A DNA stretch of 64,000 nucleotides from Macrostomum lignano. Taxonomy: Eukaryota. The notes below the pieces were generated by a model. That model was not told where the DNA came from. It saw only the letters and a program-made list of their open reading frames with translations, and made no database searches. A program made the translations under genes and the position numbers. The stretch lies in contig NIVC01001200.1 in NCBI GenBank assembly GCA_002269645.1, positions 1 through 64,000 on the forward strand. The letters are read 5' to 3'. Shown here piece by piece: positions 1 through 64,000 of this stretch. Within the stretch, counting starts at the first letter, position 1. Every line of letters begins with the position of its first letter.

Positions 1-1889
1 TACAAAGTTAATGCACAAATGTAACCAAATTAGAATATGCTCAAAGAGAAGTAAATCTAAACATTCATAGGCCTATAGCTTATTACAAATATGTCTAAGA
101 ATTATTAATCATATAATATTATAACTTATATCATTGAAAATATCAACTAGACTAGAAGGCAAAGATAAGCCCTCTGCTTGTTAATCAAAATAGGTCCTTA
201 TGAAACCCAATAAAAATAAAAATACAAAGTGTAAATAATATAACATTATATGTGTAATGAAATATGCATTTATATTTGTATTGCTAGTATTTTTTAAGAA
301 TTTATACTAATGTTAAATATTCTAGGAATGTAATATACCAACTATTTACTTACTGTAATTTTTATTATATTATTTGTTTTGAATAGTGTTTTGTATGCAA
401 ATATAAGGTAAAACCAGTTTAAACCAGTTAGGCATGCATTGTACAATTGGTCTCTCAGGTGGCTACAAATAGCTAACCTTTAGACACTTCATCATAGACA
501 TAGATGTCACACTACTTGCCGTAGACATAGACTTATACTAGAATATTACATTATTTAAGTTCACTTAGAGTGTAGTTAATATTGCAACTATTATTACTAT
601 ACAATTAGCCAATCCCAATACTAATTTTATCCAATATATAATAGTTATAGTGAGTTAGTGAGCCAGTGTGTGCTACCTAATCTAACTAGATCATTAATAT
701 TATAATATTTACAGTCAACCTATATTAACCTACACAAATATTAAACCTGATTGCCCTGGCAGCGTCTTTGTTTCAATTTCTTTTACTCAACTCCAGTATA
801 GAGAATTTGAATAGCAACCACAAGAAGTTAATATATTGCATAAATATTGTTATTTAGCTTTAGCTATTATGCAAATAAGCAGGGCACTATTGGCATGACA
901 TCATGTGGATAATATTATCAGGATTAGCATGGGGATGTAGGAATAAACACTGATATTATTCTTGCATTTGCAAGGAGCCAAGATGTTAGGCTTAGTATCT
1001 TTCATATTTGGTAATATTAATCAGCTTAAACATAATGTATAAATATTTCTACTTGAATTTGAACCCAGTGTGTGAGTATGTAGATTAGAGTACATTTTCA
1101 ATTTATTTCCTATCTTTCTTAGCTAGCACTAACCTAACACTTAATTTTTCAGCATACCAAAATATACTATTACCAAAGTGGCTATTACCTAAGTGGACTT
1201 TTACTGGGACATCCAAATCTTTTGATGAACCTGGAAAAATTGCAAACGACTATGCAATATTTAGACATGAATACTGAGCCAGAGCCACCCCCTCTTCTGC
1301 CTCACCCACACTGTCTGCCTCATTATTTTGTGGGCCACACGTTTTGCTAGGACAGTTTTTTATTTTTATTGTTTTAGCCGTAGCTTAAAATTACACAGAG
1401 TTCTGTTGAAAAAATCTGATAGGAACAAAATGGTTGCATTTATTTTGTGTTTAATAATTAGTAAGTAACAAAAAATGAAGCCTAAGGCCAAAGGAAACAT
1501 AATTTTAAATTTTGACTTGAATTCTTTCTTCTTGGAAAAATATTATTTTGCAATTTTTTGAATTAGCAGGAATTTCATTAACGATGCATAACGAATTACT
1601 TTTAAAGGCTCTTTCCTATTGGTACTCTATATTAGTGCAACATTTGTGGTTCGTATTATTCGATTTATTTAAAGTAATGAAAGATGGCAGTGTAAACAAG
1701 TATTAAGGCGCTACCGAAGACTTTGCTAAAATTATCTAGTTGGTTGAATACAATTGAAAAAGTTTTCGACGCGAAAGTAAGTGCTTGTGAACAAAAGTAT
1801 GCACTACTACCAAGATGAGCATAGTGTTAGTGGTAATTGTAATACAACAACAACAACAAAATACGCTGTCAAGATGGCAAAAGTCAGCG

Positions 1890-4716
1890 TCACAGGGCGC
1901 GCTTCATGGCTTGGGCGCGAACAAAGGCCGCGCCACCGGCAGTGTCCGGGGCGCCGGCGTCAGCCAGCAGACAGTCGACATAACGCCGAGTTCGCGCTTG
2001 ACCTCGCCGGTAGGGTGCCTGCAGCGTGAGCAGCAGCACCTCCTGCACCGGCTGTGGGCAGTACGACTCGGCGCGGATGAGATGGCCTGCGAGCTGGAGT
2101 CGCCGACGGCGCAGTAGATCACTTGGACGTGGCAGGCCAGCGCGGCGATAGAGTGCCGCGTTGGTGACTCGCTCGACGCCGATGTTGAAGGCGGCGCGCA
2201 GCAGGCCAGCGTGCGCCGCATCGACTTGCTGTTTGAGTGAGTCCGTCAGCGTCCAGGTCTCGGCGTTGTACAGCAGGACGGTCTCGATTACCGCCTGGAA
2301 CAGCGCCGCCCTCTGGCGGTCCGGTAGGGCCTCGAACTGCAGGACTCCCTCACAGAACGAAAGGCAGCCCAGGCAAGCCCGCGGCGGCGTCGCAGGTCCT
2401 CGCGAGCGTCTGGAACCAGACCGCCGAGGTAGACGAACTGCTGACATCGCGGGAGTTCGGTCGCCTGCCCGTCAGCGCCTCGGCAGAATATTGCAGCCTC
2501 GGCACGCAGAGCACAACGGTCTTCTGTGTGTTGACCACCAGGCCGACACTCGCCGCAACGGCAGCTAGCCTGTCCAGCTGCCGTTGGGCGCCCTCGACGG
2601 TCGAGGACAGCAGGGCGAGGTCGTCGGCGTAGCCAAGCACGCTGAGCCGCTTCTCCGGTTGACGTCGACCTACGCGTCGCCGCAGCAGAAAACCGTCGTC
2701 GTCGGTAGGAAGAGCAGTCCGCAGCACCCAGTCAAGCACCAGGACGAACAGGAACGGCGCCAGCGTATCTCCCTGAAGTACTCCGGAGGATGTCTCAAAG
2801 GAGTCCGATAGGCCGTCCGGTGTTGTCACAGCAGCTGTCGTATCACGGTACATCGCCATGATGGCGGAGATCAGCTGCTCGGGCACGTTGTACGCGCGGA
2901 GCACCATTGGAAGCACGGCTCTGACAACCGAGTCGAATGCCTTCTTGAAATCAATAAAGATTAGAATCAGGATCGACTGGCGAATCCGCGCCTCCTCGAT
3001 GACTCGGCGAAGAGCCAGGATCTGCGCCACTGTGCCGCGATGGGCCGGAACCCGTTCTGCTCTGGGCGCAGGTACGGATCCAGCACGGGCTGCAACCGCG
3101 AAAGCAGCATCCGGTTGAACAGCTTCGCTGCACAGGACTGAAGGCAGATGTGCCCGTGGTGCCCGGCCTAGTGGTGCCCGGCTTCTTTGGAACAGCAACG
3201 ATGTGCGCCGTGGTCCATTCGTTGGGCGCCGCCTCACCGAAGAGCACGCGGTTCATCACTCTGGCGACCTCAGCGGCCACACAGAGGATGCGCAGCGCCT
3301 CGATGGGCACCTCGTCCGGACCCAGCGCTTTCCCGCCCGGTGACTGCTGGCGAGCTTGACAACGTCGGCTGCGTTGACTGGGCCTACGCTGAAACTCTCC
3401 TCTGCCGGCAACGGCGTCTCCGGCGGCAGCGTCAGACTGTCTGGCAGCGGGGGTGGCGGCGCGTTGACGATGGCGGCGAAGAACTCGCGCAGCTCGTTCC
3501 TGCGCTCATCCGGAGTGTCACCAGCCAGGTTCAGCGGATTGCGCCGCTTTCGCCCCGTCAGAGCGTTGATGGCGGACCAGGCCACGCGCCCTCTGGCATC
3601 GGCCAGCGGCAGAGACAGCCTGAATGGCGTCATCGACAGCCGCTTGTTGGCGCTGCAGGTAGACAGCCGCCAGAGCTGCCTCTGCCTCGCGGGTTGGTCA
3701 CCTGCTCAAGCGGAGCCTCTCCAGATCTTCCCTCGCTGCCTGAATCGCAGGGTCGTCCTGCCAGACCGGCTGCCCACGTTGAGCCGGTTGCATCATCGGG
3801 ACTGCTTGCTCCGAGGCGGTTCTGACTGCAGCGCACACTTCCGCATACTCGGCACTTCCACGCTTGTCGCCCAGCGCGGTGTTAAAGGCGCTAGCAAAGC
3901 AACGCTGCGTATCGGTGGCTCTGAGCGCGCGGTAGTAGCGCCGCGGTGGCCGCTTCGGCGGACGGTAGAGCGGATCGCGAAGGTTGAGGTCGCAGATGAG
4001 GAGCCGGTGATCGGACCGCAGAGCCAGCGGCTTGATGGTGCGGCAGTTGACGGCGCGACGACGCTCACGGAAACGCACGAGCACGTGGTCGAGCTGTGCT
4101 TTTCTCCGGGTTGCGTTCCTGCCACGCGCGTTCCGTCGCCTCCGCTTGCAGCCCACGAAGGTTGCGAGACCGCTCAGTGGCTTGCGGAAGCGGGTGTGTG
4201 CCAACACCATGTCCTGCCTCTCCAGGAAGTCCTCCAGTGCCTCGGTGTTGTTGTTCCCGCGTGGCGTCACGAACAGCGACCTCTCGGACCTACGCAGGAC
4301 TGCGTTCAGGTCTCCGAGGACGACCGCTGTGTCACGCTGCGCCATCGCCTCTACCTGCACTGAGAGCTGCTCGAAAAACTCTTGAGCCTCGTCAGGGCGT
4401 GTGGCAGGGCGCGCGTACGCGCAGAACAGGCGAGCATTCCGACTGCGTAGCCGGACGTCGATCCGAAGCAACCGGGGGGACAGGGAGACGCAGCGACAGC
4501 TCTGCTGCAGCCTCGGCCCGATCAGCGCTCCAACTCCTCCACTGCCTCGCTGGTCCGCAGAAGTATAGTAGAGGGTCCACCCGGCGCCCAAGTCCTCACA
4601 ATGAAGTCCCGGGTCGGCCTTGATAGACACCTCCTGCAGCGAGATGATGTCGCCAGCACCCCTCTACGCCAAGCAGCCTTGAGAGTGCGGCAGTTCAGCG
4701 TCCCGACCCGAAGCAT
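1890..4716 (-). pseudogene. APE endonuclease + reverse transcriptase ORF of the RTE element, split by several frameshifts/deletions
   Basis: APE motifs LRVGTLNCRTL, DIISLQEV, VVLGDLNA, LDHVLV, SDHRLL. RT motifs FIDFKKAFDSV, GVLQGDTLAPFLF, LGYADDL, GLVVNTQKT. C-terminal ETVLLYNAETWTLT. These lie across ORFs 4522-4716, 3698-4630, 3256-3633, 2951-3310, 2350-3237 and 1890-2447. Confidence 0.9.
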
Positions 4717-4914
4717 GCCCTGTGGTACAGCTTGGGCTCGATGCAGTTGTGCCTCACGGTCCCCGGCGCCACCCGGAGGATCCGAGTGGACCCGCGCGGC
4801 AGCTCGACGGGCGGCGCCACGCAGCCGGCCTCATCGGTTCCGCTCACGCCGGCGCTCAACACGCCGACGGGCGCTCAACACGCCGACGGGCGCTCCGCTG
4901 CCCTCGCTTGGTCC

Positions 4915-5005
4915 TGCCGCATTTGGCCGCCGCAGCAGTTAAGCGCGGCTCTCCGCTCTGACCACGAGGAGGTAGCGGCATTTATCTGCACCGTGGTGCA
5001 AAGGC
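4915..5005 (-). ncRNA. candidate HDV-like self-cleaving ribozyme at the retrotransposon 5' end
   Basis: Minus strand: P2 UGCCGC(4980-4975)/GCGGCA(4920-4915); P3-L3-P3 ACC-UCCUCGU-GGU (4973-4961); P1 GCCUUUG(5005-4999)/CAGAGC(4960-4955) with one bulge; GG(4954-4953) available for P1.1; P4 GCCGC/GCGGC; J4/2 GGCCAAAU. Confidence 0.7.
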
Positions 5006-7281
5006 AACAAAATGAAAATGACGACACGAGTTTTTAAAGTTTTTGAAGCGTTGTTAGTATACGAGCTCGTATGTGCGGCCTTACTTTTTGTATTGAATAA
5101 GTTTGAAATATTTTTTTCGTGTTGAGAAATAAATTAAGGCTCGCTTTCTGGTTAGCGGTAGTGCTATAGTGGTTCCTGTTGCAGTGCCTTTCCATAGCAG
5201 CAGGGCCTTTAGCACCAAGGGCTTAGCACCAGATGGGCTCCAGCTAAAGCACGATGCAGCATATCTTTCCCCCACCTAGCTCTTTGGATTTGCACTTGTT
5301 GCCTTTGAGTTACGGGCGTTGTTGTACGTGAGGCTGTTTACTAATGGAGTAAATCTAGCAAAAAGCCACTTCTCAGCTTCCCTTCGTGAATTCGAAAACA
5401 ATTAGTGATCTGGCTCGCCAAAGTGCATAGAAAATTAATGCATGCAGCTACTCTCTCTGCATTTGCGTGAATGGCAGCTAACCGCTATTACAGTGTATAG
5501 TCATGCAGTCCGGTTTCAATGTTAATCATCCTGCATATTTGCTACATGTGGACAGCAGGCAGAATACACAATATACGGAAACTCGCGGACAAGCCATCAT
5601 CGCCCTGGCTGGCAATTTGGTGATTTTGCGCAGATGCTTCGCATCAACCATATATAGTTGTGGGCTTGGATTTCAACACAGCCAGCGCTGGCCCGAGCGA
5701 GCTGCAGCTGTCCCACACCGCTCAAATTCTAACCGCCAACAAATGTGCGATGCGGGATTGCTTTTTTAGGCCTCGCAGTGTTTGAGCTCTCGGTGAAAAA
5801 TATGGTGGCACATCTGGCGGCCGGCACATCTGCTTCTGTATTAGATGAAATTTGACTGCTTTAAGCTGCGCTTGAGCAAACAGAAATTCATAACAGTAGA
5901 AGTCAACGCTAAGTGCAGTGTCTGGCTTCAGGAAGCCGAAACTGTTATTGATTTCGTCCTGCGAAATCGGACCTGCTCAATAGAAAAGCAGTGAGAATAT
6001 ATGGCGGGATTGGCTAAAGAAGAACCTATATTGTCTGGTGGCTTTTTAATAAATAATAATACTTAACGCTTTACTTAACCACAGAGCGCCTTGGCTACTA
6101 CCGCAAGTCAACTAGGCGAGAGTCAACCTGCAGCCAGCCAGACGACAATTTTGCTGTTATACGTCAGTTCCACTGACTCCGGAGCACGCGTGTCCACGAC
6201 CGTCTCATCATTGGGTACTGAGGTACACTGTGCGAGTACCTCCTGCGCACACTGGGCCCTGGGGTAGGCCCTTATTGGCATCCATGCAGAGAGAGGTCAC
6301 TGGTGCGAGAGACGGACGGACGAGTTACCGCTGAGCAGTCCTGCCGGGCAGTTGGGTTACTCTGACCGATAAGGAACAACCAACTGAAAGGCTGATCAGT
6401 TTTAAGCATCGGAAACACCCAAGTACTAAGTTAGTGCAAGCAATGCGAAAGTGCTTCCCATGCCAGTGTGTTGTTGGCCTTCATCAATAATGCACGCCCT
6501 GCGGCAGGACAAACCGCCAAGTCGGGCCGCCCCCCAGCCGCTGAAGGCCCAGCGATCTGTGCACAGCTTTGTGTTGAACAGCTGGAATTCATTGCGCAAA
6601 ATGGGGATCCCGGGCGGAGGGCCTTAGGGCAGCGGGTCCCAGATGTTGTTTGCCATTTATCTATTGCCAGTTTGGCATCCCAAGAGGACTGACGGAGGCC
6701 AGAGGCTTTAGGAACTCGGTGGGGGGACGCCCGATTATTGGCAGGCTGATCGGGGGTCGGTGGTCTGAGTATCGACTCAGCATCGACGCCTTCGCTCATG
6801 AATTATTAATTGCCGGTCTTCTGGAGGCAGCAGCAAAACTTGAAATCCACTGGAGAGAAACTCCGTCTCCCCCGGGGCCGCTTGTCGCCACGCGGCTCCC
6901 GCAGTTGAGCCGTCGGGTTTTTTTCGACCATTCGGCCAAAAGAAGAGGAATTTCTTCCCCTCCGGACCGGCCAGTCTGCGGCATCCGCTCTCTGGAAATG
7001 GTGAGACGGGTAGAGAGCGGAGGAGAGGACTCAGGCGGGAGAGAATGGGTTTACCCAGCTGCCAGGAGCCAACTGGATTCAAGCGGATGGCAGAAGGGGA
7101 GAGAAAAAAATGGGAAGAATTGAGTGAGCCGGCCGGAGCTTGAGTAGATTTTTTGGGGGTCTCATTTTCCCCTCCTTGGCTGGCTCTCGTCTCCCCTCTC
7201 ACACGAAGCTGCGGCAGGCTGAGGGGCTCAGTTTAAAAAGCCCAATGCTGCATCTTGGGGAGGGCTGAGCTGCCGCCTGAG

Positions 7282-8360
7282 ATGAGCCACGACGAGGAGC
7301 TGTTGGTCCCCGCCGCCCCCGGCTTCGAGGTCTGGCGCCTGGTTCTGGTGGGCCGCCTGATCCTCAACTCCGCAGCCATCGTGCTCAACCTGCTGAACTG
7401 CCTGCTGCTCAGGAAGCTCTGCCGGAAGCGCCGCGCCCACACCAGCCTGCTGAGTCTGCTCTACCTGAGCTACGCTGAGCTGGGCTTCACTGTGACCTCC
7501 CAGCTCTTCTCGGTGCTGTTTCTGGCTTCGCACACCGGCGGCCGAGACGACCACAGCCGAAGCAGCCCGCCTGAGCACCAGAAGTTCTTCGTGCTGGTCG
7601 CCCTGGCGAGCTTCGGCAGCCTGAAGCACAGCTCGCTGTTCGTGCGCCAGTGGTGGCTCGTCTGCCTCGTCTGCCTGCACGGCGTCGCCAAGCGCTTCCG
7701 AGCGCTGGCCCACCGCCTGGCCGCTCGGCGCTTCGTGCGCGGCCTGTACAGCCTCTGCCTGCTGGTCGGGGCCAGCTTCGGCCTCGTCCGTCTGGTGGCC
7801 GAGAAGATCCCGGAGTACTTCCGCAAAGACTACATCAGCGAGGAGCAGCACGAGCTCATCCACCGAGTGCTGTACGTTCTGGAGTTCGGCGTGCCGCCGC
7901 TCCTGGCCGTGCCATGCGTGGCTGCGCTGGCCGCCCTGGTGGCCTGCGCCTGGCGACGGAGCCCCGCCTGCGAGACGGGCGATCAGCAGGCGGAGGGGAC
8001 GCCGACTTATCGGTTTCCGCCGCCCTGCAGCAGCAGCAGCAGCAGCAGCAGCAGAGGTTGACTTGGTCGTGGCGCAGCTCACAGGTGGTGCTCATCATCG
8101 GGCTGCTGTTCGTGGTGCTGCAGGGCCCGCTGATCCTGCTGGACCGGGTGGGCGCGGAGTCGCCGCTGTTTATCAACCTGCAGGACCTGGTGATCTCGCT
8201 GTTCAGCTGCAGCTACTTTGTGATCTTCTGCGCCACCAGCGCCGCATTCCGAAACAAGCTGGCGGTGATGTGCACCTGCACTGTGACCGCGGGCACAGCT
8301 GAGAGAGACACCACCGTGCTGGACAGCGCCTGTGAGATGGTGCCCAGCAACAGAATCTGA
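7282..8360 (+). CDS. intronless 7TM class A GPCR-like receptor with a single frameshift in the third intracellular loop (pseudogene or sequence error)
   Basis: ORF from ATG 7282 gives five hydrophobic helices (LILNSAAIVLNLLNCLLL; LLYLSYAE; WWLVCLVC; LYSLCLLVG; VPPLLAVPCV). An overlapping frame gives TM6 VVLIIGLLFVVLQGP and TM7 SCSYFVIFCATSAAFRNKL, stopping at 8358-8360. Adding one base gives about 359 aa. Confidence 0.7.
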
Positions 8361-8911
8361 GCGCATTCCTCATCGAGAATATGAAAAGTCGTCGGAATTC
8401 TAAGACGGTTTCCCTGCCCGCTGATTTGCTGACTTGCTGACCTTAACTGTCCGGCCACCAGTTTGCAATCCACGGCATTGGTAAAATGCGCGAGTTGGAA
8501 TCTGAATATGATTATAAATGCACCTTGGCACCGTATCAAATGCTTCAAGCAGTACACTCTGTGACTCTCTGTGTTGTCAGTCTAGCAACTCTTCTGTTAG
8601 TTGAAATAGGCTTTGCTATCTTAAAGATTAACCGTTTGTACTTTTGGGGTGTCGCGATTCCTCTCTGCCCCCCCCCCCAATTAACTAAGACTCAAAGCAC
8701 ATTTGCCCCATTGGTTAGAGAGAAATTGAAACCACAAGACTAATAAATAAACGGCCTCAGAAAACCCAGTTTTAACAGCACAGCTGAGTTGCGCTTTGAT
8801 ATTTTTGTATTTTCTGGTGGCTCATAACAACTACCACCATTAGTAAGCATGGATCATCGACCACAAGCAGTGTGAGGCGAATTGGCACGGCTTCCACTTT
8901 GTACTTCTAAG

Positions 8912-9598
8912 GGCATGATCTGATTTGACGGTTGCATGATCTGATTTGATGGTTGCATGATCTGATTTGATGGTTGCATGATCTGATTTGATGGTGCATG
9001 ATCTGATTTGATGGTTGCATGATCTGATTTGATGGTTGCATGATCTGATTTGATGGTTGCATGATCTGATTTGATGGTTGCATGATCTGATTTGATGGTT
9101 GCATTATCTGATTTGATGGTTGCATGATCTGATTTGATGGTTGCATGATCTGATTTGATGGTTGCATGATCTGATTTGATGGTTGCATGATCTGAGTTGA
9201 TGGTTGCATGATCTGATTTGATGGTTGCATGATCTGATTTGATGGTTGCATGATCTGATTTGATGGTTGCATGATCTGATTTGATGGTGCATGATCTGAT
9301 TTGATGGTTGCATGATCTGATTTGACGGTTGCATGATCTGATTTGATGGTGCATGATCTGATTTGATGGTTGCATGATCTGATTTGACGGTTGCATGATC
9401 TGATTTGATGGTGCATGATCTGATTTGATGGTTGCATGATCTGATTTGATGGTGCATGATCTGATTTGACGGTTGCATGATCTGATTTGATGGCTGCATG
9501 ATCTGATTTGACGGTTGCATGGTCTAATTTGATGGTTGCATGATCTGATTTGACGGTTGCATGATCTGATTTGACGGTTGCATGATCTGATTTGATGG
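8912..9598. repeat. 21-bp minisatellite (GATGGTTGCATGATCTGATTT), ~33 copies with 20-bp variants
   Basis: Directly visible tandem repeat. Confidence 0.95.
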
Positions 9599-10422
9599 CT
9601 CATCACAAGTGATGGCATTGTGGGCGAGTCTCCAAAAGGCATTGTGTTGAGAGAGTCAGGCTGATTTTGGGGTACACACGAACTTAGACTAAGTTGGCCT
9701 TCCGACTGGTATATTTATACTTATATATTTATCTAGCTGCGACAAATCAATATCGGCAAACAGATGTACATAGAAGATGTATATATCTGCAAACCAACTA
9801 TCCAACAGGAGGTCCATGCAGCACTTCAAAAAAGCTTAGCTCGTATCAGAAGTGTTCGCAAGATGGGAATGGACTCCGATTCCAGCTATTGATTGACAAG
9901 TTTTTTTCAGCTCAATGTTATAAAATTGTGTACCTCCGCCTGCTGCCTCAGTCTCCTCTTTTTTTCTGTTTTTTTCGACAAAGTATCTCCTGCCACACGC
10001 ATGAGCAAACGCGTGACACTGTCAGTTCAACTCTAAAAAAACTGAAGGCTTCCGATCTCGCTGGTGCATTTTGCTGCGAAACCCAGCCGCCAATCAAATC
10101 TGGCGCACTTTGGCGCAGAGATTCTGTTCGAAAGGAACTTGCAGCTCTTCGTAACCTTATCCTAGTGGGTGAGCCGCTGAGCCGTTGGAGTAGGAAGACT
10201 TCGACAGATGAGCTCAGCTAAGGATTCCAGCTGCTCAGCTCTGAGTCCACGAAACCGCCAGTCTCTCCCGCGACGGCCTCTGGGCTTTGGCTGCTGTGGC
10301 GGTCCCTTCATTCAGTATGCAAATTGTTTTCTGGCTCCGGCAGGTCGCGCCAGCAGGGATATCGGATTACCGTGCAGATTAACGTGCCCTGCAGTCACTA
10401 TGCCAAGATTATAAACAACAAA

Positions 10423-11486
<1,064 letters not shown>

Positions 11487-11490
<4 letters not shown>

Positions 11491-11575
11491 AGTGAGTGTG
11501 TGCCTGTGCATACGACTGCGTATGTATCCGAGTGTGCCTGCTCAGGGAAGTCGGGCGGAATGGACAGTAATGCTT
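11487..11575 (+). mobile_element. partial SINE body related to the SINE at 62208-62573
   Basis: Shares GAGTGTGTGCCTG...GTATCC...TGCCTGCTCAGGG(A/G)AGT...GGCGGAATGG(A/G)CAGTAATGC with ~62419-62492. Confidence 0.6.
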
Positions 11576-11712
11576 ATCGATTGCAACCCATGATGCTTTT
11601 GTATTTTTTTCACGATTTTTGCAATTGTAACAACGCATAAGTTAAAGCTTGAGATCTAAAAGGTATTTTAAACTCCAATCCAAAGACTCAAATACTCAAG
11701 TTGCCATTGACG

Positions 11713-12018
11713 TCAGTCATTACTCGCACATTTCCAATAGCCAGGTATCCCGGAGCAGCGCTTTGAGCAGCAGTAAGGGGCTAAGCTATCCTTACAGCGC
11801 CTGCCTTTCTTGAGGCATTCCAGTCTGCACGCGGTTGAGCAGTCTGCATGGGCGTTTTGCATGCGATTGGTTATTAGCCGCAGGCAAGCCAAGGATATGC
11901 TAAATAAACCTAATTCGGGGCGAAACTCACCGAGAACCGCGAGCAGGGCAAGCAGAACCAGCCACAGAATATACTGTATATTCTGTGGAACCAGCAGCAC
12001 GAGTAGTTGGGTCTTCAT
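11713..12018 (-). CDS. small secreted cysteine-rich inhibitor-cystine-knot (knottin)-like peptide; probable 2 exons (12018-11931, 11843-11713)
   Basis: ATG at 12018, hydrophobic signal peptide, and an 87-nt phase-1 GTGAGT...CAG intron candidate (11930-11844). The C-terminus CLKKGRRCKDSLAPYCCSKRCSGIPGYWKC fits C-x6-C-x7-CC-x3-C-x8-C. Confidence 0.7.
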   Translation of the reverse strand: MKTQLLVLLVPQNIQYILWLVLLALLAVLGEFRPELGLFSISLACLRLITNRMQNAHADCSTACRLECLKKGRRCKDSLAPYCCSKRCSGIPGYWKCASND

Positions 12019-12604
12019 TTAGACTTTTATAGCTTCCAAAAGTTTACTTGGGGTCAACGCCTGTTTGCAGCAGCCTCTCTTAGGAGCGCAGAAGTGCAGA
12101 GTGAATCTTTTGATGTCTATGGCAAAAACCCACAGGGTTGCGCTGTACCGTGACCTTTGCCCGGTGAGCTGACAGCCGCGCCCCGTTAGTGCCATAGACG
12201 CATTAGGCGCCATCTACTGGTCAGTTGTGCGCCCTCCTTGACTTGGTCGGAGGGCACTGAATGATTTCTCCTTGCCCTCGAGGTCGAGAAGACTTTCCCG
12301 TCTTCATGGTCTAATTACTACAGTTCAAAACTGCTGTCAGTAAACAAGCTCAAAAAGTTTTTAAGCTTCATCAGGCCAGCAAGATAATGAGCTGCTCAAG
12401 ACTCCTACTAATTGCGTCTATAATTTTCTGTCTGCCTCCACCAACTTCCACTCATCTTTTTTCCTTAGACTCAGCCTGCCCCCTGCCGGTTGTTTGAGTT
12501 GGAGGGTGCTCAGCAACTGGGATGGCCAAGGAGGCTTTGAACTGGGATCTGGAGTGCCAAATCCTCATTCTTCAGACAATGCATTGTTAATTAGTTGTTT
12601 TGAA

Positions 12605-14300
12605 TGAATATTGTGAATTAGACATTGTGAATTATACATTGTGAATTATACACTGTGAATTAGACATTGTGAATGATATATTGTGAATTAGACATTGTGA
12701 ATTCGACATTGTGAATTAGACATTGTGAATGATATATTGTGAATTAGACATTGTGAATGATATATTGTGAATTAGACATTGTGAATTAGAAATTGTGAAT
12801 TAGACATTGTGAATTCGACATTGTGAATTAGATACTGTGAATTAGACATTTTGAATTAGATATTGTGAATTGGACATTGTTGATTAGACATTGTGAATTA
12901 GATATTGTGAATGAGATATTGTGAATTATATATTGTGAATTAGACATTGTGAGTTAGACATTGTTGATTAGACATTGTGAATTAGACATTGTGAATTAGA
13001 CATTGTGAATTAGAAATTGTGAATTAGACATTGTGAATTCGACATTGTGAATTAGATACTGTGAATTAGACATTGTGAATTAAACATTGTGAATTAGACA
13101 TTGTGAATGATATATTGTGAATTAGACATTGTGAATTAGACATTGTGAATTAGACATTGTGAATTAGAAATTGTGAATTAGACATTGTGAATTCGACATT
13201 GTGAATTAGATACTGTGAATTAGACATTTTGAATTAGATATTGTGAATGAGATATTGTGAATTATATATTGTGAATTAGACATTGTGAGTTAGACATTGT
13301 TGATTAGACATTGTGAATTAGACATTGTGAATTAGACATTGTGAATTAGACATTGTGAATTAGAAATTGTGAATTAGACATTGTGAATTAGACATTGTGA
13401 ATTAGATACTGTGAATTAGACATTGTGAATTAAACATTGTGAATTAGACATTGTGAATGATATATTGTGAATTAGACATTGTGAATTAGACATTGTGAAT
13501 TAGACATTGTGAATTAGAAATTGTGAATTAGACATTGTGAATTCGACATTGTGAATTAGATACTGTGAATTAGACATTGTGAATTAGATATTGTGAATGA
13601 GATATTGTGAATTATATATTGTGAATTAGACATTGTGAGTTATTAGACATTGTTGATTAGACATTGTGAATTAGACATTGTGAATTAGACATTGTGAATT
13701 AGAAATTGTGAATTAGACATTGTGAATTCGACATTGTGATATCGACATTGTGAATTAGACATTGTGAATTAGAAATTGTGAATTAGACATTGTGAATTCG
13801 ACATTGTGAATTAGATACTGTGAATTAGACATTTTGAATTAGATATTGTGAATGAGATATTGTGAATTATATATTGTGAATTAGACATTGTGAGTTAGAC
13901 ATTGTTGATTAGACATTGTGAATTAGACATTGTGAATTAGACATTGTGAATTAGAAATTGTGAATTAGACATTGTGAATTCGACATTGTGAATTAGATAC
14001 TGTGAATTAGACATTGTGAATTAGATATTGTGAATGAGATATTGTGAATTATATATTGTGAATTAGACATTGTGAGTTATTAGACATTGTTGATTAGACA
14101 TTGTGAATTAGACATTGTGAATTAGACATTGTGAATTAGAAATTGTGAATTAGACATTGTGAATTCGACATTGTGAATTCGACATTGTGAATTAGACATT
14201 GTGAATTGGACATTGTGAATTAGACATTGTGAATTAGACATTTTGAATTAGACATTTTGAATTAGACATTGTGAATTCGACATTGTGAATGAGATATTGT
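12605..14300. repeat. 14-bp minisatellite (GACATTGTGAATTA), ~120 copies with repeated variant blocks
   Basis: Directly visible tandem repeat. Confidence 0.95.
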
Positions 14301-14647
14301 GAATTGCATTAGACCCTGTGAACAACCGGCCTGTTCTGAAATCTGGTGCCAACCCAACGGGGTTTTGGGCAAAGCTTGGCACTCCAAGTTCTGGCCCACG
14401 GCCTCCTTGGACGGAGAGACGAAGCTGCTGCCGCGTGGGCGGACTTTGAGGCCAGAAAAAAATAGTCAGTGGGAATCCGCAGCGCCTCTGCTGCATCCGC
14501 TGGCAGCCTCTGTTTCCCACCGGACCTCCGCCAGCCAATTAATTGCCAAATGAAGCACTGAAGGCGGCTCACGCAGATCTGAGATCTCTCAGAGTCTCCT
14601 GCTGGCTTTTCTATGCTGCTCATCGGAATCGGGTCTGGCTTTGCTAA

Positions 14648-15275
14648 AGGGTGAGATTGGATGCTTGTGGGGTGAGATTGGATGCTCACTGGGTGAGATT
14701 GGATGTTTGTGTGTTGATATTGGATGAGATTGGGTGAGATATTTGATGCTTGTTGGGTAGAAGCTTTTAAGGCGAGATAGGATGCTTGTATCATGAGATT
14801 CGATGCTTTTAGGTGCGATTGGATTTTTTAGGGCGAGATTAGATGCTTGAGAGAAGATTAAATGCTTGAGGGTGAGATTAGATCTTGAAGGGTGAGATCA
14901 GATGCTTGAAGGGCGAGATTAGATGTTTGTAGGGTGGCATTGGATGCTTTTAGGGTGGCATTGGATGCTTTTAGGGCGAGATTAGATATTTGTAGGGTGG
15001 CATTGGATGCTTTTAGGGTGCGATTGTATGTTTTAGGGTGAGATTAGATGCTTGAGGGCGAGATTAGATGCTTGAAGGGTGAGATTAGATGTTTGTAGGG
15101 TGGCATTGGATGCTTTTAGGGCGAGATTAGATGCTTGAAGGGCGAGATTAGATGTTTGTAGGGTGGGATTGGTTGCTTTTAAGGTGAGATCAGATGCCAT
15201 TAGAATATGATTGGATGCAAAAAGTTCGAGATTATATTAAATTGACATTGGATGATTTTAAGATGAGATCAGATG
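14648..15275 (+). repeat. degenerate 20-21-bp minisatellite family A (GGGTGAGATTAGATGCTTGAA)
   Basis: Direct. It is the reverse complement of the array at 16795-17100. Confidence 0.9.
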
Positions 15276-15831
15276 ACTTTCAATTAAGAATAAATGCTTT
15301 TCTGTAGACTGCAAGTTCTCAGCTGACATGAAATGCTTGTGTTTTTTTCAAAAAAACTTCTAGGCAGTTCCCAGTCACGCCCCACTGGTTCAGCATTAAA
15401 GCAGCTGCCTCAGATGAGGCTCGAGACAACGGCAAACTGGCGGAGCGAAGTCAGCGCCTCGCGTGCGGGCATCGGTGCAGGTGAAGGCGAGGGTCGATGG
15501 GAGACCTGAGCTGCCTTGAAAGGGAGGGCAAAACCAATATTGGGGAGGCGGCGATCGAGCGGGTTCCGGACAGTCTCTGAAATTCAAAATTGCAGATCCG
15601 TGGCGGGAGGCTGGGGAGCCGCTCCGGAACTTAGCGAAGATCGATTCGAAGGAAAAGCAAATTTCAGTCTCCAGTTCGGCCTCACCTGGGAGTTCCCGAT
15701 CGAATCCAGGAAGAAGGGAGTTGAGCACGGAACTCACGGCTACCCCATCCCAGGTGGGACTGACGGCGCTGCAGTCTAATCCTAAATCTTTATCGGATGA
15801 GGCAAATCCGTGCAGTTTAATCTACTTCTGC

Positions 15832-16377
15832 ATGCAGGCTAGATTAGCAATCCATTCTATTCCTGCATCATCCATGCAGGCTAGATTAGCAATCCATTCT
15901 ATTCCTGCATCATCCATGCAGGCTAGATTAGCAATCCATTCTGTTCCTGCATGCAGGCTAGATAAGCAATCCATTCTGTTCCTGCATCATCCATGCAGGC
16001 TAGATTAGCAATCCATTCTGTTCCTGCATCATCCATGCAGGCTAGATTAGCAATCCATTCTGTTCCTGCATCATCCATGCAGGCTAGATTAGCAATCCAT
16101 TCTGTTCCTGCATCATCCATACAGGCTAGATTAGCAATCTATTCTGTTCCTGCATGCAGGCTAGATTAGCAATTCATTCTGTTCCTGCATCATCCATGCA
16201 GGCTAGATTAGTAATCCATTCTATTCCTGCATGCAGGCTAGATTAGCAATCCATTCTATTCCTGCATGCAGGCTAGATTAGCAATCCATTCTGTTCCTGT
16301 ATCATCCATGCAGGCTAGATTAGCAATCCATTCTGTTCCTGCATCATCCATGCAGGCTAGATTAGCAATCCATTCTG
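15832..16377 (+). repeat. 42/35-bp minisatellite family B (ATGCAGGCTAGATTAGCAATCCATTCTGTTCCTGC[ATCATCC])
   Basis: Direct. It is the reverse complement of the array at 17998-19449. Confidence 0.95.
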
Positions 16378-16794
16378 CACCTCAGACTTCGCTGGTTCCG
16401 AGGGCTGAGCAGAAATGTGGCTGCCTGCTTGTCACTCCAGCCTGCCAGCTCATCAGTTCGCGACCCCCGGACTAATCAGGGGGGGGGGGGGGGTAGGGGC
16501 AGCCGCTCATTTTTCGCCAAATTCCTGCGGTCTGAGGAAGTCACGAAAACCCTCAGCCCCGAATTTCAGAGAATTCAATCTCCAATGCCTAATTAGCAGC
16601 GAGAATTTCTGATTTTCAATCTCGAGTGAATTCTAAAGGTCTCTGAGGTGAAGAAAACAATTTGAACACTTTTATGACTGCTCTGGCTACCTCGGCAGAC
16701 AGGTGACTGCTTGCTATAGCATGCTTGGACTGAGCTTTAATAAAATTTGGCTGACGAAGGCTAAGATCATCCCAAAAGTATGCAATCACTACTT

Positions 16795-17100
16795 CCGATC
16801 ATACAATCTCATCCTTCAAGCATCCAATCTCACCTTCAAGCATCCAATCTCACCCTCAAGCATCCAATCTCACCCTCAAGCACCCAATCTCACCCTCAAG
16901 CATCCAATCTCACCCTTCAAGCATCCAATCTCACCCTTAAGCATCCAATCTCACCCTTCAAGCATCCAATCTTACCCTTTAAGCATCCAATCTCACCCTC
17001 AAGCATCCAATCTCACTCTTTAAGTATCCAATCTCACTCCTTAAGCAGCCAATCTCACCTTCAAGCATCCAATCTCACCCTTCAGGCATCCAATCGCACC
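16795..17100 (-). repeat. minisatellite family A, inverted orientation (CATCCAATCTCACCCTTCAAG)
   Basis: Direct. Confidence 0.9.
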
Positions 17101-17997
17101 TATCAAGCGCATCTCATCAAAGCATACAGCCAGTGGACAGTTTATTTTGCCTGAATATTTAACCACACAAAACTGACACACAGTCCCAGCGCATGCAGCC
17201 GCCCCCAATGCACCCAAGCCGCCATCAGAAAATTGATGCAGACTTTGTGGCGGTAGCTCTGACAGGATCTGATGCAGCGGCTGCTCTAGGGCGGCACCGG
17301 GATTTGCGGGTGGGGTGGGAGGTTTTGGCGGCCCGCAGCAGGATGCGGCCCGTCAGGTGAGAGTCAATCAAGAACCCGCGATCGATGATTAATTGCAGCT
17401 AATTTGCGTCCCGGAGGCCATGCCGAGAGGTTGGAGGACATTTGAGCTGGTTTGCTGGCAATAAAATCGCCATCCTCATCGATGCTGCAGCTGTTCTTGA
17501 CAAACTCAATAAAAATGGGATGAATTTTCGCTAAAGCACTACTCACATGAAAGTAGTAGAGTTTGTAGCATTTTACAGCATATTTCTGCAAGGATTGTGA
17601 ATCATGACCGTGACTGACAGAGCGCTCATCCTCGCACTAAAAAGAAAAGCGAGATCGTGCTCAAGACTGCGCCGATGCGGATTGTCGCTTCTTTACCGGG
17701 GCGACCCCACGCGTAGGGCAGTGCCCCCCCCCCATGCCCCCCTGCTCTCTGGCTTTGATCAGCAGCTGAAACCTGCAGCAGCAAAGACGACAAGCAGCCG
17801 CCCTGCTGCCTGTGCAAGCGATTTTTTAAGCCAGCGGACTCACCGGCTTTGTATGGGAAGCGACTGGCGAAAGGGGAGTTTTAAGGAGAATTATTAATCA
17901 CGGATCGCTGAATTCAGTGCTTGCGCTTCAATAACAGAGCTTTAATCCCACGATTTGAGGGGCGCTTTTCTGGGGAGATTAGGAATAGTATACCGAA

Positions 17998-19449
17998 CAT
18001 TGGATTGCTAATCCAGCCTGCATGGATGATGCAGGAACAGAATGGATTGCTAATCCAGCCTGCATGGATGATGCAGGAACAAAATGGATTGCTAATCTAG
18101 CCTGCATGGATGATGCAGGAATAGAATGGATTGCTAATCTAGCCTGCATGGATGATGCAGGAACAGAATGGATTGCTAATCTAGCCTGCATGCAGGAACA
18201 GAATGGATTGCTAATCTAGCCTGCATGCAGGAACAGAATGGATTGCTAATCTAGCCTGCATGGATGATGCAGGAATAGAATGGATTGCTAATCTAGCCTG
18301 CATGGATGATGCAGGAATAGAATGGATTGCTAATCTAGCCTGCATGCAGGAATAGAATGGATTGCTAATCTAGCCTGCATGGATGATGCAGAAACAGAAT
18401 GGATTGCTAATCTAGCCTGCATGGATGATGCAGCAACAGAATGGATTGCTAATCTAGCCTGCATGGATGATGCAGGAACAGAATGGATTGCTAATCCAGC
18501 CTGCATGGATGATGCAGGAATAGAATGGATTGCTAATCTAGCCTGCATGCAGGAACAGAATGGATTGCTAATCTAGCCTGCATGGATGATGCAGGAATAG
18601 AATGGATTGCTAATCTAGCCTGCATGGATGATGCAGGAACAGAATGGATTGCTAATCTAGCCTGCATGCAGGAACAGAATGGATTGCTAATCTAGCCTGC
18701 ATGAATGATGCAAGAACAGAATGGATTGCTAATCTAGCCTGCATGGATGATGCAGGAATAGAATGGATTGCTAATCTAGCCTGCATGCAGGAATAGAATG
18801 GATTGCTAATCTAGCCTGCATGGATGATGCAGAAACAGAATGGATTGCTAATCTAGCCTGCATGGATGATGCAGGAACAGAATGGATTGCTAATCTAGCC
18901 TGCATGGATGATGCAGGAACAGAATGAATTGCTAATCTAGCCTGCATGGATGATGCAGGAATAGAATGGATTGCTAATCTAGCCTGCATGCAGGAACAGA
19001 ATGGATTGCTAATCTAGCCTGCATGGATGATGCAGGAACAGAATGGATTGCTAATCTAGCCTGCATGGATGATGCAGGAACAGAATGGATTGCTAATCTA
19101 GCCTGCATGGATGATGCAGGAACAGAATGGATTGCTAATCTAGCCTGCATGGATGATGCAGGAATAGAATGGATTGCTAATCTAGCCTGCATGCAGGAAT
19201 AGAATGGATTGCTAATCTAGCCTGCATGGATGATGCAGGAACAGAATGGATTGCTAATCTAGCCTGCATGGATGATGCAGGAATAGAATGGATTGCTAAT
19301 CTAGCCTGCATGCAGGAACAGAATGGATTGCTAATCTAGCTTGCATGCAGGAACAGAATGGATTGCTAATCTAGCCTGCATGGATGATGCAGGAATAGAA
19401 TGGATTGCTAATCTAGCCTGCATGCAGGAATAGAATGGATTGCTAATCT
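17998..19449 (-). repeat. minisatellite family B, inverted orientation, ~36 copies
   Basis: Direct. Units are near-identical to the reverse complement of 15832-16377. Confidence 0.95.
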
Positions 19450-19954
19450 GTCTAGTGGCAGATTCAAATCGGTGCCAGCTGCCAGGTGTTGGTTTTGAGG
19501 CCGAACTCCCCCCAGAGCAGTTTTGTTTCCGTCTGCTTTAAACCGGGGCTGCTCGGGGATTTCGTAGGGCCGGTCGGCATCGAAAGTCTGTGGAATTTGC
19601 GACCCTGGGATTTTCGAGCCGCTGCGATTAAAGGCTGCGGGACTGAAGCCGCTTCCCCCGCTGTTGTTCCGCAGGTCTTGCTTGATTGCCTCTCCTAAGA
19701 GCAATCCTCGTTCTCTTTCTGCTGCGCCTCTAGCCCTCGTGGGAATTCCTTCTGCCAGAATGAATTCAACCGATTCAAGCAAAAGCCAATCCAGTTGCAA
19801 AAGCAGCAGTCAGGTTGCTTTAGTAGAATTTTTTCTGCTGCCAATGAAATCTTCAGTTGCTTCATGCGGGCTGCCGGCTTTTATTGGGGACTCAGCAATC
19901 ACGGCTCCTGCGGCACTTGGCGGACTCGGGACTGCAGGATCGAGCCTGTCACTT

Positions 19955-20785
19955 TAGAATCCCTCTGTGACTCTGGAATCCAGTCTGTCACACTGGAATC
20001 CCGACTGTCACACTGGAATCCCGTCTGTCACACTGGAATCCCGACTGTCACACTGGAATCCCGTCTGTCACACTGGAATCCCAACTGTCACACTGGAATC
20101 CCGCCTGTCACTCTGGAATCCCGACTGTCACACTGGAATCACGACTGTCACACAGGAATCCCATCTGTCACACTGGAATCACGACTGTCACACTGGAATC
20201 CCGACTGTCACACTGGAATCCCGTCTGTCACACTGGAATCCCGTCTGTCACACTGGAATCACGACTGTCACACTGGAATCCCGACTGTCACACTGGAATC
20301 CCGTCTGTCACACTGGAATCCCGTCTGTCACACTGGAATCCCGCCTGTCACACAGGATTCCCATCAGTCACTCTGGAATCCCGTCTGTCACACAGGAATC
20401 CCGTCAGTCACTCTGGAATCCCGTCTGTCACACAGGAATCCCGTCAGTCACTCTGGAATCCCGTCTGTCAGACTGGAATCCCGACTGTCACACTGGAATC
20501 CCGCCTGTCACTCTGGAATCCCGACTGTCACACTGGAATCCCGACTGTCACACTGGAATCCCGTCAGTCACTCTGGAATCCCGTCTGTCACACTGGAATC
20601 CAGTCTGTCACTCTGGAATCCCGTCTGTCACACTGGAATCCCGTCTGTCACACTGGAATCCCGTCTGTCACACTGGAATCCAGTCTGTCACTCCGGAATC
20701 CCGTCTGTCACACTGGAATCCCGTCTGTCACACTGGAATCCCGTCTGTCACACTGGAATCCCGCCTATCATACTGGAATCCCGAC
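19955..20785. repeat. 20-bp minisatellite (CTGTCACACTGGAATCCCGT), ~41 copies
   Basis: Direct. Confidence 0.95.
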
Positions 20786-21634
20786 TCCGGATTCTGGACC
20801 TCAAGATGATGCAGCGAGGCTGAGGGAGTTAACCCGCTCCACCCCCGGCAGCCCCTGAGTTGCGAGCTCTCAAATTTCCTTCAATTCAAGCAGCTGCTCA
20901 GCCAGAGAAGGCCTCGGCGGGGGGCCTTCGCTCCAGTAGATTTATGAAATCCCACTCGACATTATTCCCAGGAGTCCCATTTCTCACATGAAATTGAAGA
21001 ACCTCGTACTAATGCGCTTTCTCCCCGAGATTCGTTGTAGGGGGGGGGGTACAAAATGGGGAGGGGAGGCTGCAGGGACCCGAGGCTTCGCGAGTGAAAG
21101 TTGAGCTTCCCGGCCCGCGATCAGGGCGGCCAGGCGGCAGGGAGAGGCGTCCAGTCAGGCGAGGCCGCCCAGAGTTCACCGAGTTTCCTGCGGCAGAAAC
21201 TTTTTGGCCTCCTCTGCCGAATATTTAGTAATTAGTGGGGCCACAATGCCCTGCTCTGACAGAGTGCAGCCTGTCTGTTTGCCCAGCCTGAGGTGAGCAC
21301 AGCATGAGATGAAGCCTCATCAACAGCTGCTCGGGCCGAGGCTCTGAGTCTGGCGGAAACGCATTGACGTCCGTCTGCAGGTGGCGGAACCGGCAAAGCC
21401 CTTGGAGACCCCTTGGGAACTGGGAGACTCGAGTGCGAGGCCTCGACTGGGCTCGAAAGGCTGGAGGAACCGGGATGGCGGCTGCGCGGCCACGTGGCTT
21501 GGGGATAAAAATAGCTCCCTGCCTGCAGTTTGCCTGTTTGCTCGGGTTGGGGCGGGCTGGAGGACAAAGTTGACAGCGATGGCAATCCAGCTCGGAGCCT
21601 GCGTGTTGCTATGGGCTGAAAACTGGACTCGAAA

Positions 21635-21905
<271 letters not shown>

Positions 21906-22349
21906 CACACAGGCAGAGCCGGAGTCTCGGAACCTGGTCTATGCAAATTGGGAACTGCATTCCCCAAATATGAGGAGCGGCAAGCGGGGATTTGCCGGGC
22001 AAAAATTGTTGCTCGCAGGAGAGCCGAGAGAGCGAAAGTCCGGCAGCTTCTCAGCAGGCAGTCAAACAGCTGGGGAGATCCGCTCGGCCGTGTGGGCGTG
22101 GCTGGGAGGCAATAAAACTGGGGAGGGGGCTTCCGCTTCGGCAGCGCAGAGCCCCTCCTCTCTTCACCTCCCTTTGGGATTTTAAATGATTTTTTTGCTT
22201 TTTTATTTTTCTCTTTCACCCCGGATTTATTCTTCAATTAATTCTTCAATTTAGAATCAGCCGGTTTTTGCTGAGCAGTTTTACTTGGGAAGTGGCTGGT
22301 CTGGGGCCGAGAGAGCAGGGAACAAGCGGACTTAAGACTTAAGGGTAAA

Positions 22350-24022
22350 AGTGAGTGAGATCGGGAGTGAGATTGGGAGTGAGATCGGGAGTGAGATCGT
22401 GAGTGAGATCGGGAGTGAGATTCGGAGTGAGATCAGGAGTGAGATAGAGAATGAGATTCGGAGTGAGATCAGGAGTGAGATAGAGAGTGAGATTCGGAGA
22501 GAGATAGGGAGTGAGATCGGGAGTGAGATAGAGAGTGCGATTCGGAGTGGGATCGGGAGTGAGATCAAGAGTGAGATCGGGAGTGAGATCGGGAGTGAGA
22601 TAGAGAGTGAGATTAGGAGTAAGATAGGGAGTGAGATAGAGAGTGAGATTAGGAGTAAGATAGGGAGTGAGATAGAGAGTGAGATCGGGAGTGAGATAGG
22701 GAGTGAGATCGGGAGTGAGATAGAGAGTGAGATTTGGAGAGAGATAGGGAGTGAGATCGGAAGTGAGATAGAGAGTGAGATTCGGAGTGAGATCTGGAGT
22801 GAGATAGAGAGTGAGATTGGGAGTGAGATCGGGAGTGAGATCGTGAGTGAGATCGGAAGTGAGATAGGGAGTGAGATCGGGAGTGAGATAGAGAGTGAGA
22901 TTGGGAGTGAGATCGGGAGTGAGATCGTGAGTGAGATCGGAAGTGAGATAGGGAGTGAGATCGGGAGTGAGATAGAGAGTGAGATTGGGAGTGAGATCGG
23001 GAGTGAGATCGTGAGTGAGATCGGAAGTGAGATAGGGAGTGAGATCGGGAGTGAGATAGAGAGTGAGATTGGGAGTGAGATCGGGAGTGAGATCGGGAGT
23101 GAGATAGAGAGTGAGATAGGGAGTGAGATTGGGAGTAAGATAGAGAGTGAGATTAGGAGTAAGATCGGGAGTGAGATCGTGAGTGAGATCGGGAGTGAGA
23201 TAGGGAGTGAGATCGGGAGTGAGATAGGGAGTGAGATTCGGAGTGAGATAGAGAGTGAGATCGGGAGTGAGATAGAGAGTAAGATTCGGAGTGAGATCGG
23301 GAGTGAGATAGAGAGTGAGATTGGGAGTAAGATCGGGAGTGAGATCGTGAGTGAGATCGTGAGTGAGATCGGGAGTGAGATAGGGAGTGAGATCGGGAGT
23401 GAGATAGAGAGTGAGATTCGGAGTGAGATAAAGAGTGAGATCGGGAGTGAGATAGAGAGTGAGATTCGGAGTGAGATCGGGAGTGAGATAGAGAGTGAGA
23501 TTGGGAGTAAGATCGGGAGTGAGATCGAGAGTGAGATCGTGAGTGAGATTGGGAGTGAGATAGGGAGTGAGATCGGGAGTGAGATAGGGAGTGAGATCGG
23601 GAGTGAGATAGAGAGTGAGATCGGAAGTGAGATAGAGAGTGAGATTCGGAGTGAGATCTGGAGTGAGATAGAGAGTGAGATTGGGAGTGAGATCGGGAGT
23701 GAGATCGTGAGTGAGATCGGAAGTGAGATAGGGAGTGAGATAGGGAGTGAGATAGAGAGTGAGATTGGGAGTGAGATCGGGAGTGAGATCGTGAGTGAGA
23801 TCGGAAGTGAGATAGGGAGTGAGATAGGGAGTGAGATAGAGAGTGAGATTGGGAGTGAGATCGGGAGTGAGATCGTGAGTGAGATCGGGAGTGAGATAGA
23901 GAATGAGATTCGGAGTGGGATCGGGAGTGAGATAGAGTGAGATTCGGAGTGAGATAGGGAGTGAGATCGGGAGTGAGATAGAGAGTGAGATAGGGAGTAA
24001 GATGGAGAGTGAGATTGGGAGC
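22350..24022. repeat. 12-bp purine-rich minisatellite (GAGTGAGATCGG/GAGTGAGATAGA), ~140 copies
   Basis: Direct. Confidence 0.97.
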
Positions 24023-24489
24023 GAGTCACTCAGGGAGGAAGACAGATTGATAGCTGGGCAGGATGAAGGGGAGAATTCAACAACACACATTGAATAAATT
24101 TCCATTCACAATAATGAGAATAAAAATTCTTCCCAAGCCCAACCGAATTGGCGAAATACGTGCAGCCGATGCCCCAAATTGTACTTTTAAGCCAACGCCT
24201 TCCGGCCGCCACCCCCGATCCGCGTCATCCACCTGCGCCCTCCCTTTGTTCTCACGGCCAGCTCAAAGCGGACTCGAAAGCGTCACTCGGGCCGCCGGGG
24301 CGTGGCTGGCGGGGACTTCGGCGGCGGCCCAAAACAGGCCGAGGGCGTCGGCCGGCGGCTTGCTGAAGGATGAGAGGGGGAAAAACCCATTCTTAGGGGC
24401 CAAGGAGGCCATGAACCAGAATTTGGAGTGCCGGAGTTTTTCCCGAAACTTTGAGACGCAGAGATCAATGTAATCCTGTTCGGTTTGCA

Positions 24490-25638
24490 CAGAGTGAGGC
24501 AGAGTGAGACAGAGTGAGACAGAGTGTGACAGAGTGAGACAGAGTGAGACAAAGAGTGAGACAGAGAGAGACAAAGTGAGACAGAGTGAGATAGAGTGAG
24601 ACAGAGAGAGACAGAGTGAGACAAAGTGAGACAGAGAGTGAGACAGAGTGAGACAGAGTGAGACAGAGTGAGACAAAGAGTGAGACAGAGAGAGACAGAG
24701 TGAGACAAAGTGAGACAGAGAGTGAGACAAAGAGTGAGACAGAGAGAGACAAAGTGAGACAGAGTGAGACAGAGTGAGACAGAGAGAGACAGAGTGAGAC
24801 AAAGTGAGACAGAGAGTGGGACAGAGTGAGACAGAGTGAGACAGAGTGAGACAGAGAGAGACAGAGAGAGACAGAGTGAGACAAAGTGAGACAGAGTGAG
24901 GCAAAGTGAGACAGAAAAAGAAAGAGTGAGAAAGAGTGAGAAAGAGTGAGACAAAGTGAGACAGAGTGAGACAGAGTGAGACAGAGTGAGACAGAGTGAG
25001 ACAGAGTGAGACAGAGTGAGACAAAGTGAGACAGAGAGAGACAGAGTGAGACAGAGTGAGACAGAGTGAGACGGAGTGAGACAGAGTGAGACAAAGTGAG
25101 ACAGAGAGAGACAGAGTGAGACAGAGTGAGACAGAGTGAGACGGAGTGAGACAGAGTGCGACAAAGTGAGACAGAGGGAGACAGAGTGAGACAAAGAGTG
25201 AGACAGAGTGAGACAGAGTGAGACAGAGAGAGACAGAGTGAGACAAAGTGAGACAGAGAGAGACAGAGTGAGAAAGAGTGAGACAAAGAGTGAGACAGAG
25301 TGAGACAGAGTGAGACAAAGAGTGAGACAGAGAGAGACAGAGTGAGACAGAGTGAGACAGAGTGAGACAAAGAGTGAGACAGAGTGAGACAGAGTGAGAC
25401 AGAGTGAGACAGAGTGAGACAGAGTGAGACAAAGTGAGACAAAGTGAGACAGAGAGAGACAGAGTGAGACAGAGTGAGACAAAGAGTGAGACAGAGTGAG
25501 ACAGAGTGAGACAAAGAGTGAGACAGAGAGAGACAGAGTGAGACAGAGTGAGACAGAGTGAGACAAAGAGTGAGACAGAGTGAGACAGAGTGAGACAGAG
25601 TGAGACAGAGTGAGACAGAATGAGACAAAGTGAGACAG
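24490..25638. repeat. 10-bp purine-rich minisatellite (GAGACAGAGT), ~115 copies
   Basis: Direct. Confidence 0.97.
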
Positions 25639-26254
25639 ATTGTCTACCTTCCGGAATGAAATGAAACTCTAAGCCAGAAGTGCTGCAGATACTTCTCGCC
25701 CATCTCCTGTGCGCGAACTGAGGCAGGAGTCCGCTCTCCAGATCCTATTTCAAGGCTTCCTTGGCCAAGTTATATTTTTAGCCGCAGGTGCAGCCCATGG
25801 GCGGTGCCCGGAACCCGCCAGTCCCTGCATCGGGAGGGGCTGCAAGTGGTAAAAATAGAAAAAAGTGTCCAATATTTGCTCTGATTAAATTAATTGCCGC
25901 TGCGATGGTGGGCCGCGGGCTCTCAGAATCCCCAGCTGGGAGTCAGAGCCTGTCGCTTGATGAAGCTGGTTGATGAAGGATACGGCAGCTGGGGAGGGGG
26001 GAGGCGGGCTTGATTGAAAGTGCCGGAAATTAATTGAAAATGAGGAATAAAAATTGGCGGAGCCGAATGAAACACGGAATTCTTGGGACAGGGAATGGCG
26101 AAGATGTGCAGCCCCGGTGCTCAGCTGAGTGAATTAAATTGATTTCTAGGAAAGACAGTAGACTCAACAGGCGGCGGGCTGGAAATCAATGATGACAATA
26201 AGTACTCAAAATGATTAGCGATCAGTTTTACTAAGGTTTAAACCTTGAATCGGT

Positions 26255-29182
26255 ACCTGAACAGATAAGATCCCTCCCTGATCAGATGAGATCCCTACCT
26301 GAGCAGATGAGATCCCTCCCTGATCAGATGAGATCCCTACCTGAGCAGATGAGATCTCTCCCTGAGCAGATGGATCCCTACCTGAGCAGATGGTTCTTTA
26401 CCTGAGCAGATGGGATCCCTCCCTGAGTAGATGACATCCTTCCCTGATCAGATGAGATCCCTCCCTGATCAGATGAGATCCCTCCCTGATCAGATGAGAT
26501 CCCTCCCTGATCAGATAAGATCCCTACCTAAGCAGATGGGATTCCTCCCTGAGCAGATGAAATCCTTCCCTGATCAGATGAGATCCCTCCCTGATCAGAT
26601 GAGATCCCTCCCTGATCAGATGCGATCCCTCCCTGACCAGATGAGATCCCTACGGGAGCATATGAGATCCCTCGTGATCAGATGATATTCCTCCTGATCA
26701 GATAAGATCCCTCCCTGATCAGATAAGATCCCTCCTTGATCAGATGAGATCCCTCCAGGAGCAGATGAGATCCCTCCCTGATCAGATAAGATCCCTCCTT
26801 GATCAGATGAGATCCCTCCAGGAGATGAGATCCCCACCTGATCAGATGAGATCCCTCCCTGAGCAGATGGATCCTTACCTGAACAGATGAGATCCCTACC
26901 TGAGCAGATAAGATCCCTCCCTGATCAGATAAGATCCCTCCCTGATCAGATAAGATCCCTCCCTGATCAGATAAGATCCCTCCCTGATCAGATGAGATCC
27001 CTCCCTGATCAGATAAGATCCCTCCTTGATCAGATGAGATCCCTCCTTGATCAGATGAGATCCCTACCTGATCAGATGAGATCCCTCCAGGAGCAGATGA
27101 GATCCCCACCTGATCAGATAAGATCCCTCCCTGATCAGATGAGATCCCTCCCTGATCAGATGAGATCCCTCCTTGATCAGATGAGATCCCTCCAGGAGAT
27201 GAGATCCCCACCTGATCAGATGAGATCCCTCCCTGAGCAGATGGATCCTTACCTGAACAGATGAGATCCCTACCTGAGCAGATAAGATCCCTCCCTGATC
27301 AGATGAGATCCCTCCCTGACCAGATAAGATCCCTCCCTGATCAGATAAGATCCCTCCCTGATCAGATGAGATCCCTCCCTGATCAGATAAGATCCCTCCT
27401 TGATCAGATGAGATCCCTCCTTGATCAGATGAGATCCCTACCTGATCAGATGAGATCCCTCCAGGAGCAGATGAGATCCCCACCTGATCAGATAAGATCC
27501 CTCCCTGATCAGATGAGATCCCTCCCTGATCAGATGAGATCCCTCCTTGATCAGATGAGATCCCTCCAGGAGATGAGATCCCCACCTGATCAGATGTGAT
27601 CCCTACCTGATCAGATAAGATCCCTCCCTGATCAGATGAGATCCCTCCCTGAGCAGATGGATCCTTACCTGAACAGATGAGATCCCTACCTGATCAGATA
27701 AGATCCCTACCTGAGCAGATGGGATTCCTCCCTGAGCAGATGAAATCCCTCCCTGATCAGATAAGATCCCTCCCTGATCAGATAAGATCCCTACCTGAGC
27801 AGATGGGATTCCTCCCTGAGCAGATGAAATCCCTCCCTGATCAGATAAGATCCCTCCCTGATCAGATAAGATCCCTCCTTGATCAGATGAGATCCCTCCA
27901 GGAGCAGATGAGATCCCTACCTGATCAGATGAGATCCCTCCAGGAGCAGATGAGATCCCTACCTGATCAGATGAGATCCCTCGTGATCAGATGATATATT
28001 CCTCCTGATCAGATGAGATCCCTACCTGATCAGATGAGATCCCTCGTGATCAGATGATATATTCCTCCTGATCAGATGAGATCCCTACCTGATCAGATAA
28101 GATCCCTCCCTGATCAGATGAGATCCCTCCAGGAGCAGATGAGATCCCTCCCTGATCAGATGAGATCCCTCCAGGAGCAGATGAGATCCCTACCTGATCA
28201 GATGAGATCCCTACCTGATCAGATAAGATCCCTCCTTGATCAGATAAGATCCCTCCCTGATCAGATGAGATTCCTCCAGGAGCAGATGAGATCCCTCCCT
28301 GATCAGATGAGATCCCTCCAGGAGCAGATGAGATCCCTACCTGATCAGATGAGATCCCTACCTGATCAGATAAGATCCCTCCTTGATCAGATAAGATCCC
28401 TCCTTGATCAGATAAGATCCCTCCTTGATCAGATGAGATCCCTCCAGGAGCAGATGAGATCCCTACCTGATCAGATGAGATCCCTCCAGGAGCAGATGAG
28501 ATCCCTACCTGATCAGATGAGATCCCTCGTGATCAGATGATATATTCCTCCTGATCAGATGAGATCCCTACCTGATCAGATGAGATCCCTCGTGATCAGA
28601 TGATATATTCCTCCTGATCAGATGAGATCCCTACCTGATCAGATGAGATCCCTCGTGATCAGATGATATATTCCTCCTGATCAGATAAGATCCCTACCTG
28701 ATCAGATAAGATCCCTCCCTGATCAGATAAGATCCCTCCCTGATCAGATAAGATCCCTCCTTGATCAGATAAGATCCCTCCTTGATCAGATGAGATCCCT
28801 CCCTGATCAGATGAGATCCCTCCCTGATCAGATGAGATCCCTCCCTGATCAGATGAGATCCCTCCCTGATCAGATGAGATCCCTCCCTGATCAGATGCGA
28901 TCCCTCCCTGACCAGATGAGATCCCTACGGGAGCAGATGAGATCCCTCCTTGATCAGATAAGATCCCTCCAGGAGCAGATGAGATCCCCACCTGATCAGA
29001 TGAGATCCATACGGGAGCAGATGAGATCCCTCGTGATCAGATGATATTCCTCCTGAGCAGATAAGATCCCCACCTGATCAGATGATATTCCTCCTGAGCA
29101 GATAAGATCCCCACCTGATCAGATGATATTCCTCCTGAGCAGATAAGATCCCCACCTGATCAGATGGGATCCCTACCTGAGC
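26255..29182. repeat. 21-bp minisatellite (CCTGATCAGATGAGATCCCTC), ~140 copies with larger duplicated blocks
   Basis: Direct. Confidence 0.97.
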
Positions 29183-29907
29183 AGGTCAGTAAAGTACTCG
29201 CCGTCACTCTTGCCCAGCAGAGCTCAGTGCTATAAAAAGATGAGTTGCCTAGCTAAGCGGATCCCGAGACAGCAGTCGAGTCAATTAGGATGGGATATTA
29301 ACTCGAACCCTCGCTCGGGCAGCTCGCGCACGGACTGGGGATCGAGCCCAAGAAGTTCTCCGTCTGTCCAGCGAGAATGGGGCGGCAGATTTTGCGAATT
29401 TCACCCCAGCTCAGCTGAGGGAAGGGCGGGAGCGGACGGGGACAGTGAGGGAAGGAGGAGCTGAGACGGGCGGCCCGCATCCCCAGCGAGAGCTGCATGA
29501 TGGCAAATTTCGAGGATCAGAACAAGTAGAGGACGGAGAATGCGAGTAGCCAGAAGAGAGGCTGGGAGGCCCCCCCCCGAGTCCGGATGAAGAGATGGAC
29601 CGGCGGGACCGGAGCAGGGGAAGCGCTGAAATCAAGGTGGGGAGGCGGCCCAGGCACCGGGGCATCAGGAGAAAGTGGAGAAGGCGGGCTGGGTAAAAAG
29701 CGAGGATCTGGGGGGAGGGCGAATCGATGGCGGTCGAGTCCAAGGGAGAATTGAGAGAAATTGCTGGGAAGAATTGAGACAGGAATTAGAAGACTGAGAG
29801 GATGAGATGGAAGTCGATGGAAAAGCAGACAGTGAGATGATCAGAAAAGAGAAAAGTGGAGTGAGAAGCAGACAGGAGACCCAAGTTGGAGATCAAGCCG
29901 CACACCA

Positions 29908-30352
29908 ACTGACGGGGGGCAGCTCAGCAAGTGACGGGGGCAGCTCAGCAACTGACGGGGGCAGCTCAGCAACTGACGGGGGCAGCTCAGCAACTGACGG
30001 GGGCAGCTCAGCAACTGACGGGGGCAGCTCAGCAACTGACGGGGGCAGCTCAGCAACTGACGGGGGCAGCTCAGCAACTGACGGGGGGCAGCTCAGCAAC
30101 TGAGACAAACGGGGGCAGCTCAGCAACTGAGACAAACGGGGGGCAGCTCAGCAACTGAGACAGACGGGGGCAGCTCAGCAACTGAGACAAACGGGGGGGG
30201 CAGCTCAGCAACTGACGGGGGCAGCTCAGCAACTGACGGGGGCAGCTCAGCAACTGACGGGGGCAGCTCAGCAACTGACGGGGGGCAGCTCAGCAACTGA
30301 GACAAACGGGGGCAGCTCAGCAACTGAGACAGACGGGGGGGGGCAGCTCAGC
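29908..30352. repeat. 21-bp minisatellite (CAGCAACTGACGGGGGCAGCT) with longer variants
   Basis: Direct. Confidence 0.95.
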
Positions 30353-30984
30353 AAAGTTTGGTGCAACTCGGCCGCATCTGTTTTTACAAAGCGAGAGGCC
30401 GATCCGAACTCAAAGACAGTCATTGAGTCCTCAATCAGCTCGCAGCCCCGCCCTCGGATATTCGGTCCTGGGAAGATGGGCCATCTGGATCCGAGACCGG
30501 GAATCCCTGTGTAGTTTCTGTACCCCCCAGAGCTTGCAGTGAATTTTAGCCGAGTAGATTCAGTGATCCCAACAACAGCAACAAAAATACTTTTAGTGCG
30601 ATTCCCACGAGGGACAATAATCAATAATTATGGTAATAATATCAGTAACTATTATGATAATAGCAGGTGTATCAAGTGCCGGTCAGTCATGCCGAGCTTC
30701 CACAAGACAATTAATATGGTAAACACTGTGTATTTGTATATTTATGCACTAAAACAATAAATATTGCACGCGCGGAGACAAGCAGAGAATTACTCGAAAG
30801 CAGGAAATCAGAACTCAAAATAATCACAGCAATATACAGAGAAATCCAGTTGGTGCTGCTGCAAGCGGCCTTCGGTGCCAGTCAACAGCAGCAACTGCCC
30901 GAACCTCAATAGGCCTGAAGGTAAACTTGTTGCTGTTTAAGATAGTCTGACTTCCATGGCGCCGGGAGCTCTGCGCATTCATTT

Positions 30985-31372
30985 GGGGACTCGTGCTCGT
31001 CCTTCCCACCGAGAGGCCAACCCCCCCCCCTTCCACAGAGAGTTGTACATGCGGGGGCTCGTGCTCGTCCTTCCCACCCGAGAGGCCAACCCCCCTTCCA
31101 CAGAGAGTTGTACATGCGGGGGCTCGTGCTCGTCCTTCCCACCCGAGAGGCCAACCCCCCTTCCACAGAGAGTTGTACATGCGGGGACTCGTGCTCGTCC
31201 CACCCGAGAGGCCAACCCCCCTTCCACAGAGAGTTGTACATGTGGGGACTCATGCTCGTCCTTCCCACCCGAGAGGCCAACCCCCCTTCCACAGAGAGTT
31301 GTACATGTGGGGACTCGTGCTCGTCCTTCCCACCCGAGAGGCCAACCCCCCCTTCCACAGAGAGTGTACATG
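30985..31372 (+). repeat. ~65-bp tandem repeat (~6 copies) whose right part is homologous to the SINE body
   Basis: Direct repeat. The last unit and its flank (31336-31405) align by eye with 62339-62410. Confidence 0.85.
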
Positions 31373-31854
31373 CCTTACAATTGGAAAGTCAGGGCGGCTG
31401 CACACCGGGGCCAACGCTGGTGCAGCTATAAAATTTGTCCGAACCGAGCTCGTCCGCCTCGGTCTCGAAGCAGCTCAGCCGGCAGTCGGAGCAGACGGTG
31501 AGAAAAACACAAAAAAGTCACAACAATTTTTACTGCACGCACGCGAAGACTCAGATTTGAGTTTTGTTCAACGGTTTCAACTTCGGAATGCGCTGTGAAA
31601 ATAATAAATAAACACCTGCGACAGGGCAGCGGGCGCCGATAACTGCTGGCCTCTCCGGCGAATGCCGGGCTCCGTTCCACCGGAAGCGGCCGGGCGGGGT
31701 GGGGATGATCTTATCAGCTGCTCACTGAGATATGAAAATCCGGCAAAGGCGACAGATGGGAAATTGTAGAAGTAGACATGATATAGTGAGAATCAGTATT
31801 GTGCATACTGTTATAATCTACTTTGAATAAGTACGAGCTAGATAGGATAGAGGG

Positions 31855-32580
31855 AGAAGCCAATGAAGAGTGAGATGTAGCTAAAATAGAGTGAGAAGTA
31901 GCTAAAATAGAGTGAGAAGTAGCTAAAATAGAGTGAGAAGTAGCTAAAATAGAGTGAGAAGTAGCTAAAATAGAGTGAGAAGTAGCTAAAGTAGAGTGAG
32001 AAGTAGCTAAAATAGAGTGAGAAGTAGCTAAAATAGAGTGAGAAGTAGCTAAAATAGAGTGAGAAGTAGCTAAAATAGAGTGAGAAGTAGCTAAAGTAGA
32101 GTGAGAAGTAGCTAAAGTAGAGGGAGAAGTAGCTAAAATAGAGTGAGAAGTAGCTAAAATAGAGTGAGAAGTAGCTAAAATAGAGTGAGAAGTAGCTAAA
32201 GTAGAGTGAGAAGTAGCTAAAGTAGAGTGAGAAGTAGCTAAAATAGAGTGAGAAGTAGCTACAATAGAGTGAGAAGTAGCTAAAATAGAGTGAGAAGTAG
32301 CTAAAATAGAGTGAGAAGTAGCTAAAATAGAGTGAGAAGTAGCTAAAATAGAGTGAGAAGTAGCTAAAATAGAGTGAGAAGTAGCTAAAGTAGAGTGAGA
32401 AGTAGCTAAAGTAGAGTGAGAAGTAGCTAAAATAGAGTGAGAAGTAGCTAAAATAGAGTGAGAAGTAGCTACAATAGAGTGAGAAGTAGCCAATAAACAG
32501 GGAGAAGTAGCCAATAAACAGGGAGAAGTAGCCAATAAACAGGGAGAAGTAGCCAATGAAGAGGGAGAAGTAGACAATGC
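31855..32580. repeat. 21-bp minisatellite (GAGTGAGAAGTAGCTAAAATA), ~34 copies, degenerating at both ends
   Basis: Direct. Confidence 0.95.
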
Positions 32581-33002
32581 AAAGTGAGAGTTAGGCAGAG
32601 CAGAGTAAGAAGTAGACAATGTGGACTGAGAAGTAGACGGTGCAGAGTGAGTGGCAGCCATCGAGCCAGCAGGAGCAAGAGCTACAATTAACAACACACC
32701 ACAGGGGCCAAGCGGAAGGCAGGCAGTCAGGGGGCATCTTAGTGCAGCAAAGCAGCAAAACAGTCGCAATGTGCACGAGCTGAAATCAAAGTTTTCGGCG
32801 CAAATGTGACGAACAGAGTACGGGGGGGGTGCGGTTGATTACAACACAGAACTGGTTTTGATTAGACATTTCGGTGAAATACCGCGGCACACGCGGAGCG
32901 GTCGCGACTTGCGAATAACTACTGGGAGAACACCGCGGCTGCACAGCGCGAGAAAGGGGAACACGAATTATGTTTCTAGAATAAAACCAACTGTTTTGGG
33001 CT

Positions 33003-33296
33003 TGTCGGTCACTCTGCAGAATCGGGGGGGGGCGCAGTCTATCGGTCACTCTGCAGAGTCGGGAGTGCAGTTTGTCGGTCACTCTGCAGAGTCGGGAGTG
33101 CAGTTTGTCGGTCACTCTGCAGAGTCGGGAGTGCAGTTTGTCGGTCACTCTGCAGAGTCGGGAGTGCAGTTTGTCGGTCACTCTGCAGTCGGGAGTGCAG
33201 TTTGTCGGTCACTCTGCAGAGTCGGGAGTGCAGTTTGTCGGTCACTCTGCAGAATCGGGGAGTGCAGTTTGTCGGTCACTCTGCAGAATCGGGGGA
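33003..33296. repeat. 33-bp minisatellite (GCAGTTTGTCGGTCACTCTGCAGAGTCGGGAGT), ~9 copies, immediately after the DGK stop codon
   Basis: Direct. Confidence 0.93.
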
Positions 33297-33297
33297 G

Positions 33298-33885
33298 TCA
33301 CTTGGAGAAGAGGCCCAGCAGGCCGCCCTTCTTGGCAGGCGGAGGCGCCATGATCATGGGCACCTGGTTCATGTGGGTGATGCTGATGGTGCAGGGCGCC
33401 TGAGACCAGGGCTCGCCGTCGATCTGCATGGGGAAGCGCCTCCTGGTGCGGATGACCACCTCGCTGCACTGCGCCAGCCGCTTGCCGGAGCTGCGCAGCC
33501 CCCCGGCCACCATGCCGGCGTGGACGGCGTTCTCCAGGCCGACAACTTCAATGAGCTGGTCGCCCATGTCCTGCACTGCGAACGCCAGCTCGTTGTTGCT
33601 AAGGGAAGCACTGGACAGCTCGCGGTCTCTGCTCCCGCTGGCTCCGCCGCTCGGCTTCCGCTTGCCGCCCTGCTGCCCCGACGCCGCTGCAGCCGCGGCA
33701 GCTGCCGCCGCGGCCGCCGAGCTTCGCTTTCGGTTGTTCTCCCACAGAGTGCGGCCGCCATACACGGAGTTGATGTTGAGCAGCGCCATGCCCTCCAGCG
33801 GCGTGCCCGAGCCCAGGTCCAGGGCGTAGCCGTCACAGATGATGTCCAGGCTCTCGTGCAGGTTCTTGCAGGACCCGCCCAGCAT
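33298..33885 (-). CDS. dgk: type I diacylglycerol kinase, exon 4 (accessory catalytic domain, stop)
   Basis: CAG acceptor at 33888-33886, phase 0. Motifs LEGMALLNINSVYGG, DQLIEVVGL, FPMQIDGEPWSQAPC. TGA at 33300-33298. Confidence 0.95.
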   Translation of the reverse strand: MLGGSCKNLHESLDIICDGYALDLGSGTPLEGMALLNINSVYGGRTLWENNRKRSSAAAAAAAAAAAASGQQGGKRKPSGGASGSRDRELSSASLSNNELAFAVQDMGDQLIEVVGLENAVHAGMVAGGLRSSGKRLAQCSEVVIRTRRRFPMQIDGEPWSQAPCTISITHMNQVPMIMAPPPAKKGGLLGLFSK

Positions 33886-33909
33886 CTGCGGGGATGTGGG
33901 TAGGAATTT

Positions 33910-34770
33910 TTGTGAATCACGGGGATCTTGGATTTATGTGAGTCATCGGGATTTGGGATCTACGAGTATGTGAATGACTTATAGGGATCTGGGATTCACG
34001 CAAAGCATGGGGATCTGGGATTCACACCAACCATGAGGATCTGGGATTCAAGCAAAGCATGGGGATCTGGAATTCACACCAACCATGGGGATCTGGGATT
34101 CACGCAATCCATGGGGATCTGGGATTCACGCAATCCATGGGGATCTGGGGTTCGCACCAACCATGGGGATCTGGGATTCACGGGATTCACACCAACCATG
34201 GGGATCTGGGATTCACGGGATTCACACCAACCATGGGGATCTGGGATTCACAGGATTCACACCAACCATGGGGATCTGGGATTCACGGGATTCACACCAA
34301 CCATGGGGATATGGGATTCACGGGATTCACACCAACCATGGGGATCTGGGATTCACGGGATTCACACCAACCATGGGGATCTGGGATTCACGGGATTCAC
34401 ACCAACCATGGGGATCTGGGATTCACGGGATTCACACCAACCATGGGGATCTGGGATTCACGGGATTCACACCAACCATGGGGATCTGGGATTCACGGGA
34501 TTCACACCAACCATGGGGATCTGGGATTCACGGGATTCACACCAACCATGGGGATCTGGGATTCACGGGATTTACACCAACCATGGGGATCTGTGATTCA
34601 CGGGATTCAAGACACCATGGGGATCTGGGATTCGCGGGATTCACACCAACCATGGGGATCTGGGATTCGCGGGATTCACACCAACCATGGGGATCTGGGA
34701 TTCACGGGATTCACACCAACCATGGGGATCTAAGATTCACGGGATTCAAAACAACCATGGGGATCTGGGC
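33910..34770. repeat. 35-bp minisatellite (TTCACACCAACCATGGGGATCTGGGATTCACGGGA) in DGK intron 3
   Basis: Direct. Confidence 0.93.
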
Positions 34771-35142
34771 TTCGCACCGAACTGGCGGCAAAGCCGGGGC
34801 CAACAAGGCTAAATTTCGATCCCTAAGCAACCGGCAGTCCCAGTTTCAGGACGGGATTTCGTGCCGAGGCGGCCGAGGGATTAAAAACTTTCTAAATTGG
34901 CTGGTTTCGCCAGCGAGCCCCCCCCCCAGCCCGGCAGTCCTTGTCAGCTCATAACTTTTAGATTAAATAAAGCATTGCAGCCCGAATTCCGGACAGGATC
35001 GGGCAAGAACTTTGCGGGGATAAATATCCCCTAAATATCCCCTACCTTCCTGACTGGCTTTCCTCTGTCTCTGGGGTTTCCAGCACCGGTCGAGGACTCT
35101 TCAATAAACCTGGATTGGATTCCTGAACTTGGGTTGCCTCAC

Positions 35143-36090
35143 AAACTAGAATACTCACAAACTAGAATATTCACAAACTAGAATATTCACAGAATAGAAT
35201 ATTCACAAACTAGAATATTCACAAACTAGAATACTCACAAACTAGAATATTCACAAACTAGTATATTCACAAATTAGAATATTCACAAACTAGAATATTC
35301 ACAGAATAGAATATTCACAAACTAGAATATTCACAAACTAGTATATTCACAAATTAGAATATTCACAAACTAGAATATTCACAAACTAGAACATTCACAA
35401 ACCAGAATATTCACAAACCAGAATATTCACAAACCAGAATATTCACAAACCAGAATATTCACAAACTAGAATATTCACAAACTAGAATATTCACAAACTA
35501 GAACATTCACAAACCAGAATATTCACAAACCAGAATATTCACAAACCAGAATATTCACAAACCAGAATATTCACAAACTAGAATACTCACAAACTAGAAT
35601 ATTCACAAACTAGAATACTCACAAACTAGAATATTCACAAATTAGAATATTCACAAACTAGAATATTCACAGAATAGAATATTCACAAACTAGAATATTC
35701 ACAAACTAGTATATTCACAAATTAGAATATTCACAAACTAGAATATTCACAAACTAGAACATTCACAAACCAGAATATTCACAAACCAGAATATTCACAA
35801 ACCAGAATATTCACAAACCAGAATATTCACAAACTAGAATACTCACAAACTAGAATATTCACAAACTAGAATACTCACAAACTAGAATATTCACAAACCA
35901 GAATATTCACAAACCAGAATATTCACAAACTGGAATAGTCACAAACTAGAATACTCACAAACTAGAATAGTCACAAACTAGAATATTCACAAACTAGAAT
36001 AGTCACAAACTAGAATATTCACAAACTAGAATATTCACAAACTGAATATTCACAAACTAGAATAGTCACAAACTAGAATAGTCACAAACT
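35143..36090. repeat. 16-bp minisatellite (GAATATTCACAAACTA) in DGK intron 3
   Basis: Direct. Confidence 0.95.
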
Positions 36091-36544
36091 TCTCCAACCC
36101 AGACCCCGCGTCCCCGTCCGGACCGGCAAAAAAACGCACGGAGCGAAAATGTCAGCCAAAAGTTCGCAGAAGCAGCAGCAGAAGAAGAAATCGAATAGCT
36201 CGAACTGCGACAGGGCAAGAAGCCGGAGACACCGGACCCCACCTGGGCTGCTGCAGGGGATAAAAATAGATCACACAGCAGCAGGCCTGCGGTAGATGCG
36301 GTGCTGCTATTTCTGAAGCCCCAGCCTCCGCCCACTCCGATAACTGGGGTTGGAATTCGGCCTCAGTAATAAAAGATGATAGAAAGCGCACAGGCAGATC
36401 ACAGCGGGGGGTCTCCCAGACCTGAAAGGATTCATTCTTCCATTGATGAGCAGGCAGCACTTGCTCTCTTCATAGCCACAGCCCCCACCCGCAATTCCTA
36501 TTCATAGCCCTTAATTCCTAAAGCCGGGCTAATCCGACTAGAAA

Positions 36545-36885
36545 TCCCCGAATCCCAGAGTCCCAGTCCCCGAATCCGAGAGACCCAGTCCCCGAATCCC
36601 AGAGTCCCAGTCCCCGAATCCCAGAGTCCCAGTTTCCAAATCCCAGAGTCCCAGTCCCCGAGACCCGGAGTCCCCAGTCCCCAAGTCCCCAAGTCCCAGT
36701 CCCCGAATCCCAGAGTCCCAGTCCCCGAGACCCGGAGTCCCCAGTCCCCAAGTCCCAGAGTCCCAGTCCCCGAATCCCAGAGTCCCAGTCCCCGAATCCC
36801 AGAGTCCCAGTCCCCGAATCCCAGAGTCCCAGTCCCCGAGACCCGGAGTCCCCGAGTCCCAGTCCCCGAGTCCCCGAATCCCAGC
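36545..36885. repeat. ~22-bp C-rich (sense-strand G-rich) minisatellite (CCCAGTCCCCGAATCCCAGAGT) in DGK intron 3
   Basis: Direct. Confidence 0.93.
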
Positions 36886-36897
36886 AAGCCTCCGCAC

Positions 36898-37826
36898 CTC
36901 GGTCGCGCCCATCTCCACATAGTAGGCCTTGTTCCGAAATCGCGATTTGAATTTCTCCGGGTGCTTCTCCCTCAACAGGTGCCACCGGTGCGCGATGGCC
37001 GCGTCCACCCCGATGCTGAAGTAGTTGTTGATGATGGTGGCGGGGATCTCGTCCCGGGCTGGCTCGACAGCCGCTGCCCCCGCCGGGTCCTCCGCGGCCG
37101 CCCCAGCGCCGCTGCCAGCCTCGCCAGCCTCGGCCGCGTCGCCGTGGTCCTCCGGCGCGGGCTCGGAGAAGTTGATCTTCCAGCGGTCCAGCAGCATCAC
37201 GCTGCCCTGGCTGATGCGGTGCAGAATTTTCTCCAGGCTCTCGTTCTCGTAGCCGCCGCCCCAGCGCAGGCACCGGGCCAGGTCATTCCCGGTGCCCAGG
37301 GGCAGCACGGCCACCGGCGGCCGGTTGTCGCCCCAGTCGAACTTGTCCATGGCCTCCAGCAGCCAGCCCGCCGTGCCGTCGCCGCCGCACACCAGGATGC
37401 GGAACTGCGGCAGCTCCCTGAAAAAGTTCAGCCCGATGTACGGCCCGCCGTCCTTCACCAGGTCGTACACCTGGCGCGGGTTCAGCAGGTACTGCATCTT
37501 GTGCAGAATGCGGACTCCCTGCTTGCCGCCAGACTTCGGGTTGATGAACACCAGCAGCGGCACGCAGCCGGAGGGCGGCACAATCTGGAAGCTGGAGGAC
37601 TGCTGATGAGGCGAGCAGGCCAGCTGGTCCAGCTGCGACCCGGCGGACTGGCTGTTGGGGAGGCTCTCGTTGGCTGCCGCCGCCGGCCTGCCGCGGTCCA
37701 GTACGGCGGGGAAGATCGCCGTGGGGGGCAGCACGTGCTCGCGGAGGGCGCCGAGGTCGCACTCGCTGGTCCACTGCTCCGCGCACTTGTTGTGCAGGCT
37801 GACCTTGCACCAGCGGCACTGCATGC
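36898..37826 (-). CDS. dgk: type I diacylglycerol kinase, exon 3 (end of C1b, catalytic domain)
   Basis: AG acceptor ending at 37827 (phase 1) and GT donor at 36897. Motifs [52 protein letters not shown]. Confidence 0.95.
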
Positions 37827-37832
37827 CTGCGG

Positions 37833-38580
37833 TGAGGTGGGTGCAGATCTAGCTGAGGTAGGTGCAGATCTAGCTGTGGTGGGTGCAGATCTAGCTGAGG
37901 TGGGTGCAGATCTAGCTGTGGTGGGTGCAGATCTAGCTGTGGTGGGTGCAGATCTAGCTGAGGTAGGTGCAGATCTAGCTGAGGTGGGTGCAGATCTAGC
38001 TGTGGTGGGTGCAGATCTAGCTGAGGTGGGTGCAGATCTAGCTGTGGTGGGTGCAGATCTAGCTGTGGTGGGTGCAGATCTAGCTGTGGTGGGTGCAGAT
38101 CTAGCTGTGGTGGGTGCAGATCTAGCTGTGGTGGGTGCAGATCTAGCTGAGGTGGGTGCAGATCTAGCTGTGGTGGGTGCAGATCTAGCTGAGGTAGGTG
38201 CAGATCTAGCTGAGGTGGGTGCAGATCTAGCTGAGGTGGGTGCAGATCTAGCTGAGGTGGGTGCAGATCTAGCTGAGGTGGATGAAGATCTAGCTGTGGT
38301 GGGTGCAGATCTAGCTGAGGTGGATGAAGATCTAGCTGAGGTGGGTGCAGATCTAGCTGAGGTGGATGCAGATCTAGCTTAGGTGGGTAGAGTGGGGTGC
38401 AAAGATCTAGCTGGGTGGGTAGAATGGGGTGCAAAGATCTAGCTGGGGTGGGTAGAGTGGGGTGCAAAGATCTAGCTGGGGTGGGTAGAGTGGGGTGCAA
38501 AGATCTAGCTGGGGTGGGTAGAGTGGGGTGCAAAGATCTAGCTGGGGTGGGTAGAGTGGGGTGCAAAGATCTAGCTGTGG
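37833..38580. repeat. 21-bp minisatellite (GTGGGTGCAGATCTAGCTGAG) grading into a related 33-bp unit, filling DGK intron 2
   Basis: Direct. Confidence 0.95.
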
Positions 38581-38622
38581 GTAGAGCAGTTGAGCAGACC
38601 GGGTTGCTAATCAATCTCTCAC

Positions 38623-39043
38623 CTGTGATGCCGGACTTGATGGACTTGCGGCACTTGGCGCACTTTTCCACGCAGTTGCCCTCAGTCCAGTGGTGCTGCA
38701 TGCTCTGCTGCGCCCCTGGCGCCGGCCGCTTGGACTTGGTGTAGGTGAAGATGCACGAGGCGGGGGCGCGGCTCACGCACTTGGCGTGCACGGTGTACTT
38801 GCAAAACACGCAGCCCAGGCCCTGCTTGCCCAGGCCGACCAGCTGCTTCATGCAGATGTTGCAGTGCCGGCCCTTGGCGAAGTGCTTCAGCCGCCACACG
38901 TGGCTGCCGTCGTCCTTCACGGTGGTGTCGAGGCCGAGCAGCACCAGCAGCGGGATGGTCGTCAGGCCGCCTCGCTTCCACTCGTCCAGGCTGACCGTGC
39001 CGTCAGCGTCGAAGTCCAGATCCGTCATCATGGACTTCAGAAT
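38623..39043 (-). CDS. dgk: type I diacylglycerol kinase, exon 2 (EF-hand 2, C1a, start of C1b)
   Basis: CAG acceptor 39046-39044 and GTGAGA donor at 38622. Motifs [21 protein letters not shown]...CNIC...[20 protein letters not shown]. Confidence 0.95.
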
Positions 39044-39189
39044 CTGGCCGGGTGCACACGGGTGGGATGTTAGAAGCTCGTCATAGTTGGCTGACTCAAT
39101 AAACCGAATTTGCATTCGATGCGAGAAATTCGTGCAAAAGCAGAAATTGAAGCCGACATGCTGGCGGCTGCCCGTGCCGCTTTTGCGAA

Positions 39190-39640
39190 ACAGAATGATA
39201 AGACTGTTTTCTGGTAAAACTCAAGGGTAAGAAGACGGTTTTATTAGAAACAGGACAGATTTCTAAGAAGACGGTTTCTTAGAAAGACGACGAGTTTCTC
39301 GGAAAAAAGACGGGTATCTTCGAAAGAAGACAGTTTTCTTAGAAAGAAGACCGTTTTATTAGAAACAGGACGGTGTTCTAAGAAAGAAGACGGTTTCTTA
39401 GAAAGAAGACGAGTTTCTTAGAAAGAATACGGGTTTCTTAGAAAGAAGACGAGTTTCTTAGAAAGAAGGCAGTTTTTTTAGAAAGAAGACGAAAGAAGAC
39501 GGATTAGTTAGAACCAGGAATGGTTTCTTAAAATAAAAACGGATTTCTTCGAAAAAATGCTCTTCTAAGAATAAGACGGTTTCTAGAAAAAAATAGGACT
39601 GGTTTCTTAAGAGAACTAGATTTAGGGTTAGACTTTAAGG
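39190..39640. repeat. degenerate ~19-20-bp repeat (AGAAAGAAGACGGTTTCTT) in DGK intron 1
   Basis: Direct, degenerate. Confidence 0.8.
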
Positions 39641-40254
39641 AAGACGCTTTTTGTTAAAAAAAAGCCGAGTTTCTAAAATACGGGTTTCGAGAGGAAAATG
39701 CAAGGGAGGTACTAGCGGGGTCCTGAGAATGCGGTAAGGGTAATGACGGGTTTCTAAGAATGAAGTTAAGATAATGACGGGTTTTATGAAGAGTCGTAAA
39801 AGTTCAAGGACGAAATGGACCGGCCTGACAGCGGCAAGCAGTGATGAAGGACGCGGGAATTTAGCATTAGCAGACACTGCCGCAAGCAAATTACAGGCTG
39901 TATATAAAACTGCCAATGATGTTGCTAACACCAATCAGCGATTGAGATTGACGGTGACCCATGCCGTGCTGATAGCGCTTGCACTGCTCAGCCACTGGCA
40001 GAGACAGATCAGGGAGAGGATGAGCAGAATTAGAATGACAGCCTTTAAAAATTATTTTTTAAATTCAAGTTGGATAAAATTGAGCTCATCAGTGACTGTT
40101 TAAAAGCATAAAAACGGTCAACGAAACACAGAGTACTTGCCGACTATCTGATGCTGAGGTGCAGCTGAAAGATTTGTACGCACAGCTGTGTCTGAATATC
40201 TGAATTGCAGTGCAAATGCCTCTTTTGCACAGCTGAGCTCTGCGATGTGCCAGC

Positions 40255-41842
40255 AAAGATCTGGGAGGGCGGCCCAGCAACTCACACTCTGGGAGGCTGG
40301 CCCAGCAACTGGGGATCTGGGAGGGCGGCCCAGAAACTCAAGATCTGGGAGGCTGGCCCAGCAACTAACACTCTGGGAGGCTGGCCCAGCAACTGAGGAT
40401 CTGGGAGGCTGGCCCAGCAACTGAGGATCTGGGAGGGCGGCCCAGCAACTGAGGATCTGGGAGGCTGGCCCAGCAACTAACACTCTGGGAGGCTGGCCCA
40501 GCAACTGAGGATCTGGGAGGCTGGCCCAGCAACTGAGGATCAGGGAGGCTGGCACAGCAACTGAGGATCAGGGAGGCTGGCCCAGTTGAACTGAGGATCT
40601 GGGAGGCTGGCATAGCAACTGAGGATCTGGGAGGCTGGAACAGCAACTGTGGATCTGGGAGGCTGGTATAGAAACTGAGGATCTGGGAGGGCGGCCCAGC
40701 AACTGAGGATCAGGGAGGCTGGCACAGCATCTGAGCATTTGGGAGGGCGGCCCAGCAACTGAGGATCTGGGAGGCTGGCCCAGAAACTGAGGATCAGGGA
40801 GGCTGGCCCAGCAACTGAGGATCTGGGAGGGCGGCCCAGCAACTGAGGATCTGGGAGGCTGGCCCAGCAACTAACACTCTGGGAGGCTGGCCCAGCAACT
40901 GAGGATCTGGGAGGCTGGCCCAGCAACTGAGGATCAGGGAGGCTGGCACAGCAACTGAGGATCAGGGAGGCTGGCCCAGTTGAACTGAGGATCTGGGAGG
41001 CTGGCATAGCAACTGAGGATCTGGGAGGCTGGAACAGCAACTGTGGATCTGGGAGGCTGGTATAGAAACTGAGGATCTGGGAGGCTGGCACAGCATCTGA
41101 GCATTTGGGAGGGCGGCCCAGCAACTGAGGATCTGGGAGGCTGGCCCAGCAACTGAGGATCTGGGAGGGCGGCCCAGCAACTGAGGATCTGGGAGGCTGG
41201 CCCAGCAACTCAAGATCTGGGAGGGCGGCCCAGCAACTCAAGATCAGGGAGGGCGGCTCAGCAACTCAAGATCAAGGAGGGCGGCTCAGCAACTCAAGAT
41301 CAGGGAGGCTGGCCCAGTTGAACTGAGGATCTGGGAGGCTGGCATAGCAACTGAGGATCTGGGAGGCTGGAACAGCAACTGTGGATCTGGGAGGCTGGTA
41401 TAGAAACTTAGGATCTGGGAGGGCGGCCCAGCAACTGAGGATCAGGGAGGCTGGCACAGCATCTGAGCATTTGGGAGGGCGGCCCAGCAACTGAGGATCT
41501 GGGAGGGCGGCCCAGCAACTGAGGATCAGGGAGGCTGGCACAGCATCTGAGCATTTGGGAGGGCGGCCCAGCAACTGAGGATCTGGGAGGCTGGCCCAGA
41601 AACTGAGGATCTGGGAGGCTGGCCCAGCAACTCAAGATCTGGGAGGTTGGCACAGCAACTGTGGATCTGGGAGGCTGGCCCAGCAACTGAGGATCTGGGA
41701 GGCTGGCACAGCAACTGTGGATCTGGGAGGCTGGCCCAGCAACTGAGGATCTGGGAGGCTGGCACAGCAACTGTGGATCTGGGAGGCTGGCCCAGCAACT
41801 GAGGATCTGGGAGGCTGGCATAGCAACTGAGGATCTGGGAGG
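40255..41842. repeat. 28-bp minisatellite (CAGCAACTGAGGATCTGGGAGGCTGGCC), ~56 copies, in DGK intron 1
   Basis: Direct. Confidence 0.95.
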
Positions 41843-41886
41843 AAGTCAGCAGGATCCCAAATAAAACTCAGAAACCGCGCACTCAC

Positions 41887-42270
41887 CGGCAGCAGCTCTG
41901 TGGTGTCCCAGCCGAGGTACTCAGTGACCTTCATCATCTGGCTGATGATGGCGTCGACCTCGCTGGTATCCAGGTAGCCGTTGCCGTCGGTGTCGAACAG
42001 GCGGAAGACGAACTCGAGCTTCTCCTCGGGCGCGCCGCTCTCCAGCTCGCTGAGGCAGCGGACGAGCTCCTTGTCGACGCCTTCGAGGCTGCTGGCTGCG
42101 CCAAACGATGAAGAGGCGGGGCCGCCCGATGAGGGCGAGCTGAGGCCGCCGTCGTCCTTGGACTTGGAGCCGGAGGCACCGCCGTGGCGCCGGCGGGTCT
42201 GCGGCGTGTCGTCCGCCGAGCCGCCGGAGGCCAGCGGCAGCACCGGGAAGGAGCGGCTCCGTGAGTCCAT
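41887..42270 (-). CDS. dgk: type I diacylglycerol kinase, exon 1 (EF-hand 1)
   Basis: ATG at 42270; motif [24 protein letters not shown]; GTGAGT donor at 41886. Exons of 384+421+929+588 = 2322 nt give 773 aa plus stop. Further upstream exons are not excluded. Confidence 0.9.
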
Positions 42271-45200
42271 CACGGCGCGCTGACCGACTTGCTTGCTGCT
42301 GGTCCCGAGTTCGAACCCGAGACAGTTGATTCGACTGGCTGGCTGGCTGTGGGGGACGTCGCTGATGAAGGCCGGTGCGGGCCGGCTGCGCCGGTCTGTC
42401 CTGGCCGCGCCTCTTCCTCTATTTATGCAAACGGGGCGGGCACAGCGGCGGGCGGGCCGGCGGGCATCAATAAAACAAAAATTGCGCGAGCTTCAACCGC
42501 GAGGCTGCTGCGGGGCGGCCCTGCCCAGTTTTCCACTCGGGCCGGCAGGCTGCGGGCAGATGAGCGCGGGAGAGACGGGGCTGCTGCGGGCCAGGGAAAT
42601 CGCTGGGCTCGGCTGCTTAGAAGGGCGGGAGAAGGCCGGAGCAGTCAAGATCGGGGCAGGGGAGAGAAGCAGGGGGGAGCGCGCGGAGGAAGAGGATCGC
42701 GAGGTGGAAACAGAATCCGAATGGGCGCGGGCGGCTCAGGGAATGGGACAGGGGGGAAGAGGGGTGAAGCCGCAGGGAAATGGGCAGCAGGAAGGCGCTG
42801 GGGCAGCCATTCGCCAGAACTCAAAATGGCGGGCCCTCCCTCTTCCCCTTGGCTCTCCTCTGGCCCGCCCTGGCGCGGTGAGGCGCCGCCAAGAAGTTCA
42901 GCGGTGGCTGCTGGAGTCCCTCCCAGCTTCTCTCGGAAGACTCGAAAGTTCGCCTCATCACTAACAGGGAGAGGCAGGGACTCGAAGGGCGGTAATCAGG
43001 CAACTGATTAATAGGCTGGATGAATGCTGGATTTGGGCGCGGGATCTACTACGGATTATTTAGGCCTGATGAGATTAAGATTGAGAAAACAGCGAGTCTG
43101 GTTGGAAAGTGAAATTGGATTTAGGAATGCATAAAAGAACAATAGTTTTACTAGCAAATCCAAATGCTGAACTTTTTGGGTGAACTCTTTCTGATATGAA
43201 TCAATAAAGGCATGATGAATTTAATCTATATTTGTTTTTAAGCAATTATAATTTTTTAAAAAGTAGCTAAATCTTTTAATTACAGGTTCATAAAAATCCA
43301 TAAACTTCAAAGAATAAATTATATAAACCTATAAATTGTTCCTAATATTTGAGGATAGGAATGGATACAGAAAAAATCTATAAGTATAAGGAGGTGCACA
43401 TAAATATAAAACTATTATTAAAATACATTGCAATTAAACCAAATCTTCTATCTGGGATACACAGAACTATGATAATGATATATAGACTCCCTCCCTAAAA
43501 CTGCCCCTAAGTAATGATTAAATAACATTTAATTTGTTAGACATAAGAAGAAACTATTAGCATTTATGACTTAAAAACCAAACTAAAATTAGTGTCTATA
43601 AGATTTTTGGTGTTACCATCTTAAGTAAAATAGATCTATAAAGGGTTTATTCTATATATTTTATTTGAATAATACAATAACAAAAGTAAAACATTAAAAT
43701 ACTAATACTATAGTAAAAATAATATTCAAATTTTAAATCTAGCTTTGATAGAAAGAAGACAATGACATTACTCAAAGCTATTCTGCTATATCAAAAACAT
43801 AAAACACATATAGATTGTTTTATCCAAGCATAGAAAACTTAAGAGATTTAGTTATATTTGGATAATACTTAGTACAGCCACTGCCAGCATTAGAAAAATG
43901 TAAAAGATATGCTAGATAGAATCTGGAGTAATTAGCGTTCATAAAAATTGAATGATTGAATGACATAAATAAAAAAGGCATTTTTTAAAATTACCAGCTA
44001 AAAATAACTAACACGCCGCTTTGGAGGGCCAATTGTTTCCAACAAAATACACCTTATTTTGCGAGTTAAATTTAGTCATTGTAAATATACACAGACTTTA
44101 ACAAATATAAATATTTGAGAGCTACTACACATAAGTAAATTTACAAATGGTTGTCATTAAAACTAAAATAAAAAACTTCTGCTGATTTTATTAAGTGATT
44201 TTTAGCTTTACAATGTAAAATTTTAAATATATTCATAATGTTTCGCGGTATCATGGTTACAGCACGTCGTCGTATGGAGCTCGGCTTGCTCAATGCTGTG
44301 CCTCTATCAAGCAGTGAGTTGACTTGAGTTTGAAAGAATATACAACATAATAATGTGACTAACGTTTTCTGCAATTCCGGTTAGGCTCAAAGCAAAAGTG
44401 AAGATCAAACAATTTTTTAGCAGGGTGTAAATAAGTGTAACTAATAACTATATTGGCAGCAGACCAGGCGTGCTTCTCCTTAAGCATAGACGCAAGAAAA
44501 TCAAAGAAGAACCAAGTGCATTTACAGAGCCGCCCCCTCTGCAACCCATTGGGCAGCTTGGGGCCTTGGGTCTGTCTTTACTCTCTAAAATCCCCCTAAG
44601 TAATTATGACTGTCTTATAAAGGCTAAATGTCTTATTATCTAATTAGTATTATATGTATTCTTTTGGAACATTTTTGCAACTTACCCTTGGTCAACCAAC
44701 CATAATTTATAGTGGCTAGATTGGTTTGGTTGGCCAGAAGTTGTGCATGTATAGTAAAAAACTATTATATTTTAATTATTTTTATTTTACTTTTTCTTTT
44801 TAGAAAAGCTAAATACAATTTTTTAATTTAGGTTTCTGAGGATTAGAATCTAGGAGGGTTGCATCAGAGAGACTAGGCCCCCCTAATGCTTTTAAGGGCT
44901 ATCTAATGTTTTGGTAAAGTAATGTTTTTGCAAATAGTGTTCTAGCAAATTTATTTTTCAGGAACTTTTTTTATCTCAATGACACAATGCTATATATTAT
45001 AATAATTTTCTTACAATAAACTTCTAAACTCATAATAATATAATTTTCTATTACCCAGTGGCAGTAAAGACTACTTTGTTGAAATCACAACTTTATTTTT
45101 CTGGTTTTTAAAAATGCAGTTTTAGGCTTATTGAATATGACCCGTTTTCCAACTCCAACTCCAACTCCAACTCTAAGTCCAAAAAAGACTAACAAAAAAA

Positions 45201-45307
45201 TTTAAAGGAAAATTCTTAAAAAAGCGACAAAAGAAATTTAAAACTGACAAAAAATAAATGTACCAAAAGAATTCTACATTTTGATAAATTTTCAGCACAA
45301 TTCATAT

Positions 45308-45535
45308 ATCCAGGCCGTTGCTATTGACATTTAGTTTGAAATGGACAATTTAAATGCATATATTTCTATGCCTGTCAAATATTGACATAAAACTTTGAGC
45401 ACCTGGGCCTGATTCATGCATCCAGGCCGTTGCTATTGATATTTAGTTTGAAATTTTTAGTATATTGGATGGACAACTTAAATGCATACATTTCTGTGCG
45501 TGTTATATATTGACATAAAACTTTGAGCACCTGGC
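45308..45535 (+). repeat. two diverged direct copies of a ~110-bp unit (TCCAGGCCGTTGCTATTGA...CTTTGAGCACCTGG)
   Basis: Direct. Confidence 0.8.
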
Positions 45536-45704
45536 CTACACCTAAAACTCAAACTAATGCAATAAACTTGAAAAGCAAACATGCTCCGTATACTCGCTAG
45601 AATAACAGAGCAAGCGCGGTATTGCTCTTTGGTGGGATAGACATAGGAAAATTGTTCAGCTAGTATACACACACTTCGGAATCAGTAAAATTTGGTACAG
45701 TTGA

Positions 45705-46045
45705 AATAATGAAGGTGAAATATGAAGCACGCGTACAACAGAAATGAACAGGTGAAATGTGAAGCACGAGTACAACAGAAACGAACAGGTGAAATGTGAA
45801 GCACGCGTACAACAGAAACAAACAGGTGAAATGTGAAGCATGCGTACAATAGAAACGAACAGGTGAAATGTGAAGCACGCGTACAACAGAAACGAACAGC
45901 TGAAATGTGAAGCACGCATACAACAGAAACAAACAGCTGAAATGTGAAGCACGCGTACAACAGAAATGAACAGGTGAAATGTGAAGCACGCGTACAATAG
46001 AAACAAACAGGTGAAATGTGAAGCATGCGTACAATAGAAACAAAC
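45705..46045. repeat. 37-bp minisatellite (AACAGGTGAAATGTGAAGCACGCGTACAACAGAAACG), ~9 copies
   Basis: Direct. Confidence 0.92.
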
Positions 46046-46708
46046 AAGAGATCAAAACATCTATTTGTAACAATGCTACTGCATTATAAAGTTAAAGGAT
46101 TAGCATAGAGCAGAACTTGCAACACAAATAATGAATGCATTGTTTGCTATTGATAAAATGTTCCAATGCGCATAGGTGCATAGTAACATGAGAAAAAATG
46201 AGCAAAGTTATATAAGCAGATGGAGATTGCCCAAGCCAATTGCAGGTTATGAACAAATTCGGGTAATAATGAGCAGGGTACAAAAACTACATTGTTAAGT
46301 AGTCCTTGATGAAGTATATAAGCAAAACAGGTGGGTTATGGGTTGTGGACAAGTGCAAGGACAAGTGGACAACTTCAAAAAAATTTAATTGTGTTCTCAA
46401 CTTACAAGAAGCGTTATCATCCCAGTCTCACTCATCTGAGTCTCTCCAGTTGGGCCCTGCAAGTCTACGACTAATAGAGTAATAAAAAATTCCAAGGCAG
46501 AATATAGGTCAACATTCAGATTGCAAGCGTCATTGCTAGGGATCCGGGACCTAACTACCTTTCAGCCAGTCTATCAGTTTGATACTGATTTGAAACGATA
46601 AGCAATAACTCAGATAACTAGCCTGTCAAAGTCAATTGACTTCTGTTTTCGTGTTAATATTTCCTTACTACCATTTTCCTTCAGTTCTACTGATAAGGTA
46701 ACATAGGA

Positions 46709-46769
46709 TCTAGTAGTAATAGTAGTAGTAGTAGTAGTAGTACTAGTAGTACTAGTAGTAGTACTAGTA

Positions 46770-46804
<35 letters not shown>
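46709..46804. repeat. (TAG)n trinucleotide tract
   Basis: Direct. Confidence 0.9.
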
Positions 46805-46889
46805 CAAGCGCAACCCATAACAATAGTGGGATGCAAACAGGACAAGTATGAATGGAAATTATGACAATTTTGTTCAGACTTAGAGATGG

Positions 46890-49625
46890 TGACTGTGATA
46901 TAACTTGTCTTTATTGCTCGCGGTAGCAAAATAAGAGACAGATTTTGCACGCGAAGAACCGGTCCTTTGCATCCTTGATTCTGCTGAACTCCTTCGGCAT
47001 CACGTCGACACATAGCATGGTACCAGGTGTCACACATGTCGCACTTCATCTTTGGTTTAAAGGTTAAAGAAGAAAAATACAGATACGTTATTTCACAAAC
47101 TATAATACTTTCATTTCGGTACTCACCCAGTTGCGCAGTGAGCTTGTTTTGGACGTCTCATGACAGCTGTTGCACCGGTTGGAATCTGGAGGCTACAGGA
47201 TGCCATTGTGCTGCAGTATTGTCTGCCAGATACGTGCTTGTGCGCATGCTAGGAAGCCTTCGTCAGTACAAAAATGGTATGGAATTCCTAGTTTAAAACA
47301 CTTGGCATAGAGGCACACGATGATGCCACAGTTATGACCATCTTGCTGCATGGCTGCCGATGCCGCTCGTGGCAGCTAAGGTCCGGAAAGCCGCCAGATG
47401 GACAGGTTGCGCACCAGTCCGCTATAGTTGTGGCGCAAAAAGGAATCATTTTTAAGAAGGGGTATAAATTATTATGAAATAAAAGCAAATAAAGGCTCTA
47501 GTGAGATAACAGAATTGGGGCGTTGATACGTTCAATACCAAATCTACAGGAAATAGTGAACTTCTGAACATACACCACATACCACCATGAGGCATACCAC
47601 ATCATGTCGAAACCCAGTTGCAATGGATCCAAGAAGGTTGTTGTTTTATCCCGAGTGTCGACCATGAAGCAGGTAAAATAGGTTGGCTTTTATCCACACA
47701 GGATAAAAGATGTGCCGCGTTTGGGAGGTGAGCATAGATGATAGCGTCATAATGGATTGAAGCCATAGTTGTCATCCAAAAAACTTACGGATTACTCTAA
47801 CTATATCACACAAAAGCTAACTGCATTTTCCAGTGAACTTATAGTTGCTGAAGAATATCTTTGATTGAGGTCTTGACGCTTTCGTCGTGTTTCAGTGAAA
47901 TCAACTGTGGTGAGGTCTGTGTAGCTAAATATGCTGCAGTCAGAAGCCTCGAAAAAAGCGTGAATATATGCACTCACGATTTGGATGCTAACTGCACGAT
48001 TATCGCGAAGCACTGCAAAATCACTACCATCAATCATGGCCCTGCGGTCTTTCGCCCAGAACAGAAATTTTACCACTTGGAACTCAGCTACAGAATGCGT
48101 CACGCAACCAGCCCCTTTTTACCATGCAGCACATCATGTTTTATGCTTCTGAAGTAGTTCTTAGCAGTTACGTTTGAATACCACGATTCTCGTAGGTCAA
48201 GCTGAGCCTGGTTCTCAACTACAAAATGTCCGAAAAGAGGAGCCAAAGGAAGCCATTGGTTAGCGAGCAGTTCGGTAAGCTTTTCTGAGTACATTGGATT
48301 CGTTGTATTGTAGTCATCACCTGTGGCGTCTACGCAAACATTGCGGGCAAACTTCGCAAAGAAAGGCAACTTTCGGCGAATGCTACTCGTGTCATACACA
48401 ATTTCCATAAAGGAGGAATTTTGGAAAACTTTCGTTTCAGATGTGTCAGGAACACCATTAGGAGTCTCGACTGTCTTCCATTCGGAAACTCTTTCAGTGA
48501 GAGTCAACAAGACATCTACTATTGCACAACGTGAGCTGAACAGTGTCACAGCGAGCTGAGCTGACATTACAAAACTAGCATACAACTTGCTATAGATAAG
48601 GAGAATGAACACTGATGAAGAAGTGCTTTGTTCAGGCATCAACATCGGCAAATGCAGGCTTTTTGAGTGTTCAACAGATTGTCGCTACAACATGGTTTGT
48701 ACACAAAAATGGCATCGACTGTATGGGTGCAGCTTCTTTTTCGAAATGGTCAAATTGGCGCTGGATTAAATGGGTCAGGCTCGTCTGGCAGAAGCAAGCG
48801 CACATAGCAAGAATTAGTGCCCACAAAAAATCTGTTACAACAATTCTGACAGGAGGAATCGTTCTATTGTACAGTCTGTTCAGAGCGTAGACTACTTTCA
48901 GCAAGAAGATGTGAACCTGCTCCGTGCTATGCGACACCAGAATGGCATTGGCAATGTTGATAGGAAGAGATTCATGCGGGCTCTCAAGAGTAAGCGAGTA
49001 CAAAAATGGTTGGCCTGCTACATAGTTTAATTTTTTTACGATTCCGCCATTAGCGTCAAAATGCAGCACCTGCCTCTTGCACATACTATCAAGAATCGTT
49101 CTGAGTTGATCTTTGGAGAACATAGTGAGCTCGAATGGACGCTCTATAATAGTCTAAATGTATCCCTTAACAGTCTTTTCCAAACTGGCACTGTCGAGTG
49201 CATCCTTGTAATGCAACAGAGTCAGTAAAACATGTTCTCCGAAGTGTAGCACCGAGGATCAAACGCAGTTGGATTCGTCTTTGCCGATTTTTCATTCCAA
49301 CTTGCTTAAAATTCTTTGCTTTTAGCAAAAACTTGTCCGCTTTTATGAGATTGTCGAAAAAGACTTGCATTCCAGTTTTTAATGGTCGTTGTTGAGCCTG
49401 TAGTTTGTCTATCATTTCATTGGTTTCGCAGACGGAACTTCGGCGACACAGAGACTTGAGATGGTGTTCGTCACCTGTTTCATACATGTAGACATGAACC
49501 ATTCCACTGACAGGCGAGTCAGCTGATGTCTTAAAAACTATGGCTTCAAAAGTTTTACAAGATAGATGCAGGCAGTGCATGGACTGTTTTATCCACACTG
49601 GAGCCTTGCGGGACACCAAGTACAC
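46890..49625 (-). pseudogene. Mutator/Foldback (NOF-like) transposase with C-terminal Ulp1-like protease and PHD finger, disrupted by stops and frameshifts
   Basis: Motifs GYI*TIIERPFELTMFS, VLHFDANGGIV (D1), RIVVTDFLWAL (D2), FLCTNH (CxxH), SNVTAKNYFRSIKHDVL (E site read as K). Ulp1-like IDGSDFAVLRDNR..IVSAYI and HIFYPVW...VDTRDKTTTFLDPL. PHD CNSC...W|MKCDMCDTWYHAMC...FFACKIC joined across a GT-AG intron at 47126-47050. Confidence 0.75.
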
Positions 49626-49889
49626 ATACCTCTTGTCAAAATTGATGATACATGTTGTGTGCTTCTCTACTTCAGTTCACAGAAAGTGCCTCCACTGGGT
49701 TGCCAATGGTTCTAAAAGTGTCTGCAATTCGATTGCATCCTTCAAAATGTGGGACCAAAAGCGGCAATCTATAATTTCAATGACGCACAAGTGCCTCTGT
49801 TCACTGTGCAAGGTTTTGTGAGAAACAGTTGCTTGGTAATATTCAACAGTACAGTTTTCAATTGGCTGGCTACCTGCTTGGTCTTGGTT

Positions 49890-50552
49890 GCTGGGCTCTA
49901 TGATCTTTTCCTGGCTGCTACTGCTCCCAGACTTACTGTTTGCTAGGCTGTCACCATTGCTCTCTGTATGGCTCATGTCTTAGTAGTTGTCATAGCCAGG
50001 CTCAATAATTTCTTCCTGGCTGCTACAGCTCCCAGTTTCATTCTCAGGGGCACTGCTGGCTGGGCTGTTACCACTGCTGTCTGTATGGCTATCTTGGCTG
50101 TCACAGCCAGGCTCAATAATTTCTTCCTGGCTGCTACAGCTCTTAGTTTCATTCTCAGGGGCACTGCTGCCTGGGCTGTCACCATTGCTATCTTCATCAC
50201 TATCATATGATGACTCAATATCATCATCCACAGTGCCACTATGACAGGATGTTTGATGATTTTGGCATGACTGTCCTGCTGAATCTTTAAATCGCACTGA
50301 CGCTATCTGAATACGCAAGCGATTTTTTGGCAGGTTAGGCATATTCAGTGCACGACACATACGACCCCAGCATCTAGAACTGCTTCGCCAGCTGTGTGTG
50401 TAACATGGTGGGCTTTTTAGCCACACATGCTGCAGGTGCTCCTGCAAAAACAAAAGAATTTTTTTAAATAGCATGCTGATCCGACACACTTTTATTGTTT
50501 TTACTTTCCTTTTACTGTTGTACAAGCTTTTGGTTTCCAAAACGTTATACAT
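49890..50552 (-). other. probable N-terminal part of the transposon gene, with an acidic ~111-bp coding tandem duplication (SSSQEEIIEPG)
   Basis: ORFs 49980-50552 and 49677-49976 carry repeated S/D/E-rich units and a CWGRMC motif. The link to the transposase is inferred from position and strand. Confidence 0.45.
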
Positions 50553-50830
50553 TAATTCTGACGTATCTGAACAACTAAATATTATGCCAGACCCTACCTG
50601 CTTTTCCCTGGCCGCTCTGATGACAGAGTCCTCTGGGTCTTGTGTTGGCCTAGAAGGGGCTGCTTCTGCTGCAGCTGATGCCGACGTACTCGGTTTGGCA
50701 AACGATTGGAAGCGAACTGTTCTCTGTGGAAATATTATGAGTGACTTAATATAAATTCCTTAAATACTTTAATACTTTTTTACTTTAATATTTAATACTT
50801 TAAATACTTTTAAATTCAAGTCTTACTTAC

Positions 50831-51700
50831 CGGCAGCTCCGGTTCTACACTGGAGCTCGTGATGCTGCCACTGCGCCTCTTTCTGGCCGGCTCCGGCAAA
50901 TCGTCGATGGGCGGTGCCTGGCGAGATGGTTTTGCCAATCTGAGGTGCTGGAATTGCTGGCGTATAAGCTTAGCAGTAGTCACAGCCCTTTCGGCTACGT
51001 CCGCCCTTCCGGTGCCTTCGAGCTCGGCCAATTCATCCGCTGTCACTTCCTGGTACCAAGCGTCCTTCATGGGTTCTTCGCCTTTCCATATTCTTAATTT
51101 TTCGATCTGGCGGCAAAAGAAGAATCTATAATCGTAGGTGTAGCCTTCAATTTCATCGCATTCATCCAGCGTTTGCTGAATCAGCTTATCATACGATTTT
51201 CCGGCGAACCCATGCAGAAAGATGCCATAAGGCCGGTTGGCGTGATATAGCAATTTGGCATCCTTCGCGGACAAGCAATACACTTTGCTGCCATTCGCCA
51301 GGCAGTGTCGATGTGTGGCCGAGCGAAAACAGGGGCAGAGATTTTTGGCGTCGTTTCTTACAGCATTTAACTCAACCCACTGGGCGAAGAGGCCCGTCGG
51401 GCATTGCAGTGAGGGCGGCTGCTCGTAGGTCAGCCGTACCTTCCGAAGTTTCGGGCCTCTGTTCACCAATTTGACTTTCGTATCGTGCTTCCGCGGCTTA
51501 TACTTCGCTGTCTGGCCGGCTTCGCAGTCGTCAACAGCATCTTCTGCTTCTTCTTCTTCTTCTTCGCTCTCCTCCCTGTCCGCCTGCTCTTCCAGGCAAT
51601 CGGCCCTTGTAGGTTCGTACGTCTCGTCACCGTCCGACATGGAGGAATCTGTTTCGTCTACGTTGACCTTTGGCCGAGAGGGAAAGGCTCTACCGATCGG
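50831..51700 (-). CDS. 870-nt open exon of unknown function (acidic N-terminus, Cys/His-containing middle); a 126-nt exon follows at 50723-50598
   Basis: TATCTTGCAG acceptor ending at 51701, GTAAGT donor at 50830, and an AT-rich intron 50830-50724 ending TTTCCACAG. No stops in the exon. Confidence 0.6.
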
Positions 51701-51931
51701 CTGCAAGATATAATAGGGTTTATATTGTAAATTTATTACGCACAGAGTCTAGCAAATTTTTAGATAGCAAAACGTGTAGCAATTAACTGGGACGTTTAAT
51801 AGGCGTATTATAGCTGGTAGTAATAAATATATATTGTCCCTCCTCAATTGTAGACACCCAAAGCAGATGGTTTAATATCATACTATCATACAATTATTCA
51901 TACATGGAATTTACATATTTGAAGTCCTACA

Positions 51932-53228
51932 TTTTAGCCACTGCAGAAAAGTGCCTAAAGGGCTATATTGTCATATAATATGACAAACTTCAAACCAATT
52001 GTAATTTCAATACTCATAGTGTGTATGAAAAAAATTATTTTCATACACAGTAACCCATATATAAAACTGAGTGCCAGGTTTCTTACAGGTGAACCTATTT
52101 TATATAGCATAAATATATAAATCTATAGATATATCTTTGCTGTCCTAACTTTTAGCCACTGCAGTCAGTTGCTTGAAGGGCTATATTGTCATATAATATG
52201 TCAAACTTCAAACCAATTGTAATTTCAATACTCATAGTCATAGTGTGTATGAAAAAAATTATTTTCATACACAGTAACCCATATATAAAACTGAGTGCTA
52301 GGTTTCTTACAGGTGAACCTATTTTATATAGCATAAATATATAAATCTATAGATATATCTCTGCTGTCCTAACTTTTAGCCACTGCAGTCAGTTGCTTGA
52401 AGGGCTATATTGTCATATAATATGTCAAACTTCAAACCAATTGTAATTTCAATACTCATAGTCATAGTGTGTATGAAAAAAATTATTTTCATACACAGTA
52501 ACCCATATATAAAACTGAGTGCCAGGTTTCTTACAGGTGAACCTATTTTATATAGCATAAATATATAAATCTATAGATATATCTCTGCTGTCCTAACTTT
52601 TAGCCACTGCAGTCAGTTGCTTGAAGGGCTATATTGTCATATAATATGTCAAACTTCAAACCAATTGTAATTTCAATACTCATAGTCATAGTGTGTATGA
52701 AAAAAATTATTTTCATACACAGTAACCCATATATAAAACTGAGTGCTAGGTTTCTTACAGGTGAACCTATTTTATATAGCATAAATATATAAATCTATAG
52801 ATATATCTCTGCTGTCCTAACTTTTAGCCACTGCAGTCAGTTGCTTGAAGGGCTATATTGTCATATAATATGTCAAACTTCAAACCAATTGTAATTTCAA
52901 TACTCATAGTCATAGTGTGTATGAAAAAAATTATTTTCATACACAGTAACCCATATATAAAACTGAGTGCCAGGTTTCTTACAGGTGAACCTATTTTATA
53001 TAGCATAAATATATAAATCTATAGATATATCTCTGCTGTCCTAACTTTTAGCCACTGCAGTCAGTTGCTTGAAGGGCTATATTGTCATATAATATGTCAA
53101 ACTTCAAACCAATTGTAATTTCAATACTCATAGTCATAGTGTGTAGGAAAAAAATTATTTTCATACACAGTAACCCATATATAAAACTGAGTGCCAGGTT
53201 TCTTACAGGTGAACCTATTTTATATAGC
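51932..53228. repeat. 224-bp AT-rich tandem repeat, ~5.8 near-identical copies
   Basis: Identical ORF-track peptides at 52152, 52376, 52600 and 52824, and a near-identical one at 53048 (period 224). Confidence 0.97.
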
Positions 53229-53504
53229 ACAAGCTGTTGAAACCTGCAGAATTTGAACCCGGGGAATTCCAACCCCCGGAACTATTTTTGCATGTATTCT
53301 GAAATCTGAGCCCATACTTAAACAAAAACTTTTTAATAGTTAGGAATTTAGGATAGAGTTAAACTTAAAATAGAGTACATTCATGTACAATTAGTATTTG
53401 AAGCAAACATTAATATTGTTGGTTGGGGTGCTGCACAGAATGTCAGGCAAACTCATGGCCTCTGCCTCTCCTTGTGTCCCTTTGAAGTTGGATCCTTAGA
53501 AACT

Positions 53505-54890
53505 TCTATCTCTACCTTCTCTTCTGTTTTCTCTCTTCTCTGGTCTATGGTCTCTTCTCTCTCTCCTCTATCCCCTCTTCTCTCGTCTATTCCCTCTTAT
53601 TATTTTCTCTCCTCTCCTCTCCTCTCTCGTCTCTGCTCTCTTATCTCTCCCTTTCTCCTGTTTTATCTCTTCCCATTTCTCTCTGCTCTCTACTCTCTCT
53701 TCTCTCTGCTCTCTACTCTCTCCTCTCTACTCTCTCCTCTCTACTCTATTTTCTCTCTGCTCTCTACTCTCTCTTCTCTCTGCTCTCTACTCTATCTTCC
53801 CTCTGCTCGATCTACACTATCTTCTCTCTGCTCTCTACTATCTTCTCTCTGCTCTCTACTCTCTATTCTCTCTTCCCTCTCCCCTCTTCTCACTCCTTAC
53901 TCTACCCTCTCAGAAACACTTCTCCTCTCTCCTTTCTCCTCTCCTCCCTCCTCTGTACTCTGTACTCTCTCGTCTCTCTCTCCTCTCTTCTATCGTCTCT
54001 TCCTTCACCTCTCCTCTCTCGTCTTTGCTCTCTTATCTATCTCTCCTTTCTCTTCTTTTATCTTTTCTCTCTTATCTCTTCTCATTTCTCTCTGCATGCT
54101 CTCTACCTCTATCTCTCCCTCTCTCTCCTCACCCCTCTCTCATCCTTTCCCCTCTTTCCCCTGTCCTCTCGATTCTCTCCCCTCCCCTCCTCTTTCCTCA
54201 CTCCTCTCTCTCTCCCTTTGTCTCACCTTTCATCTCTCATCTCTTATTTCTTATCTATCCTCTTTTCTCTCTACTCTCCCATCTCTCGTGTGTTCATTCT
54301 CGTCTTTGCTCTCTCAGTCTTATCTTCCCTCTCTCATCTGTCATCTTTACTCTCGTATACTCATATGTTCTCACCTCTCTCCTCTGTACTCTTCTCTTTC
54401 CCCTCATCTGACTCCTCTCTCCTCTCTCCTCTCAGATATCGTGTTCACTCTCATCCCCTCTCTTTTCTGCCATCTGTACTCTCCAATCTTCAGTGTACTC
54501 TTCTCTTTACCCTCCTCTGATTACTCTCTTTCCTTACTCCTCTTCTCTTCTCTCTTCTATACTCTCTCCCCTCTATTCTCTTCTCTCGCCTTTCTGCACT
54601 CTGCTCTCTCCTCCTTCATCTCTCATCTCTACTCTCTTCTCACTCTTCTCTGCTCTCCTCTGTCATCGATCCTGTCTCATCTCTCCCATCTTCTCTCTCC
54701 CTCTTCTCACTTCTACTCTTTCCTCTCTCTTCTCTCCCCCCTCCTCTCGCTTCTTACTCCAATATTATCTGCTCACTCCTTATCCTTACCCCATCATCTC
54801 TCTTCTTGTCTTTTATCTTTTCTCTTATCCTCCTCTCGCTTCTCCTCTCTTCTTATAGTCTATTCCTTCTCCTTTTCACTCTCATCTCAT
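53505..54890. repeat. ~1.4-kb degenerate CT-rich polypyrimidine low-complexity tract
   Basis: Direct. Confidence 0.93.
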
Positions 54891-55489
54891 CAGCCATGAG
54901 CTTGATTCTTTATCTGGCATTTGAGGTTAAGGTCTGTCAATCCCCGCTTCGAAAGCGTTTGTGGAACGTAGTACTCTCATAGTTGTTATGCTTTAATCAC
55001 ATCATATTTCTGGCCAATTAGCAGCCCTGAGAGGAATTTGTGTATCTCCCTCCAGCCCAGCTCCACCACCACAGTCTGCAGCAGTCTAGCAACCAAGGAA
55101 ATATGTATTTCTTAGGAGCCATTTAAATTTTAAAGTACCTTATGCGAATCTTGATGTTAAAATTTTCATGGTGTAACTAATTTAGTAGGATTGCATTGTA
55201 GTTATTCATTAGTTATTCAGTTATTCATTAATTTTTCGCTATTTTTACAAACCATCCCACATCGCCTTGATTTGCCATCCACTGTTAAACGGCTGCAGAC
55301 TTGTCTATACAGAGGACAGTGGTTTGAATCTCTCGCTGAAACTGTCTCTCCTCTCCACGCCTCTCCGCGCGCGGGGTGCCGAGAAGGCTATTAAAAAGTT
55401 ATTCCAAAACACTGTACATTCGCTAAGTACATTGAGCCCTATCGCCTGACCCTTCGTCTGGGCTGGGGGAATGAGTGAGTGAGAGGCAC

Positions 55490-56102
55490 AAACAACAGAA
55501 AAAGCAGACAAAATTCACATGCTTACAGTTTCTGTCCTGATTGAGATACAGAGTTGAGACTTTACATGTAGGCAGAGAATGAGTCAATAAAGAATTGTGT
55601 CAAATTTGAAGTCAATCGCTTCACGTGGAGCAAAACTATGGCAGCCGAATGTTAGGCATTTTAAAACCTACTCACACCCTTTGCCCAGATCGGGAAAGAG
55701 AGGCAGGCGGGCAGAGGTTGGGGTGGCTGCCTCGCTGAAAAAAATAGCCAAGCTTTAAAAGTGCACAGCGCCGTTCAGGATTAACTTTCAGACTCGAAAT
55801 TTCACATGATTTGGCCAAAATAGTTAAAAATTGTCTGTGTCAAATTTGAAGAGAATCCGTAGAAGTGGAGCGGCGCTATGGAGGATTTAGTGAAAAAATT
55901 GTGCATTTTGAGCAGTTTTTTGCACTTTTAGGTAGGAAGACTCAAATTTAGGAAATTAAAAGGTAGCCTAAGACATTCTCCGTAGTAAGTTTAGGGTGGG
56001 TGTAAAGTTTGGTGTAATTTGGTTGAGCGGTTTGGCAGTCCATAGCGAACAAAATTGTCCACACACAGACAGACAGAGTTTTGATTTTTATATGTAGAGA
56101 TA
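55490..56102 (+). mobile_element. possible non-autonomous Helitron/Helentron-type (DINE-1/Lep1-like) element
   Basis: Repeated TGTGTCAAATTTGAAG...ATC modules and an end of AAAGTTTGGTGTAATTTGGTTGAGCGGTTT...CACACACAGACAGACAGAG...TTTTATATGTAGAGAT. This resembles the 3' ends of such elements from memory only. Confidence 0.4.
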
Positions 56103-57549
56103 GTAGAAGCCATACTACAAAATTCAAAACATGTAAATGTAAGCCTAAACCAATCAGAGACACTCAACCATGATTCTTTTTTATATTTATTACAACATTG
56201 TCAACAACAAAAAATGCTATTTCATGGTTCTGAGGGCAGCATTATAACACCCAACCTTATTACAACTCTCTAAATTTTTTGTATAAGAGACTAGATGTAC
56301 TCATAGTAGCTCCCAAAAAGAGAATATCATTCAAAACTTACTATTAGCTGTGATTTTTGCTTCATGCAAGGTAGATACCTGAAAGAAAAGTTGTGGTTTC
56401 TGTTAAACTTGCTGTTTTACATTAACAATAAGAAAAAAGATTCAGCATAGGTCAGTGAGTTTTAGAAGTATAGAGAGCAACTCTCCCTCTAAATAAGTCC
56501 TAAAATTTTTGGTGCCCCCTACTGAATCCCATTTACTCGTAAAAACTCCCCTATACTAAAAATATTTGTGAGATTTTTAGCCTTATTCTTCAAACGTTTT
56601 TTTATAAAATTGCATCTCTAAGACTTTATCCGAGGCAGTCTACTCATAAAATTAGCTATAATCTGACACTGTTCTAATAATATTTAAATAGGCCATAGGA
56701 TTTTAATGAAGATTGGTTCTAGAATCATAATAAAATAATTTTAATTCTAATAACAGAATTGGAAGGAAAAGTATTGGGGAACTATTTTAAATGTTAATCA
56801 GCTTTATAATGGCAATTGTGTCTCCTGAATAGATGTGTGACAAAAACTGCTAATAATAAAAAATTGATGATTTCAAATTAAATATATTTTACTGTTACAG
56901 TGACATGGAAACATGACAAAAAACGGATCTGGAAATGGAGCAGGCTTATATAGAAAGGTTCCAAACCAATTCTGTTCTGGAAATAGTAGTATAAAAAGCC
57001 TAATAGTAGGCGTACGCGATCTATCCATGTCTCCTTAAGCATCCAGCTGATGCGTAGATGCATGTAAATGTAGACACGCATGCATATGCTTAAAAATTAA
57101 AATGTAGCACAAAATTTTAATTTAAAACGCGCTTGATATGTTTATATATACAGAAAATATCTTCCTTTTATGTTAATATCATGATTTATTGTTGTTTAAT
57201 GACAACTTGGAGTTCATTCGTTTGTTTTAATTAAAGATCAAAAATTCAATTTACTTTTTGGAGTTAGAGTTGGAAAACAGGTCATTTATTGAATATTGAC
57301 CTATTTGTTAAATTTACTACCTTGTTGGCACATGCTTGGGCGCAACCTTGGGATTCACCCGGCCATTTCTATTGGCAACACACACATGTAAGTTGCTATT
57401 GGATGGAATAGTAGTCACGTAAAATAAATACCTAGAAAAAAGTGCTTAGAAAGATCAGCAAGAGTGAGACAACAGGACTTAACAGCAAGGAAAGCAGAAA
57501 CAATCAAGCCAGACAACTTTAAATCCTTCCAATATTAAAGAAAGTGGCA

Positions 57550-59248
57550 AACTGGCGCAGCTTATTGAGGCAGTGATGGTTTGGCACTAGCAGAGCGGCA
57601 TTAGGAAGCCACTTTTCCTTTGCTTACCAAGTGGTATTGACATTCCAGATTGTCCACACATTAAGAATGAGCACTAGGAAGGCTACCAAGCCAGAGGAAA
57701 AATGGTATAACTTTGCTGCTTTTACAGTAGACTCACTAAAGATGCTGGATGCATGCTGAACATTAGTCTTCCATGTTTGTTGGATTCAAGGACCTTGTAG
57801 CTCATATTCAGTTGAAAGATGATCCGAGCTAGTTGCCTAAGTTCTTGTTTATAAAGTTTGTACAAATTGCAAAAATCTGCTGTTTGGATTTTCAGGGGGA
57901 TGGTAAAGTCTAGAAATTAAAACACCTGGTGCAAAATCCAATTTTCAAGATGTTTTTAAAGTTGTATACAGGGCCAAAGAGAAAGAACAGCAGCTTGCTA
58001 GATACCGGATTTAGATTTAATGATTCCAGCTTGCCTTTATATAAAAGACCCTGAAAGTGGCTTTTATTTACTGAATTGTTCTAAAAAATGCACATTACCA
58101 GCTTCATGTGAACCCAATCAAGCAAATCAAGGCAGTCAGTGAAGTGATTTTTCAAGTCCAGAGCACCACGCCTACTTTTTGGCATAAATTTTTTTTCCTA
58201 GAAGTCTCTATAGCAACTTGATCAAAAAAGTGCACACAGTTTTGGCAAGCTCATTGGTTTCTGTGTCAATGTCAAATATCTTGTTTTTATTGAGTTCCAT
58301 TTGCTGCAACAAATAAATTTCATCAATTGCAACAAGCACTACTCTCTCAGACTTAGACAGGCTATCAACTTTTAGCTTGAGATAATCTTTAGTTGCCTTG
58401 ATATCAGGGTCATTGCTCAATCTGGAAGTATCAAGCTCTTGATCATTCTTGACTTTAATCTTAGCTGACAAGTTGGTGATAGCTTTTGTGACTGCCTCCT
58501 GAGCTAGTAAGAGGTGCTCCTCACAACTATGCTAGAAATGTTCCAAATGGACATCTTCCAAACATCATAGCTGGACATTTTTTAGCCTAGCTATGATGTT
58601 TTCAAGTTGGGCAAAGGTTTTAAGACTGCCATCAGTTGCTAGATCTCTAGCAAAAGAAGCAACAGACATTCTAATTGTAATAAAAGTTACACTTAATTCA
58701 AAGATCACTTTGAAAAAGCATTTTAAATGATCTGATAGATTGTATGACATAATAGTGTAGAAGTCAAAAATCACATATTTTTGTAAAAGCTCCTCTGCTT
58801 TTACCTTGCAATGTTGAATTTTATTCTTTCAATGGCTCTCAGCAGATACACAAACTATTTGCTGCTTTTCTAGGATGGCCTTGCTCAAGTGGGGTGCAAC
58901 ATTTGGGAAGATGCATGGCACCGCATCATCTATCAGATGTTTATTTTTAAGCTTAGCAGTACCAGTTGATGGATTATCAGCTGCTGGCCTTTTGTGATTT
59001 TGGTTAGCATAGAGACAATCACAAAAAACTTACCTAGAAAATGCAGAAAGCAAACCTGATAATTGTGACTAGGGTCAGACCATAGCTTACACAGCTTGGC
59101 CTCAGTCCATTCTCAAGGAATTGTAGTGATCCACTTGTTCAGCAGATCCAGATTCTCAATACAAAGAAACTTGTAGATAGAAACAGTTGGATCCTTCTTA
59201 TACCAAGGCAAATTAGTAACAAGCTGGAACATAGCACTTGTATCCCAT
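57550..59248 (-). pseudogene. THAP-domain P-element/THAP9-like transposase, heavily decayed
   Basis: ATG at 59248 with MGYKCYVPAC; VSIYKF...NKWITTIP*; VCFLHF; DDAVPCIFP (THAP). Then LSKSERVVLVAIDEIYL...ELAKTVCTFLI; VYNFKNI; LYKLYKQE...NVQHASSIFSESTV. Confidence 0.8.
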
Positions 59249-59879
59249 GATATATTATACAAATGTTTTATTAAAAAATTTGTTTAGAAAATCAAAGAAT
59301 TGCTTAGAGTGAATTGATATCAGTTGTTTTTTGCTGTCTAAGTGATATCTTGCATTAGAAAATATAGGTAAAACATAGAAAAAGATAAATAATGTTCAGT
59401 GTATAGTAAAGGAAAGACAAAAATTCTTTGCTTTCCAAGTTCCCAAAATAAGACTAAACTTGTAGAGGGGGGAAAGGGCCATATGAGTATTATTTCCTGG
59501 TGAGCAAAGCAACCAAAAAGGCTTCCTTGGGTCATCTAGAAGGTTTGCCATTGCCAGGCAATATATATTTAGGTTATGTATGCTAGCATGTTTGGCAATA
59601 CCAGAGTGCCAGCTTTCATATGTTATTTGTCTATTCTATCTCATTTAAGGCAAACAGATCTGCCAAAGTCCATATAGAGCTATCAAGCTATATGCAGCCT
59701 AGATAGTTATACAAAGCTGTCATTTTGCTAATAGAAGTTGGAGGTAAAAGGCCCAAAGGCAAGACCATTAGTTTTTGGCAGAAATTCCTCATTTCTCATG
59801 AAAGATATAGCCTTTAATTTGAGCTACTAAAATTATAAAAACTAATTACTAATTAGAACCTAGTGTAATAACTGCTACA

Positions 59880-61666
59880 TGAGGGGTGTCTGGAAAGTAG
59901 TGTTACTTTTGCTTGGTGTGGACGTATGGAAAGTCACACTTGCATGTGCTTGGTGTCATTTGAAAGCGGCAAGTCTCTTCTTTAAAATGACACCAATTGC
60001 AAGAGATTTGGATCTGTGCTTCAAGAGATATGGACGATTAAGTAGAGAAAGGTCAGTCATAGACTTACAGAACCTCAAAAATGTCAACAGAAAACTTATA
60101 TCATGAGTGTAATTACTCCAGAAAAAAAAACAAAAAACACAACAGTACAGTGCAGAAGCATGTGAAACAGATAACAAGCAAATTATTACACAAGCAAACA
60201 ACATTAAAATCATTCATTGGTTGGCAGACTTGTCTTCTCAATGTAGTCACCATGAGACATGATGCACTTCTCCCATCGGTCCTGCATCTTGTCGATGGCA
60301 TTTGCATACACATCTGGTGCAGCAAGATCCTCCTGACCTCACTCTCCAAGTGATCACAACTGTTGTGAACTCGCCCTCGAAGCTGTCGCTTTAACTCAGG
60401 GAACAAGGTGAAGTCCGCAGGTGCCAGGTCAGGAGAATATGGAGGGTGAGGAAGCAACTCAAAGTTCAGTTGGTCAATTGCTTGCATGGTCTTTGCAGCA
60501 GTATGTGGCCTCGCATTGTTGTGGTGGAGGATATGGGGTCTTTCTTTCCCCCGTCTTTTGTTGCAGATGTCTGACTTCAGTTTTGTCAGGGAGGTCACAT
60601 ACTGATCAGCATTGATGGTCGAGTTTGGCTCCAGGAACTCGATGGTCAGTGGGCCATTGCAATCAAAAAAGAGAGTCAGCATGACTTTGTTGCTGTGCCG
60701 GTCTGGCTGTCTTGGCGAGCTTTTGTTGGTGGATCAGCTCCCTGATGGTCCAAACCATTGACTCCTGCTTTGTTGGAGGGTCGAAGTATGGCACCCATGT
60801 CTCGTCGCCAGTTACAATCAGCTCTCGAAAGGCTTCCCATCCTCCATGTTGATTGACCAGCTCCCGGTTGTTCACACATTTCTGCTTGCAATCCAGCTTC
60901 ATGACCTCAGTGAGCAATCGTGGTACCCAACGGGCACTCAGCTTGACGTGATTCATCTTCTGCAGGCACTCATGAACTGTGGACTTCGGGCAATCCAATC
61001 AATCAGCCATTTCGCGAATGGTCTGGTGGCAGTCTTCATCAATCAAGTCGAGAATGCGATCCGTCAGGCTGCTGCTGTCGCAAATTGCAGGGCGTCCGGA
61101 CCTTGGCATGTCGCTCACATCAGTTCTTCCAGCCTGAAACTCGCGCACCCACCTGCTTACTGTCATCTTGCTGACAGCATGGTCGCCATGAGCTGTGCAA
61201 AGTTGCCTGTGGATGTCAGCCAATTTGGTTCTGGAGCTCCAAAGTGTAAAGATGGCATGTTGCTGCCCAGTCTTTGAATGCACATCCATTTGCAGTTCAC
61301 AATTGAAAATTGAATGTCAATAAACTTTGCAGGTGTAGCAGAAGCAGTTTTACAAGTCTCGTAGTTTTATGAGACAGCCCCTCTTGTTCATTGCATCACA
61401 TTTGGCCATAGACAGCCCATTATTATGAAAAAATCGATAAACTCTTAAAAGTTTTCTGTTGACATTTTTGAGGTTCTGTAAGTCTATGACTGACCTTTCT
61501 CTACTTAATTGTCCATATCTCTTGAAGCACAGATTCAAATCTCTTGCAATTGGTGTCATTTTAAAGAAGTGACTTGCCGCTTTCAAATGACACCAAGCAT
61601 ATGCAAGTGTGACTGTCCATACGTCCACACCAAGCAAAAGTAACACTACTTTACGGACGCCCCTCG
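59880..61666 (-). mobile_element. mariner (DD34D) DNA transposon with 218-bp terminal inverted repeats
   Basis: 59880-60097 is the reverse complement of 61449-61666 with about 9 differences. TA follows the right end; the left junction reads TACA. Confidence 0.92.
60210..61289 (-). pseudogene. mariner transposase pseudogene
   Basis: Motifs SRWVREF..GR, PRSGRP, WVPRLL, IVTGDETW, KVMLTLFFD, HHNNARPH (D2 read as N), YSPDLAPADF, DRWEKCI..HGDYIEK. There are 34 residues between the D2 and D3 sites. In-frame TGA at 61001-60999 plus frameshifts. Confidence 0.92.
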
Positions 61667-61689
61667 TATATTGCAACCTTTAAGTCTAT

Positions 61690-62030
61690 CATGATAGACT
61701 ATAATAAGATAGTCACAATTGTAACACAATTGTAATATATGCTAAAATACTGCCACTTAATCCTACTTTGCTTTGCCTGACATAAGCACAAATAATTGGG
61801 GCTGAACTTGATAGGCCCTAGTGCCTAGTCTGCATGTAGCAAGGGATACTTGGAGTTGCATAAAATGAGCTTTCATTATGCCAAAGGTGCCATCTATAAA
61901 CCAACATTTAATACAATAGCACAAAGCTAAAACCTGGTTGTCATAAATGAAAACCAAATGTTAGCTTTCAAAAAGTCAGCTGGTATCCCCATCATGTTTA
62001 TGTCAAACTCTAGCATTGCAAGGTTTTCTG
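61690..62030 (-). pseudogene. MULE transposase fragment (second, unrelated family)
   Basis: IPADFL...(L)VFIYDNQVLAL...WFIDGTFGIMKAHFMQL...PQLFVLMSGK matches the MULE WxxDGTF..QL motif. Confidence 0.7.
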
Positions 62031-62207
62031 GCAAGCCTGCTTGCTTGCTCCAATTGGTACTTTATACTAGGTTACTAGTATTACTTGCTTTGAGTTTTAT
62101 CTAGTCTGCTTGTGTGACCACTTCATGCTAAATTGCTATTGCTATAGATAGATAAACACCTCAAAGATTGTATAGTTATAAATACTAATGGAAAGTATAT
62201 TACATTA

Positions 62208-62573
62208 GGGGGCCGTAGCCCAGCGGTAGCGCAGCTGCTCTGGTGTGCCGCGACCCAGGCTCGATTCCAAGTGCAGCCACATTAATTTGGGGCTGGATTG
62301 GAATCTTGGCTTGGCTCGCTTGTGCAATTAACGGCCTTGAGAGCCAACCCCCCCAAGGCACAGTGAAGTGTACATGCCTAACAATTGATAAAGTTAGGGC
62401 CGCTGTACACTCCTGTGTGAGTGTGTGCCTGCGTAACGTATCCGCGCGCTTGTATGCCTGCTCAGGGGAGTTGGCGGAATGGGCAGTAATGCCTCTCGCC
62501 GGTTGTGTGCCAATGACGCTTAAATTGTGCCAAGGTGCACACAACCCCCCTGCCTCTATATATATAATATATA
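62208..62573 (+). mobile_element. tRNA-derived SINE with 12-13-bp TSD
   Basis: tRNA-like head GGGGCCGTAGCCCAGCGGTAG (A box), B box GGCTCGATTCC at 62258-62268, and a TA-rich tail. TATATTACATTA(G) is duplicated at 62196-62208 and 62574-62586. Confidence 0.88.
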
Positions 62574-64000
62574 TATATTACATTAGAAAAATTCTTTTTA
62601 TTAAAATATACCTGATATAACTACGAGCTTGTAAAGTAGCCAAGATCTTCATGACAAGATCTACAGAAATCAGTCTAGGAAACTTATAATAGTGGGTATT
62701 CTAGAACATATTCTAAGCACTATTCAAATAGGTATGAACATAGTGGCTTGCACAGGAGGCTGTCATTTCTAGCAGATAAACTCAAATTTCTCTGCTACTT
62801 TCTGTAGTCTTATATTCTTGCATATTGATGCCTGCTTTGTAGATAATATAATACTATTTACTATAGGCATCATAGTCAATTGCTTGTTTAGAATTTCTCA
62901 TTGCTTTCCTATACTCAGGCTAGCAAAATATCTGCCTTCTTTGTGGCATGAAAAAAGAACTAAAAAGCAGTATTAAAATTAAGAGGCAAGAGCACAATTA
63001 AAATGAAATGAATATTTCATATAATCAACTAAATAAAATAAAAAAACACAATTCCTATTTCAATATGCATGTTTTTTTAGAAACACATCACTATAATAAC
63101 AAGTAAAGTTCCTTTTTAATGCATTAAGGTAGGGATGGAAGAAGAAAGAAAGAAAAGAATTTTTCTTAAGTTGGTCAGTTGAGCAAATTTGAATTGTTGC
63201 CTACATTGAGTTTGCACAAATTAAGCTAGAAAATCATTCAGTTGAATCTTAGCAAATTCTTCCTGGTTACTCTGTCTGCTGCAGTCTTTAATTCTAGGGA
63301 AGGGTAGTCATAATCATAGTCAAGTGGTCTTTGTTAGGCATAGTTGTCAAGTTTGGGTCCTTAGACACCATAATTCAATGTATGTCAAAGTAGCAAAGCT
63401 TATTATCATTTATTAATAAAGTTATTAGCTCAGCTGGACTGTATGTGAGATGAATTCAGCAGTGCTGCAGTGCAGGATAAATAAGTTGGTTATGGTTTTT
63501 GAAAAGAGTGTGGCAATAGATTAATAATGGAAATATCAAAATTCACATAGGTTTATAAGGAGAGAAATAGAGAAAAAGAGCACCAAAATAGTTGAATTAA
63601 CACGAGCTAACAAAATATTAAATAGGATTAGCAGGGATTCAGGTTAAGTTATATAGATTTGTGCCAATGCTTAGGACAACTGAAGGGGCAAAGTGTGGAA
63701 TGGGGAAAACCCAGAGTTGAGCCAAACATGAAATAAAAAGTAAAAATTAAAATGAAATAAATTGGGTGCATAAGTTGGGTCCAATAGAGGGAATAGAGGT
63801 GTAACCAAGTTGGGGACAAGAGGGACTAGCTGTAGGGCTAGGCATCATTATGAGAAATAACAATTTTGTCACTGGGGAGGCAAGTGGTAAATCATGCAAG
63901 TTGGTCATGCAAAAATTATTCAATCTGCACTCAGTGGTAGCCCGCACTACCACAAAACTAACTTGATTTAGCAAAACGTTAAATACTTTCTTAAAATGTG

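Follow-up and report, generated by a model that had tools for sequence, protein, structure and literature searches.

A putative secreted eight-cysteine peptide, probably knottin-like, encoded by an unannotated two-exon gene copy of the Mlig004682 family in Macrostomum lignano

Organisation of the Locus

The window, i.e., the complete stretch of 64,000 nt of Macrostomum lignano DNA that was analysed, contains a 1.1-kb island of unique sequence (11498-12609), within which a small gene lies on the minus strand. The first-pass annotation had described this gene as isolated between satellites, with a signal peptide followed by a canonical intron and then by a cationic, cysteine-rich part; all of these elements were found at 12018-11713 on the minus strand, and an (AGTT)n array and a 14-mer array were located on either side. 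The following features make up the island and its borders:

10423..11497, no strand: (AGTT)n microsatellite of ~269 copies, forming the 3' flank of the gene island
11713..11843, minus strand: exon 2 (131 nt including TGA), complete 8-Cys peptide, with the stop codon TGA at 11713-11715
11844..11930, minus strand: intron (87 nt), GTGAGT...CTAAT...TGCAG, phase 1, CTAAT being a branch-like motif
11931..12018, minus strand: exon 1 (88 nt), ATG and signal peptide, ending at the first base of the split codon (phase 1)
12019..12303, minus strand: upstream block, 83-84% identical to the Mlig004682 loci, presumed promoter and 5' UTR
12115..12199, no strand: inverted repeat in the upstream block, arms at 12115-12129 and 12185-12199, 55-nt loop
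12610..14305, no strand: satellite of the 14-mer ATTGTGAATTAGAC, ~121 copies, forming the 5' flank of the gene island

The open reading frame (ORF) at 11713..12018 (minus strand) runs continuously from ATG to TGA over 101 codons. Since the intron keeps the frame and contains no stop codon, the unspliced ORF is likewise open (101 aa), and the splice is not deducible from the frame alone. The spliced product comprises 72 aa. Its exon 1 portion is nearly all hydrophobic and reads MKTQLLVLLV[PQNIQYILWLV]LLALLAVL, where the bracketed residues are an insertion, and its C-terminal part is DCSTACRLECLKKGRRCKDSLAPYCCSKRCSGIPGYWKCASND.

In the upstream block, the 10-nt core of the inverted repeat, GTCTATGGCA/TGCCATAGAC, was found to be identical in the paralogue. 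The motif TATAAAAG is present 10-17 nt upstream of the ATG of the window copy and is missing from the paralogues; given this distance and this absence, it is probably incidental and was rejected as a promoter. An upstream ORF at 12019-12213 was rejected as coding sequence because paralogue indels in this region break its frame. Scanning the whole window against Rfam yielded no matches.

Relationship to the Mlig004682 Family

The closest relatives of the window peptide are three M. lignano gene products annotated as "hypothetical protein", BOX15_Mlig004682g1, g2 and g3 (PAA46843.1, PAA64343.1 and PAA85542.1; UniProt A0A267DC28 and A0A267GJV9). They are represented here by the 69-aa g2 product (P0001) and by a second sequence of the P0001 cluster covering g1 and g3 (P0002); the three corresponding genomic loci (L001-L003) were retrieved and compared. 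BLASTP of the window peptide against a Mlig004682 paralogue gave an E-value of 7e-8. Homologues with conserved cysteine spacing had been named in the first-pass annotation as a check on the gene, and such a relative was recovered by tblastn of the mature window peptide against L001, the locus of P0001, with an E-value of 5e-14 and all eight cysteines kept. Alignment of the window peptide with the paralogues revealed 28 invariant columns, the eight cysteines among them, and the elements common to the window peptide and P0001/P0002 comprise the start MKTQLLVLL, the signal-peptide end LLAVLG (the Gly of which is an Asp codon in the window copy), KKG, CKDS, YCCSKRCSG and GYWK.

Beyond the signal start and end, the motifs and the cysteines, g1-g3 have the two-exon layout, the phase-1 intron and ~300 bp of promoter in common with the window copy. 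The intron in L001-L003 is a 104-nt GT..AG intron of phase 1 that interrupts the same codon as in the window copy, and at all four loci the intron begins after ...GTTCTCG and ends before xCTGCTCAA. A length of 104 nt is not a multiple of three, which means that removal of the paralogue intron is required; retention of the intron, with the 101-aa ORF as the true product, was rejected for this reason.

For the Mlig_3_7 gene models, transcripts assembled along the genome with StringTie/TACO were used together with a de novo transcriptome and with data on trans-splicing and poly(A) sites, followed by TransDecoder; the models do not stem from ab initio prediction (PMC5730564). Because the Mlig004682 models were thus built from RNA-seq and transcriptome data (PMC5730564), the family is transcribed and spliced. 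Judged from these comparisons of sequence, the small two-exon gene of the window is real and not a chance ORF.

A diacylglycerol kinase exon at 36538-37824 (minus strand) showed long runs of 100% identity to the M. lignano protein A0A1I8FL28 (UniProt), including 82 residues through a non-conserved linker, and the identity breaks only at frameshifted stretches of the older A0A1I8FL28 gene model. This identity to M. lignano implies paralogy, not orthology, between the peptide gene and Mlig004682, and the window copy is evidently an unannotated member of this family.

By exact look-up, both the spliced and the unspliced product of the window copy were found to be absent from a collection of 15 billion proteins. 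The suggestion that gene finders would miss a gene in this setting is weakened by the three paralogous copies, which were annotated from RNA-seq. The absence of the window product fits either low or no expression, or a locus that is missing from the annotated assembly. Where DNA is rich in satellites, two-exon genes of very small size may go unannotated; what is new here is the unannotated window copy, while the family was already known in the form of deposited hypothetical proteins.

Searches for further relatives led back to the same family. Queried with the ORF as well as with a profile of two sequences, the word index returned the P0001 cluster only, and P0001 was likewise the sole match when 1.84 billion representative proteins were scanned in full by HMMER with a profile of the mature peptide. 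Scanning metagenome contigs gave 389 pattern matches, of which 0 were confirmed. A tblastn search of the window and of the M. lignano loci L001-L003 detected a single copy in each and no further copies. With profile searches returning no relatives elsewhere, the Mlig004682 family is lineage-restricted.

Divergence and Constraint between the Copies

DNA homology between the window and the Mlig004682 loci is limited to 11707-12303, corresponding to the coding region and ~285 bp upstream of it, with the homology to L001 ending at 12303. Outside the gene, no synteny with the Mlig004682 loci was found. A shared LINE was considered as a sign of synteny and rejected, as it belongs to a dispersed LINE family and differs in orientation. 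The window copy would have arisen from an old duplication of the ~300 bp promoter together with the coding region, at ~15% DNA divergence.

Identity of the window copy to L001/L002 was as follows:

upstream 300 bp: 83-84%
intron: 81-86%
exon 2: 85.5%

Overall, the window copy and the Mlig004682 paralogues differ by about 15-16% at the DNA level and have different C-termini; the window copy is without the 9-residue loop between the last two cysteines and without one residue between cysteines 2 and 3. Exon 1, when the insertion is disregarded, shows 3 differences from L002 and 4 from L001 over 55 nt and is thus better conserved than the rest of the gene (~15%), a distribution that recalls the conotoxin pattern. 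For the mature part, a dN/dS of 0.43 was calculated (Nei-Gojobori; dS 0.41, dN 0.17). Within the peptide region, two internal indels are clear; their lengths of 3 and 27 nt are multiples of three, as is that of the 33-nt footprint described below.

Exon 2 (85.5%) is no better conserved than the intron and the upstream region (81-86%), and purifying selection on it is therefore weak. A conserved signal next to a mature part that varies on a fixed cysteine scaffold is typical of effector peptides, and the copies would conform to this pattern, with the reservation that the numbers are small and the constraint on exon 2 is weak.

A Transposon-Like Footprint in the Signal Peptide

The insertion in exon 1 has the architecture of an excision footprint:

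11955..11995, no strand: excision-type footprint in exon 1, consisting of an 8-bp duplication, a 25-nt palindromic remnant and the second copy of the 8-bp duplication

The target duplication GAACCAGC (plus strand) is present as exact 8-bp direct copies at 11955-11962 and 11988-11995. Between them, at 11963-11987, lies the 25-nt palindromic remnant CACAGAATATAC-T-GTATATTCTGTG, a perfect inverted repeat (12-1-12; 13/13). The net insertion of 33 nt lengthens the hydrophobic core of the signal peptide by 11 in-frame codons (PQNIQYILWLV), some of them polar (P, Q, N, Q); in the paralogues, this site is empty. The same architecture, with an 8-bp duplication and a CACAG...CTGTG remnant, was found directly after the stop codon in L001-L003 (10327-10356), and a further footprint occurs at position 8959 of L002/L003, where the site is empty in L001.

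By our own estimate, a triple coincidence of this kind is expected at a frequency of ~1e-4 per 64 kb, which is why we regard these structures as marks left by the excision of a cut-and-paste transposon that duplicates 8 bp of its target. Excision footprints of P-element/hAT type likewise show an 8-bp direct duplication, between the copies of which the two element ends survive as a short palindrome. The CACAG terminus differs from classic hAT and Drosophila P ends, and a full-length element with CACAG...CTGTG ends was found neither in the window nor in the M. lignano loci sequences compared. A cut-and-paste transposon would have hit the window copy at a later stage, and its excision would leave the 33 in-frame bases in the signal peptide. 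Recurrent footprints with 8-bp duplications would point to a cut-and-paste transposon family that is active now or was so recently and has edited a coding exon and the 3' UTR of this gene family.

The codon divided by the intron is GAC (Asp) in the window copy and GGC (Gly) in all paralogues, and the replaced Gly is position -1 of the likely cleavage site between AVLG and C. The first-pass annotation contained neither this change nor the footprint. In the paralogues, a textbook 19-aa signal peptide ends in AVLG. The hydropathy profile of the window copy revealed a 14-residue hydrophobic stretch (YILWLVLLALLAVL) ahead of the cleavage region, and secretion via a signal peptide of 29-30 aa is plausible. 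Should this prove true, the in-frame footprint remodels the N-terminus of a secreted effector and does not destroy it.

Footprint and Gly-to-Asp exchange taken together, the copy may be decaying and may not be functional. In the strict form of this explanation, the window copy is a pseudogene of recent origin, a relic that is silent or decaying, is disabled in secretion and has an open ORF merely for want of time. The position of the footprint in the hydrophobic core and the altered cleavage-site codon agree with such a relic, as does the absence of its product from the protein collection, given that the RNA-seq-based annotation did keep the 69-aa paralogues. Exon 2, moreover, diverges about as fast as intron and promoter. 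With half of the ~16% divergence assigned to this lineage, the chance of retaining all eight cysteines was estimated by us to be ~0.15, and neutrality is therefore not rejected. Against decay stand the intact ORF, the perfect splice sites and the restriction of the footprint and the two clear indels to multiples of three; the remaining hydrophobic stretch, with which the longer signal peptide is plausible, and a dN/dS below 1 also speak for a functional copy, and the locus may simply be missing from the older assembly. In view of both sets of observations, we consider a relic somewhat unlikely, although it is the strongest of the competing explanations.

The Mature Peptide and Its Fold

The predicted mature peptide has a mass of 4.7 kDa and contains 9 Lys and Arg versus 3-4 Asp and Glu residues, resulting in a net charge of +5/+6 and a pI of 8.9-9.1. 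Its cysteine spacing is C-3-C-3-C-6-C-7-CC-3-C-8-C. The six-cysteine core, in C-C-CC-C-C order, reads C-6-C-7-CC-3-C-8-C in the window peptide and C-6-C-7-CC-3-C-18-C in the paralogue, and the N-terminal C-x3-C-x3/4-C is conserved between the two. The two extra N-terminal cysteines may form a fourth disulfide or may be removed, partly or wholly, with the signal peptide; cleavage after CSxA and after CSxAC are both compatible with the -3/-1 rule.

In Pfam, the sole match of the window peptide was Toxin_7 (PF05980, spider toxins) at 13.7-16.6 bits and an E-value of 0.009-0.075, which does not reach the gathering threshold of 27 bits. This alignment spans the six core cysteines end to end (profile positions 1-31 of 34). 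The paralogue P0001 gave no match to Toxin_7, and conotoxin or calcin families were not found in Pfam scans up to E = 10. The sole credible sequence match in the PDB (177,635 distinct sequences) was 1DKC (PAFP-S), with an E-value of 0.0049 for the single sequence and of 0.029 for the family profile. The alignment with 1DKC covers 27 cysteine-rich residues and is of borderline significance; 9 of ~22 non-cysteine positions are identical, located around the CC doublet. At E <= 10, sequence searches of the PDB yielded no spider, cone-snail or scorpion chain, calcins included. The likeness to conotoxins and scorpion calcins emphasised in the first-pass annotation was not borne out by the searches.

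Structure prediction was performed with AlphaFold2 from an alignment of two sequences only. The 42-residue peptide was modelled at a pLDDT of 53.5 with a helix at residues 3-12 and a hairpin, and a Foldseek search with this model returned no structural neighbour. The six-cysteine core was modelled at a pLDDT of 62.3 with short strands (23-25 and 28-30) and a C-terminal hairpin. Among 350,542 chains, Foldseek retrieved two neighbours only for the core model, both of them inhibitor cystine knot (ICK) toxins: U4-agatoxin-Ao1a (PDB 2N6N; TM 0.57, rmsd 2.4 Å) and the scorpion lambda-KTx toxin lambda-MeuKTx-1 (PDB 8F2F; TM 0.53), with E-values of 3.3 and 7.3, respectively, neither of which is significant. 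Structure prediction had been suggested as a check of the ICK fold; the models obtained are of low confidence, and it is the core, not the full mature peptide, that finds ICK toxins as neighbours.

The ICK reading itself stands as far as the C-6-C-7-CC-3-C-8-C core fits the framework, while the Toxin_7 match below cut-off and the Foldseek E-values withhold formal support. All of these signals fall short of significance, yet all point, weakly, towards knottins. Overall, we hold a knottin-like framework of the family to be moderately probable.

A different arrangement would be a non-knottin fold with four disulfides, e.g., a beta-hairpin to which an N-terminal CxxxC helix is fastened, in which case the ICK-like spacing would be coincidental. 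Conservation of all eight cysteines between the paralogues, including those of the N-terminal C-x3-C-x3/4-C, is in line with such a fold, as are the helix and hairpin of the 42-residue model and the fact that no knottin family was matched at threshold. That helix model, however, has a pLDDT of only 53.5 and is without structural neighbours; the core model and both sequence searches indicate knottins only, and the CxC motif of the cysteine-stabilised alpha-beta fold is lacking. This makes a non-knottin fold unlikely.

Comparison with Known Knottin-Type Peptides

Structure 1DKC represents PAFP-S, a knottin-type antifungal peptide of pokeweed seeds. The plant knottins PAFP-S and Mj-AMP have loop lengths near-equal to those of the window peptide (C-6-C-7/8-CC-3-C) and are small, basic and secreted, as is predicted for the flatworm peptides; the latter possess two N-terminal cysteines beyond those of the plant peptides. 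The stretch of similarity between plant and flatworm sequences is too short for homology to be told apart from convergence.

With the spider Toxin_7 family and the scorpion ICK toxins, the window peptide shares the six-cysteine framework, but it has no propeptide. Conotoxins of the O-superfamily (framework VI/VII) and calcins have the generic C-C-CC-C-C pattern in common with it; unlike in conotoxins, no pro-region is situated between signal and mature peptide. Membership of the window peptide in a named knottin family is not established by these comparisons.

Putative Function

The explanation we favour, and consider on balance the probable one, is that the gene is a genuine, unannotated two-exon paralogue of Mlig004682 encoding a secreted, cationic peptide with eight cysteines, of knottin type and most likely with a role in defence. 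Exon 1 would provide the ER signal peptide and exon 2 the whole secreted product. The peptide would be exported from secretory cells, fold into a compact, disulfide-locked knot and act extracellularly; its basic face would bind microbial surfaces, by analogy with knottin-type antimicrobial peptides of plants and insects.

M. lignano is an interstitial worm that grazes on, and is cultured on, diatoms. Defence (antimicrobial or antifungal) is favoured as the putative role because of the strong positive charge of the peptide, an antifungal knottin as its nearest sequence neighbour and the diatom-grazing biology of the animal; taken by itself, this assignment is tentative, even if no other role appears more likely. 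The family belongs to a very common class, the small secreted cysteine-rich peptides.

In the literature, Mlig004682 was not mentioned in the full texts or in the supplements of the M. lignano studies searched, including PMC7336406, and no link between Macrostomum and knottins was found. A preprint on planarian toxins made no mention of knottins or Macrostomum. Expression, localisation or activity data for any family member were not found in the literature searched.

Alternatively, the peptide could belong to the reproductive secretions (of the prostate or seminal fluid) or be specific to some other gland, and evolve fast under sexual selection. Rapid evolution is reported for genes connected with reproduction in Macrostomum (PMC7336406), and the lineage restriction of the family, with no relatives in the 1.84 billion representative proteins or the metagenome contigs, would match such a history, as would the variable mature region beside a better-conserved signal exon. 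Speaking against it, Mlig004682 is absent from the supplements of PMC7336406 and of the other M. lignano studies searched, no expression evidence was found, and dN/dS is below 1. We consider a reproductive role unlikely.

M. lignano is not known to possess a venom apparatus, and a role of the peptide in venom is unlikely in a diatom grazer. In a broader sense, the peptide could be a neurotoxin-like modulator of ion channels, i.e., a knottin serving as venom or as deterrent of predators. The sole Pfam match is indeed to a spider-toxin family, the only Foldseek neighbours are the spider agatoxin and the scorpion lambda-KTx, and the six-cysteine framework is equal; yet these matches are all non-significant, the PDB and Pfam searches gave neither a spider, cone-snail or scorpion chain (E <= 10) nor a conotoxin family (E = 10), and the knottin scaffold is not tied to any particular function. 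In a diatom-fed animal without a known venom apparatus, a channel toxin is improbable. Sequence alone gives no indication of a toxin, considering the weak fold assignment and a copy that is perhaps degenerating.

The defence reading can be extended to the proposal that macrostomid flatworms own an undescribed knottin-type antimicrobial family whose nearest relative is PAFP-S, by convergence or through a very old scaffold, and in which the footprint is tolerated in the signal peptide. We put this forward as speculation with a low chance of being correct in full. If active, the peptides would constitute the first described knottin-like effector family from a macrostomid flatworm. For M. lignano, a laboratory model, methods of transgenesis, RNAi and in situ hybridisation exist, and these make a direct functional test of the orphan cysteine-rich peptide feasible.

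Cysteine Richness of Reading Frames in the Window

A chance ORF within repeat-rich DNA, for which the existence of several equally cysteine-rich ORFs in the window might be cited, can for practical purposes be dismissed, as an annotated and transcribed paralogue has the same intron position and every cysteine (tblastn as above). Cysteine density alone would not have been convincing, since the window contains 213 ATG-initiated ORFs with a length of 40 aa or more, of which 5 reach 8 cysteines within 45 aa, compared with 0.1 in shuffled sequence. These cysteine-rich ORFs of the window stem from satellites and GC-rich off-frames.

Transposon Excision-Type Footprints in the Peptide Gene and Its Paralogues

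Comparison of the window with L001-L003, the genomic loci of the M. lignano paralogues Mlig004682 g1-g3, revealed three independent excision-type transposon footprints, each consisting of a short palindromic CACAG...CTGTG remnant between exact 8-bp target duplications.

Footprint 1: window 11955-11995, signal-peptide exon of the window gene
Footprint 2: L001, L002 and L003 10327-10356, 3' UTR of the paralogues
Footprint 3: L002 and L003 about 8959-8998, with the same site empty in L001

Together, the footprints point to a family of cut-and-paste elements that generates 8-bp duplications and is active now or was so recently; a full-length copy of the element leaving these footprints was not found in the sequences examined.

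Divergence Within the Peptide Gene

With the footprint disregarded, the signal-peptide exon (11931-12018) showed 3-4 differences in 55 nt relative to the paralogues, whereas the mature-peptide exon (11713-11843), the intron and the promoter had each diverged by ~15%. The contrast between signal and mature parts comes from a small sample (P about 0.02 by our own estimate) and recalls toxin and antimicrobial-peptide gene families, where a conserved signal is likewise combined with a variable mature part.

Within the upstream block shared with the Mlig004682 loci, an inverted repeat was located.

Inverted repeat: window 12115-12199; L001 about 9811-9905

Its 10-nt core arms, GTCTATGGCA and TGCCATAGAC, are the same in the window and L001 paralogues, and the 55-60-nt loop has diverged between them. 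Candidate explanations for the repeat are a regulatory hairpin, a structure of the 5' UTR and the remnant of a MITE.

Mobile Elements and Dispersed Repeats

Further mobile or repeated sequences were recognised as follows.

1869-4630, minus strand: fragment of a non-LTR retrotransposon that includes endonuclease and reverse-transcriptase domains
60113-60682, minus strand: fragment of a mariner/Tc1-like DDE transposase, matching Pfam Transposase_1 and DDE_3
11498-11579 and 62236-62558, and L002 6513-6844: dispersed repeat

The non-LTR fragment is 73-81% similar to copies lying directly 3' of the Mlig004682 genes in L001-L003; the relative orientation of these copies differs, and synteny of the window with the three loci was therefore rejected. 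The dispersed repeat at 11498-11579 adjoins the (AGTT)n array beside the window gene; further copies, with 82-85% identity, lie at 62.2-62.6 kb and within the paralogue loci. The repeat probably belongs to an unclassified mobile element.

Tandem Arrays and Unmatched Reading Frames

Tandem arrays are unusually dense between 8913 and 42000, comprising >25 distinct mini- and microsatellites, and many spurious long ORFs run through the arrays of the window.

51924-53229: 224-bp satellite, 5.9 copies, 98% identity

This agrees with what has been published on the M. lignano genome, where simple and tandem repeats account for ~15% (PMC5730564). On the minus strand at 48100-51706, several ORFs of 150-296 aa, the longest acidic-rich, gave no Pfam match and may stem from an unclassified element or from a gene restricted to this lineage.

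Diacylglycerol Kinase Gene

A type I diacylglycerol kinase gene occupies about 33298-42273 on the minus strand.

41632-42273, minus strand: EF-hand exon
within ORF 37283-39115, minus strand: C1-domain region
36538-37824, minus strand: catalytic exon
about 33298-33885, minus strand: accessory-domain exon

Its introns are crowded with minisatellites whose repeat units measure 8 to 42 nt. Long stretches of the gene are identical to M. lignano A0A1I8FL28, the deposited model of which looks frameshifted.
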